This document shows positions 1 through 64,000 of a DNA stretch of 64,000 bases, piece by piece (positions within the stretch are counted from its first letter, which is position 1; the number at the start of each line of letters is the position of its first letter). Location: contig CP070651.1 in NCBI GenBank assembly GCA_020354625.1, positions 2,538,135 through 2,602,134 of the forward strand, in the 5' to 3' direction. The notes beneath the pieces are model-generated. The model was not told the origin of the DNA, searched no databases, and saw only the letters and a list, made by a program, of their open reading frames with translations. The DNA comes from Trueperaceae bacterium (GTDB taxonomy: Bacteria; Deinococcota; Deinococci; Deinococcales; Trueperaceae). A program made the position numbers and the translations under genes.

Positions 1-348
1 TTCCGATTCGGTACCGGGTGGAGCAGGTAACGACCTTCGGGATCCCGAAACGAGCCGAGCGCCTCACAGAGCGCAGGATCCTCGCTCAACACTGCAACGA
101 GGTACATGAGCTTCAGTATAGCCCGTCGGCTAGGAGGTCCGTGAGGTTTGTGTGCTACATTAGCCCCATTGAGAGGGCCGGATCGTTGCAGCCGGTTCGT
201 TATGGTGTATGCGGCCGGTGCGGTAGCGGCCCACCGCAGCGGTTAGGGGTCTTGCGCTCCCCCCATCTCATCGAGAGCTACTGCGCTGCTACCATCCCCG
301 GTTTCATACGCTCGCATCGCCGTATGCGAAGGATCACGGAGGTACCCT

Positions 349-2340
349 ATGCATGTGTTTCTCCCAGACGGAAAACGCCTCGAAGTCCCCGAGAATGCCA
401 CTGGTGGCGATGTCGCTGCCGCGATCGGCCCTGGGTTGGCGCGCGCTGCGCTCGGCGTGGTGGTCGACGGCCGGCTTAGTGACCTCTTGAGCGAGGTTCA
501 CGAAGGTGCCAACGTCAACATCCTCACCGGCAAGGACGGAGAGGTGATCGAGTTGATGCGGCACACCCTTGCGCACGTGATGGCGCAGGCGGTGCGAGAG
601 GTTTTTGTAGAGCAAGGCTTCGATGCACGTTCGGTACGACCGGGAATCGGACCGGTTATCGAAAACGGTTTCTACTACGACTTCGAGCTCCCCCGGACGC
701 TCACCCCAACGGATCTAGAGGCGATTGAGGCTCGTATGCGCGAGATCGTTTCTGCAAACCTTCCGCTTATGAAGTTCGAGCGTACGCGTGATGAAGCGCT
801 TTCGTTCTATAAGGATCAACTGAACCCCTATAAGGTCGAACTCATCGAGGATCTTCCTGACGGCGAATCCATCACCTTCTATCAGCAAGGAGTCGATCCG
901 GATCGAGGCTTCGTCGATCTGTGTCGTGGGCCACACGTCCCCCTCACCGGGACCTTGCCCAAACACTTCAAACTGCTAAGCGTGGCGGGTGCCTATTGGC
1001 GCGGGGATGAACAGAGGCCGATGCTCCAACGCATCTACGGTGCGGCTTTTCGTACCGAAGATGAACTGGAGACATATCTCTGGCAGGTCGAGCAAGCCAA
1101 ATTGCGTGACCATCGAAAGCTGGGCCGAGAGCTCGACATCTTCACGCTCGACGATGAAGTCGGTCCCGGTCTGCCCCTCTGGCTTCCGCGCGGTACCGTG
1201 ATCATCGAGGAGCTCGAAGCGCTCGCAAGAGAGATCGAACTGCGCAGCGGTTACCAGCGTGTGCGCAGCCCGCACCTGAGCAAAGAGAGCCTCTTCCTAA
1301 AAAGCGGGCACCTGCCCTACTACGCCGACAGCATGTATCCTCCGATGGAGCTCGAGGGGATACGCTACTACGTCAAACCGATGAACTGTCCGTTTCACCA
1401 CAAAATCTTTGCGGCCCGCCCCCATTCCTACCGCGATCTGCCCGTCAGGCTTGCTGAATACGGTACCTGCTACCGCTACGAAAAATCGGGTGAGCTCTTC
1501 GGACTGATGAGGGTTAGGAGCATGCAGATGAACGATGCGCACATCTACTGTAGCGAAGAGCAGTTCGAAGCGGAGTTCATGCGCGTTATCGATCTCTACC
1601 TCGAATACTTCAAGTTGTTTGGCATCGACGATTACCTGATGCGCCTCTCCACCCACGGAAAGGCAGGACTCGGCAAGAAATATGTCGATAACGAAGTGCT
1701 GTGGGAAAGGACCGAAGCGATGGTGCGGAGCGCTATGGACCGTGGTGGCGTCCCCTACGTCGAAGTCGCGGACGAGGCGGCCTTTTACGGACCCAAAATC
1801 GACGTCCAGATCAAGAGCGCCATCGGGCGTGAGTTCACACTCGCCACCAACCAGGTCGATTTTGCGGTGCCCGAGCGCTTCAATCTCGAATACATCGATG
1901 CCGATAATAAGCCTAGAACGCCCCTATGCATTCACAGAGCGCCCTTGAGCACCCATGAGCGGATGATCGGCTTCTTGCTCGAGCACTTCAACGGAGACTT
2001 TCCACTGTGGCTCGCCCCGGAACAGGTACGGGTCGTGCCGATCGCTGACCGCCACACGCCGTATGCCTTGAGCGTCCGACAGCAGCTCAACGATCAGGGT
2101 CTACGCTCCGAGGTCGATATGCGTGGGGAGCGGATGAATGCCAAGGTGAGAGATGCGGAGCTCCTCAAGGTCCCCTACATCGTGGTGGTGGGCGACCGAG
2201 AACAAGAGAGTGCTACCGTGAGTTTTCGTAGCAGAAAAGAGCCCGACCGGAAAGCGGTTCCGATCGGGGAGTTTAGTGCCCACGTCTCAAAGGTTGCGGT
2301 CGAGAGACAGCTCGATATCGAGCCGATTGCACTGGCGTGA
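349..2340 (+). CDS. thrS: Threonyl-tRNA synthetase
   Basis: 663 aa with an N-terminal TGS-like region, class II aaRS core and anticodon-binding C-terminus. The motif HTLAHVMAQAV and the FYYDF/ThrRS editing region are recognisable. GGAGG ribosome-binding site lies 8 nt upstream of the ATG. Confidence 0.93.
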   Translation: MHVFLPDGKRLEVPENATGGDVAAAIGPGLARAALGVVVDGRLSDLLSEVHEGANVNILTGKDGEVIELMRHTLAHVMAQAVREVFVEQGFDARSVRPGIGPVIENGFYYDFELPRTLTPTDLEAIEARMREIVSANLPLMKFERTRDEALSFYKDQLNPYKVELIEDLPDGESITFYQQGVDPDRGFVDLCRGPHVPLTGTLPKHFKLLSVAGAYWRGDEQRPMLQRIYGAAFRTEDELETYLWQVEQAKLRDHRKLGRELDIFTLDDEVGPGLPLWLPRGTVIIEELEALAREIELRSGYQRVRSPHLSKESLFLKSGHLPYYADSMYPPMELEGIRYYVKPMNCPFHHKIFAARPHSYRDLPVRLAEYGTCYRYEKSGELFGLMRVRSMQMNDAHIYCSEEQFEAEFMRVIDLYLEYFKLFGIDDYLMRLSTHGKAGLGKKYVDNEVLWERTEAMVRSAMDRGGVPYVEVADEAAFYGPKIDVQIKSAIGREFTLATNQVDFAVPERFNLEYIDADNKPRTPLCIHRAPLSTHERMIGFLLEHFNGDFPLWLAPEQVRVVPIADRHTPYALSVRQQLNDQGLRSEVDMRGERMNAKVRDAELLKVPYIVVVGDREQESATVSFRSRKEPDRKAVPIGEFSAHVSKVAVERQLDIEPIALA

Positions 2341-2356
2341 GGCGTCCACGCCTCAC
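2337..2356. terminator. GC hairpin between convergent thrS and the PPIase gene (GTGAGGCG-TCCA-CGCCTCAC); no clear U-tract
   Basis: Perfect 8-bp stem with a 4-nt loop overlapping the thrS stop and located 13 nt from the PPIase stop. It could act as a bidirectional or weak terminator. Confidence 0.35.
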
Positions 2357-2368
2357 GCTTAAAGCCGG

Positions 2369-3283
2369 CTATTCGCTCGCTTCGCGCCGAGCGATAAAAG
2401 CCGTTTCGATGAGGTCGGGTTCTGGGAAGAATCCAGCTGCCGGTGCGTCTCCGACGCGTCCGATCACGCCCTGAAAGCCGTCGATGCTAAAGCTCTGTCC
2501 GAGTGCAGGAACGGCACCGAGTGTCTCACCCAAGTAGTCCCCAACACTCTTCTCGGGCGCACCCTTCAAGGTGACACCCCTCGAGCTCAGGTCCGCGACG
2601 CTCTCATCGAGTTGGATTACTGCTTGTGGGCTCGATGGATCGACCAGGGTCAGCGCGGAGAGTACATCGTCTCCTTCCACGACCTGTCCGAAGACGGCGT
2701 GGCGGTCGTCGAGCCAAGGCGTAGCCTGGAACGTAATAAAAAACTGTGAGCCATTGGTATTCGGCCCCGAGTTGGCCATCGAAACCGTTCCTCGCTTGTC
2801 GTGGCGCAAAGCCGAGTTGAATTCGTCCTCAAAGTCGTAACCGGGTCCGCCGCGCCCGGTTCCGGTTGGGTCGCCGGTCTGGGCCATGAAGTCCTCTAAT
2901 ACGCGGTGAAACACGATGCCATCGAAGTAGCGATGGCGGGTCAAGAAAACGAAATTGTTGACGGTGCGCGGTGCTCCTGTTTCAAATAGATCGATGACGA
3001 TCCGACCGCGATTCGTATCCAACACCGCAAGATAGTCGGCTCCCGGCTCGAGCACGTCTTGTGGCTCGATAAAACTCGTCTGCCTCTCTTCGCTGAGAAA
3101 GGGGACCAAGGCTGTGCCCTCAGGTACCTTCAAGGTTGCGTCCTCCGCTCTGTCCTCTGTCTGTGTGACGGTCTCGGTGCGTGTGTTCGGTGTCTCTTCT
3201 GAGTCTTCTGGTTGCAAAGAGAGCCAAAGTCCTCCTGCGATCAAAAGGACCACGATCGACACCGGTGCGATAATTCGAGTCAC
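2369..3283 (-). CDS. Cyclophilin-type peptidyl-prolyl cis-trans isomerase with N-terminal membrane anchor
   Basis: C-terminal half has cyclophilin signatures ([25 protein letters not shown]...[19 protein letters not shown]). Hydrophobic N-terminus. GTG start preceded by AGGAGG. Confidence 0.85.
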
Positions 3284-3491
3284 TCGCTACCCCTCCTGGC
3301 CTCTCCCGACCATGAAGGAAGCCCGGGCCGAAGGGGCTCGTCGATGAGGCCTCGTACCGTGCCGGTCGGTTTACCCTTGCTAGGGTGGCCTGGGGCCGGG
3401 CGCGCCGGGAGCTCCGTAGGGGGTGTCCGTGGTCTAAAGGAGGGCCGAACGTGAAAATGCGACATGCAAGCTCAGTGTAGCAATACGCCCG

Positions 3492-4568
3492 TTATCTCGG
3501 AGTCTGCGGGGTCACGTCGTCCGCGGCTTGCCTCCTGATTTCATCGAGTATGATCTGAACCGCCAAGCCGTCGGCCAGGCTCGCCGCAGGGGTGAGTGCA
3601 GCTGCGTTGCCGTCCTCGAGATAGCCTTTGATCGCCTTGGCCAACAAGACCGTACCGGCTGCAAACCCTGAAGCCCGGAAGCGGTTGGGAACGAACGTGG
3701 GCAAGGGGGTCAGGTACTCTTTCAACACGCCGTCGCGCTTACCGTAATAGAGTTTGAGCGATCGGTCGATGACCAAGGTGCCTTCAGTGCCGCGTATGGT
3801 GAGGAGATCGATCGGGTCGTCGAGGGAGGCGCCGTGAACGAGCATGGTGCCGACGGCCCGGCCGCAGCGAAAGGTCACCGATGCGATATCGTCAGCCGTG
3901 ACGGGGAAGACAGTGCCGCCGGGCGCTTCTCTCTCATCGTAAGTCCGGCCCAGAACCGAACCGCACACCTTCAGATCGCCGAGTCCGAGCCCCGAGAGCA
4001 ACCAGCGAACTCCGTCGACCACGTGTGAGCCGAGGGCGGCCAGGATTCCACCGCCTTGGGATGCATCGGACCACCAACTCCAAGGTACCGTGGGATCGAT
4101 CCGGAAATTAGTAGCTACCCGCGCTGTGATAATGAGGATGTCGCCGAGCACCCCTTTGGCCAACAGCTCTTTCGCTTTGAGCCGCGCTGGTGTGAAGCGC
4201 AGTTCGTGATCGACCAATGAGAGTTGCTCGGGATTGGCCGCTGCTGCGGCTACCATCTCTTGTGCCTCTCCCTGGTGGAGAGCCAGCGGTTTCTCGCAAA
4301 GAAGGTGTTTTCCCGCCGTGAGCGTGGCGATCGACTGTTCTTTGTGGTAGGCGGGGGGGCTGCTGACCACAAGGAGCTGGCAAGGGAGATCGAGTAGGTC
4401 TCGCCAGTCGGTAGTGTGGAACGCTACGTCGTGCTTTTTCGCCACGCGTGCGGTGTTTGCGCTGTCCGTGCCGGCGACACCCACCACCTCAAACCCCACT
4501 GTCTGAAAGGCGGGGATTTGGACTCGGGACGCCCAACTGGTGCCGATGAAGGCAACTTTGACGCTCAC
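3492..4568 (-). CDS. Gfo/Idh/MocA family NAD(P)-dependent oxidoreductase
   Basis: N-terminal Rossmann fold (KVAFIGTSWASRVQIPAF) and a GFO_IDH_MocA C-terminal-like region. Confidence 0.8.
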   Translation of the reverse strand: MSVKVAFIGTSWASRVQIPAFQTVGFEVVGVAGTDSANTARVAKKHDVAFHTTDWRDLLDLPCQLLVVSSPPAYHKEQSIATLTAGKHLLCEKPLALHQGEAQEMVAAAAANPEQLSLVDHELRFTPARLKAKELLAKGVLGDILIITARVATNFRIDPTVPWSWWSDASQGGGILAALGSHVVDGVRWLLSGLGLGDLKVCGSVLGRTYDEREAPGGTVFPVTADDIASVTFRCGRAVGTMLVHGASLDDPIDLLTIRGTEGTLVIDRSLKLYYGKRDGVLKEYLTPLPTFVPNRFRASGFAAGTVLLAKAIKGYLEDGNAAALTPAASLADGLAVQIILDEIRRQAADDVTPQTPR

Positions 4569-4692
4569 GTTCGTTCACCCTTCCACAAAAAAACGTTTCT
4601 GACCCCAGTGTATCGCCTCACACGCGCTCGCAGGTTGAAATGGGTTGCATCGCCCGTGTATCGGACCACGAGGCGGGTAGCGCCGTCACGTT

Positions 4693-7600
4693 TCAGAACG
4701 GTACGTCAGCACGCGCCGATGTTTTGCCGAACCCGTTCTTGTTGCCATTTCCACCGAGAAGGTGGTCGCGGTTTACAGTCACGGTGGCCGTCAGCCAAGG
4801 GAAAGCCCGCTGCAGTTCCTCAAGACGCCCGGCATCGATTCGGACACGTTCGACCGCGTAGTCTACTCGCTGCTGCCCGTCTTGCACGCGGAAGCGCAGC
4901 GGGGTAATCCCCGATAGAAGATCGACCTGTGAGCGAAGGTCCTCGAGTTGACGGCGCTCCACCTGGTGTAGGTCGAGTTCGAGGATTACGACTTTCGGCA
5001 GTTCATTTAGGTTCCAGACGAGCACTTCGTCTGCCACGATCCTGAGGCTCTCCCCTTCATCTGAAAGGTCGGCGACCAGCACCACAGGGGCATCCTCGTG
5101 GAGCCGATCTGCGATGCGTTCGTAGGTACGACTAAAGGCTACGACTTCACGGTTTCCCGTCTGGTCGGCGATTTCGAAACGCGCCATCATGCTCCCCCGG
5201 CGGGTCGGCCTTTTGACCACGTTTTGCAAGATACCCGCCAACACGACCCGCTGCCGCCCCCTGCTCTGCTCCCTTTCCGTCTCGAACCAGGACTCCAGGC
5301 GGTTGATTTGACAGCTGGCCGCCTCGGAAAGTCCAGGGTAGTTTTGCATCGGGTGGGCGCTGATATAGAGGCCCAAGGCCTCTTTCTCTAAGCGGAGCAG
5401 ATCGAGTTCGCTCAGTTCCCTGGCGTCGTCACGCTTGGGCGGTTCGAGTTGTTCGGTGCCGAATAAGCTGAACTGTCCGAGCTCTGCCTGGCTGCGTTGA
5501 ACCGCTCCCCACTTCATCGCCCCTTCGAGGTCTGCCAAGAGTTGGGAGCGTCGATCGATCCTATCGAACGCCCCCGCTTTGATGAGATGCTCCAGGGCTC
5601 GTTTGTTGACGAGGCTCACATCGATCCGCCGGCAGAAGTCTGCGAGGTCCTTATAATTCCCACCACGCTCGCGTTCGCTCAAGATATGCTCGACGGCACC
5701 ATCGCCGACGTTTTTTATGCCGTAAAGCCCGAAGCGGACGAGCTCGCCAATCGGCGTAAAATCCGCTTTCGATTCGTTGATATCGGGCGGGAGCACTTCG
5801 ATTCCGAGGTGTCGGGCGTCGGCGACGTACTGCGCCACTTTGTCGCTGTTGCCACGTTCGACCGTGAGCAAGGCGGCGGCGAACTCGACCGGAAAATGAG
5901 CTTTGAGATAGGCCGTCTGGTACGAAAGCATTCCGTAAGCGGCAGAGTGGGACTTGTTAAAGCCGTAGTTGGCGAACTTCTCCAAGAGGTCGAAGATCCG
6001 GTTCGCTTCCGCTTTGGCGATACCGTGTCCGCTCGCCCCCTGGCAGAAGACCTGACGCTGAGTCTCCATCTCTTTGACTTTCTTCTTGCCCATTGCCCGT
6101 CTCAAGAGGTCCGCCTGACCGAGACTGTAGCCGGCCACTGCCTGTGCGATCTGCATGATCTGCTCTTGGTAGACGGGAATACCGTAGGTCTCTTCCAAGA
6201 TCGGCGCCAAGAGCTCTTCTGAGTCGGGAAAGTCGCTGTAATCGACTTCTTCGAGGCCGTGATGGCGTCGAATATAGGTGGGGATGTTCTCCATCGGTCC
6301 CGGTCGGTAGAGGGCGGAGACGGCGATCAGGTCCTGAATGCGTCGAGGCTTCAGTTTTTTCAAGGTATCGACCATACCGGGGGACTCGAACTGGAACACG
6401 CCGGCCGCCTCACCGCGGCTCAAGAGGGCGAAGGTCGCCTCGTCCTCGAGAGGAAAGGCGTCAGGGTCCAGGGTGAGACCGCGCGAATCCTTTACGATCT
6501 TGACGGCCGCCTCGATGAAGGACAACGTTCTCAACCCGAGGAAGTCCATTTTGATAAAGCCGAGGTCTTCGACGCTGCCCATGTCGTACTGGCAAACGAT
6601 CGGCCCATCGCCGGTGCGGAACACCGGTGCAAGCTCCTGGATGGCGTTTCGGGCGATGATGACGCCTGCAGCGTGTACAGAGGCGTGCCGGGTAAGGCCC
6701 TCGAGCGTCATGGCCACATCGACGAACTCCTTGGCTGCACCACGGTATAGCTCTGCGATTTCGGGCACTTCTTCGATCGAGCGGGCGATCGGGGTCGAGC
6801 GACCGAACACGACCGGGATCAGTTTCGAAATCTGGTCGGCTTCGGCGTAGGGTGCCTCGAGTACGCGCGCGGCGTCTTTGATGGCCGCTTTCGATGCCAT
6901 GGTACCGAACGTTGCGATGTGCGCCACTTTGTCTGAACCGTACTTGTGCCGTACGTAATCGATCACCTCGCTACGCCGTACATCAGAAAAGTCGATGTCG
7001 AAGTCGGGCATCGATACCCGGTCCGGGTTCAAAAAGCGCTCGAACAGGAGGTCGAACTGGAGCGGGTCGATATTGGTGATGCCGAGGGCGTAGGCGACGA
7101 TCGACCCCGCACCAGAACCGCGTCCTGGTCCTACAGCGATCCGCTGTTCCTTGGCCCAATTGATGAAGTCGGCCACAATCAAAAAATAGTCTGGAAAGCC
7201 CATGGCGATGATCACGCCGAGCTCGTACTCTGCACGCTCCAAGATGGTGAGCGCTTCCTGTTCGCTCCACGCCTCTTTGAAAGCTCGCAGATGCGAATAG
7301 TGGTACCTGTCGTAGGTTTCTTCCGGTAGCCTCTCTTGGCGCCCGGCTTCCGCGTGTCGGGCGAGCGCCAATAGCACATGCTCGAGCTCGTCGGTGGCGT
7401 CGGTACTGGTGTAGGAGAGATACCGTCGGTAGAGACCCTCGTCGACCTGTGGGTAGCGGGCGATCAGCCCCCGGTAGGTCTGAATGCGGAGTTGCTCTGC
7501 CAACGTGCGCCCCTCCGGAAGGGGCAGTTCCGGCATCTGGTAGATGCGCCGGTCACCGATCGGGAGCGTGAGGTCGCAGAGGTCGGCAACATAGTGTGTA

Positions 7601-8421
7601 TTGGCAAGCGCGCTCGGATAATCCTTTTCAGGGATCGCTTCTGCCATCTCTTCGACGGTCTTGACATAAAACTCTTCACAGGGAAATCGGAAGCGATTCG
7701 GATCCGACAGGGTGGTCTTGGTCTGTATGGCGAGCAGCGCCTCGTGTGCTTTGGCGTCGTCCTTGCGCACGTAGTGCCCGTCGTTGGTTGCAACCATGCC
7801 GATCCCGTAGCGATCTGCCAACCCCTTCAATATGGGGTTGAGACGCTGTTGCTCCTCGAGGTCGTGGTTTTGAAGCTCGATGAAAAAATCGTCTCCGAAG
7901 AGATCGAGGTAAGCCTGTAACATCGATTCGCCCGCCGCCTCACCACGGTCGAGGATAGCCCTGGGAATCTGAGCGCCTAGGCAACCAGAGAGCGCGATGA
8001 TCCCGTCATGGTGTTCGCGCAGAAGCTCGTGATCGACCCTCGGTTTGGTGTAAAATCCTTCGAGCCAGGACAGGCTGGTAAGGGTACAGAGGTTTTGATA
8101 GCCCTTAAAGTTTTTGGCGAGTAGCGTCAGGTGAAAGTAGCCGCCATCGAGCTTGTTGTCGACGCGTTTTTTCTCGAAGCGAGACCCCGTGGTAACATAG
8201 GCTTCGAGTCCGATAATCGGCTTGACCCCTTCAGCGACAGCTGCCTTGTAGAACTCCACCGCGCCGTGCATGTTTCCGTGGTCGGTCATGGCTACAGCGG
8301 GATCGTCCGGGGTGATCTCTTTGACCCAACGCATCAAATCTTTGATCCGAGCGGCGCCATCGAGAAGGCTGTAGGCGGTGTGCTGGTGTAGGTGGGCAAA
8401 GCGGACGGGAGCGTCTGGCAT
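4693..8421 (-). CDS. dnaE: DNA polymerase III alpha subunit
   Basis: PHP domain with the FAHLHQHT motif, palm/fingers and OB fold; about 1240 aa. The track ORF runs to a TTG at 8502, but the ATG at 8421 (MPDAPVRFAHLHQHT) matches the Thermus-type DnaE N-terminus as I remember it. Confidence 0.9.
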   Translation of the reverse strand: MPDAPVRFAHLHQHTAYSLLDGAARIKDLMRWVKEITPDDPAVAMTDHGNMHGAVEFYKAAVAEGVKPIIGLEAYVTTGSRFEKKRVDNKLDGGYFHLTLLAKNFKGYQNLCTLTSLSWLEGFYTKPRVDHELLREHHDGIIALSGCLGAQIPRAILDRGEAAGESMLQAYLDLFGDDFFIELQNHDLEEQQRLNPILKGLADRYGIGMVATNDGHYVRKDDAKAHEALLAIQTKTTLSDPNRFRFPCEEFYVKTVEEMAEAIPEKDYPSALANTHYVADLCDLTLPIGDRRIYQMPELPLPEGRTLAEQLRIQTYRGLIARYPQVDEGLYRRYLSYTSTDATDELEHVLLALARHAEAGRQERLPEETYDRYHYSHLRAFKEAWSEQEALTILERAEYELGVIIAMGFPDYFLIVADFINWAKEQRIAVGPGRGSGAGSIVAYALGITNIDPLQFDLLFERFLNPDRVSMPDFDIDFSDVRRSEVIDYVRHKYGSDKVAHIATFGTMASKAAIKDAARVLEAPYAEADQISKLIPVVFGRSTPIARSIEEVPEIAELYRGAAKEFVDVAMTLEGLTRHASVHAAGVIIARNAIQELAPVFRTGDGPIVCQYDMGSVEDLGFIKMDFLGLRTLSFIEAAVKIVKDSRGLTLDPDAFPLEDEATFALLSRGEAAGVFQFESPGMVDTLKKLKPRRIQDLIAVSALYRPGPMENIPTYIRRHHGLEEVDYSDFPDSEELLAPILEETYGIPVYQEQIMQIAQAVAGYSLGQADLLRRAMGKKKVKEMETQRQVFCQGASGHGIAKAEANRIFDLLEKFANYGFNKSHSAAYGMLSYQTAYLKAHFPVEFAAALLTVERGNSDKVAQYVADARHLGIEVLPPDINESKADFTPIGELVRFGLYGIKNVGDGAVEHILSERERGGNYKDLADFCRRIDVSLVNKRALEHLIKAGAFDRIDRRSQLLADLEGAMKWGAVQRSQAELGQFSLFGTEQLEPPKRDDARELSELDLLRLEKEALGLYISAHPMQNYPGLSEAASCQINRLESWFETEREQSRGRQRVVLAGILQNVVKRPTRRGSMMARFEIADQTGNREVVAFSRTYERIADRLHEDAPVVLVADLSDEGESLRIVADEVLVWNLNELPKVVILELDLHQVERRQLEDLRSQVDLLSGITPLRFRVQDGQQRVDYAVERVRIDAGRLEELQRAFPWLTATVTVNRDHLLGGNGNKNGFGKTSARADVPF

Positions 8422-8512
8422 AGGGTATGGTACCGCGAACGCCGGAAGGCGTCGAGGGGAGATGGAGACAGGGTGGTAGAGTCGAGAACATGCTATCAAC
8501 AAACAAAAAACT

Positions 8513-8549
8513 CACAAACAATAGTGTCGTGAAATATAGCACATATAAG
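8513..8549 (+). promoter_or_regulatory. Copy S1 of the recurrent AT-rich motif (CACAAACAATAGTGTCGTGAAATATAGCACATATAAG); candidate promoter/operator between divergent dnaE and the tRNA-Cys/tRNA-Val pair
   Basis: Sequence match to the family described in the findings. It ends in the -10-like hexamer TATAAG about 90 nt upstream of tRNA-Cys and has an A-rich tract upstream. Confidence 0.45.
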
Positions 8550-8638
8550 CCTTCCGCTCGCCCGTCAAGCCACACCGATCCCGATCCCCCGATTCCGTTG
8601 ACACTTCTTCGAGCCGCGTGATACCCTTTTTAGCGCCT

Positions 8639-8713
<75 letters not shown>

Positions 8714-8754
8714 ATCCCGATAGGGGACAGGTCGGACCCGATAGGGAGCACATA

Positions 8755-8828
8755 GGCGCGTAGCTCAGTGGGAGAGCGCTACATTGACACTGTAGAGGTC
8801 GGCAGTTCAATCCTGCCCGCGCCTACCA
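8755..8828 (+). tRNA. tRNA-Val (anticodon GAC)
   Basis: 74-nt cloverleaf. D-arm GCTCAGTGGGAGAGC, anticodon stem-loop CTACATTGACACTGTAG, T-loop AGTTCAATCCT, 3' ACCA. Confidence 0.88.
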
Positions 8829-8860
8829 AAGAAAAGCTGTCACAGACGGCGAAACGAAAA

Positions 8861-8884
8861 CCCCTCGAAGTGAGGGGTTTTTCG
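8861..8884 (+). terminator. Rho-independent terminator after the tRNA pair (CCCCTC-GAAGT-GAGGGG + TTTTTCGTT)
   Basis: GC stem followed by a T-tract. It also lies just past the stop of the convergent minus-strand DapA-family gene. Confidence 0.7.
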
Positions 8885-8959
8885 TTGGAATCAGCAGACC
8901 AACGGTTTACCACCTGGGGTGTGAGGGGATGTTTCGGCCCACGGCGTAGTCCGTTGTGA

Positions 8960-9859
8960 TCAACGAAGGGGGGCTAGGGGCACACCTGCTCTCCTCAGGG
9001 CGTTGCGAATCGCCTCTCGCTGCGCCGGTGAACTTTGCGACATGGGAGCCCGAGGTCGGCCCGACGGACGCCCCTGCAGCTCCATCGCGGTCTTGACGTT
9101 GGCCGGCAGGTTGTCCCCGACGATCGCGTTCCAGATTCCCAGCAGTTTGTGGTGCAAGTCTAGGGCGGCATCGTGATCACCGGCCGCCACCGTCTCCCAG
9201 AGCGCGACGCAAAGCTGGGGTACGGCCGTCAAGATGGCGGCGATGGCGCCGTGCGCCCCGAGGCAAAAAGACGGGTACAGAAGTGCGTCGACCGCCGACA
9301 GGATCCGGCCCCGGTCCTCGACGAGGTAGAGCAGGTCGGCCAAGAGCTTGAGATCGCCGGCGCTCTGCTTGACGCCGATCACGCCGTCCGCCTCGGTGAG
9401 AATGCGCTCTAGCAGCTCCGGTGAACAGTAGCTCCACGGCACCACATTGTAGATGATGACCGGTAAGCCGACCTGCTGGGCGATGGTATCGAAGTGGCTC
9501 ACCATGGCGTCGTCATCGGGCCGGAACAGGTAGTGCACCGGGGTGACCTGTAGCGCCGCAACGGAGAGATCGGCTACCGCTTGAGCCCGCTCGAGCGCCT
9601 GACGGGTGCTGTCGACGATGATTCCGGCCACAATCGGCACCCGGCCTGCCGCTTCTTCGGCCGCGGCGGCTACCGCGAGGCGCAGCTCTTCCGTAGAGAG
9701 GGTGTGCCCCTCCCCGGTGCTGCCCCCCACCGCCAGGCCGTGCACCCTAGCGTCGTCGATGAGGTGACGGACGTCGGCGCGTAGGGCCTGCTCGTCGATC
9801 TCTTCATCTGGGCCGAAGGGCGTGGTCAGGGGCGGGACGATGCCGAAGATCTCCTTCAT
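8960..9859 (-). CDS. Dihydrodipicolinate synthase family protein (DapA/N-acetylneuraminate lyase superfamily)
   Basis: TIM-barrel DapA-like signatures (PPLTTPFGPDEEID...GGSTGEGHTLS). AAAGGAG ribosome-binding site before the ATG. The exact substrate cannot be decided from sequence. Confidence 0.75.
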   Translation of the reverse strand: MKEIFGIVPPLTTPFGPDEEIDEQALRADVRHLIDDARVHGLAVGGSTGEGHTLSTEELRLAVAAAAEEAAGRVPIVAGIIVDSTRQALERAQAVADLSVAALQVTPVHYLFRPDDDAMVSHFDTIAQQVGLPVIIYNVVPWSYCSPELLERILTEADGVIGVKQSAGDLKLLADLLYLVEDRGRILSAVDALLYPSFCLGAHGAIAAILTAVPQLCVALWETVAAGDHDAALDLHHKLLGIWNAIVGDNLPANVKTAMELQGRPSGRPRAPMSQSSPAQREAIRNALRRAGVPLAPLR

Positions 9860-10058
9860 GGCGTGCTCCTTTCAACCTCGAGGCATCATCATAGCAGCGG
9901 GGTGCTGCCGGCCCTGCCTTTTGGTGCGAGGAGCCACAGTAACAGCGCCCTTGCAGCGCATCGTGCCTCTCCCGGCGGCGTCGAGCACGGTCGGGCGAGG
10001 CTTTGGTACCTGCCCCCAGGGCGCGGTCTGAGAGATGCGTGTGTTGGTGGGGGTAAAG

Positions 10059-10093
10059 ATCCCGGCTCGAGGGGGTTCGTCTCGAGCCGGGAT
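10059..10093 (-). terminator. Hairpin downstream of the cytochrome c peroxidase gene (ATCCCGGCTCGAG-N9-CTCGAGCCGGGAT)
   Basis: 13-bp perfect inverted repeat 16 nt past the CDS stop. The U-tract on the minus strand is weak (UCUUUACC). Confidence 0.4.
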
Positions 10094-10108
10094 AACATTC
10101 TGTTACGG

Positions 10109-11428
10109 TCAATAACCGTCTGTGAGCGTCTTCATGAAGGCGACGATGGCGGCTTCGGCTTCGGCGTCGAGCTGTAGGTTGCCGAGTGGCACGCCCTCGA
10201 GGATCTCCCTGTTGACGTTCCGGTCTACTTCAGGTGGCGGCCAGCCCTCTTCGGGGACGTCTCTGGTGTTGTAAAAGTGCACGACTTCCTCGAGGCTCTT
10301 GAAAACGCCGTTGTGCATGTAGGCCTTGGGGAAGCCTTTTCCGAAGCGCTGATCGACGTTTCTCACCGTGGGCACCTTGTGCTTGCCGTCGTTTTCAAAA
10401 GCCATGGCTGCCCACTCCGGTCTGGACCGTAGGAAGTCACCGAGGCCGAAGTCGACGAAACCTTCGCCATCAGGATTGATCGGGCTACCATCCTCCAAGA
10501 AGACTTCGTCCATGTCGTAGAAGGGGTTCTCGGGGTTTATCGGCACGCCGATGTTGTCGAAGGTGAAGTCGGTGAATAGGGGCGGTACCCCGCCAGGACC
10601 GGGCAGGTGGCTGATGTGGCAGGCCGAGCAGTACTCGCCGAACTCGATGAGCCCGTCGAACTCCTGGTCGGTCAAGATGCCGCCCGGATCCAGAACTGCC
10701 TTGTCCCCTTCAGCCAGGCCACAGTCCCCAGGGTCGTTACCGGCATCGAGGCAGGCGGCCCAGTACGCATCGAACTTGGAGCTAAAGGGGCTCACCTCGG
10801 CCGAGGCCTCGTAAGCGGCGATGGAGAGGCCGATGCTGTCGTACATTGTCAGCACGTCAGGGTAGGTGCAATCGAGCGAGCCGGGGCCCCACACCTCCTC
10901 GAACAGGTCGGCGTACGTGGATCCTTCTACAGCTTCACACACCGCCTGCACACTCGGCATGTTCTGCTCGACCGGGTTCAAGAAGGGTCCCAGCGCCTGG
11001 TCGGCGGCCGGGTTGCCGAGCCGCTCGCCCGTCGCCCGTCCGTCCCAGAAGTTGCCGCCGACAAACACTCCCTCGTCGCTATCGAAGTCGAACACAGGGC
11101 TAAAGGTCGCATACGCCGAGGACGGTGGCTTGCGGTTGCCGAAGCGCTGCGGGACTGCGCCCCGGTAGACGGCGTCGTGCACATTGACGCCGGCCACTGG
11201 ACCTGTCCAGCCGGCTTTGGGGGCGTGACAGGTGGCGCAAGAGATCCAAGGGGGATCCGAGATCTTGGCGAAAAAGAGCTCCTTGCCCAAAGATTCTAGA
11301 GGTGACAGTCCGGGATCATGGCTCACGACGGCGAGCGGTTCCTCCCGTAGACCTTCTTCCATGCGATTCGTGTTGCAGCTTGGGAGCAGGATCAACCAGA
11401 CGGCCAGCAGGTACGGTAACGCTCTCAT
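10109..11428 (-). CDS. Di-haem cytochrome c peroxidase (CCP/MauG family) lipoprotein
   Basis: Two CXXCH haem motifs (CATCH and CSACH). Lipoprotein signal MRALPYLLAVWLILLPSC. The track ORF extends to 11539, but the ATG at 11428 gives the signal peptide. Confidence 0.8.
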   Translation of the reverse strand: MRALPYLLAVWLILLPSCNTNRMEEGLREEPLAVVSHDPGLSPLESLGKELFFAKISDPPWISCATCHAPKAGWTGPVAGVNVHDAVYRGAVPQRFGNRKPPSSAYATFSPVFDFDSDEGVFVGGNFWDGRATGERLGNPAADQALGPFLNPVEQNMPSVQAVCEAVEGSTYADLFEEVWGPGSLDCTYPDVLTMYDSIGLSIAAYEASAEVSPFSSKFDAYWAACLDAGNDPGDCGLAEGDKAVLDPGGILTDQEFDGLIEFGEYCSACHISHLPGPGGVPPLFTDFTFDNIGVPINPENPFYDMDEVFLEDGSPINPDGEGFVDFGLGDFLRSRPEWAAMAFENDGKHKVPTVRNVDQRFGKGFPKAYMHNGVFKSLEEVVHFYNTRDVPEEGWPPPEVDRNVNREILEGVPLGNLQLDAEAEAAIVAFMKTLTDGY

Positions 11429-11924
11429 CTCTCTCCTCCTAGCTCGAGAACAAATGGTTACGAGAATGGTGGGCGACCAGAGCCGAGGGCATCGACCCGT
11501 CTCGGATTGAGGTCTTGTCGTGCCAGTCCCGGGTGCCACCTCTTACCGGAACCTGTACCTCGTTCGAGAGTAGGTTGCAAGGGGCAAACGTCCCACAGAG
11601 AAAGAGGGTGGCTCGGTGTAAGCGGTGCCGAGTGCCGGTATATTCACTCTTTGCGTCGCTCGGTGATGGGGTTTTATGGCGATTTATCTGTGCAGCAGAA
11701 ACGAGGCCTCTGACACGCGTCTTGCGGCCATTCTTCAGCTTCTCGGTTTCCCGGCAGATCTACTCCCCGGTTCTAGAAAGGCGCAAGCGCGTCGCTTCGA
11801 GCGCGTTGCAGTGGACAGGGTAGGGGAGACGACAGGTGGCCCGGCTGCGATGACCCCCAGGGGTGGTATTCAGAATAGGCTCTGTCCGTCTTCGAACTCT
11901 TTAGATCAGGCTCTCGGTCTTCAC

Positions 11925-12662
11925 TCAGGTGATATGCATCAAAAAAGCGGGGTGCCGCACGCTTCCCAGGCCGAGATCTTCATAGAGCGCCGGCGGTAGG
12001 CCGATATCCCCCAAAAAGAGTTCCCCGACCGCCCCGCCCGGTTTGACCCCCTGTTTGGGCAGCCCGACAGCGAGCGTCATGGTCGCTTTCACCAGATCAC
12101 CAGGCACACTGCCGTCGTCGACATGGAGGCCGGTGGGGGTGTCGAGCGAGATGATACACGATCCCTCGGAGAGGCCGTTGACAACGGTGATGACGTCCTG
12201 CGTACGGCCCCGTGGCGGCCCGTCGAGGTTGGTCCCGATGGCGGCATCGATTACGCATGTGAACTTCATCTTCGGTAGGCTCGATCTGACCCGGACGTTG
12301 TCGTAATACTTGAGGTGCTCGAGCTGCTCCTTCGGGGTGCCGGAGTAGTTGTCCGCTTCGTGCGTCGGAACCACCCACACCCGCCTGCCGCGACTGGCGA
12401 GGAGCCTCGCGGCCGCTAGCCCACCACTTCCATTGTTGCCGCGACCGGCCACGACGAGCAACGGGCCTTCTGGAACGAAGAGCGAGACGAGCTCGACCAA
12501 ATTCCGCCCGATGTGTTCAACGATCACCCGGTTATCGAGCCGATACTTTCCGGTGGCAAGCATGAGCATCTGCTGCATCTGGGCAGCAGAGACTTTGGGG
12601 AGCGCCGACCAGGCGATGGTTGGTATGTTGGTATGTTCTGTGTTTATGATTGCCGCTTCCAT
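11925..12662 (-). CDS. nnr: NAD(P)H-hydrate epimerase (YjeF N-terminal domain)
   Basis: Signature VVAGRGNNGSGGLAAARLL. The start is uncertain: the track ORF reaches 12734 and would overlap yebC, whereas the ATG at 12662 (MEAAIIN) avoids the overlap. Confidence 0.6.
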   Translation of the reverse strand: MEAAIINTEHTNIPTIAWSALPKVSAAQMQQMLMLATGKYRLDNRVIVEHIGRNLVELVSLFVPEGPLLVVAGRGNNGSGGLAAARLLASRGRRVWVVPTHEADNYSGTPKEQLEHLKYYDNVRVRSSLPKMKFTCVIDAAIGTNLDGPPRGRTQDVITVVNGLSEGSCIISLDTPTGLHVDDGSVPGDLVKATMTLAVGLPKQGVKPGGAVGELFLGDIGLPPALYEDLGLGSVRHPAFLMHIT

Positions 12663-12675
12663 GATGCCTGAAAAG

Positions 12676-13404
12676 CTAGCTGGCGGCCTCGAGGCCGGTG
12701 AGCTTTGCGTTGCTGTAGACGTTTTGGACGTCATCTAAGTCTTCGAGGCTCTCGAGCATGGTCAGTACTTTTTGCTGATCTTTTGGGGAGAGTTCCGTTT
12801 CGTTCTGCGGTACCTTCGTGAGCTGGCTCGCCTCGATCTGAAACCCTGCCTGCTCGAGCCCTTCGACGAGGCTGTAAAGTTGGCTCGGTTGAGTATAGAT
12901 GGTGAGGGCGTCGTCTTCGAGGTCGAGGTCATCGGCGCCGAGCTCGATAGCTAGCTCCTGCACGCGCTCGGTCGAGTCAGCTATCACGATGATGCCTTTG
13001 GGATCGAACAGCCACGCCGTGCTGCCCGACATGTTGCCGCCATGTTTGGTAAAGATGTGCCGCACCTCGGCCGCCGTTCTGTTCCGGTTGTCGGTGAGAG
13101 CTTCGACCATCAAAGCGATTCCGGAAGGTCCGTATCCTTCGTAGATGACCTGTTCGAACGATCCCCCTTCACTCCCGCCAACCGCTCGCTCGATGGCTTT
13201 ATCGATGTTGCTGGCGGGGACGTCATCGGTTTTTGCAGCTGCCAGGGCGTTTTTCAAAGCCAAATTCGTGCTCGGATCATCGCCACCACCCTCACGAACT
13301 GCGGTCTGAATGGCGCGAATATGCTTGCTGATCATCTTGCCGCGTTGCTGGTCGTTGGCGGCTTTTTTCCGTTTGATCTGAGACCACTTACTATGACCGG
13401 CCAA
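12676..13404 (-). CDS. yebC: YebC/PmpR family DNA-binding transcriptional regulator
   Basis: Characteristic N-terminus (M)AGHSKWSQIKRKKAANDQQRGK. TTG start with an AAGGAGG ribosome-binding site. Confidence 0.9.
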   Translation of the reverse strand: MAGHSKWSQIKRKKAANDQQRGKMISKHIRAIQTAVREGGGDDPSTNLALKNALAAAKTDDVPASNIDKAIERAVGGSEGGSFEQVIYEGYGPSGIALMVEALTDNRNRTAAEVRHIFTKHGGNMSGSTAWLFDPKGIIVIADSTERVQELAIELGADDLDLEDDALTIYTQPSQLYSLVEGLEQAGFQIEASQLTKVPQNETELSPKDQQKVLTMLESLEDLDDVQNVYSNAKLTGLEAAS

Positions 13405-13514
13405 GGGTCATAACCTCCTTTACCGCAACCATGGAGACGGTGATGCGGCGCAGACTCCCTCTAGTGTACTGCGAAACAAAAAGATTTTCATGTACGTATG
13501 TAAGGCAAAAAAGA

Positions 13515-13551
13515 CACAATCAAAAGTATCGTGAAATAAAGCACAAATAGG
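13515..13551 (+). promoter_or_regulatory. Copy S2 of the recurrent AT-rich motif (CACAATCAAAAGTATCGTGAAATAAAGCACAAATAGG), about 110-150 nt upstream of the yebC start on the opposite strand
   Basis: Near-identical to S4 (19 of 21 in the core). See findings. Confidence 0.45.
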
Positions 13552-13597
13552 GCAGAGGAGACCGCCTAGCCGCCCACCTGTACACGGCCGCGCTCGC

Positions 13598-13930
13598 CTA
13601 CTGCGAAGAACCCTCTAGTGACTCACTCCGGTCGTATGTCGTTACCAGGTAGGGGAGGTCCGATTGGTGATAACGTCCTCTATCGTCATACCAGAAGATG
13701 TAGGCACCACTTACGGTCTCATTGGCGGCACCACCGCGGGCGTTCGAGCGTGTCACCTTTCCGTCGACAGTGCCCGTAAACAGGGCGACGCCATCATGAC
13801 TGTAGAGCGTGATGTACATCCGGGTGTTGGTGAAGTCTTGGATGCTTCTACGAAGGCGGTTTTGTGTCTCGTTTCGGCACCCTGCCAACACAAAGATGAG
13901 CAGGGCGGAAATCAATAACAACCTCTTCAC
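13598..13930 (-). CDS. Small hypothetical lipoprotein
   Basis: N-terminal signal MKRLLLISALLIFVLAGC with a lipobox. No recognisable domain. The same-locus plus-strand ORF 13664..13918 lacks any such feature. Confidence 0.5.
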   Translation of the reverse strand: MKRLLLISALLIFVLAGCRNETQNRLRRSIQDFTNTRMYITLYSHDGVALFTGTVDGKVTRSNARGGAANETVSGAYIFWYDDRGRYHQSDLPYLVTTYDRSESLEGSSQ

Positions 13931-14050
13931 AAGTTACCTCCATGCAATTCGTCTTTCTTATTCCTTAGACTACCGCAAGCGTGGGAATCCTACTCGTGGC
14001 GACGCGACCTGGTTAACAAGTACGCACTCAAATAATGTATAGTGATCGTA

Positions 14051-15004
14051 GTGAGTCGCGCCACCAACAACCCGTACCAGACACTAGGCGTCCCTGTGGA
14101 TGCCAGCGCTGAGGAGATCAAAAGCGCCTACCGGCAACTCGCCCTCAAGTATCATCCCGACCGGAACCGAGGCGATAAGGACGCGGAGGATAAGTTTAAG
14201 GAGATATCTGAGGCCTACGCAACCCTGCGAGATCCGGAGAGTCGCCGCGCCTACGACACCTACGGCCAGGCAGGCGACTATCGTAGACCTGATTTTAGCC
14301 AGGTCGATTGGCAGACGATCTTTAGCGAAGCGAACATCGATATTCAATGGGATCCCCGCCAGGGAGCGCCCCGTACGGGTAATGCCGTGTTCGACGTGCT
14401 CTTCGGTGCGTTTACCGGACTCATGCGCAACTCCGGGCTACTCCCTGGTGAGGACCGGCAGCTAACGTTTGTGCTCCCTTTGCGAAAGGCCAGACCGGGT
14501 GACCAGCACCGGGTACGCGTGCCGGGTCCGAGTGTTTGCCCGACGTGCCTCGGTAGCGGGATGACGTCAGCGGGCGCTCCCTGTCCAACCTGTTATGGAC
14601 GCCGTGTCCTGGCAGGGGGGTCTGACGTCATATTCACGCTTCCAGAAAGCTTTCACAGCGGCCAGAAGTTACGATTGCGTGGTCTAGGAGGGCCGGGGAG
14701 TCCTCCAGGAGATGCGATTATTACCATTCAGCTCATTCTTCCCACTGAGTCTAAGCTCGTCGGAAATGATCTCCACAGCACGTTGTACCTCACCCCGCTC
14801 GAGGCCAGCCAAGGACTCAGAACCGTTCATCACAGCACGTCTTTGGCGATTCCAAAAGGCACCAAAGATGGAGACATTATCCATCAATCGAATGGTCCTA
14901 TGGGGGGAGACCATATCGTTACCGTGCGGCTCAGTGTCTGGCGCGGTATCTGGCGGCGTGCCACCAACCTGCTACAGAATCTCACAGAATCTACCGAGGA
15001 GTGA
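14051..15004 (+). CDS. DnaJ-class co-chaperone (J domain plus a single CxxC pair; DnaJ2-like)
   Basis: J domain with the HPD motif (YQTLGV...KYHPDRN) and one CPTC-X10-CPTC unit. The GTG at 14051 lies 8 nt downstream of TGTATAGT, a leaderless-type arrangement. The track start at 14042 overlaps the -10. Confidence 0.75.
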
Positions 15005-15007
15005 TGC

Positions 15008-15415
15008 ATGACAGAGAAAACGGGCAGGGATGACGGAAAAACGAAAGCTCCGAACAAAGATAAGCCTCTCTACGTCATCAGCGTTGCCGCAGAGCTCGTC
15101 GACATGCACCCACAGACTCTGAGGCTCTATGAGCGCAAAGGCCTCATCGAGCCGAGCCGGAGCGCCGGCAAGACGCGTCTTTACTCCCAGCGGGATATCG
15201 AACAGCTACAAGAGATCAGGCGATTGACCCAAGAACTCGGTATCAACCTCGCCGGTGTCGAGGAGATCATCAAACTGAGGAGAAAGCTCGACAGCCTGCA
15301 AAACAACCTCGAGGGACGGATCAAAGGTCTACAGCAAGAGCTGCAACAGCGCATGCAAGCCTACCGTGCTTTGCCCTCGAGCATCGAACTCCCAGAGGAC
15401 GATGAAAATGGCTGA
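15008..15415 (+). CDS. hspR: MerR-family heat-shock repressor HspR
   Basis: N-terminal MerR HTH ([50 protein letters not shown]) with a coiled-coil C-terminus. It lies immediately downstream of the dnaJ-like gene, the usual dnaJ-hspR order. Confidence 0.8.
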
Positions 15416-15489
15416 GCGTGATCGCGGGGCGTTGCTTTGATTCGTAAAAGAGATCCCGAATCCGCTATCAGGCACTGGTAGACTAGAGC

Positions 15490-18400
15490 GTGCACCTTAC
15501 CACCATCAGCCTTCAAGGGTTCAAGAGCTTTGCGGAGCGGACCACCGTGGAGTTCCCTCGAGGCATTACTGCCATCATTGGGCCGAATGGCTCGGGGAAG
15601 TCGAACCTAATCGAAGCCCTCAAGTGGGTGACCAGCAGCGGTCGAGCACGCGAGTACCGGGCTACGGATCGAACAGAACTCATCTTTCACGGGGCGACCA
15701 CCAAACGTAGTCTCGGCTTTACCGAAGTCGAAATCGAACTCGCCACCGAGGGAACTCCGCTCAAGATCCGGCGCTCGCTGTACCGCGATGGAACGACCAA
15801 GCTCAAACTCAACGGTCAAAACAGCAGACAACTCGACGTACAAGAGCGGCTTGCGGGTAGTGGGCTCAGCCGTGGCAGTCTCGCGATCATCGGTCAGGGA
15901 GAGGTGAGTGAGGTCTTGCTCGCCGATCCGGAAAAACTTCTTCAGTATCTCGCAGAGGCGGCCAACATTACTACGCTTAGGGACCGGCGCGAGACGAGCA
16001 AGGCCCGACTCGAAAACGCCCAACTCAACCTCGAACGCCTTGGCGACCTACTCATTGAGCGTAGAGAACATCTCGACAACCTCGAGCAGGAGTCTCGTAG
16101 GGCACTCTGGCATCAAGAACTGAGTGAACGTGCACATGCGCTCAGGTTCACCCTCGCAAGGCTCCGCTTCGAATCGCTTTCGGGTGACGTCTCCAGACTG
16201 CACCAGAGCCTCGAGGTACTCGAGCAAGAGATCGCTCGGGGAGATAGCAGCCTCTCCAAGCTCCGAACAGGGCTTCAAGCAGCGCGTGGAGAGGTGCGTG
16301 AGGCGCAGGAGTCCTATCGCGCCAGTTACGCTCGGGCGGAAGCGAAACGAGGAGATGTGCGCGTATCCAGAGAGCGGCGGGCCCGCATCGAGGACCGACA
16401 CAACAACCTGGAGACGCAACTTGTTGAAGCCCGACGTGAACGTACCGAGCTCGGCGATCCAAAACCTCCAACCGCGCCAGCAGGAAATCTTGAGGAGCTC
16501 GAGCGAGACGAACGTAATGCCTTTGGGGACCTAATCGTTGTTCAGAAGGAGAACGAACGCCTTGCAGCAGCCGTTCGATCGGAACGAGATGAGCTCCAGG
16601 GCCTACGGGCGAGGGCCACAACGGAGGAGCTCGCCCATGCGAGGTACGAGGCCACGCGGCAGCAGCTTGAGCAACAGTTACGACTGCTAGACGATCAGCC
16701 AGGACCGGATCCTGTTCAAGAGAGCACACTCGAGCAACTCAAAGACCACGTCAACGAACTCGAACAAGCGCATGAAGAAGCGCGACAAGCCCTAGAGGCG
16801 TCACGCACCGAGCTCGGCAGCGCTCAAAATAAACACGCCCAGGCGAACGCGGAGGCGGACGCTGCGAAGACGGCTGTAGAGCGTGCCAGACGTGCTCTAC
16901 AGGCACGCCGCGGGTATCAACAAGGCCCCCGCATCGCGCTTGAGAGCGGGCTCGAGGGGATCCACGGGTCCGTGGCCGATCTCATCGACGTACCCGAAAT
17001 GTATCGTCAAGCTATCGCGAGTGCCCTCGGACGTAGAGCGCAATATGTGGTCGTGGACACGGCCGAGACGGGCAAACAGGTGATCGACTACACCCGTCGC
17101 CACACGGCTTGGGTAACCGTTCTCCCTCTCGATCTCCTAGACCCAAAAATGAGCCGGCCACCGAGCGGCCTGCTCGAGGCGCCGGGCGTTATAGGGCTCG
17201 CCAGCTCGGTGGTCAGAACGAAAGCGCGCTATCGTTCGGTGGCAGACCAGCTTCTCAATAACGTGCTCCTCGTCGAAACCCTCGATGTGGCCGTCGATCT
17301 CGCACGGAGCTACCGGCGTAGACCGAGGCTTATCACCTTAGACGGGGATACGCTCGAGCCGAGTGGGGCGATGAGTGGAGGGCGTGCGCCCCTCACGGTC
17401 AACGTGTTAGGGGCTGCACAAGAACTCGAGCGCACGGAGCAAAACGCCGAAGCGTTCTCGCGCACCGCGGAAAAGACGGAGAAGAGGCTTGTCGACGCGA
17501 CCACCGCCTACGAACGCGCGCGAGAACGGGAACGGGACCTAGCCGCCACCGTTACGGTGACGCAACGGCGGCTCGGCAGAGTTCGTGAGGAACGTGCTGC
17601 CAGTAAGCGACTGGCCGACCAACAGGAAACCCAACGAGAACACATTCAGTCGTCTCTCGCGACGCTCACGCCGCCTCAACGCACCGTCAGCGAGCGCGAG
17701 CTCGATCAAGCGGGGGCGGATGTGGAGGCCAACCAGAGTCGACTCGAGCGAGCAGCTGCACAAACACAATACCTCCAGCAGAGACATCAACAAGCACAAC
17801 AGGCGCACCTCATTTACAAGGAACAGGTCAAGGGCTATCAGCAAGCCTATCACCAACACCAAAAAGATCTGCAACGCCTCGCCATTATAGAGAGGCAGAT
17901 CACAACGCTCAAGACAACCTTGGAGGAGAACCTAACCCAGCTCGAGATGGCGCGACGGGATGAAGAGGACGCAGAAAAGGCTCTTCCTGATGACCTCGAC
18001 CAGAAAGAGGTGCAAGCCAAGCAGGCAGAAGAGAAGGCTCTCGGCCTCGAAAATGCACTCAGCGAACTTACAGTAGAACAGGCGAGGCGTGGCCAGGAAG
18101 CGGAGCGCACTCGCCTAAGCCTCGCGCGCCGTGAGACGTCTCTCGAGGTGGCCACTGAGGAGTTGGAGCAGTACCCTCCAGGACTCGAGTTACAACCGGG
18201 GACCGAAAGGGGTATTCGGCAACAGCTTCAGGAGGTGAGCGAAGAGTTGGAGGCGGTCGGTCCCGTCAATCACCTCGCTACACGGGCCTACCAAGAACAG
18301 AAGGATCAAGTCGAGACGCTCGAGCGCGAGAGCGGAGAGGCACTGCAAGCCACCCGTGATCTCGAAGAGGTCCTCGAACGTCTCGATGGTGAGATTACCA

Positions 18401-18879
18401 GTCGGCTCTCCAGAGCGCTCAAAGCCCTCAGGCGCAGTTTTCAGCGGTATGCAGAGGAGCTATTCGACGGACAGGTTACAGCCGGTATCGAGGTGGAAAC
18501 CGAACAGGGTAGGCCGGTGGGGATGCGTATCAAACTTCAACCTCCAGGCAAACGCACACCGGACCTTAGGCTCCTCTCGGTTGGAGAGCGCACCATGGGT
18601 GCGTTGGCGTTCCTATTCGCCTTGACGGCTGATGGAGGGCTCCCCATCGCGGTGTTGGACGAGGTTGACGCACCGCTTGACGAGATCAACATCCGCCGGT
18701 ACTGCAAATTTCTCAAGCGACTCGCCGAAGACGGTACCCAGTTCATCCTCATCACCCATCAGAAGGCCACACTCGAGGTGGCGGACGTGCTATGGGGGGT
18801 TACTACCGATGGAGGGGCGAGCCGGTTGTTCAGTATTCGTAAAGATGAAACCGCTGAGCGCCAGGTGGTGCTCGGCTAA
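15490..18879 (+). CDS. smc: Chromosome segregation protein SMC
   Basis: 1129 aa. Walker A (GPNGSGKSN), long coiled coils with a hinge, and C-terminal signature/Walker B (LSVGERTMGALAFLFAL...LDEVDAPLD). Confidence 0.95.
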   Translation: MHLTTISLQGFKSFAERTTVEFPRGITAIIGPNGSGKSNLIEALKWVTSSGRAREYRATDRTELIFHGATTKRSLGFTEVEIELATEGTPLKIRRSLYRDGTTKLKLNGQNSRQLDVQERLAGSGLSRGSLAIIGQGEVSEVLLADPEKLLQYLAEAANITTLRDRRETSKARLENAQLNLERLGDLLIERREHLDNLEQESRRALWHQELSERAHALRFTLARLRFESLSGDVSRLHQSLEVLEQEIARGDSSLSKLRTGLQAARGEVREAQESYRASYARAEAKRGDVRVSRERRARIEDRHNNLETQLVEARRERTELGDPKPPTAPAGNLEELERDERNAFGDLIVVQKENERLAAAVRSERDELQGLRARATTEELAHARYEATRQQLEQQLRLLDDQPGPDPVQESTLEQLKDHVNELEQAHEEARQALEASRTELGSAQNKHAQANAEADAAKTAVERARRALQARRGYQQGPRIALESGLEGIHGSVADLIDVPEMYRQAIASALGRRAQYVVVDTAETGKQVIDYTRRHTAWVTVLPLDLLDPKMSRPPSGLLEAPGVIGLASSVVRTKARYRSVADQLLNNVLLVETLDVAVDLARSYRRRPRLITLDGDTLEPSGAMSGGRAPLTVNVLGAAQELERTEQNAEAFSRTAEKTEKRLVDATTAYERARERERDLAATVTVTQRRLGRVREERAASKRLADQQETQREHIQSSLATLTPPQRTVSERELDQAGADVEANQSRLERAAAQTQYLQQRHQQAQQAHLIYKEQVKGYQQAYHQHQKDLQRLAIIERQITTLKTTLEENLTQLEMARRDEEDAEKALPDDLDQKEVQAKQAEEKALGLENALSELTVEQARRGQEAERTRLSLARRETSLEVATEELEQYPPGLELQPGTERGIRQQLQEVSEELEAVGPVNHLATRAYQEQKDQVETLERESGEALQATRDLEEVLERLDGEITSRLSRALKALRRSFQRYAEELFDGQVTAGIEVETEQGRPVGMRIKLQPPGKRTPDLRLLSVGERTMGALAFLFALTADGGLPIAVLDEVDAPLDEINIRRYCKFLKRLAEDGTQFILITHQKATLEVADVLWGVTTDGGASRLFSIRKDETAERQVVLG

Positions 18880-18883
18880 CCCG

Positions 18884-19600
18884 GTGACAACCAGGAACCA
18901 GCTACCGCACTTCCGTTCGGTGACCTATCGGAGCGTCGGGTCTACCCAGGATCTTATGCGTCGAAAACTCGCGTCGGGCGAGGATGTACACGGCCTGGTG
19001 ATCCGGGCACACGTCCAGACACAGGGGCGTGGCAGGCAGGGGAAGGTCTGGAGTAGTCCCGCTGGTGGCAGTTACCAGACGATCGGTCTGCGAGACTCTG
19101 GGACGTCCCGACTCCGCATGCCTCTCGTCGGCCTCGCTATCGGGGCAGGTCTCGCCACCACGTTTAAGCAAGCTGGTGCGCAAGTGGGGTTGAAGTGGCC
19201 AAACGATCTTTACTATAAGGGCAAGAAGATCGGAGGGATTCTCACGGAATACCTGCAGCAGCACCTCCTTGTCGGCATCGGGCTCAACGTGAGCAACCGC
19301 CCTCCGGAAGGAGGGGCAAGTCTTACGGGGTGGGAGCTCGGTGAGGTCGGAGAGATCGTACTCGAAGGGTATCGGTTGGGGCTCGGTATGTTCTACTCCG
19401 GCGAAGATATTACGGCGCTATGGAGCGAATACGACGTGCTTGCGGGGCAGCCGGTGGTGATACGGTACGATTCCGGGGTGATACGAGGAACCGCCCGGGG
19501 TATCTGCAATGACGGGCGCCTCAAGGTCGAGGGAGCCGGTGGCGAGTACTACGCGGTGGGTGTTGGTAGGCTCCTCAGTTATAACCTTAAAGTTGGCTGA
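18884..19600 (+). CDS. birA: Biotin--[acetyl-CoA-carboxylase] ligase (BirA catalytic domain type)
   Basis: BPL motifs (VGSTQD...QTQGRGRQGKVWSSPAGG...KWPNDLYYKGKKIGGIL). GTG start 5 nt after the smc stop. The track ORF 18632.. is an upstream out-of-frame extension overlapping smc. Confidence 0.8.
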   Translation: MTTRNQLPHFRSVTYRSVGSTQDLMRRKLASGEDVHGLVIRAHVQTQGRGRQGKVWSSPAGGSYQTIGLRDSGTSRLRMPLVGLAIGAGLATTFKQAGAQVGLKWPNDLYYKGKKIGGILTEYLQQHLLVGIGLNVSNRPPEGGASLTGWELGEVGEIVLEGYRLGLGMFYSGEDITALWSEYDVLAGQPVVIRYDSGVIRGTARGICNDGRLKVEGAGGEYYAVGVGRLLSYNLKVG

Positions 19601-19610
19601 GGCCAGGCTA

Positions 19611-20609
19611 TTACCAGTCATCGATATCCTCACCGATCGCCATCTCGTCGATCTTTGCATAGATACGGGTTGTCTGAATATCTGAGTGGCGTAGGTGGGC
19701 AGCCACGCGGCCCAGATCCTTGACCTGGGCGTAGTAGCGAGAGCCAGCACCATGTCTCAGCCCATGCACACCTTTTACCTCATAAGCGATGCCCGCCTGG
19801 GCGCAGAGTTCCCGGAAACGCTTGCGGGCGTGCCCCTGACCCCAGGGGAGGACAAAAGAGCGTACACGCCTCTTGCCGTAGCGCTTGTCGGGCAAAGAGC
19901 GAAGCTCGCGCAGGGACGCCTGTAAGCGGCCCGACATCCGCACCCTGCCCGCCTTGCCGCCCTTGCCGCTCCGAACCAAGATGAGCTGATTGTTCCAGTC
20001 GACATCCTCCCAGCAGAGTTCGGTCATCTCGCCGATGCGAAGGCCCGCGTGGGCGCCGAGGAGGACCATGACACACAACGCAGGCTCGGCGAGCTCGAGC
20101 CGCCTCTCAACCTCGCGCTGGCTGTAGGGTTTGCGTTTTTCCCAGGCCGGCGTGGGATCTTTGGCGACGGAGACGTTTTCAAACGGCTTGGCGTTCGTTA
20201 CGCCGGCCCAACGTAGCGCCTTATAGAAAGCGCGAGCGGCAGCGAGTTTCACCTGCAGGGTGGCGGGCTCTGCCGGTTTACCACTCAGTGCCAATGGCGT
20301 CGCCTCGAGACTACGGATGTAGAGCACCCCGGCATCACGAGAGGGTCTGAGCAAGTTTTCGTGTTGCCAGGCCTCGAGCAGATCGAGGACTCCTCGCCGG
20401 TAGGCGCGTAGGGTGTGGTGACTGGCGCGTGCTCCCTTGGCTCCATGGAGAAAGAGGTAGGCTTTTGTCAACCCCCAGAGCTGTTCGACGTCGCGATCGC
20501 GAACCGCGGTGGCAGAAAGACGCCTGAGATCTTCGCTCGAAAGGTTGGCCCAGCTCTCGGCTTGGCTCAAGGGGGTTGAAGTGAAGCGCTCGAGCGTCTG
20601 GCTAGACAT
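19611..20609 (-). CDS. Tyrosine-type site-specific recombinase/integrase (XerC/XerD-like phage integrase family)
   Basis: Catalytic residues in context (…GLRIGEMTEL…; HGLRHGAGSRYY…LRHSDIQTTRIYAKID) plus an N-terminal SAM-like domain. Confidence 0.85.
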   Translation of the reverse strand: MSSQTLERFTSTPLSQAESWANLSSEDLRRLSATAVRDRDVEQLWGLTKAYLFLHGAKGARASHHTLRAYRRGVLDLLEAWQHENLLRPSRDAGVLYIRSLEATPLALSGKPAEPATLQVKLAAARAFYKALRWAGVTNAKPFENVSVAKDPTPAWEKRKPYSQREVERRLELAEPALCVMVLLGAHAGLRIGEMTELCWEDVDWNNQLILVRSGKGGKAGRVRMSGRLQASLRELRSLPDKRYGKRRVRSFVLPWGQGHARKRFRELCAQAGIAYEVKGVHGLRHGAGSRYYAQVKDLGRVAAHLRHSDIQTTRIYAKIDEMAIGEDIDDW

Positions 20610-20854
20610 AAGGTGCCTCGAGGGGTAAATAGATGCTCATGACAAGAGCTTACCAAAAGTTTGATAAGGCCACTTATCGTATTTTTCTCATTGAAAAGTC
20701 CTTCTGGCTGTGTGCTATCGACCGTTGATCGTAAGGGCAACGGCTTTCGCCCACAATTTCATATTTTTGTCTCGTCACTACCAACAGGTTCTATTTTTCA
20801 AGGTAGTTTACCCTTCAAACGATCTCGGAGGCCCCTTAACGGCCATCTCAGAGC

Positions 20855-20880
20855 GTCGCTATTTTTCACGCCGTCCTAGA
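20855..20880 (-). promoter_or_regulatory. Degenerate copy S6 of the recurrent motif (GGCGTGAAAAATAGCGACGCTCTGAG on the minus strand), about 250 nt upstream of the integrase start
   Basis: Shares GTGAAA-AT-A-GCGAC with the S0-S5 family. Lies in an AT-rich non-coding stretch. Confidence 0.3.
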
Positions 20881-21240
20881 CAGTGTTTATAAAGCCCTTC
20901 ACCGTGATTCGTGGCGTTTGTGATTTACCGACAAGGTTTCGGCCCTACTTTGGCACTCGACACGATGTTCAAAGACAACGAGGTTGGATCACACGGGCGC
21001 CGAGCCTACCTGATGCGAACGCCTGCGGATCAGACCGGAGAGCGTCCTGCGGTCGGTTTTTGCGAGTGCGTAGTGGGATGCTGCACAAGAGTTGCGTACC
21101 TGCAGGTTTTCGATGAAGGTGGTGGATCGGTCTGTTTGTAAAATGTCGACGAGTGTTGGCTCTTCTTTGGCGCTCAACCCTTCTTTGGCGCTCGGCGTTG
21201 TGCCCAGGGGTCCCGATACGAGTGATTGTAGTGCACAGTT

Positions 21241-21281
21241 GAATGATATAAGTGATTTCTTTCACGATACTATTTCACGTG
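21241..21281 (-). promoter_or_regulatory. Copy S3 of the recurrent motif with an extra half-site (CACGTGAAATAGTATCGTGAAAGAAATCACTTATATCATTC on the minus strand)
   Basis: Contains a perfect GTGA-N6-TCAC core and a -10-like TTATAT/TATCAT. Lies in the AT-rich integrase-adjacent region. Confidence 0.4.
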
Positions 21282-21333
21282 AGATTTTTATTTGATGGAT
21301 TTGATACACTTCATTTCTCAGGACTTACCTATG

Positions 21334-21810
21334 ACACCGACCATCCAACTCATCGCCACCGACATCGACCAGACGTTGCTAGATCATAAACAGCGACTAC
21401 CGCATAAAAACAAGCTTGCGTTGCAAACTGCCCATACGCTCGGCGTTCGGCTTGTACTGGCCAGCATACGCAGGCGTGACACGTGTCTACTGGTTGCAGA
21501 CGAGCTCGCTACCCCCTGCTACCTCATCAGCCAAGGTGGAGCAGTAGTCTACCACCCCGACGGCTCTAAACTCCATGAATGTCTCATCCCCATCAAACAC
21601 GCTCGGTCGTTGGCGACCTTTGCTGACTACGCTCGGTACTGGCTCTCGGGGACGCAGAAGCGGACAAGGGTATGTTGCAATGCGCAGGCATCGGAGTAGC
21701 CGTGGGAAACGCCCGCACAGAGGTCAAAGAGGTTGCCGATTGGATCGCGCCAACAGCGCAGGACGCTGGTGTAGCGAGCGCCGTACGTCGTTTCGTTTTA
21801 AATGGCAGGC
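21334..21810 (+). pseudogene. Cof-type HAD-IIB hydrolase pseudogene (internal deletion plus frameshift)
   Basis: The N-terminal ~100 aa match HAD motif I/II (IQLIATDIDQTLLD...). About 21640 the frame shifts. The C-terminal ~55 aa match HAD motif IV (ALGDAEADKGMLQCAGIGVAVGNA...VKEVADWIAPTAQDAGVA). The middle ~110 aa cap/core region is absent. Confidence 0.6.
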
Positions 21811-21847
21811 TCTGATCTTCGACTACGCTGCTTGGGCGTGAACCGCC

Positions 21848-22060
21848 GTGGCGTTCAATCTTGCTATATCTGAGGGTGTCCTGCACGCCATCGAGAGCTT
21901 CGGAGTGAAACGGTGTATGTTCGAGAGCAACGTTCCGGTAGATAAAGTCTCGCTCTCCTATGCGGTGTTGTGGAATACCTTTAAAAAGATGGTGGCCGAC
22001 TTCGATGAAGAAAAGACGGGGCTGTTCTACGGAACCGCTGCGCGCGTGTACCGTCTATGA
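21848..22060 (+). pseudogene. C-terminal fragment (~70 aa) of an amidohydrolase-2 (PF04909-like) family protein
   Basis: Sequence ...CMFESNVPVDKVSLSYAVLWNTFKKMVADFDEEKTGLFYGTAARVYRL resembles the C-terminus of metal-dependent amidohydrolases. The N-terminal ~220 aa are missing. Confidence 0.45.
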
Positions 22061-22221
22061 GTCGATATGCGTCGACGCGGTTGCCACGGCCTCCTGCGGC
22101 TCCGACCGCACCGACCATAGACCCCCGTTACCGGCTCCAAAAAACGGCGAGCTCGGCACTATGAAACATCGTATTGACGCTTTTTGAACTGTGCTAGTAC
22201 CCTGCATCGTAGGAGGCCTAT

Positions 22222-22587
22222 GTGAAGCGTCTAGGTTGGATGTTAACTTCGTGTTTGTTTGTTGTACTCCTTGGAGCATGCGGCCCTGCCGCAACCGTAG
22301 AGCGGAACGTCTTGCCCACGCTCGTCGCCATCACCGTACCCTCATCGATGGATGACCAGGTAGTGCTGCAGGGTCGTTACTTGGGTGATGGCAGCGCCGG
22401 TCAAGCGAATAATAGTTATGTCATCATCGGCGCCGACATTTCCGGGAAAGGTGGCCTCAGAGTCAGGCCAGAAAACTGGTCGGCAACCCGCATCGAGTTT
22501 CTTGCCCCCGAAGGCGCCGGTTCGGGTTTTGTCTTTGTGGTCGTGGACGGTGTAAGGAGCAACGGTCTTCCCGCCAGCCTGCCCTAG
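22222..22587 (+). CDS. Hypothetical lipoprotein (possible IPT/TIG-like beta domain)
   Basis: Signal plus lipobox (MKRLGWMLTSCLFVVLLGAC). No catalytic motif. Confidence 0.5.
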   Translation: MKRLGWMLTSCLFVVLLGACGPAATVERNVLPTLVAITVPSSMDDQVVLQGRYLGDGSAGQANNSYVIIGADISGKGGLRVRPENWSATRIEFLAPEGAGSGFVFVVVDGVRSNGLPASLP

Positions 22588-22605
22588 AAACACTCGTGCT
22601 CTTTT

Positions 22606-22633
22606 GAGGCTGCCACGGCAGCCTCTTTTTTTT
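22606..22633 (+). terminator. Rho-independent terminator (GAGGCTGCC-ACG-GCAGCCTC + TTTTTTTT)
   Basis: 9-bp GC stem followed by a run of 8 T, right after the lipoprotein gene. Confidence 0.75.
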
Positions 22634-22678
22634 GCCTTCTTTTGCACTATGCCTCTGTAAGGAGGTACACTCAACCGT

Positions 22679-22756
22679 TATGATTGCCAGCAGCCACTCC
22701 CCTTTGCGCCACCGCATCACCAGGCGGCCACACTTACACGCGACGGGTACACCTTG
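22679..22756 (+). CDS. Putative 25-aa upstream/leader ORF translationally coupled to aspS ([25 protein letters not shown])
   Basis: Strong AAGGAGG ribosome-binding site with a 13-nt spacer. Its stop TGA overlaps the aspS TTG start (TTGA). aspS itself has no obvious SD. Confidence 0.3.
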
Positions 22757-24529
22757 AAGCGCAGCCACCGGTGCGGGTCGATCGGAAACGAACATGTCGA
22801 CACCACCGTCACGCTCCAGGGTTGGGTAAACCGCCGTCGCGATCTCGGTGGGTTGATCTTTATCGATTTGCGCGACCGTGATGGTATCATTCAAGTCGTT
22901 TTCGAACCCGAACGCTCCGAAGCCTTTAAGGTTGCGCAATCGCTTCGCAGCGAGTACGTGATCACGATCCGAGGCGTGGTGCGCCCTCGCCCCAAAAACC
23001 AACGAACCGATCGTATCCAGAGTGGCCACGTAGAAGTTCTAGCCGATACCATCGATATCTTAGCCTCAGCCGATACCCCTCCGTTTCTGATCGATGGCAG
23101 CATCGATGCAGGAGAGGTCAGCGAAGACTTGCGCCTCAGGCACCGCTATCTCGACCTTAGAAGATCCGAAGCAGCCCAACCGATCGTACTTCGCCACAAG
23201 CTTCAGAAAGCGATCTGGGACTATCTCGACCGAGAAGGGTTCATCCAGGTAGAGACACCCCTGCTAACGTTATCGACGCCAGAAGGGGCGAGAGACTACG
23301 TGGTGCCGTCACGGCATAACCCCGGTGCTTTCTACGCCTTACCGCAATCCCCACAGCTATTCAAACAGATGTTGATGATGGCGGGTTTCGACCGCTACTT
23401 CCAGATCGCTCGCTGCTTCCGTGATGAAGACTTGCGCGCCGACCGGCAGCCCGACTTCACCCAGCTCGATATGGAGATGGCTTTTGTCGATCAAGATGAC
23501 GTGCTCTCTCTCAACGAAGGCTTGCTTCGCTATGTAGTAAGCGAGGTCAGAGACCGAGAGGTAACGACGCCGTTTCCCCGCATCCCTTACCGTGAAGCGC
23601 TCGATCGATTTGGGAGTGATAAACCCGACCTTCGATTCGGCTTCGAACTCTGCGACCTCTCCCCTCTTTTCTCCGAGACCGAGTTCCGGGCGTTTCAAGA
23701 GGTGCTGGCGACAGGTGGTGCCATCAAGGGGCTTGTGGTGGCAGCGCCGGAGGCCGAACGCGTTAGTCGAAAGGTTCTCGGGTTGCTCGATGATCACGCC
23801 AAACATCACGGGGCGCGCGGCCTAGCCTGGATACGTAGAACCACGGACGGTTTCGGGGGGCCGATTGCGAAGTTCTTGAAAGCGAGTGAGATTGAAGCGC
23901 TAACAGAACACTGCCCACACCCCGGCGACGTGATGCTGCTGGTGGCGGATCAGTGGTCCTCTGCATGCACGATTTTAGGTGCCGTGCGGTTGAAACTCAT
24001 CGAACTCCTCGAGCTCGAAGCCGACCCCGAGACCTTGGCGTTCGCTTGGATCGTGGACTTTCCCCTCCTGGAGTACGACGAAGAGAAGAACGCCTTCACC
24101 TATATGCACCACCCTTTTACCAGGCCACGAGATGAGGATCTCGACCGGCTCGAAACAGATCCTGGCTCGGTTCGAGCTTGGGCCTACGACCTGGTTCTTA
24201 ACGGCCACGAGATCGGAGGAGGGTCTTTGCGCATCCATCGACTCGATACCCAATTGCAGATGTTCGCCGCGCTCGGCTTCAGCCCCGAAGAAGCACGGCG
24301 CCGTTTCGGCTTTTTTCTCGATGCACTACGCTATGGAGCCCCCCCTCACGGTGGGATAGCCTGGGGGCTGGACCGCTTGATCATGCTCTTAAGCAAGGCA
24401 GAAAGTTTACGAGATGTCATCGCGTTTCCGAAAAACCAACGTGGACAGGATCCGCTTACCGGGGCCCCGGCATTACTCGATGAAGCCCAACTCCAAGAGT
24501 TGGGGTTGCGGATTGTGAACGAGCAATGA
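22754..24529 (+). CDS. aspS: Aspartyl-tRNA synthetase, bacterial type
   Basis: 591 aa. N-terminal OB fold ([26 protein letters not shown]), class II motifs and the GAD insertion domain. [15 protein letters not shown] at the C-terminus. Confidence 0.9.
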
Positions 24530-25332
24530 TCCCTCTTGTCGTTTGCGATCTCGATGGCACACTCGTTGGGAGCAGCGGACAAGTATCGGAATGCATCTGG
24601 CAAACGGTCGGCACGCTTCGAGCAGCAGGGATTCGTGTGGCTCTGGCCACCGGTAGACCGAACCAGGGTCTTTGCCATAAAGTCGCCCTGCAACTCGGAG
24701 CGAACCACCCTCACATCTTTCAGAGCGGAGCACTGATCGCCTATCCCGGGGGCGAGACCACGCAGGTCACCGCGCTCAAAGAGTCGGTTACGAAGACGCT
24801 GGTCGGCCGGGCGCGAGAGCTCGGTCTCGTACTGGAACTCTACACCCCGAACGCCCTCTTTATCGAGCGAAAGACGCCGCTCGGCAACGCTCACGCAAAG
24901 CTGCTCGGTGTCAAAGCGATCGTACGCGACCTCTTCGAAGTTGCCCAGAATGAACCGGTCATACGGGCACAGTGGATCGTTGCCCCCTCTCAACTCGAAC
25001 AGATCGAAGACCTGGCACCAAGAGAGGTGCAATACAGCACAGCGACTTCGCCGGCCGTACCCGAGGCCAAGTTCGTCAGCGTGACCAAAGCAGGTATCTC
25101 AAAGGGGAGCGCATTAAAGACGTTAGCCGATACCTTGAAAGTAGATCTACAAAACCTCATCGTTATCGGCGACAGTAGTGGCGATGAACCGATGCTGGAG
25201 CTCGCTGGCCATCCGTTCGTAATGGCTAATGCCGAACCGCACCTCCATAACCGTTACAAGGTCGTCGGCGACGTGGATGCGTGTGGCGCAGTCGAAGCGC
25301 TCGAGCAGGCGCTGGTGTTACAACCTCGCTGA
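24526..25332 (+). CDS. Cof-type HAD-IIB family hydrolase
   Basis: Motif I DLDGTL, motif III K, motif [11 protein letters not shown]. Start overlaps the aspS stop (ATGA). Confidence 0.8.
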
Positions 25333-25374
25333 ACGATGCGACTCTAGACGGGGCTTTCTTGGTACACTCCTGCT

Positions 25375-26673
25375 ATGTCGTATAGCGTTATAGGAGACCT
25401 CCCATCTCGTCTCGGCGAGCGCGTCACGGTCACGGGTTGGCTCACCGGGCTTCGAAGCAGCGGCAAGATCGCCTTTTTACAGCTCCGGGATGGTAGCGGT
25501 TTCGTGCAGGGAGTTCTCGTCAAACAAGAGGTGGAGCCTTCGGTCTTCACCAGCGTGAGAAGCCTACCGCAAGAGTCGAGCGTAAAGGTGACCGGTCTCG
25601 TCAGAGAAGACGTACGCTCGCCGAGCGGTGTGGAACTCGGGGTCGAGATGGTTGAGGTAGTTTCGCTTACGAGCGACTATCCCATCAGCCCTAAAGAGCA
25701 TGGTGTCGATTTCTTGATGGATCACCGTCACCTCCATCTCCGCCACCGCGCCCCGTGGGCGATCATGCGAATCCGCGATGAGCTCGCGAGAGGGATCACC
25801 GATTTCTTCAGCGAACGAGCGTTCCTCCGCTTCGATGCCCCTCTATTTATGCCCACGGCAGTAGAAGGGACCACCAACCTATTCGAGATCAAACTCTCTG
25901 AGGACGAGCAGGCTTATCTGTCTCAATCTGGGCAGCTCTACGCAGAAGCTGGGGCGCTGGCCTTCGGAAAGGTGTACACGTTCGGACCCACGTTCCGGGC
26001 TGAAAAGAGCAAAACACGGCGACATCTCCTGGAGTTTTGGATGGTGGAGCCGGAAGTAGCCTTCATGGAACATCGGGAGAACATGGAGCTACAGGAACAG
26101 CTCCTTGTCTACCTCGTCAAGCGGGTCGTGCGCGAAAGGGGTACCGAGCTTGCGCTCTTGGGGCGTGACGTTTCGAAACTCGAACCCACCATGCAGGGAG
26201 ATTTCCCTCGTCTTCGCTATGACGACGCGCTGAAACTACTGGCAGATAAGGGGTTACCCCTGACGTGGGGAGAAGATTTGGGAGCGCCACACGAGACCGC
26301 GCTGGGAGAGGCGTTCGATCGCCCTGTAATCATCGAGGCTTGGCCTGCACAGGCCAAAGCGTTTTACATGGAACCCTATCCTGATGACCCTACGCGGGTA
26401 AAGTGCAACGACATGATCGCACCCGAGGGGTATGGGGAAATTATCGGCGGGTCGCAACGAATTCACGATTATGACTTACTGGTTAAGCGCCTCGAAGAGC
26501 ACCAGCTCCCCAAAGACGCGTTTGCGTGGTATCTCGATCTTCGAAAATTCGGAAGCGTGCCCCACGCCGGCTTCGGCTTGGGTTTCGAACGAACGCTGGC
26601 CTGGCTGGTCGGAGCGCGTCATTTACGCGAAGTCATCCCTTTTCCGAGGATGCTTACGCGTCTCTACCCGTAG
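25375..26673 (+). CDS. asnS: Asparaginyl-tRNA synthetase
   Basis: 432 aa. AsnRS-type motif 2 region ([29 protein letters not shown]) and motif 3 ([13 protein letters not shown]). Close resemblance to the Thermus AsnRS as I recall it. An archaeal-type AspRS2 is the less likely alternative. Confidence 0.75.
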
Positions 26674-26699
26674 CGCTCCCGTAGTGTGGCGTGTCGGTG

Positions 26700-27257
26700 T
26701 CAAAGCGCTTGCGGTAGCGCGATATGTCCCAGAAACGTCGCCCGAGGGGTACCGTTTGTAAGGATACGCACCCGATCGATGTCGTTGGCAAGAACGGTGG
26801 CCTCGATCGATCGTAATAGTTGCAATTCGACTCCTACGGGCACAGCCACCGGTGCCGGTAAGTCGAAATCCAAAACAGCTACCCTTCGACCCTCGAGCTG
26901 TTCCACAAATACCAGCGGGAGCGGTAGCGCGTCAGGCCAGACGCCACGCCGGAAAAGTTCACCTCGCAACGCCTCGACAATCCCGTGCAACCGCTCTGTT
27001 TCGGATTCCGGTAGCCTCACGGTGAGAAACATAGGGCGCTCGAGCCCGGTGGAGTCGTATAACACCAGCCTGATCTCGCTTGTAATGGCAGCATCTTCGA
27101 CTGCTGAAGTGAGCTCTACGACAGGTGGTTTGGTGCGCCGTGACACGTTCACCATGTTGCCGAAAAGATAGCCCAGAGCAGACAATAATGCGAGTAGCGC
27201 GAGCAAGACGTGGGGCTTTGTAACCGCCCTCTTAAATGCCTCAGATCTCAGCTGCAT
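26700..27257 (-). CDS. GerMN domain-containing membrane-anchored protein
   Basis: N-terminal transmembrane segment plus a GerM-like region. Lies immediately downstream of the amidase, an amidase-GerMN pairing. Confidence 0.65.
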   Translation of the reverse strand: MQLRSEAFKRAVTKPHVLLALLALLSALGYLFGNMVNVSRRTKPPVVELTSAVEDAAITSEIRLVLYDSTGLERPMFLTVRLPESETERLHGIVEALRGELFRRGVWPDALPLPLVFVEQLEGRRVAVLDFDLPAPVAVPVGVELQLLRSIEATVLANDIDRVRILTNGTPRATFLGHIALPQAL

Positions 27258-27266
27258 CGTCCATCG

Positions 27267-28646
27267 TCAGAAGCCCCCCCGCTCGAGCACCGTCAAAAGG
27301 GTGGCAGCGAGGACCGGTGCGAGTTCGGAATCATCGAGATCAGCAGGACTCAGTTCCATTAAGAGGCCCCGTCCCGCCGACCCACTAAGGATATAAAGGG
27401 GTGCTCCGATCGGATCGTTGCTTCGGTAGCCCCGAGCTTGAAAGAGTTCGGCGCTCAGCCCTTGGGCATAGCGCCTACCGAGCGTCAAGTCTGGGATAAG
27501 CCTTAAAAGGAGTTGCCGGCGCAACTGGTTGGTGGCTGGGCTCTCCAACGCCGTCTCGGCATTTTCCCGAAGCGCCAAGTCGAGATCGTGGACCAGCTCT
27601 GCCTCATCGAGATAGTAGATGTTGTATTGCCCTCGAGGTAGCTCGGCCGCGTGGATAGAGAGAAAGAGATCGACACCGACCCCACGACCCGAACGATTTT
27701 CCAAGGATGGATTGCTGTCGTCTCGCCTTGTGAGTGTCACGTCGGCCCCACGCGCTTGAAAGGCTGCAGCGAGATCTTGTGCAAACGCGAGCGTCAATCC
27801 CCCTTCTGTTCCGAACTCAGGCAGTATGAGACCGGAATCTTCTCCACCGTGTCCGGGATCGATCACCACCGTGATCTGATTTCCGCTCGGCGCTTCAACC
27901 ACAGCCTTGACGAAAAGATCTACCGTGAGACGGTATCCTCTCGGGTTGGGGGTGGCATAAAGCCGGTAATCGGTTTCGGGAGAGAGCTGAATCCTGAAAT
28001 CGGTATGGCCCGAACCAGGGATGAGATCGGCGCGCAGGTAACGCCTGCCCTGAAACGACCTCGCCCTCGCAATATCGGTGCGCTCAAATCGGACCTGAAG
28101 CGTGTTGAGCGCAGCATTATAGAAAGAGGTGTAGGGGACCTGCGCCGTAAGATCGAAGGTGAAACGTTCAAAGCCCTGTGTCTGATGGGTCTCAGCGTCT
28201 TCGATCGTAGCCCGTGGCAACACCACGGCCACTTGATTCTGTTCGGGTAAAAATGCGACCTGCCCCGAGAAAGCCAGAGCGATCGGCTTGACCGGTACAA
28301 AGATCTGCCCACCGACCTCTATGCCACCAGAACTGCTCTGCGCCTGGTGATCGAGCCTTAGCGCAATCTCCGCGGCCGCAGCGTCGTCTGGGTTTGTGAA
28401 GACAGCGAGTCGAGCGATCTTACCGGCCATGCTGAAGCTGGCGAGCTTATTGGCTGCATCGAAGGTAAAGGTTGCCCCCAATGCTTCGGCGTACCCTTGC
28501 GCCGGTGCGTAGGATGTCCCCGGGACCAACGTGGTATTGAGCCCTTCGACGGGTTGGCCGTTAACAACGAGTTGGAGTTGCGCTACTGCGCTCGTGAAAA
28601 AGAGCAACGACACGAGTGTCGACGTAATCTTTTGCAAGGGAAACAC
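27267..28646 (-). CDS. N-acetylmuramoyl-L-alanine amidase (Amidase_3 family, AmiC-like) with signal peptide
   Basis: Amidase_3 metal-binding motif (ITVVIDPGHGGEDSG), an N-terminal signal peptide and AMIN-like repeats. Confidence 0.85.
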   Translation of the reverse strand: MFPLQKITSTLVSLLFFTSAVAQLQLVVNGQPVEGLNTTLVPGTSYAPAQGYAEALGATFTFDAANKLASFSMAGKIARLAVFTNPDDAAAAEIALRLDHQAQSSSGGIEVGGQIFVPVKPIALAFSGQVAFLPEQNQVAVVLPRATIEDAETHQTQGFERFTFDLTAQVPYTSFYNAALNTLQVRFERTDIARARSFQGRRYLRADLIPGSGHTDFRIQLSPETDYRLYATPNPRGYRLTVDLFVKAVVEAPSGNQITVVIDPGHGGEDSGLILPEFGTEGGLTLAFAQDLAAAFQARGADVTLTRRDDSNPSLENRSGRGVGVDLFLSIHAAELPRGQYNIYYLDEAELVHDLDLALRENAETALESPATNQLRRQLLLRLIPDLTLGRRYAQGLSAELFQARGYRSNDPIGAPLYILSGSAGRGLLMELSPADLDDSELAPVLAATLLTVLERGGF

Positions 28647-28664
28647 GGGTCCGACTGGTCCTCA

Positions 28665-29141
28665 CTAAGTCTCTAACGCCCGTTCGATCTGGCGTTGCGC
28701 ATCCTTTTTGGCTTCTTGCTGCCTCTTATCGTGGTGCTTTTTACCACGCGCCAGGGCAATTTCGAGTTTGGCCCAACCGTGCTTGAAGTAGAGTTTGGTG
28801 GGAACGAGCGTGAGCCCTTTACGCTCCAAGCCTCGCTTGATCTCGCGAATCTCCTGTTTGGTGAGAAGGAGCTTGCGCCTCCTCAACGGATCGTGGTTAT
28901 TGTAACTCGCTTCTTGATAGGGTGGAATATGCATGTTTTCCAAAAAGACTTCGTGGTTTTGGAGTCGGCCGTAGGCTTCGGCGATAGAGCCTCTCCCCTG
29001 CATGAGGGATTTTACTTCGCTCCCGGTCAGTGCAAGACCCGCTTCAAATGTTTCGAGAAGTTCGTAGTCGTAACGGGCGCGCCGATTGCGAAGCATGATG
29101 TGCATATCATAGCTGGGTAAGACCGGTCTCGTTGTTAGCAA
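28665..29141 (-). CDS. smpB: SsrA-binding protein SmpB
   Basis: Signature NRRARYDYELLETFEAGLALTGSEVKSL. A TTG at 29141 lies 7 nt after a CATAAT -10, a leaderless-type arrangement. Internal ATGs at 29105 and 29096 are alternative starts. Confidence 0.85.
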   Translation of the reverse strand: MLTTRPVLPSYDMHIMLRNRRARYDYELLETFEAGLALTGSEVKSLMQGRGSIAEAYGRLQNHEVFLENMHIPPYQEASYNNHDPLRRRKLLLTKQEIREIKRGLERKGLTLVPTKLYFKHGWAKLEIALARGKKHHDKRQQEAKKDAQRQIERALET

Positions 29142-29146
29142 AGGTG

Positions 29147-29183
29147 CAATTATGTGTTTTATTTCACGATACCATTGTTCGTG
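29147..29183 (-). promoter_or_regulatory. Copy S4 of the recurrent motif (CACGAACAATGGTATCGTGAAATAAAACACATAATTG on the minus strand); likely smpB promoter
   Basis: The motif 3' end is CATAAT, 7 nt upstream of the smpB TTG. An A/T-rich tract lies upstream. Confidence 0.5.
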
Positions 29184-29219
29184 ATTATATTGCCGTATAG
29201 ATGTTTACCGCTCCAATAC

Positions 29220-31493
29220 TCAATCGAGGAACTCATTGACTTCCCTTGGATCTACATCGATACGCACACGAACACCGCTCCCTGCATCCTTTACACCCTC
29301 TAACAGCCAACGAAACCGTTCCACCTCTGCCGCCTTAAGAAATACCTGCTGAGCGTAAAAGCCTTTGATACGGCCGACAGGCGCAGGGGTCGGTCCGATC
29401 ACCTCTTCCGCTCGGGCGCCACGAATCTCGAGCGATGCAACGAAGCGCTCGGCGGCTTGTAGAGCACTCGCCGAAACTCGAGCGCTGAATTGAACCTTGG
29501 CCAGATGGGAAAAGGGCGGGTAGCCGAAGGCTTTTCGTCGCGCACACATGCGCTCTACAAACGCATCGACCGCAGCGTCGAGGTCTTTGGCACGCACCAC
29601 CTCACAAACCGGATGGGACGGAGAGAAGGTCTGGAGCAAGGTGAGAGGCAAGCGATCTTTCACGAGCTCAGGGAGTTCGAGGAGCAAGCGCAGCGTCTCC
29701 TCTTCTGCACGAAAGTCTGGGACGTTGAGATGGGTATCGAGAAGGCAGACCACAATGAGCCCAACATCTGGAAGGGGGGCACGGCGGAAGGCAGCAGTCG
29801 TAGCGACCAAGATTCCCGGTTCTCCTTGGTGAAGCTCTTCCAACGGGTCTTGGTGATCGCGGTCCAAGCGGAAGACCGGAACGTCAGGCAAGATCTTTTT
29901 CACCGCAGAAAAGAACCACTCGGTCCCAGCGCCGCGGAAGGGGACAAGCGTTACCTGTCCACACTTCGGACACTCGTCCGGGGGGCGCCGGCTCGCCCCA
30001 CACTGATGACAGCGCAATATCGCATCGCGACGATGGTATCTAAGGGGCAAATCGCAGTTTGGACAAGACCCCAACCAACCGCAAGCACGGCACCCCAAAC
30101 CACCAGAAAATCCTCTTCTCGGCGTGAGCATGACGGCTTGGCGCTTCCGCTCGCCGACCTGTTTCAGAACTTTGACCAGGTCGGTGCTGAGCGGCCAGCT
30201 TCTCGTCGACGACATGTCCGACACGTGATAGCGCAGCCTTTTATACGCGAGGTGTTTGCGACCCTCAAGCGACACGAGTTGCGACATCTCCGGGCTGAAG
30301 AGCGCACTGGTAAAAACCAGCGGGATATCGAGCCGTTCGGCAAAACGGGCCGCAACCGTGGGGACGAACATGCGTGGCCCCGAGGCGAGCTTATAGCTCG
30401 CGTTCCCGGCCTCGAGCACCACCAAGAGTCCCAACGGTCTCTGGGGGGCAAAGAGCGCAAGGTAGGTACCGACCAAAACCACGGGTGGTCCCAGCGGTAG
30501 CTCTCGCCACAACCGCGCACGCTGGTCATCCGATAGCTCGCCGCTCACGACTTCTACCGGGAGCACCGCGGCCAATAAAGACGCCGTCTCCTCGAGAAGT
30601 GCATGCTCGGGCACGAGCACCAGGCAACCCCGTCCCGCCTCTGTTTCACGAACCAGATTGGGAACGAGGGCGCCCAACCGTTCGCGTCTGTTTCCCCCGG
30701 TCAGGCTCGACCGAATCGAAAGATCGAGCGGCTCTTTGGCCGCCTCGAAGCCTTCCTCGGAGGGCAACACCTGCGGCAGTGCCGGTGGCGGTGATGGAAC
30801 CTCTTCATAGCGAGCGTATCCCTTGCGAACCAGAGCCCGTACCGAGCTTTCGGGTACCCCTGCCTCACGGGACAGTTCGGCAGCGCTCCCAAACCACTCG
30901 TAGGTTAAAAGCATCTCGAGAGCGCACCGCTGATTCGCTTGCGCCCGGCCAGCAAGGTTCCGATCTACCGGTCGAACAGCCCTCAGTACACGGCGTTGCC
31001 TCTCTTGCACGCGAACTCGCTCGAGCACCAGCCCTTGGCTACGGTACAGCTCGAGTTTCTCTACCGGCAGGCGAGCAGCCTCAACCCAGAGGTCCTCGGG
31101 CAGATCATCGATCGCTGCACGTTTGACGGCTTGGATCTCATGCACGAGCTTTTCTTTAAACCCCGTCGGCACCATTGCAGCCAACACGAGACCCGCCGGC
31201 GTGGCATAATAGCCGGCAATTTCCAACAAGAACGCAGTGTGAATTTCAGGCAGAAAGGGCTCTTGATCCAGCCAACCGATCGCTTCTCGCAACTCGAGAC
31301 TACGACCGGCCGAGACCTCGTCAACCCCGACTACCAGTCCGATACGCACCCCGCTTTGCCAAGGGACAACCACCCGACCCCCGAGTGGGCCGGGCCGTTC
31401 ACCGAAGGGGACGAGATAGCGAAACGGGGGGAGGGGCAGCGGAAAGAGAACCTCGATTGCTGTGGGCACAGGCCATTGTACAAGCCGCCCCAA
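29220..31493 (-). CDS. priA: Primosomal protein N' (PriA) homologue with degenerate ATPase motifs
   Basis: PriA architecture with a Cys-rich zinc finger (CRACGWLGSCPNCDLPLRYH...CHQCG...CPKCG). Walker A is replaced by LTGGNRRER and DEEH by VVLEAGNASYK. Confidence 0.8.
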   Translation of the reverse strand: MGRLVQWPVPTAIEVLFPLPLPPFRYLVPFGERPGPLGGRVVVPWQSGVRIGLVVGVDEVSAGRSLELREAIGWLDQEPFLPEIHTAFLLEIAGYYATPAGLVLAAMVPTGFKEKLVHEIQAVKRAAIDDLPEDLWVEAARLPVEKLELYRSQGLVLERVRVQERQRRVLRAVRPVDRNLAGRAQANQRCALEMLLTYEWFGSAAELSREAGVPESSVRALVRKGYARYEEVPSPPPALPQVLPSEEGFEAAKEPLDLSIRSSLTGGNRRERLGALVPNLVRETEAGRGCLVLVPEHALLEETASLLAAVLPVEVVSGELSDDQRARLWRELPLGPPVVLVGTYLALFAPQRPLGLLVVLEAGNASYKLASGPRMFVPTVAARFAERLDIPLVFTSALFSPEMSQLVSLEGRKHLAYKRLRYHVSDMSSTRSWPLSTDLVKVLKQVGERKRQAVMLTPRRGFSGGLGCRACGWLGSCPNCDLPLRYHRRDAILRCHQCGASRRPPDECPKCGQVTLVPFRGAGTEWFFSAVKKILPDVPVFRLDRDHQDPLEELHQGEPGILVATTAAFRRAPLPDVGLIVVCLLDTHLNVPDFRAEEETLRLLLELPELVKDRLPLTLLQTFSPSHPVCEVVRAKDLDAAVDAFVERMCARRKAFGYPPFSHLAKVQFSARVSASALQAAERFVASLEIRGARAEEVIGPTPAPVGRIKGFYAQQVFLKAAEVERFRWLLEGVKDAGSGVRVRIDVDPREVNEFLD

Positions 31494-31531
31494 CCCTCAG
31501 TAAGAGACCTTTTTGCCGGCGCGCTCTTGCG

Positions 31532-32469
31532 CTAGGGAGAGCCTGACGTCAATCCCCGGATGTCTAGCAGAAAACTCCCTTCCGAGGGGAGCATGATCGT
31601 TTGAATCGTCGGTGCGAGGCGCTGAGTGAGCTCGAGCTGAATGATCTCTGGGTTTTCACGTATGGCCTCGCCACGCAAACGCAGGGCCTCAGACTCCCCC
31701 TCGGCTCTGGCGATCGCAGCGTCACGCTCCCCTTCCGCTTCGACGATACGCCGCTGTGCGGCAATCTCGGCCTGACGACGGCGATTTTCCTCGACCTGTA
31801 CCTGCTGTTCAGCCGCCTGTTTCTCTTCGATAGCCTGGGTGATCGATTGAGGGATCCTTACATCGCGTAGGAGCACGGTGAGCACTCGGACGTTGTCCTG
31901 GATCAGCGCATCTGTCAGGGCAGTTTCGATCTGTCCCTGCAGATCGGCCCTTTCGGTACTGATCAGACTGGCGGCGTTGAACTTGGCGATGCCGTCGCGG
32001 ATCTGGGAACGGACCTCGGGCCGAATGCGTACCTCCTCGAACGAAGGGCCGATGTCTTGGTGAAGCCGAGCCGCTTCATCCGGAACGACTTGGTAGAGGA
32101 CGGTGACATCGACATTGATCTCCAACCCTTCAGAGGATCGTGCGGTGATCTGATCGATGTTCTCGCGACCGAGCGTCAATTCCTGCTGGCGTACATCGTA
32201 AAGGGTCACCTGTTGCAAGAAGGGGAGTACCACATGAAAACCTTCGCTGATTTCCGAGTCCTGTACCCCACCAAAGACGTTGAACACCACCCCCACGTTT
32301 CCAGCCGGCACCACCACAAATGCGCTCGAGGCAAAAGATGTCAGCACACCGACAATAATGGCGACGCCACCGAGGCTCCGTAGGCCTGCTTGACGTCCCT
32401 GCACGCCTTGCACCAACAGGGCAACTCCACCGACAATGAGTGCTAAACCGATAAGGATGAGGATATTCA
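31532..32469 (-). CDS. SPFH/Band 7 (prohibitin/HflK/C-like) membrane protein
   Basis: N-terminal transmembrane segment (MNILILIGLALIVGGVALLV), SPFH domain, Ala/Glu-rich coiled coil. ATG at 32469 preceded by GGAGGTG. The track ORF extends to 32737. Confidence 0.8.
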
Positions 32470-32510
32470 TCAACACACCTCCTACTGTAAAGTCTACTGC
32501 TAGAACACCT

Positions 32511-34004
32511 TCAGCGAGCGTTTCGCAGAAGGCCTCTCGGACCACCAAGGCCCTGGCGCAACGGTTTCGGATCGACTGCGTGCACCTGTGTCGCTGGCAA
32601 CAACACGCGAAAGAGGGTGCCTTTGCCGAGTTCCGACTCCACGTCGACGGTCCCCTCGTGCTGCTGCACGACCCACCGTACAATCGCCAGGCCCAAACCA
32701 CTACCGTTCCCATCGCCACGGTTGGTCCGGGCACCATCGACGCGGAAGAAACGGTCGAAAAGGTGCGGAATCGCTTCTTCGGGAATTCCGGGGCCGTCGT
32801 CGACGATCTCTAGACAGACCTTGTCTTTCTCCTGCCAGAGCGAGATATTTATCCGACTCGCACCAGCATTTATTGCATTTTGAACCAGGTTGTGAAGTAC
32901 CTGCTTGAGGCGTCCAGGATCTCCCATCACTTCTACCACCGGCTGCGGCGCAGTGACGGTAATCTCGGTACTACCCGCCACCGGCGCGATCTCCATGTGA
33001 ACCGCCTCCGCCACCTCGAGCAGGTTCATCGCCTCTTTCTGAATCGAAAAACCGGCGTCGGCGCGCGCGAGTTCCAACAAGTCGTTTACCAGCTTGGCCA
33101 TTCGCTCAGCCTCACGCCTGATCACCATTAGAGAATCGACCTGTTCCTGAGTCGGCGACGCACGCCTCAACAGATAGTTGGCGTGGCCCACGATGGCAGT
33201 AACCGGGGTTCTGAGCTCGTGACTGGCGTCTGCGGTGAAACGTCTCTGCGTCTCGAACGACTCCTGAAGACGGTCGAGCATGTTGTTCAACGTCACGGCC
33301 AGCTCGCGCATTTCGTCTGACGAGGCGGGGACGGGGACCCGCTGCGAAAGATCCCGGCTGGTAACCCGGGCAGCGGCCTCTTTCACGCGCTGCACCGGAC
33401 TCAGAACCTGACGGGAGAGCAACCACACCCCGAGCGCAAAGATGATAAAGGCAGCCACCACCGTGAAGCGGAGGTTGTTCGCCAACTGGTTCAATGTGGC
33501 GGCGACCCCACTCGCTGGGACACCGATCAACATCATGACCGAATAGCTCCGTTCTGGAGCAGGAATGGTGAGGGTACCGAGGTCACCCATTATCAGCAAT
33601 CGCTGTTCGTTGCTGAGTACGACCGTCGTCGTCAGGGTGCCCTCGTCGAGCAACGAAGTCAGGGCAGCATCCCCGATGGCATCGGGGATGTACTCATCGG
33701 TCGGGTTGGGACGCAAAGTATCGTAACGGGTAAACGGCACCCCAGAGCGAAGGTCGCTCACGCTGTCGGGCGTTGCTCCACCGGGTCCGTAGATGACGAT
33801 CTGGTAGTAAGCATCCCCCGGAAGTTTCTGAAGTCCCTGGATGATTGCGCCCTGGCTGATATCGAGAAGCGCCTGTCTACCGCGCTCTTCGAGCGAGGCG
33901 TTGAGCGAACGATCGGTCAGTGCGTACACAGCGAGCGCCACCGCAGAAAGCACGATCACGAAAAAGGCGCTATAGAAGAGCGTCAGGCGTACACGGAGTG
34001 ACAT
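32511..34004 (-). CDS. Sensor histidine kinase (two TM segments flanking a periplasmic domain, then HAMP, HisKA and HATPase_c)
   Basis: H-box ADASHELRTPVTAI. N, G1 and G2 boxes (NLVQNAINAG, DDGPGIP, GSGLGLAIV). Confidence 0.85.
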   Translation of the reverse strand: MSLRVRLTLFYSAFFVIVLSAVALAVYALTDRSLNASLEERGRQALLDISQGAIIQGLQKLPGDAYYQIVIYGPGGATPDSVSDLRSGVPFTRYDTLRPNPTDEYIPDAIGDAALTSLLDEGTLTTTVVLSNEQRLLIMGDLGTLTIPAPERSYSVMMLIGVPASGVAATLNQLANNLRFTVVAAFIIFALGVWLLSRQVLSPVQRVKEAAARVTSRDLSQRVPVPASSDEMRELAVTLNNMLDRLQESFETQRRFTADASHELRTPVTAIVGHANYLLRRASPTQEQVDSLMVIRREAERMAKLVNDLLELARADAGFSIQKEAMNLLEVAEAVHMEIAPVAGSTEITVTAPQPVVEVMGDPGRLKQVLHNLVQNAINAGASRINISLWQEKDKVCLEIVDDGPGIPEEAIPHLFDRFFRVDGARTNRGDGNGSGLGLAIVRWVVQQHEGTVDVESELGKGTLFRVLLPATQVHAVDPKPLRQGLGGPRGLLRNAR

Positions 34005-34013
34005 TTGGCTCGG

Positions 34014-34691
34014 TCATTCCTCCCGCAAGACGTAGCCTACACCCCTTACGGTGTGGATGAGCCTCCTCTCCCCTTCCCCCTCGAGTTTACGGCGCAAGTA
34101 CCCTACATAGACGTCGACCACGTTGCTGCCGCCAGTGTATTCGGGCCATACCTTCTCTTCGATCTCAAAACGGTTGAAGACCTTGCCTGGGTTACGAGCA
34201 AAAAGCTCGAGCAGTTCAAACTCTTTGGCAGAGAGTTCGATGCGGCGTCCGTCGCGAAACACCTCGCGACCGTCGAGATTCATCACCAGATCCGCCACCC
34301 GGACCTCTCCTGTCACCGCCGGATTCACCCGCCTGAGATGAGCACGAACCCGCGCCAATAGCTCCTCGATCGAAAACGGTTTGACAAGATAATCGTCAGC
34401 ACCGGAATCGAGACCGGTGACCTTATCGTCCACGCTGTCTTTCGCGGTCAGGATGATGATGGGTGTATTGCTGGTCTTGCGAATCCGTCGGGCTACTTCA
34501 AGCCCATCGAGAACCGGCAACATCAAGTCGAGTACTACCAGATCGGGGTTGAGCTCGCGGAACTTTGAAAGCCCGGTTACCCCATCGAAGGTTACGACCG
34601 TGTCGTAATTCTCCGCTTGGAGTTCGAGATCGATGAACTTGGCGATCTCCTTCTCGTCTTCGACTATAAGGATTAGCGGCATGCGCTCCAT
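34014..34691 (-). CDS. OmpR/PhoB-family response regulator
   Basis: Receiver domain (LIVEDE...D...K) and a winged-helix C-terminus ([13 protein letters not shown]). Upstream of the kinase in the same orientation. The start among several ATGs between 34682 and 34709 is uncertain. Confidence 0.85.
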
Positions 34692-34939
34692 AGCTGGATT
34701 ATGACTCATCCGGACAGCGGTGCTTGCCGCTTAGATGACAGCACACAAGCGTAGATCTGGTTCTCAAACCCGTAGCACCACGTTTCCGGGGCCTACGATC
34801 TCTATAGTGGCGTACGTACGGCCGCGGTAGAGCCGTCCCCCAAAGTCCTAGCCCTATCTTCGACACTACCATCACGCTCCAGTCGAAGGTTACACTACGG
34901 CAGGCGTTTCAAACGGTATGACATGCGAGGGGAGTTATT

Positions 34940-35461
34940 TTGCGTAAGCGTCTTGCACTATTTATCGACGGCAGCAATCTATACAACGGCATGAGAGAAA
35001 ACTTGTCCAACACGCGCGTGAACCTTCAAGAACTCATCAAGCAGCTCCGGCGTGAGCGCGAGCTGGTGAGAGCGTATTACTATAACGCTCCACTGACCGA
35101 AGACTACGACGAGGAGCTGCGTGAGGGCCAACAACGGTTCTTCGAGTCGTTGCGGAGAATTCCTTACGTGACGGTACGACTCGGACGCCTCCATCGACGC
35201 CAAGACGGCTCACTCGTCGAAAAGGGAATCGATGTGGCCATCGCAGTCGAGTCGCTCTCTCTGGCGTACGAAAATGCCTTCGATACAGCCCTGCTCGTGA
35301 GCGGCGACGGCGACTATGTGGAACTGGTGGAGGCCTTGAAAAGGCGTGGAAAGCACGTCGAATGCGCGATGTTTCGCAATCAGTCTGCCGGGATCTTGCT
35401 CGAATACTGTGATGTCTTTTTGCCCTTGGATGAGTTGGAGTGGTCACGGATCCTCTTTTGA
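34940..35461 (+). CDS. NYN/LabA-like domain protein
   Basis: Sequence LALFIDGSNLYNGMREN...GIDVAIAVESLSLAY...LVSGDGDYVELVEAL. TTG start with a GAGGGGAG ribosome-binding site. Confidence 0.7.
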   Translation: MRKRLALFIDGSNLYNGMRENLSNTRVNLQELIKQLRRERELVRAYYYNAPLTEDYDEELREGQQRFFESLRRIPYVTVRLGRLHRRQDGSLVEKGIDVAIAVESLSLAYENAFDTALLVSGDGDYVELVEALKRRGKHVECAMFRNQSAGILLEYCDVFLPLDELEWSRILF

Positions 35462-35578
35462 GATGCTGTCTCCAGCGACTCTGAACCCGTTATCTCGACC
35501 ATAAGGTGCCGTAGCGGCGCCGACTACCGATCGAAATCTCGCGGGCCGACCCCTGGCAGCCTTTGTCAGAGGCGGCCT

Positions 35579-35620
35579 AGTATAGTATTAGTGGATTATT
35601 TCACGATATTTTAGTTTGTG
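35579..35620 (-). promoter_or_regulatory. Copy S5 of the recurrent motif (CACAAACTAAAATATCGTGAAATAATCCACTAATACTATACT on the minus strand), just downstream of the ligA stop
   Basis: Same spacing as S1-S4. The -10-like TATACT points antisense to the NYN gene. Confidence 0.4.
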
Positions 35621-35624
35621 CATT

Positions 35625-37790
<2,166 letters not shown>

Positions 37791-37792
37791 CT

Positions 37793-38905
37793 ATGCGCAA
37801 GATTTTGCTACTTATTGCCGTCTCGACCTTGACCATCGGATTTGCCCAGGATTTCGTCATGGGCATCACGTTCGATGCCGGAGGAAAGTTCGATAAGAGC
37901 TTTAATGAAGGCACCTGGCGCGGTATGGTATCGGCTATCGACGAACTCCAAGCCGAGGTCGAAATCGACCTGCTCGAGTTCGAGGGTACGCCCGACACCG
38001 CCGCCGAGGGGCAGCGCCGCATCGCCCTTCAGGGCGCGGAGCTGATCGTCGCACCAGGCTTCTTGCAAACCGATGCGATCCAAGCGGTATCCAGTGAGTT
38101 CCCCGACACGAACTTCGTGTTGATCGACTCGGTGGCGGACAATCCCAACGTGCGCAGCGTGCTTTTTAAAGAGCACGAGGGGAGCTACCTGGTGGGCTAC
38201 ATCGCCGGCACCATGACCCAGACCGGTGTAGTCGGTTTCGTGGGCGGCATGGACATCCCCCTCATTCGGGCCTTCGATTTAGGCTATCAAGAGGGCGTAG
38301 CAGCATCCTGCCCAGACTGCAGCATCATCAGCAACTACGTAGGCGTGACTCCGGCTGCTTGGAACGATCCGACCCGTGCCAAAGAGCTCGCCACCACCCA
38401 ACGCGCCCAAGGAGCGGACATCATCTACGCGGCGGCGGGCGCCTCGGGCAACGGCGTGATCGATTTTGTCAACGAGAACATGTGCTTTACTCCCAGTAGC
38501 GGCTTGCGGGCCTCACCCATTGCCGGAATCTTGGGCGGCCTCGATGTGAGTGACGCGTACGCGAGCAAGTGCGGCTCGGACGACCAGCCCCTCTTTTTCA
38601 TCGGGGTCGACAGCAACCAGAACTTCCTTGGTGACACCGACAACAATCCGGCGACGTTGAACCACGGTCTGACCAGCATGCTGAAGCGCGTCGATCTGGT
38701 CGGTTATAATGCGGTGCACGACGTCGTCAACGACACCTTCGAGTCTGGCATATCGGTGTTGGGCGTCGCCGAAGATGGCGTCGGATATGCCTTGGACGAG
38801 TTCAACAGCCCCCTGCTCCCCTCTGCGCTGATCGACGAAGTCGAAAGCATCAGACAGCAGATCATCGATGGCGACATCTCGGTGACCGATTACCGCACGC
38901 TCTAA
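37793..38905 (+). CDS. BMP-family (PnrA/Med-like) ABC-transporter substrate-binding lipoprotein
   Basis: Signal MRKILLLIAVSTLTIGFA. BMP family motifs (GITFDAGGKFDKSFNEG...GFVGGMDIP). Strong AAGGAGG ribosome-binding site. TATACT -10 about 35 nt upstream. Confidence 0.8.
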   Translation: MRKILLLIAVSTLTIGFAQDFVMGITFDAGGKFDKSFNEGTWRGMVSAIDELQAEVEIDLLEFEGTPDTAAEGQRRIALQGAELIVAPGFLQTDAIQAVSSEFPDTNFVLIDSVADNPNVRSVLFKEHEGSYLVGYIAGTMTQTGVVGFVGGMDIPLIRAFDLGYQEGVAASCPDCSIISNYVGVTPAAWNDPTRAKELATTQRAQGADIIYAAAGASGNGVIDFVNENMCFTPSSGLRASPIAGILGGLDVSDAYASKCGSDDQPLFFIGVDSNQNFLGDTDNNPATLNHGLTSMLKRVDLVGYNAVHDVVNDTFESGISVLGVAEDGVGYALDEFNSPLLPSALIDEVESIRQQIIDGDISVTDYRTL

Positions 38906-38927
38906 TACCCAACCCTGAAAACGTTTC

Positions 38928-38955
38928 GCCCCGCCTTAAAGGCGGGGCTCTTTCG
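38928..38955 (+). terminator. Rho-independent terminator (GCCCCGCC-TTAAA-GGCGGGGC + TCTTTCGTG)
   Basis: 8-bp GC stem followed by a T-rich tail after the BMP gene. Confidence 0.7.
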
Positions 38956-38970
38956 TGCTACACTACCAGG

Positions 38971-39334
<364 letters not shown>

Positions 39335-39366
39335 GGGGCGGTGCTTCGGCGTCGCCCCTCCTTTTT
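39335..39366 (+). terminator. Terminator after rnpB (GGGGCG-loop-CGCCCC + TCCTTTTTG)
   Basis: 6-bp GC stem followed by a T-tract directly after the rnpB 3' end. Confidence 0.55.
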
Positions 39367-39414
39367 GCCACACACTGCATAGACCACACTCCTCACAAGC
39401 GCCCACAAGGAATT

Positions 39415-39502
39415 GGGGCGAGTGGGTATCGAGTGGGAAAACGTAGCTTGAAACCGTGGGAAAATGGGGCGGAAGTGGGGGAGTGTGGGAATTTGTGGGG
39501 AA
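39415..39502 (+). promoter_or_regulatory. Array of seven TGGG direct repeats (~10-11-bp phasing) over the mraZ promoter; putative MraZ operator
   Basis: Sequence cgagTGGGtatcgagTGGG...ccgTGGGaaaaTGGGGcggaagTGGGggagtgTGGGaatttgTGGGgaaag, followed by the -10-like TACACT at 39510-39515. Confidence 0.55.
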
Positions 39503-39617
39503 AGTGTGTTACACTCCTTTTCGAGGTCAAAGGTTGCGCCGTGACGGCACAAACCGAACCTAAACCCGAGCTGCCGTACGTTACGGTTGGCATAAAAGAG
39601 TGGGGGAAGAGGGGAGA

Positions 39618-40046
39618 ATGCCCTTCGGCGAATTTCAATACACCGTCGACGATAAGGGACGCGTCATCATACCTCCTCCTTTTCGGGAGTTCGTCGAAGA
39701 CGGGATGGTCGTCACCCGAGGCATGGAAGGGTGTCTTTACGTGTTCCCACTCGGCACCTGGCGCCGCATCGAAACACTTCTTACAGAACTCCCGCTCACC
39801 GATCAGCACGCTCGAAATTTTGTGCGTTTTTTCTACTCCGGGGCCGCTAAAGCCAGGCTCGACGCAACCGGTCGAATTACCATCCCTTCGACCTTGCGGC
39901 TCTTTGCAGATACGGATGCAAACGTCATTATCGCGGGCGCACCGAATCGACTCGAGGTGTGGAACGAAGCCAGGTGGCTCTCGAACCTCGCAGACGTACA
40001 GGCCAGCCCACCCGCTCCAGAACTGTTGAGGGAACTGGTCGGATGA
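39618..40046 (+). CDS. mraZ: Transcriptional regulator MraZ
   Basis: Two MraZ/SpoVT-AbrB-like halves with DxxxR motifs (DDKGRVIIP, DATGRITIP). GAGGGGAG ribosome-binding site. The track start at 39600 is less likely. Confidence 0.9.
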   Translation: MPFGEFQYTVDDKGRVIIPPPFREFVEDGMVVTRGMEGCLYVFPLGTWRRIETLLTELPLTDQHARNFVRFFYSGAAKARLDATGRITIPSTLRLFADTDANVIIAGAPNRLEVWNEARWLSNLADVQASPPAPELLRELVG

Positions 40047-40915
40047 GTCTTACCGTGCCCCACAAGCCGGTCCTCCTAGCAACGTGTCTGGAGGCGCTCA
40101 CGAGCGGTTTGCCACAAGACGCTTGGGTGATCGATGCGACGTTCGGGGCAGGGGGGCACAGCCGTGAATTGTTGGGGAGCGGCGTCAAGGTCCTAGCTAT
40201 CGATCAGGATCCCGATGCCAATCGCTATGCGAACGACTTTCGAGGTCCGAGGTTCCGTTTCTTGGTAGGAAACTTTCGCCAACTCGAAGAATTGGTTTTT
40301 GCGGCTCAGATCGAACCGATCGGGGGCATCCTCTTCGATCTCGGGCTCTCTTCGATGCAGCTCGACGAGGCCGACCGCGGCTTCGCTTTTCGGCGTGACG
40401 GCCCTCTCGATCTGCGCATGGGGGGTGTAGGACCGTCTGCGGCCGAGGTGGTGAATACGGCCTCAGAAGAGGAGTTGGCAGGGCTCATCTACCGCTACGG
40501 TGAAGAGCGCCATAGCCGCCGGATAGCACGCGCCATCGTGGCAGCTCGCAAGTCTGATGAGATTACCACCACCTCGCAACTCGCCGAGGCGATCACCCGG
40601 GCCTATCCTCCGGGTCGGCGCCGGGACCACCCGGCCAGAAGGACATTTCAAGCCCTCCGCATCTATGTCAACGACGAGTTGGTAGCGCTCCAAGAGGGTC
40701 TTGAAGCGGCCAGAAGACTCTTGATGCCCGGTGGAAAATTGGTTGTGATCAGCTACCACTCGCTCGAAGACAGAATCGTCAAACATTTCTTTCGGGCGCA
40801 ACTCGAATTGAGGCCCCTCACCAAGAAGCCGCTGGTACCAGAGCCCGAGGAAATCGAGCTAAACCCACGCGCGCGCAGTGCCAAATTGCGTATCGCGGTC
40901 AAGGAGACCTTGTGA
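40043..40915 (+). CDS. rsmH: 16S rRNA (cytosine1402-N4)-methyltransferase RsmH (MraW)
   Basis: SAM-binding motif (DATFGAGGHS) and the HKPVL N-terminus. ATGA overlap with the mraZ stop. The track ORF from 39959 is an overlap-frame extension. Confidence 0.9.
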   Translation: MSLTVPHKPVLLATCLEALTSGLPQDAWVIDATFGAGGHSRELLGSGVKVLAIDQDPDANRYANDFRGPRFRFLVGNFRQLEELVFAAQIEPIGGILFDLGLSSMQLDEADRGFAFRRDGPLDLRMGGVGPSAAEVVNTASEEELAGLIYRYGEERHSRRIARAIVAARKSDEITTTSQLAEAITRAYPPGRRRDHPARRTFQALRIYVNDELVALQEGLEAARRLLMPGGKLVVISYHSLEDRIVKHFFRAQLELRPLTKKPLVPEPEEIELNPRARSAKLRIAVKETL

Positions 40916-41232
40916 AGATGCACCGAAAGACACTGAGCGCTCTTTATATCGTGCTCCTGCTGACGCTCGCCACGCTTGGGGTCCACAACCAACAACAGTT
41001 CCGCTTGCAACATTCGCTGATCCAGGAGAAGGACTCGCAGCACCAGCGCCTGGCCGAACTCCGGGGTATGGCCGCCTCGATCACCAGTCCGTTGGCGGTG
41101 AGCCAGTGGGCCGCTTCTAGCGGCATGATTCCAGCGACCGAAGCGGGTGACTTCGAGCAGGTCACGCCCCTTACAAGCCCGGAGCCGATCCCCCTTGAGA
41201 GCGGACTGGAGGTCAGAACGGTATGGCGCTGA
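40912..41232 (+). CDS. ftsL: Cell division protein FtsL-like (septum formation initiator family)
   Basis: Short bitopic protein with one transmembrane segment plus a coiled coil, between rsmH and ftsI. Overlaps both neighbours. Confidence 0.5.
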   Translation: MKMHRKTLSALYIVLLLTLATLGVHNQQQFRLQHSLIQEKDSQHQRLAELRGMAASITSPLAVSQWAASSGMIPATEAGDFEQVTPLTSPEPIPLESGLEVRTVWR

Positions 41233-42611
41233 ACAAGAAATCAGGGTCTCCCACACAACTCTACTTGGCCAGGCGCTATCTGGTATTGATGCTGGCGGTG
41301 GTCCCGCTCTTCGCTGCACTCGGCGGCTTTGTGAGACAACAGCTTCAGCTGCCGACCTGGCCTGCACCCATGGCTGAACCCATTCCGAGGGGTAGGATCT
41401 TGGCTCGCGACGGAACCGTACTCGCCGAAGGAGCAGCGAGTTACCGGCGCTATCCACAAGGCCAACTCGCCTCTCACCTCATCGGGTTCAGCGGCGCGGT
41501 ACAACCAGATGGGCGTTACGGGCTCGAGGGGCTCGAATATACGTACGACCAACGTCTCCAAGCAGGAGAGCCGGTGGTGACGACGCTCGATCCCACCTTG
41601 CAAGCAGCTGCAGAGCGGCATCTCAGGGACGCTATCATCAGACACGAAGCCGACAACGGTGCGGTCGTAATGATCGAAACGGGAACAGGACACGTTTTGG
41701 CCGCTGCAAGCTATCCGAGCTTTGACCCCAATATGCGAGAGACGCGTACCCAAGCTGCTCTTACCAACCGGGCATTTTTGCAACAGTACGAACCTGGTTC
41801 GGTCATGAAACCCTTTGTGGTGGCGGCACTACTAGAGAGCGGTCGCCTGAGGCCTGATGAGGTCATTCCTGCTGAAATGGCGTTGCGGGTGGGATCCAAG
41901 ACGTTCAGAGACGTCGCTCAGCACGACTCTCATTTGGCCGTCCCCGATATCTTGCGGTACTCGAGCAACGTGGCGATGATCCACTTGAGCGATCGCTTTA
42001 CGCCAGAAGAGCAGCACGCTTGGCTCAGACACTTCGGGTTCGGGCAAGAGATGGGGTTGAACTCGATTTTTACCCGCACCGGCCAACTCAACCACTGGCA
42101 GCACTGGGTACCACAAGACAAGGCCTCGATCACCATCGGTCAGAGTGTGTCGACCACCGCGTTGCAGCTGGCAGCTGCCTATAGTATCTTCGCCAACGAC
42201 GGCCTCTACATACCGCCCCAATTGGTGGTAGGCGAAAAACTCAGCCTACCCAAACGGGCCCTCTCCCCCGAAACAGCGCTGGCCGTTCGAAGCATGCTCG
42301 TCTATACGGTCGAGGAGAGCAGCCTCCGCAACTCGAAGATTCCATTTGTCAGCGTGGCCGGCAAGACCGGTACGGCCGACATTTTCGATCAGGCCTCGGG
42401 ACGCTACATCGACGGCGACTACACGCTCGGTTTCGCCGGTATCTTCCCGGCCGAGAACCCGCGGATCACCATGGTGGTCTACCTTCAAAAGCCGCGTAAC
42501 GGTACCATGAGCACCCTGGTGGCAGCGCCCCTTTTTCGAGCCATCGGCAGCGAAGTCGTTGCCCATTGGGGCCTACCGCTAAACGCTTTGACCTATGTCG
42601 GACAGCCCTGA
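41223..42611 (+). CDS. ftsI: Peptidoglycan D,D-transpeptidase FtsI (PBP3)
   Basis: N-terminal transmembrane segment, dimerisation domain, and transpeptidase motifs SVMK, SSN and KTG. Confidence 0.9.
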   Translation: MALNKKSGSPTQLYLARRYLVLMLAVVPLFAALGGFVRQQLQLPTWPAPMAEPIPRGRILARDGTVLAEGAASYRRYPQGQLASHLIGFSGAVQPDGRYGLEGLEYTYDQRLQAGEPVVTTLDPTLQAAAERHLRDAIIRHEADNGAVVMIETGTGHVLAAASYPSFDPNMRETRTQAALTNRAFLQQYEPGSVMKPFVVAALLESGRLRPDEVIPAEMALRVGSKTFRDVAQHDSHLAVPDILRYSSNVAMIHLSDRFTPEEQHAWLRHFGFGQEMGLNSIFTRTGQLNHWQHWVPQDKASITIGQSVSTTALQLAAAYSIFANDGLYIPPQLVVGEKLSLPKRALSPETALAVRSMLVYTVEESSLRNSKIPFVSVAGKTGTADIFDQASGRYIDGDYTLGFAGIFPAENPRITMVVYLQKPRNGTMSTLVAAPLFRAIGSEVVAHWGLPLNALTYVGQP

Positions 42612-42676
42612 TCTATCGTGTGTAATATGTGTAAAATAGTGAAATTGTCGATCTAGGTAGCTGGAGGCCTCGCTGC
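42612..42676 (+). promoter_or_regulatory. AT-rich 65-bp spacer inside the dcw cluster (TGTGTAATATGTGTAAAATAGTGAAATTGTCGATCTAGG); candidate internal promoter for murF onward
   Basis: About 35% GC in a ~65% GC cluster. Contains -10-like TAATAT/TAAAAT and a weak S7 copy of the recurrent motif. A GGAGG ribosome-binding site precedes the murF GTG. Confidence 0.3.
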
Positions 42677-43975
42677 GTGCTTACAACGGACATCATCCTC
42701 AGCCTCACCCCGGGTAGGCGGCCGGTCGCGGAACTCGATCCAGCGACCGGTGTCTCTTTCCACTCATCACGCGTTCGGCCTGGAGACGCGTTTTTTGCGC
42801 TTCCTGGTGCAAACCAGCACGGGATCTCTTTCGCCGCCGCTGCGCTCGAACGCGGGGCGGCTTTTATCGTCTCCGACCGGGCGCACCCCATGGGCGTCAC
42901 GGTCGATGACCCTCGAGGAGCCCTCCTCGCACTCGGGAACTACGCCAGATCGCAACTCAGCGACCCGGTGATCGGCGTGAGTGGTTCCGCAGGCAAAACG
43001 AGTACCAAGGCATTTCTCGCGTATACACTCGGCGCCAAAACGAGTCCGGGGAACTACAACACGCCGCTCGCCCTGGCCGCCGTTCTGACCGACACCTGGC
43101 TTCAAGGGAACCATCACCAGCCACTCGTGCTCGAGCTCGGAATCGACCACCGTGGCGAGATGGCGGAGTTACTCGATCTCGTCAAGCCCACCCACGGCCT
43201 GCTCACCATCATCGCCGAGAGTCACCTCTCTGGAATCGGTACATTGTCGTCGGTGGCCGAAGAAAAAGCTCGTCTTCTCGCCGCCTCCGAAGTGGGGTTG
43301 GCGAGCCTTCAAGCGGCGCAGCTTCTCCCGGCCCGACTCAAAGAGAGGGTATATACCTACGCGCTCGCAGGCCAGGGTGCGACCTTCGAAGCGGAACTCT
43401 TGGAACAGACGCCTTTTCAGCAACGAATCCGTTTTGAGGGCGTCACTTTTACGCTTCCCTATCCCGGTCGAGCCATGGCCGAAAACGCTACGGGGGCCCT
43501 TGCGATGGCGTCTTTGCTCGGCAACTCGATCGAGGCGTCGGCCCGCTCCCTGGAGAGGGCGGTCATCGAACCCGGCAGGCTGCAGCATCGGAGGATCGCA
43601 GGAGCGCTGGTGCTCGATGACACCTACAACAGCAACCCGGCCTCAGCCCGGCTCGCACTCGAAGTCTTGTCCGGTTGCCCTCCCCCACGAACCGCCATCC
43701 TCGGCGATATGCTCGAGCTCGGCGAGCGTGGTCCCGCGCTGCACGAAGAACTCGGAAGACTGACGCGCGGCATCGAACACGTGATTGCGGTGGGACCTCT
43801 CGGCGCCCATCTCAAACGCGGCAATCCCGAAGCCAAACACCTTCCAGATACCGAGGCGGCTCTGTCGCTCATCGGAGACATACCTCTTGAGGGGAGCCTT
43901 CTTATCAAGGCCTCAAGAGGTATGCGCTTCGAAAAACTGATCGATGAGATCGCTCGGAACGAGGGTACCCGTTGA
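42677..43975 (+). CDS. murF: UDP-N-acetylmuramoyl-tripeptide--D-alanyl-D-alanine ligase MurF
   Basis: Mur ligase motifs (IGVSGSAGKTSTK). GTG start. Confidence 0.88.
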   Translation: MLTTDIILSLTPGRRPVAELDPATGVSFHSSRVRPGDAFFALPGANQHGISFAAAALERGAAFIVSDRAHPMGVTVDDPRGALLALGNYARSQLSDPVIGVSGSAGKTSTKAFLAYTLGAKTSPGNYNTPLALAAVLTDTWLQGNHHQPLVLELGIDHRGEMAELLDLVKPTHGLLTIIAESHLSGIGTLSSVAEEKARLLAASEVGLASLQAAQLLPARLKERVYTYALAGQGATFEAELLEQTPFQQRIRFEGVTFTLPYPGRAMAENATGALAMASLLGNSIEASARSLERAVIEPGRLQHRRIAGALVLDDTYNSNPASARLALEVLSGCPPPRTAILGDMLELGERGPALHEELGRLTRGIEHVIAVGPLGAHLKRGNPEAKHLPDTEAALSLIGDIPLEGSLLIKASRGMRFEKLIDEIARNEGTR

Positions 43976-44889
43976 CGTTACTTATCGCCGCACCGCTCTC
44001 GCTACTCCTCACCGGACTATTCGTACTGTTCGCCAAACAGTACGGTTGGGGGAAGAGCGTGCGCGAGGCAGGACCGGTAAGCCACCAGGTCAAGTCTGGA
44101 ACTCCGACTATGGGAGGAATGGCCTTCTTGATCGCGGCCTGCGCGAGCTGGCTCCTCATGGGTGGCGCCCGCGATGAGGCGGTGCAGGCGGTCGTGTTCC
44201 TCACGCTCGCCAGCGGCGCATTGGGGTTGGTAGACGATCTCACTTCCCTGCGTCGCAAGAACCGCCGTCGCGGCGGCGACAAAGACGTCTCGACCGGCCT
44301 GCTCGCCCGTTACCGCCTGTTGGCCCAAACGGCGATAGCGCTCGTCTTCTCCCTCTATGTCGTAAGCGCTGGACATACCCTGTTCGGCCAGGAGCTGGCG
44401 GATACCGTCGCGTTTACCATCATCATCGTCGGGAGCGTGAATGCGCTCAATTTTAGCGATGGGCTCGATGGGCTCGCCGCCGGAATGATGGCTATCATAT
44501 TGCTCCTTTTTGTGGCGAACCCCTTTGCCCTCGCGCTCCTCGGGGCCCTTTTGGGCTTTTTGTGGTACAACAGCCAGCCCGCTCGCGTGTTCATGGGTGG
44601 GGTGGGAGCAGAGGCGCTTGGGGCAGCGTTAGCGGGTCTGGCCATTATGAGCGATGTGAGCTGGTATCTCCCCCTCATCGCCTTGATGCCCGTCTTGGAA
44701 GTCCTATCTGTCATCATTCAGGTTTCGTATTTCCGCCTAAGTGGCGGCAAACGCATTTTTCGTATGAGTCCACTGCACCATCACCTCGAGCTGAGCGGTT
44801 GGAGCGAGGCCCGGGTAGTCAGCCGCTTCTATCTCGTCACAGCCGTCTGCGTCGCGCTTACTTGGATCCTCTGGGGAGGTGCGGCGTGA
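43972..44889 (+). CDS. mraY: Phospho-N-acetylmuramoyl-pentapeptide transferase MraY
   Basis: Polytopic membrane protein with MraY motifs (GTPTMGG..., NxxNxxDGxDGL). TTGA overlap with murF. Confidence 0.9.
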   Translation: MTLLIAAPLSLLLTGLFVLFAKQYGWGKSVREAGPVSHQVKSGTPTMGGMAFLIAACASWLLMGGARDEAVQAVVFLTLASGALGLVDDLTSLRRKNRRRGGDKDVSTGLLARYRLLAQTAIALVFSLYVVSAGHTLFGQELADTVAFTIIIVGSVNALNFSDGLDGLAAGMMAIILLLFVANPFALALLGALLGFLWYNSQPARVFMGGVGAEALGAALAGLAIMSDVSWYLPLIALMPVLEVLSVIIQVSYFRLSGGKRIFRMSPLHHHLELSGWSEARVVSRFYLVTAVCVALTWILWGGAA

Positions 44890-46226
44890 AGGTACTGATT
44901 TACGGTTTGGGACGGAGCGGCCTACCGGTACTGAGGCTTTGCCACGACCAACAACACGAGCTACTCTTTTTTGAGGCGCGTGCCGAAGGGGCAGATATCG
45001 AAGAGGCGATACAGCTCGGCGCCGAGCGTATCACCACCGTTGCAGGGGTACCGTGCGACCTATGCATCGCCGCCCCTGGGGTGCCTTTCGATCACCCGGA
45101 TCTCGCTACCCTGAGGTCCGAAGGTGTTGAGACCATCGGTGAGATCGAGTGGGTCTACCGCAGTACGGAAAATCGGATTATCGGTGTGAGCGGCACCGCC
45201 GGGAAGAGCACTACCACGCTCTGGATATCTGAAGCGTTCAAACGGGCGGGCCACGATGCACCCGCCGGTGGCAACATCGATCCCGCCCTCTCAGCGGTTG
45301 TTCGGCCGGGCGCTCTCTTGGTGGCGGAACTCTCTTCTTTTCAACTCGAACGATCACCCACTCTGCGTTGTCGTACGGCGGTTCTCTTGAATTTGGGCAG
45401 CGACCATTTAGACCGGCACGGAAGCCTCGCCTGCTACCACGCAGCCAAGCGCCGGTTGGTCGACAATCTTACCGACGAGGACCTGCTCGTCTTTAACTAC
45501 GACGATGACAAGGTCAGCAGATGGGCCTCGGAATGCCGCGCCGACACAAGATCCTTTTCGCTAAGCAGGCGCGCCGACGCCTGCCTCGACCGCAATGGCA
45601 CGACACTCATCTTGGACGGCACACCGCTGCTCGATCGTTCAGAGTTGAGCCTGAAAGGCGATCATCAGGTCGCCAATGCCCTCGCCACGGCGCTCGTCTG
45701 CCGACACTACGGCTTGTCGGTACCCGAAATTCAGACGGCCTTGCGCGGGTTCACCGGCCTGCCGGGACGCTACAGTGAAGTCCGTACCCTGGGCGGTATC
45801 AGCTTTATCGAGGACTCTATCGCCACACGAGAACTCGCTGTTAGAGCCGCACTGCACACTACGCAGCCACCGATCGTATGGATCGGAGGCGGGGCCGACA
45901 AAGGAGCCGACCCGTCTTCGTTGCGGTCGCTGATCCTCGAAAAGGTCACCCTCTTCATCGGCATCGGCGCGTCGGGTGCCCAGCTCGCCGACGCCGTAAA
46001 GGATTGGACCGAAGTTTTCGTCTGTCCACAGCGATCGGGAGAGGCTGCACTTCGGTGTGCGGTCACGGCTGCGACCTCGCACCTACAAAACCACCACAAG
46101 GGCCGTGGGACAGTCCTATTGGCCCCATTGGCAGCTTCATTCGATCAATTCAACGACTACGCACACCGTGCCGCCGTGTTTCGGCAAACGGTCGAGCTTC
46201 AGGAGCGACAGTGGACCCACTCCTAA
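44886..46226 (+). CDS. murD: UDP-N-acetylmuramoylalanine--D-glutamate ligase MurD
   Basis: Sequence VKVLIYGLGRSG...GVSGTAGKSTTT. GTG start overlapping the mraY stop (GTGA), with a GGAGGTG ribosome-binding site. The track ORF from 44562 is an overlap-frame N-terminal extension. Confidence 0.88.
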   Translation: MKVLIYGLGRSGLPVLRLCHDQQHELLFFEARAEGADIEEAIQLGAERITTVAGVPCDLCIAAPGVPFDHPDLATLRSEGVETIGEIEWVYRSTENRIIGVSGTAGKSTTTLWISEAFKRAGHDAPAGGNIDPALSAVVRPGALLVAELSSFQLERSPTLRCRTAVLLNLGSDHLDRHGSLACYHAAKRRLVDNLTDEDLLVFNYDDDKVSRWASECRADTRSFSLSRRADACLDRNGTTLILDGTPLLDRSELSLKGDHQVANALATALVCRHYGLSVPEIQTALRGFTGLPGRYSEVRTLGGISFIEDSIATRELAVRAALHTTQPPIVWIGGGADKGADPSSLRSLILEKVTLFIGIGASGAQLADAVKDWTEVFVCPQRSGEAALRCAVTAATSHLQNHHKGRGTVLLAPLAASFDQFNDYAHRAAVFRQTVELQERQWTHS

Positions 46227-47263
46227 TCACCATTCACCTCATGCTCGGTGCCTTAGGAGTTCTAGCCGTTTCTGCCGGTGCACCCGAGCTGGCGCTGGTG
46301 CAGGCGCTACGCTTTTTAGGATGTTTCGTCCTGATGGCGCTCATCGCTCGGGTAACGCCAAAACAGGTGGTGCGCGCGAGCCCCTACGCATATGTCGTGG
46401 TGCTGATCTTGCTGATCTCCGTGCTGATTTTCGGCGTCAGCCCACAAGGGAGCGAGAGCAAGCGTTGGCTCCTCCTGGGCGGCGTCACGATCCAACCATC
46501 GGAGCTGCTCAAGGTGAGTGTCATCGCGTATCTGACCGCCTTTTTCCACAATCATCTGGGCAACTGGCAGATCTGGAGGCCGATGGTGGTCATCGGGGTA
46601 GCAGCAGGGCTGGTCGTAGTAGAACCAGATGTGAGCACGGCTATCTTCCTGTTCGCCCTGGCATTCGCCATTATGCTCGCAGCGGGCACGACACTCCTCA
46701 GGTTGATCAGTATCAGCACGTTCGCAGCCCTGATCGCCTTTCTGGTCGCCGGTTCCTACCTCAGCCAGTACACTTACCTCACCGAGCGGATCACGGGATT
46801 TCTCGACATGAAGGGGCCTCGCGAGTACACCTCCTCGACCAGTTACCAAGCCTTTCGGGCCCAAGAGGCGTTGCAGCGCGCCGGCCTCTTCGGCATCGGA
46901 CCCGGTCGCCCGGTGCGGGTTCCCGAGGCCGAGACCGACATGGCCGCGGTATCGATCGGGCAATCCCTCGGGCTTGTCGGCATCGCCACGCTCATCATCC
47001 TCTTCGTCTTGCTCGCCGCACGAGGCATCCGCATCGCAGCAGCCTATCCCGGCCCGGGGAGTCTGTTAGCCGCCGGCGCAACCACCTATATATGCTGCCA
47101 AGCAGGTTTGAACCTACTCGTGACCTCAGGCCTGTTCCCGGTAACGGGTATGCCGCTCCCATTTGTGAGTTACGGGCTCAACAGCCTCGTTTCGGTATCG
47201 ATCGCCCTCGGTTTCATCCATAGCAGCTACCGCTACGCCGTAACGCAGGGAGTCACGCCGTGA
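46211..47263 (+). CDS. ftsW: Cell division protein FtsW (SEDS family peptidoglycan glycosyltransferase)
   Basis: 10-transmembrane SEDS architecture. GTG at 46211 preceded by AGGAG. The track ORFs 45878.. and 46057.. are misframed extensions. Confidence 0.85.
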   Translation: MDPLLITIHLMLGALGVLAVSAGAPELALVQALRFLGCFVLMALIARVTPKQVVRASPYAYVVVLILLISVLIFGVSPQGSESKRWLLLGGVTIQPSELLKVSVIAYLTAFFHNHLGNWQIWRPMVVIGVAAGLVVVEPDVSTAIFLFALAFAIMLAAGTTLLRLISISTFAALIAFLVAGSYLSQYTYLTERITGFLDMKGPREYTSSTSYQAFRAQEALQRAGLFGIGPGRPVRVPEAETDMAAVSIGQSLGLVGIATLIILFVLLAARGIRIAAAYPGPGSLLAAGATTYICCQAGLNLLVTSGLFPVTGMPLPFVSYGLNSLVSVSIALGFIHSSYRYAVTQGVTP

Positions 47264-48375
47264 GGCGAAGATACTATCTCTTTGCTACGGGTGGAAGTGG
47301 AGGTCATATCTACCCCGCGCTCGCCGTTGCGGCTGCAGCACAAAGACGCGGCATCGAGGTCGGGTTCATCGGGCACGCAGGAGGTATGGAGGCCTCGATC
47401 GTGCCAGATTCGAACTTCGATTTCTACGGTGTCGCCGCCGGTAAATGGCAAAGGGGTGCGCCCGATCCGAGGCAGGCTCTGCGGGCGCTGTGGGGGCTCG
47501 TGGAAGCTTCGCGGCTTCTCAAACGGCTGCGACCAGACCTGGTAGTCGGTTTCGGAGGCTTTGCAAGCTTCCCCGCGTGCTTCGCGTCGAGCCTATTCAA
47601 CCTACCCTTTGTATTGCACGAGGGAAACGCGTTCCCCGGCCGAGTCACCCGTTGGTTTGCAGGCCGTGCGCTTGCGGTTCTTACCTCTCAGCCGGAAGCC
47701 GCGAGCAAACTCCAACATGCAAAACGGCTCGAGGACGTGGGCTTTCCCATCCGCGAACAGCGCCTCTCGAAAGAAGACGCACGTCGTGAACTCGGATTAC
47801 CACAACAGGGCACGGTCACGCTCGTGCTCGGTGGCTCTCAAGGATCATTGACGCTCAACAAGGAAGTTCCTCTCGCCTACCGCGCCTTGCGAGAAGACGT
47901 GGGTCGAGAGCTCGGCACCGTTCTTCACTGTACGGGGGCGCGCTGGTTAGAATCCGTGAGGGCCTCGCTTCCAGAAGACCGGCGTTATTTGCTCAAGGGC
48001 TACGTGGAGGCTACGCTCGCTTGGTCCGCAGCCGACCTCGCCATTACCCGAGCCGGCGTGAGCACGCTGGCAGAAGCCGCATTTCACGGCGTACCCGTGA
48101 TCATGGTGCCCTTGCCTTCGGCGGCCGAAAACCACCAACGGCACAACGCTCAGGCGGTGGAAGCCGCTGCTGCAGGGCGAATGGTCGAGGAGCCGGATCT
48201 CTCCGAACTGCCACGGGTATGGCGTGAGTTTCTCGATCCCGAGGTGAGGAGATCGGCTGCATATGCCGCAAAGGCCCGATCTCCAGAGGGTGCGGCCGAA
48301 CAGTTCCTACTCCTCTTCGATTCCCTGCTCACGACGAGCATTGCGGCAGCCAGGGCCGGTAAGGGGGCGCTGTGA
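47260..48375 (+). CDS. murG: UDP-N-acetylglucosamine--N-acetylmuramyl-(pentapeptide) pyrophosphoryl-undecaprenol N-acetylglucosamine transferase MurG
   Basis: GT28 signatures (FATGGSGGHIYPALAVA). GTGA overlap with ftsW. Confidence 0.9.
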   Translation: MRRRYYLFATGGSGGHIYPALAVAAAAQRRGIEVGFIGHAGGMEASIVPDSNFDFYGVAAGKWQRGAPDPRQALRALWGLVEASRLLKRLRPDLVVGFGGFASFPACFASSLFNLPFVLHEGNAFPGRVTRWFAGRALAVLTSQPEAASKLQHAKRLEDVGFPIREQRLSKEDARRELGLPQQGTVTLVLGGSQGSLTLNKEVPLAYRALREDVGRELGTVLHCTGARWLESVRASLPEDRRYLLKGYVEATLAWSAADLAITRAGVSTLAEAAFHGVPVIMVPLPSAAENHQRHNAQAVEAAAAGRMVEEPDLSELPRVWREFLDPEVRRSAAYAAKARSPEGAAEQFLLLFDSLLTTSIAAARAGKGAL

Positions 48376-49748
48376 AGCCCCACCTTCACTTCATGGGCAT
48401 CGGTGGGATCGGCATGAGCGGTCTCGCCCGCTGGTACGCGCTCGACGGCTACCGCATCTCTGGCTGCGACGCAGTCGATACACCGCTCTTGATGGAATTG
48501 CGGCAAGCTGGCCTACAGGTACACGTCGGCCACAACCCCGATCACCTCGAAGACGCTTCGGTCTTTGTGAGCAGTATGGCGGTACCCGATCACCACCCAG
48601 AGATTCTTACTGCCAGAAGCAGAGGCCTGCGCATGATGAAGCGGATCGAACTGCTCGCCGATCTCTGTCGTAAGCGAAAAGCCGTGGCCGTCACGGGAAC
48701 CCACGGCAAGAGTACCACCACCGGCATGATCGCTTCGATCTTCTTGGGGCTAGGCCAGGATCCCTCGGTGCAACTCGGAGCCAACCTCCCCCTCCTCCCT
48801 GGAAACTACCGCTACGGTGGGGGTGAGCATGTTATCGCCGAGGTCGACGAATCCGACCCGGGGTTCGCGCAGCTCGAGAGCGAACTCGCCATCATCACTA
48901 ATCTAGAAGACGACCATATCGCCGGAAACTTCGAGGAGCGGCGCAATTACCACGCCAGCTTCGCCGACCTACAAAGAGCAACGAGGGAGTTTTCGCAGCG
49001 TACGAAACAGCTCCTCATCTGTGCCGACTGGCGTGAGCTCGGTACCCTTCTCGGGGATCTTGGCAACACGCTCAGCTACGGTTTCGACCCTTCTTCTGAC
49101 TATTATATCGACAAGCTCGAGCTCGCCGAGACGGGGTGCCGGTTCGAGCTCAGAACGCCGAACGGGAGCCGTCATCCGATCAGATTGGCGATACCCGGCA
49201 GACACAACGCGCAAAACGCAACCGCAGCGCTGGCAGCAGCCGACCTCGCCGGTCTTCCGCTCGAGGCAGCCGCCCGGCAACTCGGACGGTTCTCCGGGGT
49301 GGGCCGGCGCTGGCAGGTGTGGTCCTCAAAAGCCGGCACCCTGATCATCGACGACTATGCCCACCACCCGACCGAAGTCGCGGCCACTTTGACAGCAGCC
49401 CACGATACGGGACGTAGAGTCAGAGCCGTGCTCCAACCCCACCGTTGGATCAGGACCGCGCTCCACTGGGAGGCGCTGGCAGACGCCGCATCACTAGCCG
49501 ACGAAGTTCTAGTTCTCGATATCTACAGCGCGGGAGAGGAGGCCATCGCCGGTATCGGACCCGATCTCATCGCCCATAGACTACAGAAAGGGGGTACCTC
49601 AGCAAGCTGCCACGATCTCGCCTCGGCCAGCGACTACCTCTTGCGTACGCTCGTCGAAGGCGACTTGGTGATCACCCTCGGGGCCGGAGACGTCTGGAAA
49701 GTCGCCGAGTCGATCACAAGGCATCTAGAGGAGCGCCATGCCGGTTAA
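48372..49748 (+). CDS. murC: UDP-N-acetylmuramate--L-alanine ligase MurC
   Basis: Sequence HFMGIGGIGMSGLA...VTGTHGKSTTT. GTGA overlap with murG. Confidence 0.9.
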   Translation: MKPHLHFMGIGGIGMSGLARWYALDGYRISGCDAVDTPLLMELRQAGLQVHVGHNPDHLEDASVFVSSMAVPDHHPEILTARSRGLRMMKRIELLADLCRKRKAVAVTGTHGKSTTTGMIASIFLGLGQDPSVQLGANLPLLPGNYRYGGGEHVIAEVDESDPGFAQLESELAIITNLEDDHIAGNFEERRNYHASFADLQRATREFSQRTKQLLICADWRELGTLLGDLGNTLSYGFDPSSDYYIDKLELAETGCRFELRTPNGSRHPIRLAIPGRHNAQNATAALAAADLAGLPLEAAARQLGRFSGVGRRWQVWSSKAGTLIIDDYAHHPTEVAATLTAAHDTGRRVRAVLQPHRWIRTALHWEALADAASLADEVLVLDIYSAGEEAIAGIGPDLIAHRLQKGGTSASCHDLASASDYLLRTLVEGDLVITLGAGDVWKVAESITRHLEERHAG

Positions 49749-50571
49749 AACAGTCGCGCGCCGGGTCGAACTCAAAGATTACACCACCTTGCGCATCGGA
49801 GGACCCGCTGAGCTATGGGAGGTCGAAACGCTTGCGGAGCTGAAGGAGGCTACCTCCGCCCCCTTCCGTATCCTCGGTGCAGGCTCGAACCTGCTGGTCT
49901 CCGACCGCGGTGTGCGCGAGCGTGTCGTCAAGCTCGGAGCGGCCTTCAATAGTATCCGCACCTTCGACCGAGACCCTGAGCAGTGGATCGGTGCGGCCAC
50001 GCCCGTTCCTGGCCTGGTGCGACGAGCGCAGCGCTTAGGACTCTCTGGGCTCGAGGGCCTGTTGGGTGTTCCAGCTGTGCTGGGCGGCGCGATTGCGATG
50101 AATGCCGGGACCCGCTTCGGAGCCGTGAGCGACAGTTTGCTCGAACTCGAACTCTCTATCGGAGGACGAATCGAGCGCATCGAGGCCGACCAAGTCTCCT
50201 TCGGCTACCGCTGGGCCGAACTGCCGAAAGGGGGCGTTGTCACCCGGGCTCGCCTCGCGCTCACCCCGTCGACCCCCGACCGCGTCGAAGCGCGCCTGCG
50301 TGAGGTCGATGCCGCACGAGCCGGCCAACCCAAGATCAAATCGGCCGGATGCGCCTTCAAGAACCCTGCGGGTGACAGTGCGGGACGGCTCATCGATGTC
50401 GCTGGGCTCAAGGGGCTTCGGGTAGGCGATGCCATGGTTTCTCTCGAACACGGAAATTTCATCGTCAATCTGGGGAACGCCAGCGCCAAGGATATATGCG
50501 GCCTGCTCGAACTCATACAAAACCGGCTCCCCTCACCTCTCGAACTCGAGTGGTGCCTCTGGGGGTTCTGA
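49738..50571 (+). CDS. murB: UDP-N-acetylenolpyruvoylglucosamine reductase MurB
   Basis: FAD-binding PCMH domain (GGPAELWEV...GAGSNLL). 11-nt overlap with murC. Confidence 0.85.
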   Translation: MPVKTVARRVELKDYTTLRIGGPAELWEVETLAELKEATSAPFRILGAGSNLLVSDRGVRERVVKLGAAFNSIRTFDRDPEQWIGAATPVPGLVRRAQRLGLSGLEGLLGVPAVLGGAIAMNAGTRFGAVSDSLLELELSIGGRIERIEADQVSFGYRWAELPKGGVVTRARLALTPSTPDRVEARLREVDAARAGQPKIKSAGCAFKNPAGDSAGRLIDVAGLKGLRVGDAMVSLEHGNFIVNLGNASAKDICGLLELIQNRLPSPLELEWCLWGF

Positions 50572-51170
50572 TGCGCCTCTTCGTGATCATGCTCTTCGCT
50601 TTCGGCAGCCTGCTCATGATCGTGACCCGGCTGACACCGAAAGTGGACCGGATCGAAGTGAGTGGCAACGAACACTACAGCCGCGATGAGATCTTGGCGC
50701 TCGCAGACGTGAAGCCGGGCGATCCCTTCTTGTGGGTGACCAGCTGGCGGGTGGCCGAGCTGGTCCGCGATCCGTGGATCACACGGGTACGCATCACAAG
50801 GCACTGGCCCCATACCATCTCCATCGTGGTCTGGGAACGGAAGCCGGTGGCGACCGACGGCGAGACAACGTGGGCTCAAGATGGTACAGTCTTGCCAGAG
50901 GTAGACGCTCGGGTTCGCGCAGAGTTGGTCGAAATCACCGGGTGGGGTCTGCCGCGTATCACCGAGGCGCTAGAACTCGTACCGATGTTGGAACCGTTCG
51001 GGCTTCAAGTGATAAGCTACACGCCAGAAGGTTTTGAGATCCAACTGCCAGAGTCCTCGCTTTACACGCCGAGCATCAGAGCGCTACGCGATCACTGGGG
51101 AGCAGTTGTAAGCCAAGAAGGGAGACGTGTGGCCGTCTACCCCTGGGGAGTGAGCAGAGCAGATGACTGA
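50571..51170 (+). CDS. ftsQ: Cell division protein FtsQ/DivIB (POTRA domain)
   Basis: Transmembrane segment then POTRA (VDRIEVSGNEHYSRDEILALADVKPGD). TGATG overlap with murB. Confidence 0.7.
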   Translation: MRLFVIMLFAFGSLLMIVTRLTPKVDRIEVSGNEHYSRDEILALADVKPGDPFLWVTSWRVAELVRDPWITRVRITRHWPHTISIVVWERKPVATDGETTWAQDGTVLPEVDARVRAELVEITGWGLPRITEALELVPMLEPFGLQVISYTPEGFEIQLPESSLYTPSIRALRDHWGAVVSQEGRRVAVYPWGVSRADD

Positions 51171-52389
51171 TGAACGTATCATCGTCGGGCTGGATATCGG
51201 CACCACCAAGATCTGCACCGTGATCGGGGAGGTTGCCAGCGACGGTGTACTCGATGTAATCGGTGAAGGCACAGTACCGAGCGATGGGCTTCGCAAAGGG
51301 GTGGTGGTAAACCTCGAACGAACCATCGCATCGGTGCGCCAATCGATCTCGGCCGCGGAGCGGGTGGCGGGTGTCAAAGTAAGCTCTGCTTGGGTTGGGA
51401 TCGCAGGGAGTCACCTCAAGGCGTTGACCAGTCACGGGATGGCTGCGATCCGCCGCGGTCAGGAGATTACCAAAGCAGACGTCGAACGGACCATCGAGAA
51501 CGCGCGCGCTGTACCGCTTGAAGCCAATATGGAGATCATCCACGTCATCCCGCAGGAGTATGTGGTCGACGGGCATGACGGTATCAAGGATCCTGCCGGT
51601 ATGTCGGGAGTTCGGCTCGAGGTCGACGTCCACCTGGTAGCAGGCGCACAGGGACCGCTTCAAAACCTCAAGCGATGTGCCCGAGACGCCGGCGCGGAGG
51701 TTGACGGTCTCGTGGTTCAGGCGCTCGCTTCGGGTCTCGCTGTGCTGAACCAACGAGAACGGGAAGTGACGACGCTCCTGATCGACATCGGAGGCGGCAC
51801 CAGCGATGTCGGAGTATTCCGGCGGGGCACACTGGCACACTCGGCGGTGATCCCGCTCGGTGGAGACCACATCACGCAAGATATCAGCCAGCTGCTTCGC
51901 ATCCCCCCCGATGAAGCCGAGCGGGTGAAAAAACGCTACGGTGTCGCGTTACCTGAGCTCGCCGATCGGGAGGTCGAACTCGAGGTTGCAAACCCGAGTT
52001 ATACCGCGTCGCTTTCAACGTTTGAACTATCTCAGGTGATCAAGCCTCGGGTGGTAGAGGTCTTGGATCTGATCAGACAAGACATCGAACAGAAGATGGG
52101 CGCTCTAGAATTGCTGGCCGGCAATGTCGTCATTACGGGTGGGGCTTCACTCATGCCTGGGCTCGACCGAGTGGCAGCAGAGCGTTTCAGACTCCCCGTG
52201 CGGATCGGAAAACCGGTGAACGTCTCGGGGCTCGTCGATGTGGTGGCCAGCCCTGCACACGCAACCGCTGTCGGCTTGGTGCGCTACGGGATGTCACAGG
52301 GGGAACGAGCCGTCACCCCGATGCAGCGCGAAGACGGTATCGGGAACGTACTCGCGAAAATCCGCAACGTACTGAAGGATTTCTTTTAA
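51163..52389 (+). CDS. ftsA: Cell division protein FtsA
   Basis: Actin-like ATPase (IVGLDIGTTKICTVIGE...). 8-nt overlap with ftsQ. Confidence 0.9.
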   Translation: MTDERIIVGLDIGTTKICTVIGEVASDGVLDVIGEGTVPSDGLRKGVVVNLERTIASVRQSISAAERVAGVKVSSAWVGIAGSHLKALTSHGMAAIRRGQEITKADVERTIENARAVPLEANMEIIHVIPQEYVVDGHDGIKDPAGMSGVRLEVDVHLVAGAQGPLQNLKRCARDAGAEVDGLVVQALASGLAVLNQREREVTTLLIDIGGGTSDVGVFRRGTLAHSAVIPLGGDHITQDISQLLRIPPDEAERVKKRYGVALPELADREVELEVANPSYTASLSTFELSQVIKPRVVEVLDLIRQDIEQKMGALELLAGNVVITGGASLMPGLDRVAAERFRLPVRIGKPVNVSGLVDVVASPAHATAVGLVRYGMSQGERAVTPMQREDGIGNVLAKIRNVLKDFF

Positions 52390-52408
52390 TAAGTGGGGTG
52401 AGGAGAGT

Positions 52409-53473
52409 ATGACGTATTCGGACAACGCTGTTATTCGGGTCATGGGCTTGGGTGGTGGTGGCAATAACGCCGTCAATCGAATGATCGAGAGCAACCTTCA
52501 GGGTGTGGAGTTCATCGCAGCAAACACGGACGCCCAAGTTTTAGCCACGAGCTTGGCCGATACCAGGATTCAGATGGGCGATCATCTGACCAAGGGCCTC
52601 GGGGCAGGTGCAAACCCCGAAATCGGCGAAGAGGCAGCGCTGGAAGATCGCGACCGCATCGCCGAAACGCTGCGCGGTGCCGATCTGGTCTTTATCACCG
52701 CCGGGCTAGGGGGCGGCACGGGAACCGGCAGCAGTCCGGTGGTAGCCGAGGTCGCTCGCGAATTGGGGGCGTTGACCGTGGCGGTGGTGACGACGCCGTT
52801 TTCGTTCGAGGGACCCCGTCGGCTGCGACAGGCAGAAGAGGGGCTGCGGAAGCTCGAAGACAAAGTCGACGCCCTCATCGTGGTGGAAAACCAAAGACTC
52901 CTCTCTTCACTAGATCGTAAGGTCAAGCTCACCGACGCCTTTCGCGTTGCCGATCGAGTCCTCTACCACGGCGTTCGAGGCATTAGTGATGTGATCAACG
53001 TACCGGGGTTGATCAATGTCGACTTTGCCGACGTCAAGACGCTCCTTACCGGTGCTGGAACGGTGTTGATGGGTATCGGCGCCGGCCGGGGAGAAAAGAT
53101 CGCTGAAGAGGCCGCCAACACAGCCACGCATAGCCCACTCCTTTCGCGGGGTGTCGAGGGGGCACACCACCTGCTGATCAACGTGACCGGATCGGACGAG
53201 TTGACCCTTTTTGATGCTTATGAGATCGTCGAGAAGATCAGCGATGCCACCGAAGTCGAGGATGTCAACGTCCTCTTCGGCGTCACGTATGACGAGGCGG
53301 CAGCCGACGAGGTGAGGGTGACCGTGATCGCAGCCGGCTTCGATCACAACCCACAGATGAAAGTCCTACGGCCGACGCAGCTTCGAGCAGCTGCCGGGGG
53401 GCGCAATTACGACCCGAGCAACTACGATATTCCCGCTTTCTTACGCTATAACCCAGAGAACGGAGAAGGATAG
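52409..53473 (+). CDS. ftsZ: Cell division GTPase FtsZ
   Basis: Tubulin signature GGGTGTG and the T7 loop. GAGGAG ribosome-binding site. Confidence 0.95.
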   Translation: MTYSDNAVIRVMGLGGGGNNAVNRMIESNLQGVEFIAANTDAQVLATSLADTRIQMGDHLTKGLGAGANPEIGEEAALEDRDRIAETLRGADLVFITAGLGGGTGTGSSPVVAEVARELGALTVAVVTTPFSFEGPRRLRQAEEGLRKLEDKVDALIVVENQRLLSSLDRKVKLTDAFRVADRVLYHGVRGISDVINVPGLINVDFADVKTLLTGAGTVLMGIGAGRGEKIAEEAANTATHSPLLSRGVEGAHHLLINVTGSDELTLFDAYEIVEKISDATEVEDVNVLFGVTYDEAAADEVRVTVIAAGFDHNPQMKVLRPTQLRAAAGGRNYDPSNYDIPAFLRYNPENGEG

Positions 53474-53531
53474 CTGGACGTCATCCGGTACATCGGGTTG
53501 TCAAGGGGCGCGTCTCTGGTAGTCTAGGTGC

Positions 53532-54023
53532 GTGAGAGACGTCAAATATAGTGGGCGCATCCTACGCCTTGTCGTGCTCGACGATCGTTGGGAGATCGTT
53601 GAGCACCAGTCTGCTGTGGCAGTCGTGGCCCTATCTGGGAGATCGATACTCGGCGTGGAACAGTACCGTCCCGCGATCGGCGACCAAACTTGGGAACTGC
53701 CGGCCGGTTTGATCGATCCGGGGGAGGATCCTTCGGAAGCGGCTGCGCGTGAGCTGGCCGAAGAGACTCAGCTCAAGGGGGAGCTCTCCCTTATCACCCA
53801 GCTCTATCCCAGCCCCGGGTTCTGTGATGAAAAGGTGTATCTCTTCCGAGCGCAAGGTCTTAGCCCGGTTGAGGGTAGGCCCGAAGAAGAGGAGGATCTA
53901 TCGGTCAGCTGGCGTGATGCCGAGTCCGTGTGGCGAGACGTGCGGTCCGGGAATCTGTCAACCAGTGGACCCAGTCTGCTCGGTGTCGCCTTTGCCCTCA
54001 ACCTCCTAGGAATGCCGCTGTGA
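53532..54023 (+). CDS. NUDIX hydrolase (ADP-ribose pyrophosphatase-like)
   Basis: Nudix box GLIDPGEDPSEAAARELAEETQL. GTG start. Confidence 0.75.
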   Translation: MRDVKYSGRILRLVVLDDRWEIVEHQSAVAVVALSGRSILGVEQYRPAIGDQTWELPAGLIDPGEDPSEAAARELAEETQLKGELSLITQLYPSPGFCDEKVYLFRAQGLSPVEGRPEEEEDLSVSWRDAESVWRDVRSGNLSTSGPSLLGVAFALNLLGMPL

Positions 54024-54931
54024 GGATCGTCGACTCCCCCGATGAACTGTTGCTCAAGGGCGCAATATTGAGCATCGGCAATTTCGACGGCGTCCATCTC
54101 GGGCACGACATGCTCCTCACGAGCATGCAACAACTCGCAGCCGAAACGGATCGACCCAGCATCGTCCTGACCTTTTTCCCACCTTCGAAAGTCTTGTTCG
54201 GTGAGGCGACGTTTCTCACCGATACCGATGAGAAGCTTGCGCTTTTGGAGTCGTACGCTCCGAGCGCGGTGGTGGTCATTCCGTTCGACCACGACTACGC
54301 CAAAACCAGCAAGACGACCTTTCTCAACCAACTGCGGCGGCTCGCTCCCCACACCATCATCGTCGGTGAGGATTTCCGTTTCGGGCACAACCGGCTCGGA
54401 ACGCTCAACGATCTCAGCCGACTCCCGAAAAAGCTCGAGGTATTCGGCTTGAAGACCATCGACGGCGAGGTCGTAAAATCATCTCGTATCCGCCAGTACC
54501 TACTCGAAGGACAGATCACGTGCGCCAACCGCTTTCTAGGCCACTCCTACACGGTTCGTGGACGGGTCACGCGGGGCGAACAGCGTGGGCGCGAAATCGG
54601 CTTCCCTACCGCCAACATCGTCACCTCTCCCCGCAAGGCGCTACCGGTTGGGGTTTTTGCCGTGACGGTGGACACCCCGTACGGGACCCATGGCGGCATG
54701 GCCAACGTCGGCCCGAGACCGAGTTTTCCAGACGCTGCCCCCTCGCTCGAGGTCCATCTCTTCGATTTCGCAAAGGAGCTTTACCAGGAGACCATCGTGG
54801 TGTCGTTTCACGCTTTTCTGAGGGGGCAAGTCCGTTTCTCGGGGCTCTCGGAGCTTACAACTCAGTTGGCAGCAGATCGGGAAGCTGCCACCAGACACTT
54901 GGCAAAACAGTTTGAAAGGGGCACCTTTTGA
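54020..54931 (+). CDS. ribF: Bifunctional riboflavin kinase / FMN adenylyltransferase
   Basis: FAD synthetase N-terminus (ILSIGNFDGVHLGHD) and a riboflavin kinase C-terminus. GTGA overlap with the preceding gene. Confidence 0.85.
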   Translation: MRIVDSPDELLLKGAILSIGNFDGVHLGHDMLLTSMQQLAAETDRPSIVLTFFPPSKVLFGEATFLTDTDEKLALLESYAPSAVVVIPFDHDYAKTSKTTFLNQLRRLAPHTIIVGEDFRFGHNRLGTLNDLSRLPKKLEVFGLKTIDGEVVKSSRIRQYLLEGQITCANRFLGHSYTVRGRVTRGEQRGREIGFPTANIVTSPRKALPVGVFAVTVDTPYGTHGGMANVGPRPSFPDAAPSLEVHLFDFAKELYQETIVVSFHAFLRGQVRFSGLSELTTQLAADREAATRHLAKQFERGTF

Positions 54932-55653
54932 TCATCTACGGCAAGCAGGCGGTGCTCGAGGCCCTCCGTCAGAGACAGGCCTTACGTGTGTTGGTTGCAG
55001 ACGGTCTGAAGCGCGACACCGTCACCCAACTCGAGCGACTCGCCCGAGAGACCGACGTGCCCCTTGAGATCGTGCCACGTATCGACCTCGACCGAGCACT
55101 CAGCACCACCCAGCACCAAGGAGTAGCTGCGATGCTCCCTGAGGTGACGCTGAGCGATCCGGAAGAGCCCTTCGAATTGGCACGCACCCGGGGAGAGAGA
55201 CTCCTCCTCGTCATCTGTGACCACCTAAGCGACCCGAGAAACTACGGTGCGATCATTCGAAGTGCCGAGGTGTTGGGAGCTCACGGGGTCGTAAGCGAAA
55301 CCAGACGGAGTGCCCCGCTCTCGGCGACGGTCGTCAAGACCGCGGCTGGAGCCACGAGTTACCTCCCTCTCGTCAACGTCACCAACTTGGCGCGCTATAT
55401 CGAATCGCTCAAGAGCCGCGGGGTTTGGATCTACGGAACGGACGCCGCCGCAACCACGTCTCCCGCGTCGATCGATTGGGACCGCGACACCGCGTTGGTG
55501 ATCGGAGCAGAAGGTAGAGGGCTTCGCCGGTTGGTAAGAGAGCGATGTGATGACCTCCTCGCGATCCCGATGCGCGGACGCGTCGGCTCGCTCAACGCTT
55601 CGGTGGCAGCAGGCATTCTGCTCTACTGTGTGGTGACGGCAAGAGGGAGCTAA
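54928..55653 (+). CDS. TrmH/SpoU-family RNA 2'-O-methyltransferase (RlmB-like)
   Basis: SPOUT fold motifs (LVICDHLSDPRNYGAIIRSAEVLGAHGV..., LVIGAEGRGL). TTGA overlap with ribF. Confidence 0.75.
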   Translation: MIIYGKQAVLEALRQRQALRVLVADGLKRDTVTQLERLARETDVPLEIVPRIDLDRALSTTQHQGVAAMLPEVTLSDPEEPFELARTRGERLLLVICDHLSDPRNYGAIIRSAEVLGAHGVVSETRRSAPLSATVVKTAAGATSYLPLVNVTNLARYIESLKSRGVWIYGTDAAATTSPASIDWDRDTALVIGAEGRGLRRLVRERCDDLLAIPMRGRVGSLNASVAAGILLYCVVTARGS

Positions 55654-55656
55654 TCG

Positions 55657-57603
55657 ATGGCCAAAAAACGTATACGAGCGGAACACCTCTATGAACTGCG
55701 CTTCGTCTCCGAACCGCAACTGGCACCAGGCGGCGATACGGCCTGCGCCGTGATCACCGAGATCGTGACGCCACCCGACGTGGAGACCCCACGCTACCGG
55801 AGCAATATTCACCTCTTTTCGACATCTGGAGGGGCGGGCCGTATCCTCACGCGCGGCCCGTTTCAAGACAGCCACCCCCGTTTTAGTCCCGACGGGAGCG
55901 TTCTGGCATTCTTGTCGCGTCGTACAGAAAAGGGCAAAGCGCAGCTCTTCTCGTTGCCGCTCACAGGTGGCGAAGCCGAGCAGCTGACCGACGCACCTGG
56001 TGGGGTTACGGAGTTCGTGTGGGAGCCATCATCCCGAGGGATCGCGTTCGTCGCCGACTATGAGGAGGAAGTACCTGACGACCAACCGAGGATCGTAGAT
56101 ACCCTGTCTTACCGGGGCGACGGGCTGGGGTGGCTTGCGAAGGAGCCGGCGAAGCTTATGTATTGGGACCGGAATACGAAGCGCTGTCGAACCCTTATCG
56201 AGACCGCATATAGCCCCAGCGACTTGGTCTATAGTCCAGACGGCCGCCGAATCTACTTTTTGGCGGCAGAGACCCGAGACGATGATGATATGGGCCGCTG
56301 CAACGCCTGGGTGATGCCCCTCAAAAGCAGACGGCTCAGACCGCTATTGAAACAGAGTGATACGCTCGAGGGCTTGGCCGTGAGTCCTTCGGGGAGCCAG
56401 ATCGTCTTTCTGGCCCCCTCGCAGCCGAGGGGCGTCAGCCCCACCGGTCTCTGGCTCTTGCCGCGTCACGGTGGTAGGCCTGTTCTGTTGACGGGTGAGC
56501 TGGAAGTCGTAGCAACACCGAGCGTTAACGGTGACAGCCGTTACGGTTCCTACCCCAATCTCCCGGCCTGGTACAGCGACGGTAGGTCTGTCGTGGCCAA
56601 CATCGCCCGAGATGGCGCGAGCGTTCTTCACCGTGTCGGAACCGATGGTCAGGTGAGCCCTCTTCAATCGGGAAAGCGTGTGGTGACGAGCTTTTCGGTA
56701 GGTCGTGCCGGCGTAGCCTTTACGGCTGAGACGCCCCAGGTTCCAGGAGAGCTCTACTTCTGGCCCGAAGGCGCAGAGGAACAGGTACTCAGCAGCGTCA
56801 ACCAGGATTTCATCAAACGCTTCCAGCTACGCACCCCCTCGAAGCCGTCGACGGCTAAGAGCAGCGACGGCCAAAAGGTCGGCTACTGGACCTTGCGCCC
56901 CGAAAAGGCTCGCAAGGATGCGGCGATGGTGTTGCAGATACACGGCGGACCGCATACCAGCTATGGGTACGGCTTCTTTTTCGAGTTTCAGCTTCTCGTA
57001 TCAGCCGGTTACACGGTAGTGTATGGCAACCCTCGGGGTAGCTCCGACTATGGAGTCGCATTCCACTCGGCGATCTCAGGTCGCTACGGCTCGATCGACG
57101 CCGACGATATCTTGGCGATCGCCCGCCACGCCAGGCGCAAGCATAACGAGAACGCCCCTGTTCACCTTACTGGAGGCAGCTACGGGGGGTTTATGACCAA
57201 CTGGCTGCTCGGACAAACGGACGAGTTTCGCTCAGGGATTACCCAACGTAGCATTTGTAACTGGGTGTCCTTTTACGGCACCTCCGACATCGGCCCCCGG
57301 TTTAGCGAACGCGAGGTCGTAGGCACCCCTTGGAAGAACACGCGAAAACTGTGGCGCCAGAGCCCCCTAAAATACGTAGCCGACATCAGCACGCCGCTCC
57401 TCATTCTGCACGCCGAGGAGGATTACCGTTGCCCTATGGAGCAAGCCGAACAACTCTTCACGGCCCTCAAACGGATCGGGCAAGCGCCAACCCGCTTGAT
57501 CCGCTTTCCCGATGAAAACCACGACCTTTCGCGCTCGGGGAGGCCAGATCGGCGGGTCGCACGTCTCGAGGCGATCCTCGGATGGTTCCGCGAACACGCT
57601 TGA
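55657..57603 (+). CDS. S9-family serine peptidase (prolyl oligopeptidase / acylaminoacyl-peptidase-like)
   Basis: N-terminal beta-propeller and a C-terminal alpha/beta hydrolase with the GGSYGG nucleophile motif plus catalytic Asp/His. Confidence 0.8.
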   Translation: MAKKRIRAEHLYELRFVSEPQLAPGGDTACAVITEIVTPPDVETPRYRSNIHLFSTSGGAGRILTRGPFQDSHPRFSPDGSVLAFLSRRTEKGKAQLFSLPLTGGEAEQLTDAPGGVTEFVWEPSSRGIAFVADYEEEVPDDQPRIVDTLSYRGDGLGWLAKEPAKLMYWDRNTKRCRTLIETAYSPSDLVYSPDGRRIYFLAAETRDDDDMGRCNAWVMPLKSRRLRPLLKQSDTLEGLAVSPSGSQIVFLAPSQPRGVSPTGLWLLPRHGGRPVLLTGELEVVATPSVNGDSRYGSYPNLPAWYSDGRSVVANIARDGASVLHRVGTDGQVSPLQSGKRVVTSFSVGRAGVAFTAETPQVPGELYFWPEGAEEQVLSSVNQDFIKRFQLRTPSKPSTAKSSDGQKVGYWTLRPEKARKDAAMVLQIHGGPHTSYGYGFFFEFQLLVSAGYTVVYGNPRGSSDYGVAFHSAISGRYGSIDADDILAIARHARRKHNENAPVHLTGGSYGGFMTNWLLGQTDEFRSGITQRSICNWVSFYGTSDIGPRFSEREVVGTPWKNTRKLWRQSPLKYVADISTPLLILHAEEDYRCPMEQAEQLFTALKRIGQAPTRLIRFPDENHDLSRSGRPDRRVARLEAILGWFREHA

Positions 57604-57622
57604 GACAGGGGAACGGCACCCG

Positions 57623-58054
57623 TCAGCAGGCGCTCCGTTGACCGAATACGGTAGCGAGCACGGTCCTGGCGCCCCCCGCTTCGCGGTGTTCGCACAAGTA
57701 GATCCCCTGCCAGGTACCGAGCGCCAGGCGTCCGTTACGGATCGGCAAGAGGAGGGACGCCCCGAGAAATGAAGATTTGATGTGCGCGGGCATATCGTCG
57801 GGTCCTTCGAGGCGATGCTCGAAGTAATCCGTCTCGTCCGGTACGACGTGGCGGAGGTAGCGCTCGAAATCACGGCGCACCGCACCCGAGACGTTCTCGT
57901 TCAGGGTCAGGCTGGCAGAGGTGTGCTGTAAGAAGAGCTGCAAGAATCCCGCTTCGAGGCCGGTCAACGAAACGTTTGCCAGGATCTCCCTGGTTACCAA
58001 GTGTACCCCGCGCGGCTTCTTTGCAAAGACGATCTCTGTTTGCTGCCAGTGCAT
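57623..58054 (-). CDS. YjbQ-family (UPF0047) secondary thiamine-phosphate synthase-like protein
   Basis: Full-length similarity to the YjbQ family (…HTSASLTLNENVSGAVRRDF…). Confidence 0.75.
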   Translation of the reverse strand: MHWQQTEIVFAKKPRGVHLVTREILANVSLTGLEAGFLQLFLQHTSASLTLNENVSGAVRRDFERYLRHVVPDETDYFEHRLEGPDDMPAHIKSSFLGASLLLPIRNGRLALGTWQGIYLCEHREAGGARTVLATVFGQRSAC

Positions 58055-58296
58055 GATAGTAGCCTACCTCGAAACCCGGCTTGCCAAGCGCCATCTCTTG
58101 CAAGGCCCACGAAATCATCTGTGACCGGGCTATTACACCGCTCCTCCTGCCCGTCCCTGTCCAAACGGCTTGGACATAGAGACACCAACGTGCTAGAGTG
58201 GTTGTTTGGAAGTCTTGGTTGACACCTCTCTATCCGGTTCAGCTCGGGCTTACCCCCTGTACCCGCGCAACGCGCGTGATCTTGAAAGGGTATTTT

Positions 58297-58566
58297 ATGT
58301 CCCTCAGCAAAGAGCAGAAGCAAGACATCATCAGCAAGTACGGCAAGGATGAAGGAGACACGGGCTCGACCGCGGTGCAAGTCGCCTTGCTTACCGCCAA
58401 GATCGGCTACTTGAGCGAGCACTTGCAACAAAACCGCAAGGACCACCACGGTCGCCGCGGCCTCCTCGCCATGGTGGGAAAGCGGAAAAGGCTCCTTACC
58501 TATCTAGAGCGAAACGACTTTGAGGGGTATAAGGAACTCATCAAAGACCTGGGGTTGCGCCGCTAG
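58297..58566 (+). CDS. rpsO: 30S ribosomal protein S15
   Basis: 89 aa ([16 protein letters not shown]...HHGRRGLL...). The track ORF from 58198 is an upstream in-frame extension. Confidence 0.95.
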
Positions 58567-58735
58567 TTTGTGAGCGACTCCCTCCTCTTTTCAAAACACC
58601 GGCCGAAACCGCTTCCCGTTTCAGTGCGGTGGCTTTTGCCCTCTGTGCTGCATATGGTGTTGATGCCATCGAGGCGATGGGCACGGGTAATGACGCGCCG
58701 CCTGCGGCCGATACGCGATGAGCAAAGGAGTATGT

Positions 58736-60919
58736 GTGAACCTTCCTTCTAGTAGAAGCTACCGAACGATGCTCGGCGGTCGCGAACTCATTCTCGAGAC
58801 CGGCAAATATGCGAAGCAGGTGTCGGGTAGTGTCGTGGCTCGCTATGGTGGCACGGTGGTGCTGGTGACCGCCCAGATGTCCGATAACGCTTCGTCCCTC
58901 GATTTTCTGCCGCTCACGGTGGAGTATGAAGAGAGGCACTACGCGATCGGCAAGATCCCCGGCTCGTTCTTGCGCCGAGAAGGGCGACCGGGCACACAGG
59001 CGACCTTGAATGCACGTATTACAGACCGGCAGATCCGCCCCCTCTTCCCCAAAGGATTGCGCAACGAAGTGCAGGTCATCATCACGGTCTTGAGTGCCGA
59101 TCAGGTCAACGATCCCGCTCCGATCGCGGCAATCGCAGCCTCAGCGGCGCTCTCCATCAGCGATGTCCCCTGGGACGGTCCCACCGCTTGTGCCAAGGTG
59201 GGATATCTAGAGGATCGCTTTGTGCTCAACCCTACGTTGCAACAACTCGAGAACGGCTCATCGAGCTTGGAACTAACAGTGGCCGCCAGCGAACACGCAG
59301 TGCTCATGGTCGAGGCTTCTGCCAATGAGCTCTCAGAAGAGACCATGGTCGAAGCCATCGGCTTTGCTCAGCGCGAACTCGCACCTGTTATCGGGATAAT
59401 CGATGAGATGAAGCGCGATGTCGGCCACGAAAAAGCGAGCTTCGAGCCGGCCGTGGAGTTGCGCGAAGAAGACATCGACATCATGGCCCAAAATACGTCT
59501 GGGGCCGGACTGCGCGAGGCGCTTCTCACACGCGGCAAGCACGACCGTTCGACGAACCTCAAGACGCTACGAAACACCATTATCGAGAACCTGATTCCCG
59601 ACCCGGAGGCAGAGGGGGCGTCCGAACGGATCGCCGAACTCAAGTCGGCTTTTTCCGCCGTCGAGAAAAAGGAACTTCGCCGGATGATCCTCGAGGAGGA
59701 CCTCCGCACAGACGGCCGGAGACCAGATGAGATTCGCCCGATCTGGATCGAAGTCGGCATGCTACCTATGGCCCACGGTTCGGCGGTCTTTACCAGAGGC
59801 GAAACGCAAGTTCTGGGTGTAGCAACACTCGGCACCGGAAGGGACAACCGTCTGGTCGACGACCTCGGACTTGAGGATACCGAGGAGTTCATGCTCCACT
59901 ATAACTTCCCTCCCTTCAGCACTGGAGAGGTCAAACGGCTGCGCGGTACGTCGAGGCGTGAGCTCGGGCACGGGAACTTGGCACGCCGATCGCTAGAGCG
60001 TGTCATCCCTGGCCAGGACGACTTCCCCTACGTGATTCGCGTGGTCGCCGAGACCTTGGAGTCGAACGGCTCTAGCTCGATGGCGAGTGTCTGCGCCAGC
60101 TCGCTTGCGCTGATGGACGCCGGGGTGCCGATCAGACAATCCGTGGCGGGCATCGCTATGGGTCTGGTTGCAGACGGTGAGCGCTACAGGATCCTGAGCG
60201 ACATACTCGGGACCGAAGACGCACTCGGTGACATGGACTTCAAAGTCACTGGGACACGCGATGGTGTCACCGCCTTGCAGATGGATATCAAGATCCAAGG
60301 GATCACCCCTTCGATCATGCGCGAGGCGCTCGAACAGGCACGGCGGGGGCGACTTCACATTCTCGAGCAGATGGGGGCGGTGTTGCCCAATTACCGTCCG
60401 GAAATCAATGAGCGCGCTCCGCGCATCCTCATGGTACAGATCCCGGCCGACAAGATCGGCGCGGTCATCGGTCCTGGTGGCAAGCAGATCCGGGAGCTCG
60501 AGCAACTCGGCGCAACCATCGAGATCGAGGAAGACGGCAAGGTAAGAATCTATAGCGAAAAGCTCGAGGCCGCCGAGCAGGTCAAAGCGGCCATCAAAAA
60601 CCTGACGGCAAGCGCCGAAATCGGTCAAGAGTACGACGGTACGGTCGCAAAAACCGTCGACTTCGGTGCTTTCGTCACCCTGTTCCCGGGCACAGACGGG
60701 CTCCTCCACATCTCACAGATCGCCGAAGAGCGTGTGAGACGGGTGGAGGACCACCTCAAAGAGGGGGACAAGATCCGTGTGAAGGTGCAGGGCATCGACG
60801 ATCGTGGCAAGATCGACCTGATTCGTCCAGAGCTGGAAGGGAAGGTCCGGCCGCGCGCTCCACGTTCGGAGTCGCGCGGAGGACCGAGGCGCGGTCCTCG
60901 CGACCGACAACGCAGATAG
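58736..60919 (+). CDS. pnp: Polyribonucleotide nucleotidyltransferase (PNPase)
   Basis: Two RNase PH domains, KH and S1. GTG at 58736 is 5 nt after AAGGAG. The track ATG at 58718 lies upstream of the ribosome-binding site. Confidence 0.9.
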
Positions 60920-61050
60920 GTACACCCGGCAGACCTACCGGCAAAACCAGATTCCCGACCGACTGGGCGCGGTCGATACACATACCGGCGTTAACGTATC
61001 AAGGGAGCGACCACCTTGCCTCATACGTGTGACGGTGTCCTAGGAGGCTC

Positions 61051-62709
61051 ATGGCCAAAAACGAAGAACGCAAAATCAGCATCATCCCGATGGGTGGTAT
61101 GGGAGAGATCGGGAAGAATATGTTCGCCATCTGTTACGAGGACGAGATCTTACTCATAGATGGTGGGCTCGCCTTCCCAGACGCCGATATGCTCGGCGTC
61201 GACATCCTCGTTCCCAAGGTCGATTGGGTGGTCGAAAACAGCCATAAGATCCGCGGCTGGGTCCTTACCCACGGCCACGAAGACCACATCGGCGGGATCC
61301 CCTACATGCTCAAGCTCTTGCCCAAAATCCCTATGTACGGTGCGAAGCTCACCCTCGGTCTCCTCCGCGGCAAATTCGACGAGTTCAAGCTCTCGGAAAG
61401 TGACGTCGACTTGCACGAGGTCAGCACCGACGATCGCGTCAAAATCAGCCGGTTTTTTACCGTCGACTTCTTCCGCATGACCCACTCGATTCCCGATAAT
61501 AGCGGGCTCGTGATCCACACCCCGCTCGGACGCATCGTGCACAGCGGGGACTTCAAGCTCGATTACAATCCCGCGGATGGCAAAACCAGCCACCTACACA
61601 AACTGGCCCAAGCCGGCGAGGAAGGCGTATTGGCCTTGATCAGCGATTCCACCAACGCTGAAAGACCCGGCTATACCTCGAGCGAAAAGGATGTCATGGC
61701 CGCGGTCGAAGAGATCGTAGCGAAAACCCGAGGCCGTGTAATCGTTACCACCTTTAGTTCCCACGTACACCGGCTTCAAAATATGATCAGGGTCGCCGAG
61801 CGCCACGATCGTCGGGTGGTCATGGAGGGACGCTCCATGATCAAAAACATCCGCATCGCCGAAGAGCTCGGTTATCTCGAGGTCAAGCATCCGCTCATCA
61901 GTACCGACGACATGGCGGATTTGGCCGATGACAAAGTCCTCTTTCTCTGTACCGGCGCCCAAGGGCAACCGATGGCCGCGCTCTCGCGGCTCGCTTCGGG
62001 CACCCACCGCAAGATCACGCTCAAACCTGGTGATACGGTGATCATGTCTTCTACACCGATCCCCGGAAACTACGAGGCGGTCGGCAGGGTCATCAACCAG
62101 CTTTACGAACGAGATGTGAACGTCTACTATCCACCGGCGTATAAGGTTCATGCCAGCGGGCACGCCAGTCAGGAAGAGCTCAAGTTGATTTTGGACCTCA
62201 CCCGGCCGAAATTCTTCATCCCCTGGCACGGTGAGGTTCGCCACCAGGTCAACCACAAGAGCCTGGCCGCCAGCATGGCAAACCCACCCCAAAAGAGCCT
62301 GATCCCACAAAACGGCGACATCATCGAACTCACCCGAAACGACATCCGCATCGCCGGCCAGATCGGTGCCGGCGTGATCTATATCGACAGCGTCGGCAAA
62401 ACAAGCGGCGAAGTGACCGAACCTGTCATCCGCGACAGACAGATGCTCTCCAACGAGGGCGTGGTGGTGATCATGGCGGTCGCTAACCGCCAGCCGATCG
62501 TCGAAGTGATCACCCGAGGAGTGGCGACCGATAACAAACAACTGGCTAAAGAGATCGAACGCATCGCCTTCGACAACTTGAAACGCGGCATCCGCGAAAA
62601 GAAGGCTATTACCGATATCCGGGACGATATCTTCTACCCCGTGAGACGCTACCTTCGGCGTACGACAGGGCGGAACCCGCTTATCATGCCCACCGTGGTC
62701 GAGGGTTAA
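61051..62709 (+). CDS. rnj: Ribonuclease J (metallo-beta-lactamase/beta-CASP RNase)
   Basis: Motif HGHEDHIGG plus the beta-CASP and RNase J C-terminal domain. AGGAGG ribosome-binding site. Confidence 0.9.
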   Translation: MAKNEERKISIIPMGGMGEIGKNMFAICYEDEILLIDGGLAFPDADMLGVDILVPKVDWVVENSHKIRGWVLTHGHEDHIGGIPYMLKLLPKIPMYGAKLTLGLLRGKFDEFKLSESDVDLHEVSTDDRVKISRFFTVDFFRMTHSIPDNSGLVIHTPLGRIVHSGDFKLDYNPADGKTSHLHKLAQAGEEGVLALISDSTNAERPGYTSSEKDVMAAVEEIVAKTRGRVIVTTFSSHVHRLQNMIRVAERHDRRVVMEGRSMIKNIRIAEELGYLEVKHPLISTDDMADLADDKVLFLCTGAQGQPMAALSRLASGTHRKITLKPGDTVIMSSTPIPGNYEAVGRVINQLYERDVNVYYPPAYKVHASGHASQEELKLILDLTRPKFFIPWHGEVRHQVNHKSLAASMANPPQKSLIPQNGDIIELTRNDIRIAGQIGAGVIYIDSVGKTSGEVTEPVIRDRQMLSNEGVVVIMAVANRQPIVEVITRGVATDNKQLAKEIERIAFDNLKRGIREKKAITDIRDDIFYPVRRYLRRTTGRNPLIMPTVVEG

Positions 62710-63341
62710 CCGTCTGTTGAGTCTCGCTCTCCTTCGAGCCAGCCCTGGAGTTTTTTTAGAATTTCGACGGTGTCGTCACGAGCCTGCACGATAAGATCAT
62801 CGATCACGAGGAGCGCGTTGTTGGTCCGTTGCTGACAATCGTACCCCGCTACGGGTACGAAAGTACCGTCTCGGTAGAGAGAGATCGCCCGCTCGAGAGG
62901 CACCTCGTAGAGCACCGCGACCTCCCGGCAGTTCAGAAAGTAGTGCTCCAACGGTTGATCGCAGCGCAGAGCGTACACTTCCTGCACTTCTCTGTCGGTT
63001 GCATGGGGATAGGACCGCTCGGCCCTGCGCGTTGCCAGGTGGTGGATCTGGTGAAGCTGCACGGAGAGGCCGAGTTCCTCCTCGGCTTCGCGCAGTACTT
63101 CGATCAAGGTCTCCCCTGCCCGGAAGTGTCCCCCCACACTCACATCGAGTTTGCCGCCCTCCAGATCTTTCTCGAGCGCTCTACGCTGCAACAAGACGTA
63201 GCGGCCCTCCTTCACGATCCAGAGATGAAAGGCACGATGCCAGTCACCGTCTCGATGGACCTCAGCCCGGGCCTTCGTCTCCCCGGTCTCGTTGCCCTCA
63301 GAGTCGAGCACGTCGAAGCGTTCTTCCTGTTCACCGTCCAT
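62706..63341 (-). CDS. NUDIX hydrolase
   Basis: Nudix box (GGHFRAGETLIEVLREAEEELG). Convergent 4-nt overlap with rnj. Start is either ATG 63341 or 63377. Confidence 0.7.
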   Translation of the reverse strand: MDGEQEERFDVLDSEGNETGETKARAEVHRDGDWHRAFHLWIVKEGRYVLLQRRALEKDLEGGKLDVSVGGHFRAGETLIEVLREAEEELGLSVQLHQIHHLATRRAERSYPHATDREVQEVYALRCDQPLEHYFLNCREVAVLYEVPLERAISLYRDGTFVPVAGYDCQQRTNNALLVIDDLIVQARDDTVEILKKLQGWLEGERDSTDG

Positions 63342-63368
63342 ACCGTCATTGTAGCGTTGCCGGCGTGC

Positions 63369-63398
63369 TTGACGCACCCTCGAAACAGGCAGTACACT
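63369..63398 (+). promoter_or_regulatory. Sigma-A-like promoter for tRNA-Pro (-35 TTGACG, 18-nt spacer, -10 TACACT)
   Basis: Hexamers about 30 nt upstream of the tRNA. TACACT/TATACT recurs as the -10 in this window (mraZ, ligA, BMP gene). Confidence 0.4.
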
Positions 63399-63427
63399 CT
63401 ATGGGCGGGCCGACTTCGTCCGGCCAG

Positions 63428-63504
63428 CGGGGTGTAGCGCAGCCTGGTAGCGCACTTGACTGGGGGTCAAGTGGTCGCTGGTTCAAATCCAGTCACCCCG
63501 ACCA
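63428..63504 (+). tRNA. tRNA-Pro (anticodon GGG)
   Basis: 77-nt cloverleaf. Acceptor CGGGGTG/CACCCCG, anticodon loop CTGGGGG, T-loop GGTTCAAATCC, 3' ACCA. Confidence 0.85.
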
Positions 63505-63533
63505 GGTAGCCGCCAAACGCGGCGTTGGATGTA

Positions 63534-63568
63534 GGGTCCGTTAGCTCGAAAGCTAACGGACCCTTCCT
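63534..63568 (+). terminator. Hairpin after tRNA-Pro (GGGTCCGTTAGC-loop-GCTAACGGACCC) with a weak T-tract
   Basis: 12-bp perfect stem. The downstream tract TTCCTCAAGTTCT is only moderately U-rich. Confidence 0.5.
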
Positions 63569-63602
63569 CAAGTTCTACTGAGCTGTCACGTAGCTGTTTA
63601 TT

Positions 63603-63651
63603 TTGACAATTATAGTTGCTATTGACAATTTACGTTGCAACTATTAATCTG
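63603..63651 (+). promoter_or_regulatory. AT-rich promoter/operator: tandem TTGACAATT boxes, dyad ATAGTTGC-N16-GCAACTAT around the second -35, -10 TAATCT
   Basis: -35 TTGACA at 63622-63627, 17-nt spacer, -10 TAATCT at 63645-63650. An 8-bp inverted repeat at 63612-63619 and 63636-63643. GTG at 63658. Confidence 0.5.
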
Positions 63652-63657
63652 ATAGGG

Positions 63658-64000
63658 GTGACGATTCTCCGCTCCCTCACCGACTCCCAACGCTCGTGGA
63701 CGCTCGAGGAGTTTGCTGCGCTTACCAACCAAATCCTCCCCGACTACCTCCCGGGCGACCCCACCAACACCCGTATCAAGAGCGACGTCAATCCCCGTCT
63801 TATCCGCCACTACACCACTGAAGGCCTGATCGACGAACCTCTCAAGAACGGGCGCGAAGCGCGTTACGACTATCGACACCTACTCCAGCTCCTGGTGGTG
63901 CGCCGGCTCCTCAGCCAGGGCTACACCGCAAGCGCCATCGGCACCCTGGCCCGAAAACGCCATAGCAATGAGCTCGAAACGTTGCTCGAAGGCGGTATCA
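63658..64000 (+). CDS. MerR-like HTH transcriptional regulator (partial; runs off the window end)
   Basis: An open frame from the GTG to the window edge. The pattern ...PRLIRHYTTEGLIDEP...GREARYDYRHLLQLLVVRRLL resembles the MerR-family HTH and wing. Not in the track because there is no stop inside the window. Confidence 0.4.
   Translation, partial: MTILRSLTDSQRSWTLEEFAALTNQILPDYLPGDPTNTRIKSDVNPRLIRHYTTEGLIDEPLKNGREARYDYRHLLQLLVVRRLLSQGYTASAIGTLARKRHSNELETLLEGGI

Follow-up and report, generated by a model that had tools for sequence, protein, structure and literature searches.

A conserved tyrosine recombinase gene with a dif-like palindrome in its promoter region in Trueperaceae: a candidate single-recombinase Xer module

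Gene content of the region

The region lies within a 64-kb stretch of Trueperaceae DNA, referred to as the window, to which all coordinates refer and whose overall composition served as the reference for GC content. It comprises the following features:

19611–20609, minus strand: gene for a simple tyrosine recombinase of 332 amino acids, a candidate single Xer-type recombinase (PF02899 and PF00589; syntenic orthologues 57–67% identical)
20610–20652, minus strand: leader of the recombinase gene, 37 nt, with a 12-codon upstream open reading frame and a GAGG Shine-Dalgarno sequence; -10-like box TAAGCT at 20647–20652
20661–20680, no strand: dif-like core palindrome TTGATAA-GGCCAC-TTATCGT, with a T-tract alongside that reaches to 20687
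20691–21330, no strand: AT-rich, lineage-specific non-coding filler (49% GC) with no matches in Pfam or Rfam and no likeness in relatives
21162–21193, plus strand: CTTCTTTGGCGCTC in two exact copies, 18 bp apart
21247–21289, plus strand: one of five copies of a conserved motif of intergenic DNA that includes TGTGN-N6-TCACG; it is about 45 nt 5′ of the Cof start
21331–21624, plus strand: Cof-type HAD pseudogene, N-terminal part (Hydrolase_3 positions 1–91 of 255); the open reading frame continues out of frame to 21699
21627–21815, plus strand: Cof-type HAD pseudogene, C-terminal part, read in a different frame and with motif IV GDAEAD (Hydrolase_3 positions 218–254 of 255)
21848–22060, plus strand: C-terminal tail of an Amidohydro_2 gene (Pfam positions 228–289 of 289)
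22222–22587, plus strand: conserved lipoprotein gene that anchors a variable slot on its right (orthologues 54–58% identical)

The recombinase

The first-pass annotation had called a tyrosine recombinase at 19611–20609, and Pfam bears this out, both PF02899 and PF00589 being recognized in the 332-residue product. According to Pfam and an alignment-based AF2 model (pLDDT 87.7; top PDB matches XerA, IntI4, and XerH), the protein consists of two domains, a core-binding (CB) and a catalytic (CAT) domain, and lacks an arm-binding domain. The catalytic hexad is complete (R191, K219, H282, R285, H308, and Y317) and is invariant across 120 homologues, except that H308 is replaced by Q in seven of them. 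The NCBIfam cut-offs for the XerC and XerD equivalogs were not reached (77.8 bits vs. 335 and 53.4 bits vs. 330, respectively), nor were those for XerS (45 bits vs. 267) and for two integron-integrase models (60.9 bits vs. 265 for TIGR02249 and 35 vs. 435 for another).

More than 100 orthologues were found that are 55–67% identical to the recombinase (57–67% at the syntenic locus), which makes it more conserved than either BirA (37–48%) or SMC (41–48%) in the same loci. The orthologous genes follow dnaJ-hspR-smc-birA on the opposite strand (L009–L011, L013–L019, L021, L082, L083, L106, L108, L111, L112, L119, L121, L125, L126, and L129). Judged by these sequence comparisons, the recombinase is a chromosomal, vertically inherited core gene of the Trueperaceae rather than the cargo of an island.

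The dif-like site upstream of the recombinase gene

Just 5′ of each orthologue, and overlapping its promoter, there is a single palindrome, AAAAACCTGATAA-CTCGTC-TTATCAG. The sequence tnAAAAACCTGATAA CTCGTC TTATCAG is invariant across 27 distinct lineages and is followed downstream by a TAnnnT box and then by the ATG. The core site of the relatives thus consists of two inverted arms around a 6-bp centre, ACCTGATAA-CTCGTC-TTATCAGGT, the arms (…CTGATAA/TTATCAG…) being 7–9 bp long. In the 27 relatives the TAnnnT box is located 7 nt past the palindrome and 6–8 nt before the ATG, a distance which indicates that their recombinase mRNA is leaderless. The box is kept in the window, but with about 36 extra nt compared with the relatives. 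A promoter consensus scan returned nothing, and terminator-like sites were weak only.

The copy in the window occupies the position of the relatives' invariant palindrome. Read in the sense of the recombinase gene, 20661–20680 is AAAAATACGATAA-GTGGCC-TTATCAA with the core cGATAA-GTGGCC-TTATCa, and it is the only place in the window where GATAA-N6-TTATC occurs exactly. It should be noted, however, that it matches the family consensus at 20 of 29 positions, the best chance match being 19 of 29, and because of the nine deviating positions the site may be weakened. Centres other than CTCGTC, with the arms kept, are GTGGCC in the window and GTAACC in one relative (L129).

An exact 25-mer scan of a metagenome collection yielded 22 loci, and the recombinase gene was directly downstream in 20 of the 20 that could be evaluated; site and gene are likewise linked in all genome loci. 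A second copy of the site was absent from every one of these loci, and a palindrome apart from a recombinase gene was not found. The site occurs once in the 64-kb window and once in every locus of 10–20 kb, and the homologous site occurs once on the whole of the Deinococcus radiodurans megaplasmid MP1. When a second copy was sought in the window, the best candidates matched at 16–17 of 27 positions, which is the chance level, as elsewhere in the window.

Two other readings of the palindrome were rejected. It is not considered a terminator: although there is a hairpin with a T-run on the strand opposite to the recombinase gene, no gene reads into it, and its loop is invariant. Likewise, 22 matches to the arms on viral contigs are taken to be due to chance because both the CTCGTC centre and a recombinase are missing from them.

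Homologues on Deinococcus plasmids

Homologues of the recombinase with 39–44% identity are found on 66 Deinococcus plasmid records, and paralogues are present both on plasmids and in transposase-rich DNA. The plasmid homologues carry lineage-specific palindromes 4–53 nt upstream of the gene, with arms of 8–10 bp and a spacer of 6 bp. Examples are CCATAGATAA-GGTGTG-TTATCTATGG, GTTGCGACAA-CTGCTC-TTATCGCAAC, and CCCCGGACAA-GTCTTG-TTATCCGGGG; in the case of DR_B0104 from D. radiodurans MP1 the palindrome is GTGATAA-TTCAAG-TTATAC. Among the plasmid homologues the palindromes co-vary with the recombinase, while an ATAA-N6-TTAT core is shared.

The variable slot and its decayed contents

The DNA between the site and the conserved lipoprotein gene, about 1.5 kb here, is hypervariable, lineage-specific, and in the window decaying. 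Its right border is formed by a conserved lipoprotein-(hisS)-aspS-cof-asnS block; orthologues of the lipoprotein gene (54–58% identical) are located 0.15–6 kb past the recombinase gene in five relatives (L005, L011, L113, L125, and L129). In L129 the slot is empty (148 bp), in L082 and L083 it contains mgtE, HD, and FAD genes, in L130 transporter and amidohydrolase genes, and in L131 a defence island exceeding 10 kb. The synteny comparison that had been proposed for this region thus gave a divided answer: the slot content is lineage-specific, but the recombinase gene is shared at the locus. When the slot and the gene fragments were compared with the relatives' loci by tblastx and tblastn, neither mgtE and HD nor any of the relatives' other slot genes had left a trace in the window, and homologues of the Cof and amidohydrolase fragments were not found in the relatives' loci.

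The roughly 700 bp next to the recombinase gene had been described as AT-rich and non-coding, with a GC content of 45% against 65% overall. The description holds in that 20610–21330 has no open reading frame with a Pfam match, no Rfam match, and the lowest GC content of 1055 windows of 720 bp, but the values are 48.1% against 59.0% for the whole window. Pfam searches with nine small open reading frames of the non-coding stretches gave nothing, and neither did an Rfam search of 20500–22300 at a permissive threshold. With respect to a foreign origin the composition points both ways: the filler is low in GC (48%), but the gene fragments, with a GC3 of 0.57–0.65, resemble the native genes (0.62–0.67).

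Of the smaller features, a 14-bp tandem repeat had been placed at 21164–21195. The two copies of CTTCTTTGGCGCTC are indeed exact, but they are at 21162–21175 and 21180–21193 and, with a period of 18 bp and a 4-nt spacer, are not strictly tandem; the pair was not called by TRF, and a copy matching at 12 of 14 positions is at 20945. Two copies of the recurrent intergenic motif had been noted here, only one of which (21247–21289) was recovered, a second not being found; a further copy occupies the orthologous place in L005. A parS-like TTTCACGTGA in this motif copy (near 21260) is regarded as a coincidence because it is missing from the other motif copies.

Both pseudogene calls were right. The Cof gene is frameshifted and internally deleted: its N-terminal part covers residues 2–99 of relatives that are 258–262 amino acids long (43–48% identity) and its C-terminal part, which is in a different frame, covers residues 205–259 (68–80% identity), so that about 105 internal codons are gone (about 110 had been estimated), with the junction near 21625–21635. 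A continuous Cof domain with cap and motifs I–IV in one frame is not present. Relatives of the parent gene are few and include one from Roseiflexaceae. The intact Cof paralogue nearby, which had also been noted, is at 24526–25332 and shares only 32% identity with the fragment. Of the amidohydrolase, only the tail has been retained, as the first-pass annotation had recognized from the orphan piece at 21848–22060; a full Amidohydro_2 TIM-barrel is not present, and relatives are 59–79% identical over the tail only.

The absence of flanking tRNA genes and attachment-site repeats was confirmed. The nearest tRNA gene is 8.8 kb away, no direct repeats of at least 15 bp bracket the region, and att-like repeats are at the chance level only. 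No other mobility genes were found in the region. Repeat searches gave no indication of a cassette-like structure, and the slot genes are of mixed orientation.

GC skew and polarity around the site

GC skew is positive to the left and negative to the right of the site in 13 of the 14 non-redundant loci (sign test, p = 0.002; because most of the loci have a syntenic left flank, they are not independent). When the effect of gene strand was removed, the replication term of GC3 skew was +0.028 to the left of the site and −0.039 to its right. In four loci the cumulative skew reaches its maximum 10–305 nt from the site. In the window the global maximum is 1.9 kb away, but it belongs to a plateau that extends over 20.7–29 kb without a peak at the site.

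G-rich octamers change in the same sense, with 1121:557 to the left and 508:871 to the right of the site, a polarity that fails to hold through the first 12 kb. As a specific KOPS, GGGNAGGG was rejected: it switches from 26:13 to 8:22, but other G-rich octamers switch no less strongly. To the right of the site, the aminoacyl-tRNA synthetase genes are directed away from it, which we count against its reading as a terminus.

Proposed function and alternative explanations

Chromosome dimer resolution is uncharacterised in Deinococcota. A study of FtsK from D. radiodurans had to employ XerCD and dif from Escherichia coli (PMC9764985), and in a 2026 survey a canonical dif was not identifiable in D. 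radiodurans (PMC13342612). In single-recombinase Xer systems, the position of dif beside the recombinase gene is a hallmark (PMC5357621). In our best reading, to which we give a probability of roughly 0.6, the recombinase and the dif-like site form a single-recombinase Xer/dif-type module not described before for Deinococcota. Both are probably kept throughout the family for the resolution of chromosome dimers. With recombinase subunits bound to both arms, strands would be exchanged over the 6-bp centre, and dimers of the chromosome would thereby be resolved at the terminus of replication, in the manner of XerS/difSL and XerH/difH. Occupancy of the site would at the same time repress the recombinase promoter (autoregulation). 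The remains in the slot, namely the filler, the deletion in the Cof gene, and the amidohydrolase tail, would be products of deletions rather than of the excision of an element. A wider proposal is that in Trueperaceae, on Deinococcus plasmids with related modules, and perhaps on Deinococcus chromosomes, replicon dimers are resolved by a new single Xer-like recombinase at a non-canonical dif embedded in its promoter; this we advance tentatively, at slightly less than even odds.

The alternative that survives best also assumes a conserved chromosomal module, in which, however, the palindrome is mainly an autoregulatory operator, and the recombinase has a task other than dimer resolution, such as capturing or excising slot DNA or integrating plasmids with related modules. 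In its favour are the overlap of the site with the promoter, whose -10 box is 7 nt downstream, the hypervariable slot with its defence island in L131, and the paralogues on plasmids and in transposase-rich DNA. On whole MP1, moreover, the site is 23 kb from the GC skew maximum, a result that is uninformative or mildly negative for a terminus site. This alternative is nevertheless considered unlikely: within 10 kb, none of the inserts is bordered by a second or hybrid site, the slot genes are of mixed orientation and attC-like repeats were not seen, and if the site served for docking only, the sign change of the skew there would not be expected.

We think it quite improbable that the pseudogene segment goes back to an IMEX-like element which was integrated at the dif-like site via the host recombinase and lost its second site by decay. 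The insert does start within about 10 nt of the T-tract of the site, and the differing inserts of the relatives start at the same point (in L131, for example, 95 nt from it). Neither the window nor the insert-bearing relatives, however, yielded a second site, the int-proximal site keeps both arms in every relative, and the arm matches on viral contigs are of the chance kind described above.

The original interpretation of 19.6–22.2 kb as the decayed remnant of a mobile element that had inserted beside smc-birA with its own integrase (19611–20609) has very little left in its favour: the gene does adjoin AT-rich DNA and pseudogenes, relatives of the Cof parent are few, as mentioned, and in a short-read assembly of this organism there are breaks to either side of the pseudogene segment, but the reading fails for the recombinase because relatives throughout the family carry the same intact gene at the same locus, better conserved than BirA and SMC, which had been named beforehand as grounds for refutation. 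It is further opposed by the conserved cognate site of the recombinase, by the lack of a second copy of that site, of tRNA genes, att repeats, and other mobility genes, and by the native-like GC3 of the fragments.

A degraded island with two pseudogenes is as such ordinary; the family-wide module of recombinase and site beneath it is more useful. It offers concrete candidate sites and enzymes, including DR_B0104 with its palindrome on MP1. If the proposal is true, a dif in the promoter of its own, mostly leaderless recombinase gene couples recombination to autoregulation, the missing dif/Xer system of Deinococcota is supplied, and the adjacent terminus slot is a landing zone for defence islands. 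Automatic labels such as "phage integrase" and "site-specific integrase" can hide housekeeping recombinases, and an integrase gene next to pseudogenes is insufficient for calling an island.

Comparison with known systems

The XerH/difH system of Helicobacter and Campylobacter and the archaeal XerA/dif system resemble the proposed module in having a single recombinase, a palindromic dif with a 6-bp centre, and a gene that is often near the site. The best matches in sequence and fold include XerA and XerH, but these share only about 20% identity with the recombinase, which differs from them in an N-terminal extension of about 50 residues, in its phylum, and in a site lying within the promoter of a mostly leaderless gene. 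In the XerS/difSL system of streptococci and lactococci, the centre of difSL is 11 bp long and its arms are unequal, as compared with the 6-bp centre and near-symmetric arms of the putative site found here; the similarity of the candidate recombinase to XerS is weak, as its NCBIfam score indicates.

With XerCD/dif of E. coli, Bacillus subtilis, and Frankia the module shares the arm-6 bp-arm core, the inner ATAA-N6-TTAT, which is common to the published dif sequences of these three, and, probably, the position at a skew shift. It differs in having one recombinase instead of two, which scores far below the XerC and XerD cut-offs, and in its unrelated outer arms. XerL/dif of Legionellales is likewise a lineage-specific single-recombinase system where a canonical Xer/dif is not identifiable (PMC9765430); the dif of XerL came to light through an integrating element that imitates it, whereas no such element was found here.

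The integron integrase/attI platform is similar in that the recombinase gene is transcribed away from the site and variable genes lie beyond it, and IntI4 is a good fold match. The integron-integrase models are, however, far from their cut-offs (61 bits vs. 265 and 35 vs. 435), the slot genes have mixed orientations, and a cassette structure was not seen. Finally, according to a review (PMC5357621), the recombinase that large plasmids carry lies beside its site, and multimer-resolution modules of this type are a close parallel, since on Deinococcus plasmids of 8–716 kb the homologue has its own palindrome directly upstream. Unlike these plasmid modules, the copy in the window is chromosomal and its position is fixed across the family.

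The Recombinase Gene

The stretch at 19611–22200 had been read in the first-pass annotation as the decayed remnant of an integrated element. Its account of decayed cargo is acceptable and the observation is largely right overall, but for the recombinase, taken there as part of the remnant, the island reading mostly fails, the gene being native and syntenic. The object of interest here is the module that this recombinase forms with a dif-like site (two inverted arms around a 6-bp centre) directly upstream of its gene. All protein calls were upheld by Pfam and NCBIfam.

Gene order at the recombinase locus (window coordinates)
14042–15004, dnaJ-like gene
15008–15415, hspR
15490–18879, smc
ending at 19600, birA
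19611–20609 (−), tyrosine recombinase gene
720 bp between the recombinase gene and the Cof fragments, gene-free stretch
between gene-free stretch and lipoprotein gene, two fragments of a Cof-type HAD gene, then an amidohydrolase tail
22222–22587, lipoprotein gene
thereafter, in order, aspS, intact cof, asnS

The RNA genes of the window are ordinary: class A RNase P RNA (38975–39333, 295 bits), tRNA-Cys and tRNA-Val (8639–8828), and tRNA-Pro (63428–63504).

The window is chromosomal DNA of Trueperaceae (Deinococcota). The best matches of its BirA are Trueperaceae MAGs. A protein search retrieved more than 100 orthologues of the recombinase (55–67% identity), all from Trueperaceae or Deinococcales, and 11 of 21 birA-anchored loci of relatives carry the orthologue (57–65% identical) on the opposite strand, 0.8–9 kb past dnaJ-hspR-smc-birA; in the birA-anchored loci BirA is only 37–48% and SMC 41–48% identical. 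In the nearest relatives (66–67% identical recombinase) the gene order is that of the window, and locus L129 has a compact arrangement, in which 148 bp separate birA-recombinase from lipoprotein-hisS-aspS-cof-asnS. With its sequence and place so conserved, the recombinase cannot be the integrase of an element that inserted recently; it is almost certainly a native core gene paired with a site of its own.

The six catalytic residues are all present and conserved. AlphaFold, run on an alignment, gave a two-domain model (core-binding plus catalytic; pLDDT 87.7) that is nearest to archaeal XerA, IntI4, and XerH. Against the NCBIfam models of XerC, XerD, XerS, and integron integrases the recombinase scores far under cut-off, and it therefore belongs to a separate family, which comprises 210 clusters at 50% identity (E ≤ 1e-30), one member being contributed by Deinobacterium chartae.

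There are also paralogues (P0112–P0118, 52–55% identical; L128 10001–11392) with an N-terminal Sigma70_r4 helix-turn-helix. The catalytic His308 is replaced by Gln in 7 of 120 aligned homologues, presumably these seven paralogues. P0116 sits among many transposases and toxin-antitoxin genes and is without palindrome. In L005, whose Trueperaceae genome is low in GC, the birA-lipoprotein gap is filled by another tyrosine recombinase (10121–11194; 357 aa, 31% identical, opposite orientation), and no obvious palindrome of the same type was seen with it.

The dif-like Site

The upstream regions of the orthologues have one short element common to all and nothing else. This element, tnAAAAACCTGATAA CTCGTC TTATCAG, is invariant across 27 distinct lineages. 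In relatives the palindrome is followed by 7 nt, a TAnnnT box, 6–8 nt, and the ATG, a spacing that points to a leaderless transcript, its promoter overlapped by the palindrome. Scanning a metagenome collection with the exact 25-mer of the element yielded 22 loci, in which it never occurred alone or twice; the recombinase gene lay directly downstream in all 20 that had downstream DNA. Viral contigs gave chance matches only. In L129 the arms are kept and the centre differs (GTAACC).

The window's site, cGATAA-GTGGCC-TTATCa at 20661–20680, is the sole exact GATAA-N6-TTATC in 64 kb. Of the 29 positions of the family consensus it keeps only 20, and the gene has gained a 37-nt leader (20610–20646). 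The position of the relatives' ATG now opens a 12-codon out-of-frame uORF; the true start lies 37 nt beyond the uORF ATG, behind GAGG.

Full-length homologues (39–44% identical) were found in 66 Deinococcus plasmid records. The homologue on D. radiodurans megaplasmid MP1, DR_B0104, is among six candidate Xer-like recombinases (PMC9764985). Directly upstream of the plasmid genes there are palindromes of the same build with other arms:

Palindromes upstream of plasmid homologues
CCATAGATAA-GGTGTG-TTATCTATGG
GTTGCGACAA-CTGCTC-TTATCGCAAC
CCCCGGACAA-GTCTTG-TTATCCGGGG
TCTTATCTAA-GGTAAC-TTAGGTAAGA
GTGATAA-TTCAAG-TTATAC, MP1 (L133 3843–3861; NC_000958.1 position 124343), 35 nt upstream of DR_B0104, single on MP1

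The MP1 palindrome offers a putative resolution site in a model organism. Between lineages both arms vary jointly, but spacing (6 bp) and position stay constant, as expected of a core site that the recombinase itself uses; the operator of a shared host regulator would not be expected to behave in this way. The inner ATAA-N6-TTAT also occurs in the dif sequences published for E. coli, B. subtilis, and Frankia.

GC-Skew Polarity

In 13 of 14 non-redundant loci GC skew switches from positive to negative, read from left to right across the site (sign test p = 0.002; loci with at least 3 kb per side, recombinase gene excluded), the left flank being the same gene set in most. When the gene-strand effect was separated, the replication term of third-position skew was +0.028 left and −0.039 right. 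In four loci the site and the cumulative maximum are 10–305 nt apart; the window's global maximum is at 22559, 1.9 kb off, and the window by itself has a plateau at 20.7–29 kb. G-rich octamers number 1121:557 left and 508:871 right, a polarity not kept up in the first 12 kb. The MP1 site is 23 kb away from the plasmid's skew maximum. The sign of the change, as read from local loci, would mean converging forks, i.e., a terminus.

The Variable Slot

The DNA between site and lipoprotein gene differs among relatives. This slot is empty in L129, holds mgtE, an HD hydrolase, and an FAD oxidoreductase in L082 and L083, transporter and amidohydrolase genes in L130, and in L131 a defence island exceeding 10 kb that begins 95 nt from the site (1–9862: DUF3644, reverse transcriptase, TIR, type I restriction with HsdM/HsdS/Mrr, toxin-antitoxin, AbiEi, Fic). 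Since the inserts differ and no second site bounding any of them was found within 10 kb, we regard the slot as a variable, probably terminus-proximal region. The window's gene fragments have no counterpart in these loci, and the window's slot content is best read as genes ruined by deletions. hisS, which sits between lipoprotein gene and aspS in L005, L011, L082, L083, L113, L125, and L129, is missing at 22588–22753 and throughout the 64-kb window, an absence that marks a further rearrangement adjoining the slot.

The Cof pseudogene had been correctly described as internally deleted and frameshifted: its parts match Hydrolase_3 positions 1–91 and 218–254 (Pfam), or residues 2–99 and 205–259 of the nearest full-length relatives (258–262 aa), so that about 105 codons are gone, and the halves lie in different frames with the junction near 21625–21635. 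The Cof fragment recurs at 100% identity in an NCBI Trueperaceae MAG. The amidohydrolase piece is, as proposed, C-terminal only (positions 228–289 of 289). The intact cof noted nearby lies at 24526–25332 and shares only 32% identity with the fragment, which is therefore no recent duplicate of it. GC3 of the fragments is native-like. The low-GC stretch is real, with a smaller contrast than the 45% against 65% first given: 48.1% vs 59.0% for the window, the lowest among 1055 windows of 720 bp. The 14-mer pair CTTCTTTGGCGCTC is present, at 21162–21175 and 21180–21193 rather than where it had been placed, with a 12/14 copy at 20945. Neither a tRNA gene nor an att-like repeat was found flanking the region, as the annotation had stated.

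A Logan short-read assembly of run SRR14739666 includes the window's organism at 99.9% identity. Its contigs stop at 21242 and resume near 22570, flanking the pseudogene segment; either repeats or a slot that is polymorphic between strains may be the reason.

A motif of about 45 bp, TATATGTGnTTTATTTCACGATACTATTGTTTGTGAnTTTTTTG, is conserved in intergenic DNA of the window and occurs in L005 too:

Copies of the intergenic motif
8505–8550 (−)
13507–13549 (−)
21247–21289 (+)
29151–29190 (+)
35588–35626 (+)
L005 near 1280 (−), at the orthologous place beside the neighbour of the dnaJ-like gene

The orthologous place of the L005 copy argues for a regulatory site and not a mobile repeat. The first part of the motif, TGTGN-N6-TCACG, resembles a CRP/FNR-type binding site.

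Comparison with Known Xer Systems

No account of dif or Xer in Trueperaceae or Deinococcus turned up in the literature, and a 2026 study could not identify a canonical dif in D. radiodurans (PMC13342612). By model cut-offs the Trueperaceae recombinase is neither XerC nor XerD. A dif beside the gene is counted as a hallmark of single-recombinase Xer modules (PMC5357621), and the arrangement can be likened to XerS/difSL and XerH/difH; XerL (PMC9765430), a lineage-specific replacement, is a further parallel. The module is probably a new representative of the single-recombinase Xer/dif systems and would, like them, serve in dimer resolution, a reading to which we give a probability of roughly 0.6.

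Follow-up and report, generated by a model that had tools for sequence, protein, structure and literature searches.

Does the array of TGGG repeats that precedes mraZ in a Trueperaceae genome act as an operator for the MraZ protein itself? MraZ is among the most widely conserved bacterial regulators, and its gene heads the cell-division gene cluster (dcw). To our knowledge, characterisation of MraZ operators is limited to a few Proteobacteria, Firmicutes and Mollicutes. A literature search returned no paper on MraZ operators in Deinococcota, and no binding, footprint or transcription start site (TSS) data for any Deinococcota species. Here we analysed a 64,000-nucleotide stretch of DNA from a Trueperaceae bacterium (hereafter the window), in which a first-pass annotation had interpreted phased TGGG repeats over the mraZ promoter as an MraZ autoregulatory operator. 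The analysis supports this reading, and all of its computationally testable predictions held, including those on the residues of MraZ. We put the probability at roughly 85% that the array is the MraZ operator at the mraZ-dcw promoter of this bacterium, where MraZ would bind and repress.

The array lies between two well-defined genes, which occupy the positions assigned to them in the first-pass annotation. On the upstream side is rnpB (RNase P RNA, bacterial class A; 38975-39333, plus strand), a full-length match to Rfam RF00010 (294.7 bits) that falls outside the operator. A terminator scan located an intrinsic terminator directly behind it on the plus strand (39335-39366), consisting of a 10-bp GC-rich hairpin (39335-39358) and a T run; this element is predicted to insulate the mraZ promoter against upstream transcription. 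The spacer from the rnpB terminator to mraZ is 260 bp long. mraZ itself lies at 39618-40046 on the plus strand (Pfam PF02381 MraZ, 1.6e-29), and the rest of the dcw cluster, identified by Pfam matches, follows on the same strand over a putative operon extent of 40043-52389. It comprises rsmH, a small ftsL-like ORF, ftsI, a Mur ligase gene, mraY, (murD), ftsW, murG, murC, murB, ftsQ and ftsA. The ORFs after mraZ are all co-directional, with many overlapping by a few bases (4 bp). mraZ is a bona fide mraZ and the first gene of a complete, canonical dcw cluster, and the remaining dcw genes are presumably under the mraZ promoter. The gene order is itself conserved: rnpB is the immediate same-strand neighbour 5' of mraZ in most Trueperaceae and in a single Deinococcus metagenome-assembled genome (MAG), and the rnpB 3'-end signature precedes mraZ in at least 52 of the 80 listed related loci. 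The order Bmp-family lipoprotein, rnpB, mraZ is also found in T. radiovictrix. The RNA gene and dcw are thus in conserved synteny.

Eight plus-strand copies of TGGG lie within 86 bp of the rnpB-mraZ spacer (39414-39499), with starts at 39414, 39423, 39434, 39457, 39465, 39476, 39486 and 39496 and successive spacings of 9, 11, 23, 8, 11, 10 and 10 bp. The first-pass annotation had placed seven copies between the two genes; the location was correct, but the count missed TTGGGG at 39414. It had also given the last four copies a spacing of 10-11 bp, which we measured as 11/10/10 (39465-39496). The minus strand carries no TGGG inside the array and a single copy in the rnpB-mraZ spacer, at 39402. 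A ninth plus-strand copy is located at 39601, just 5' of the mraZ start codon.

We divided the copies into a proximal and a distal group. The proximal array (39465-39499, plus strand), the core of the predicted MraZ operator, consists of four in-phase boxes: P0 (TGGGG, 39465), which lies 11 bp before P1, followed by P1, P2 and P3, each a GTGGG, at 39475, 39485 and 39495 (TGGG at 39476, 39486 and 39496). P1 to P3 read GTGGGggagtGTGGGaatttGTGGGgaaag. The distal cluster (39414-39437, plus strand) contains D'' (TGGGG, 39414-39418), D' (GTGGG, 39422-39426) and D (GTGGG, 39433-39437), which lie 62, 53 and 42 bp upstream of P1. The leading G is missing from two of the eight copies, those at 39414 and 39465. 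The remaining copy, a GTGGG at 39456-39460 on the plus strand, is out of phase, 8 bp before P0. It is specific to this genome, with no TGGG at its offset in any of the listed relatives, and its function is doubtful.

The local clustering of these copies is exceptional. Over the whole window TGGG is not enriched (457 copies vs 496 +/- 20 expected), yet the densest 90-bp bin holds eight copies and the runner-up five. In 200 dinucleotide-preserving shuffles, the maximum averaged 4.0 and reached 6 only once. The published MraZ consensus, GTGG-N6-GTGG-N6-GTGG, has one exact match in the 64 kb, at 39475-39498, 120 bp upstream of mraZ. The shorter pattern TGGG-N6-TGGG matches twice elsewhere in the window, at 24352 and 48394, which is at chance level (4 vs 1.9 +/- 1.4 expected). 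We also considered a second TGGG cluster at 44552-44619 (five copies in 68 bp) and rejected it: it lies unphased inside the mraY ORF, in a Gly-rich segment, and is very likely coding-driven.

We then compared the region upstream of mraZ across related genomes. A scan with one genome per species yielded at least 80 loci, almost all from Trueperaceae, with MraZ identities of 61-82%; 79 of the 80 listed loci had enough upstream sequence, and 320 bp upstream of mraZ were searched. The first protein-database search gave only Trueperaceae, and Deinococcus and Marinithermus were reached by a search seeded with the protein of a Deinococcus MAG. The repeat conservation and phasing that the first-pass annotation had proposed to check were borne out by the orthologous spacers. 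TGGG-N6-TGGG-N6-TGG was present upstream of mraZ in 72 of the 79 listed loci, compared with one match in the 844 kb of remaining locus sequence (both strands). Distances between TGGG pairs upstream of mraZ peaked at 10 bp (100 pairs), with further peaks at 11 (29), 20 (20), 41-42 (91) and 51-52 bp (91), whereas the coding-region control was flat.

Anchoring the alignment on the first core box, P1 (39476 in the window), gave the Trueperaceae consensus GTGGGAaAT.GTGGGAaA.TGTGGTAgA.T. The anchor itself requires TGGG at P1 and P2, which all 71 anchored loci accordingly have; P3 is TGG in 71 of 71. Across the anchored listed loci, the boxes carry 2.0 bits per column vs approximately 0.2 for the flanks. 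Sequence change has therefore reached saturation in the flanks and gaps but not in the boxes, indicating that the boxes are under selection and not simply too young to have changed. A TGGG corresponding to P0 occurs at -10/-11 in 5 of 71 species, and a handful of relatives carry one at about -10 to -12. Two low-GC Deinococcales MAGs (L077 and L080; MraZ identity 61-65%) have no TGGG array within 260 bp upstream of mraZ; their AT-rich spacers may hold a GTGT-type box as in Mollicutes, or the operator may have been lost.

The conserved repeats match operators that are known to be bound by MraZ. Published MraZ boxes read GTG(G/T) and are separated by 6-nt spacers; most bacteria have three of them, Mycoplasma genitalium four (PMC12957436). 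The cryo-EM structure from M. genitalium places one MraZ subunit on each box, with K13, R15 and R86 reading GTG(T/G) and neighbouring subunits of an opened octamer ring binding cooperatively (PMC12957436). Box-by-box mutation led to a stepwise fall in MraZ binding and repression, and lengthening the spacer between boxes was tolerated by the wild-type oligomer but not by a monomeric mutant (PMC12957436). In Bacillus subtilis, three GTGG[A/T]G repeats are needed for MraZ repression (bioRxiv 10.1101/2022.02.09.479790). The MraZ of M. gallisepticum, as cited in PMC12957436, has been reported to be an activator, which speaks against taking repression for granted. The box and spacing in the window equal this published consensus, as the first-pass annotation had argued from the MraZ-type architecture, and come close to the E. 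coli operator.

For E. coli, the Pmra operator is described as three GTGGG/TGGGN direct repeats (Eraso et al. 2014, as cited in PMC12957436). Read from the MG1655 genome (NC_000913.3), the region runs TTGACA-18-TAAACT followed by GTGGGaaattGTGGGgcaaaGTGGGaataa, which ends 20 bp before the ATG and is nearly the same sequence as the Trueperaceae consensus. E. coli and the window share the GTGGG box, the 10-bp period, the A-rich spacers and the direct coding-strand orientation, together with a site just upstream of an mraZ that heads dcw and an MraZ with DXXXR motifs. The placement is different. In E. coli, three boxes lie 3' of the -10, approximately 20-45 bp before the ATG, with no distal box. 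The window has four in-phase boxes 5' of an extended -10, which they abut, without a canonical -35, and adds three boxes 42-62 bp upstream of P1 and a leader of approximately 96 nt. As the E. coli boxes lie 3' of the -10, unlike those of the window, the repression mechanism is not simply transferable.

The M. genitalium operator, built from AAAGTGT-N3 repeats, has four consecutive boxes at 10-bp spacing that overlap the promoter/TSS region (cryo-EM complexes 9qlr and related entries; PMC12957436), and its binding is cooperative and oligomer-dependent (PMC12957436). The window resembles it in having four boxes at 10-bp spacing and in the presence of K13, R15 and R86 in its MraZ, but the box is GTGGG rather than GTGT and the genome is GC-rich. 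Unlike M. genitalium, Trueperaceae and Deinococcota sites add a phase-locked distal box and have up to 8 copies. With B. subtilis, the window shares the GTGG core, the 10-bp period and a triple repeat that is unique in the genome (B. subtilis) or in the window; the B. subtilis repeats number only three, with 4-nt spacers, and a distal element is not reported there (bioRxiv 10.1101/2022.02.09.479790).

The MraZ protein of the window would be able to read such boxes. It aligns with M. genitalium MraZ (PDB 9qlr) without gaps over residues 3-133 (E = 1.7e-16) and keeps both DXXXR motifs, D11-K13-R15 and D82-R86. With K13, R15 and R86 retained, the box-reading residues are all present. An identical protein (100%) is annotated as MraZ in a Trueperaceae MAG.

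Next to the boxes we identified a predicted extended -10 element, TGTTACACT (TGn plus TACACT; 39507-39515, plus strand). The hexamer TACACT at 39510-39515 begins 10 bp after the last TGGG, confirming the position of the sequence that the first-pass annotation had read as a -10 about 10 bp past the array, and it forms part of a conserved TGnTAnnnT. This element occurs at a fixed offset from P1, +20 or +30/+31, in all 72 anchored listed loci. In the +20 class (47 loci), the third box itself supplies the TG of the -10 (TGGTAGAAT, TGGTAGACT and similar). The +30/+31 class (25 loci, including the window with TGTTACACT) has three full boxes followed by TG(T/C/A)TA(C/A/G)ACT. In each of the 72 anchored listed loci, the core boxes abut or overlap the extended -10. 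TTACACT or TGATACACT also follows the boxes in Deinococcus species and T. radiovictrix. A generic sigma-70 -35/-10 scan found no promoter here and no canonical -35, consistent with an extended -10 promoter without a good -35; in the window, the -10 is predicted from its conservation. Computed from the hexamer at 39510-39515, P3 lies at about -26 relative to the inferred TSS, P2 at about -36 (the -35 slot), P1 at about -46 and P0 at about -57, in agreement with the earlier view that the repeats occupy the -35 region. A GTGT at 39504-39509 lies just before or overlapping the -10, roughly where a fifth box would fall.

This position raises the possibility that the repeats belong to the promoter itself, as core or UP-like elements, or that a factor other than MraZ binds them to control the Deinococcota dcw promoter. 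P2 in the window, and P1 in most relatives, lies exactly at the -35 slot, where TGGGAA matches TTGACA at 3 of 6 positions, and the last box overlaps the TG of the extended -10, so that conservation could partly reflect RNA polymerase contacts. However, a -35 and a -10 leave three to five identical 10-bp direct repeats and the copy at -42 unexplained. The same box and spacing are bound by MraZ experimentally in E. coli, B. subtilis and Mycoplasma, at differing promoter positions. Because the position of the boxes relative to the promoter varies across phyla, the motif tracks mraZ and not polymerase geometry, and we consider this explanation improbable.

We give similarly little credence to the proposal that the G-tracts fold into an intramolecular G-quadruplex (G4) on the non-template strand and that this structure, rather than MraZ binding, regulates the promoter. 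A G4 has been reported in the S. aureus PmraZ and claimed to be conserved in other bacteria (PMC11796246). Like that promoter, the window has a G-rich, multi-tract coding-strand sequence upstream of mraZ: a canonical G4 motif, GGGAAAATGGGGCGGAAGTGGGGGAGTGTGGG, starts at 39458 and follows the G3+N1-7 x4 rule, and the G4Hunter score of 2.04 at 39466 is the highest on the plus strand in the 64 kb. Unlike the S. aureus case, however, the G4 rule is not the conserved property in the Trueperaceae lineage. Among the listed relatives, no more than 6 of 72 proximal arrays, and 12 of 76 upstream regions, have four G3 tracts with loops of at most 7 nt. What is near-universal in relatives is the 10-bp phasing, the leading GT and a degenerate third box, TGGT, whereas a G4 needs neither a 10-bp phase, nor a T or GT before its tracts, nor a box 42 bp away. 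The G4 potential of the window looks like a by-product of its many GTGGG boxes.

The least credible explanation, that the array arose by chance or as low-complexity sequence, for example through recent functionless tandem duplication of a 10-11-bp unit, draws on a weak period-11 array (TRF, 39482-39508, score 33) and on a 22-nt direct repeat (39456/39485, 77%) that, with the box at 39457, hints at local duplication adding copies, but it is refuted for the core, which clusters above all 200 shuffles and has been kept in approximately 70 species despite fully diverged surrounding intergenic sequence, and is possible only for the 39457 copy.

The region also contains motifs in the opposite orientation. 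CCAC occurs upstream of the array at 39368, 39384 and 39403. In addition, a C/A-rich stretch with CCAC motifs pairs with P2-P3 in an imperfect inverted repeat of 23 nt (39385-39407 / 39484-39506, 74%). We rejected a divergent (inverted) box array as a candidate: in the -170 to -70 region of relatives, CCAC/CCCA is not enriched over GTGG/TGGG (98 vs 78), and the inverted CCAC motifs are neither periodic nor positionally conserved there.

From the repeats, their phasing and conservation, the promoter element and the DNA-reading residues, all of which the sequence analysis shows, we propose how the MraZ operator may work. Each GTGGG would form a single box, and one subunit would read its major groove through the beta-strand 'cradle' (K13, R15 and R86). 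With boxes 10-11 bp apart on one helix face, neighbouring MraZ subunits could bind cooperatively. P0-P3 (39465-39499) would cover the -35 region and the spacer of the TGTTACACT promoter, and bound MraZ would exclude RNA polymerase, leading to negative autoregulation of mraZ, rsmH, ftsL, ftsI and the downstream genes. It is from the overlap of the boxes with the polymerase footprint that we infer repression by occlusion, rather than activation. The distal boxes (39414-39437), lying four, five and six turns upstream in register with the proximal array, would most likely add length or stability to the same oligomeric complex.

The distal box shows a conserved distance to the core. In 65 of 71 species, a TGGG at D precedes P1 by 41-42 bp, and allowing 40-43 bp raises the count to 68 of 71; D' is present at -52/-53 from P1 in 17 of 71. 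The 36 bp separating D from P1 are unconserved, with 0.23 bits per column vs 1.18 for D. Comparable layouts were found outside Trueperaceae: in T. radiovictrix, D accompanies four proximal boxes at a distance of 42-43 bp, in Marinithermus hydrothermalis it accompanies six at 44 bp, and in three Deinococcus genomes (the L079 MAG, D. peraridilitoris and D. radiomollis) 42-43 bp separate D from a proximal box. Arrays of 4-8 boxes, instead of the usual three, also occur in Deinococcus, T. radiovictrix and Marinithermus. Judged from these genomes, multi-box bipartite operators appear to be a Deinococcota trait and are not peculiar to the window genome. The first-pass annotation had described an extension to seven repeats here; the multi-box character stands, but it is Deinococcota-wide rather than special to this genome, and the 39457 copy is out of phase.

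A distance of 42 bp corresponds to four helical turns, which would place D on the same helix face as the core. The published tolerance of the MraZ oligomer for split boxes makes an operator divided into proximal and distal parts plausible, and this tolerance together with the register of D suggests one extended MraZ assembly. We tentatively propose, as a possibility that we would not favour on present evidence, that the Deinococcota operator departs from the textbook three-box site and is bipartite and register-locked, with 3-5 proximal boxes over the core promoter plus 1-3 distal boxes four to six turns upstream (-42, -53, -62), so that 80-90 bp would be laid along or wrapped around one opened octamer or filament. 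Counting from D' to P3 in 10.5-bp steps gives eight positions, the number of MraZ ring subunits, such that one octamer may span 80-90 bp. In a register-locked operator, the D-P1 gap may be free in sequence and constrained in length; specific contacts would be made only at the ends of the 80-90 bp, with the core promoter inside the complex.

A further motif accompanies the distal box in many class A (3-box) relatives. There, the distal box is followed 12 bp on by CCACA, giving GTGGGAGAGATnCCACA, a GTGG-N8-CCAC palindrome that is absent from the window. It occurs approximately 30-42 bp upstream of P1 in L020, L023, L027, L028, L033, L035, L040, L042, L046-L048, L051-L053, L061 and L075, and might represent two boxes in inverted orientation or a place where a second factor binds. 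Farther out, six relatives without rnpB close upstream (L003, L022, L029, L044, L070 and L071) have a second extended -10-like motif approximately 120-130 bp upstream of P1 (gTGCTAGACT, gTGCTAAAGT or gTGCTACAAT), followed by a T-rich stretch. This motif may drive a small gene or RNA, as yet unannotated, located between the upstream gene and the mraZ operator.

Downstream of the promoter, the mraZ 5' leader is predicted to span approximately 96 nt (39522-39617, plus strand), with its start deduced from the position of the -10. The leader RNA showed no significant structure (fold z-score -0.48) and no Rfam match with E < 0.1. A riboswitch, attenuator or sRNA was rejected for the window on this z-score and on an Rfam match that was only sub-threshold (E = 0.18). 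In L017 and L019, a strong terminator-like hairpin with a T run (ACGAACAGC-N8-GCTGTTCGTTTTTAT) lies directly 3' of the mraZ -10 and may be an attenuator; the window has no equivalent of this hairpin.

The leader of the window ends in a further pair of G-rich motifs (39600-39614, plus strand), a GTGGG at 39600-39604 (-17 from the ATG) and a degenerate AGGGG at 39610-39614. The 9-mer at this site, AGTGGGGGA, is identical to that at P1. A gTGGG-N5-7-TGG[G/A] pair precedes the mraZ start in 20 of the 80 listed loci and is located exactly at -17 in 18 of the 20. Loci with the pair at -17 include L001-L003, L016, L031, L032, L055, L059, L074 and L078, and L082, L084 and L088 have it as well. T. radiovictrix, Marinithermus (-16/-6) and Deinococcus (-27/-17) are among its carriers, and in Deinococcus it precedes a distinct purine-rich stretch. 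The position-locking of the pair to the ATG suggests a role in ribosome binding, and 39600-39614 is probably the ribosome-binding region. Given its GT prefix and 10-11 bp spacing, it is possibly also an auxiliary two-box MraZ site, and the GTGGG pair before the start codon might form a third contact point of a bipartite MraZ complex.

MraZ boxes upstream of mraZ are expected; the putative Deinococcota operator belongs to a phylum in which it has not been described before. Its variant features are the greater number of boxes, the phase-locked distal box and the placement over the -35/-10 instead of downstream. The same GTGGG/10-bp code is found in Deinococcota, in the window and in approximately 80 relatives, and this sharing supports an ancient pairing of MraZ with its box. 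The practical value is modest, namely a confident annotation of the dcw promoter and operator in Trueperaceae, Deinococcus and Marinithermus genomes. Only the distal-box layout might bring new insight into the way the MraZ oligomer engages DNA. A distal box at +/-42 bp, combined with multi-box arrays, provides a testable handle on why MraZ is an octamer or dodecamer, and tests are feasible, as T. radiovictrix and Deinococcus species are culturable. If the bipartite reading is true, these arrays would offer a natural system for studying MraZ oligomer geometry in vivo.
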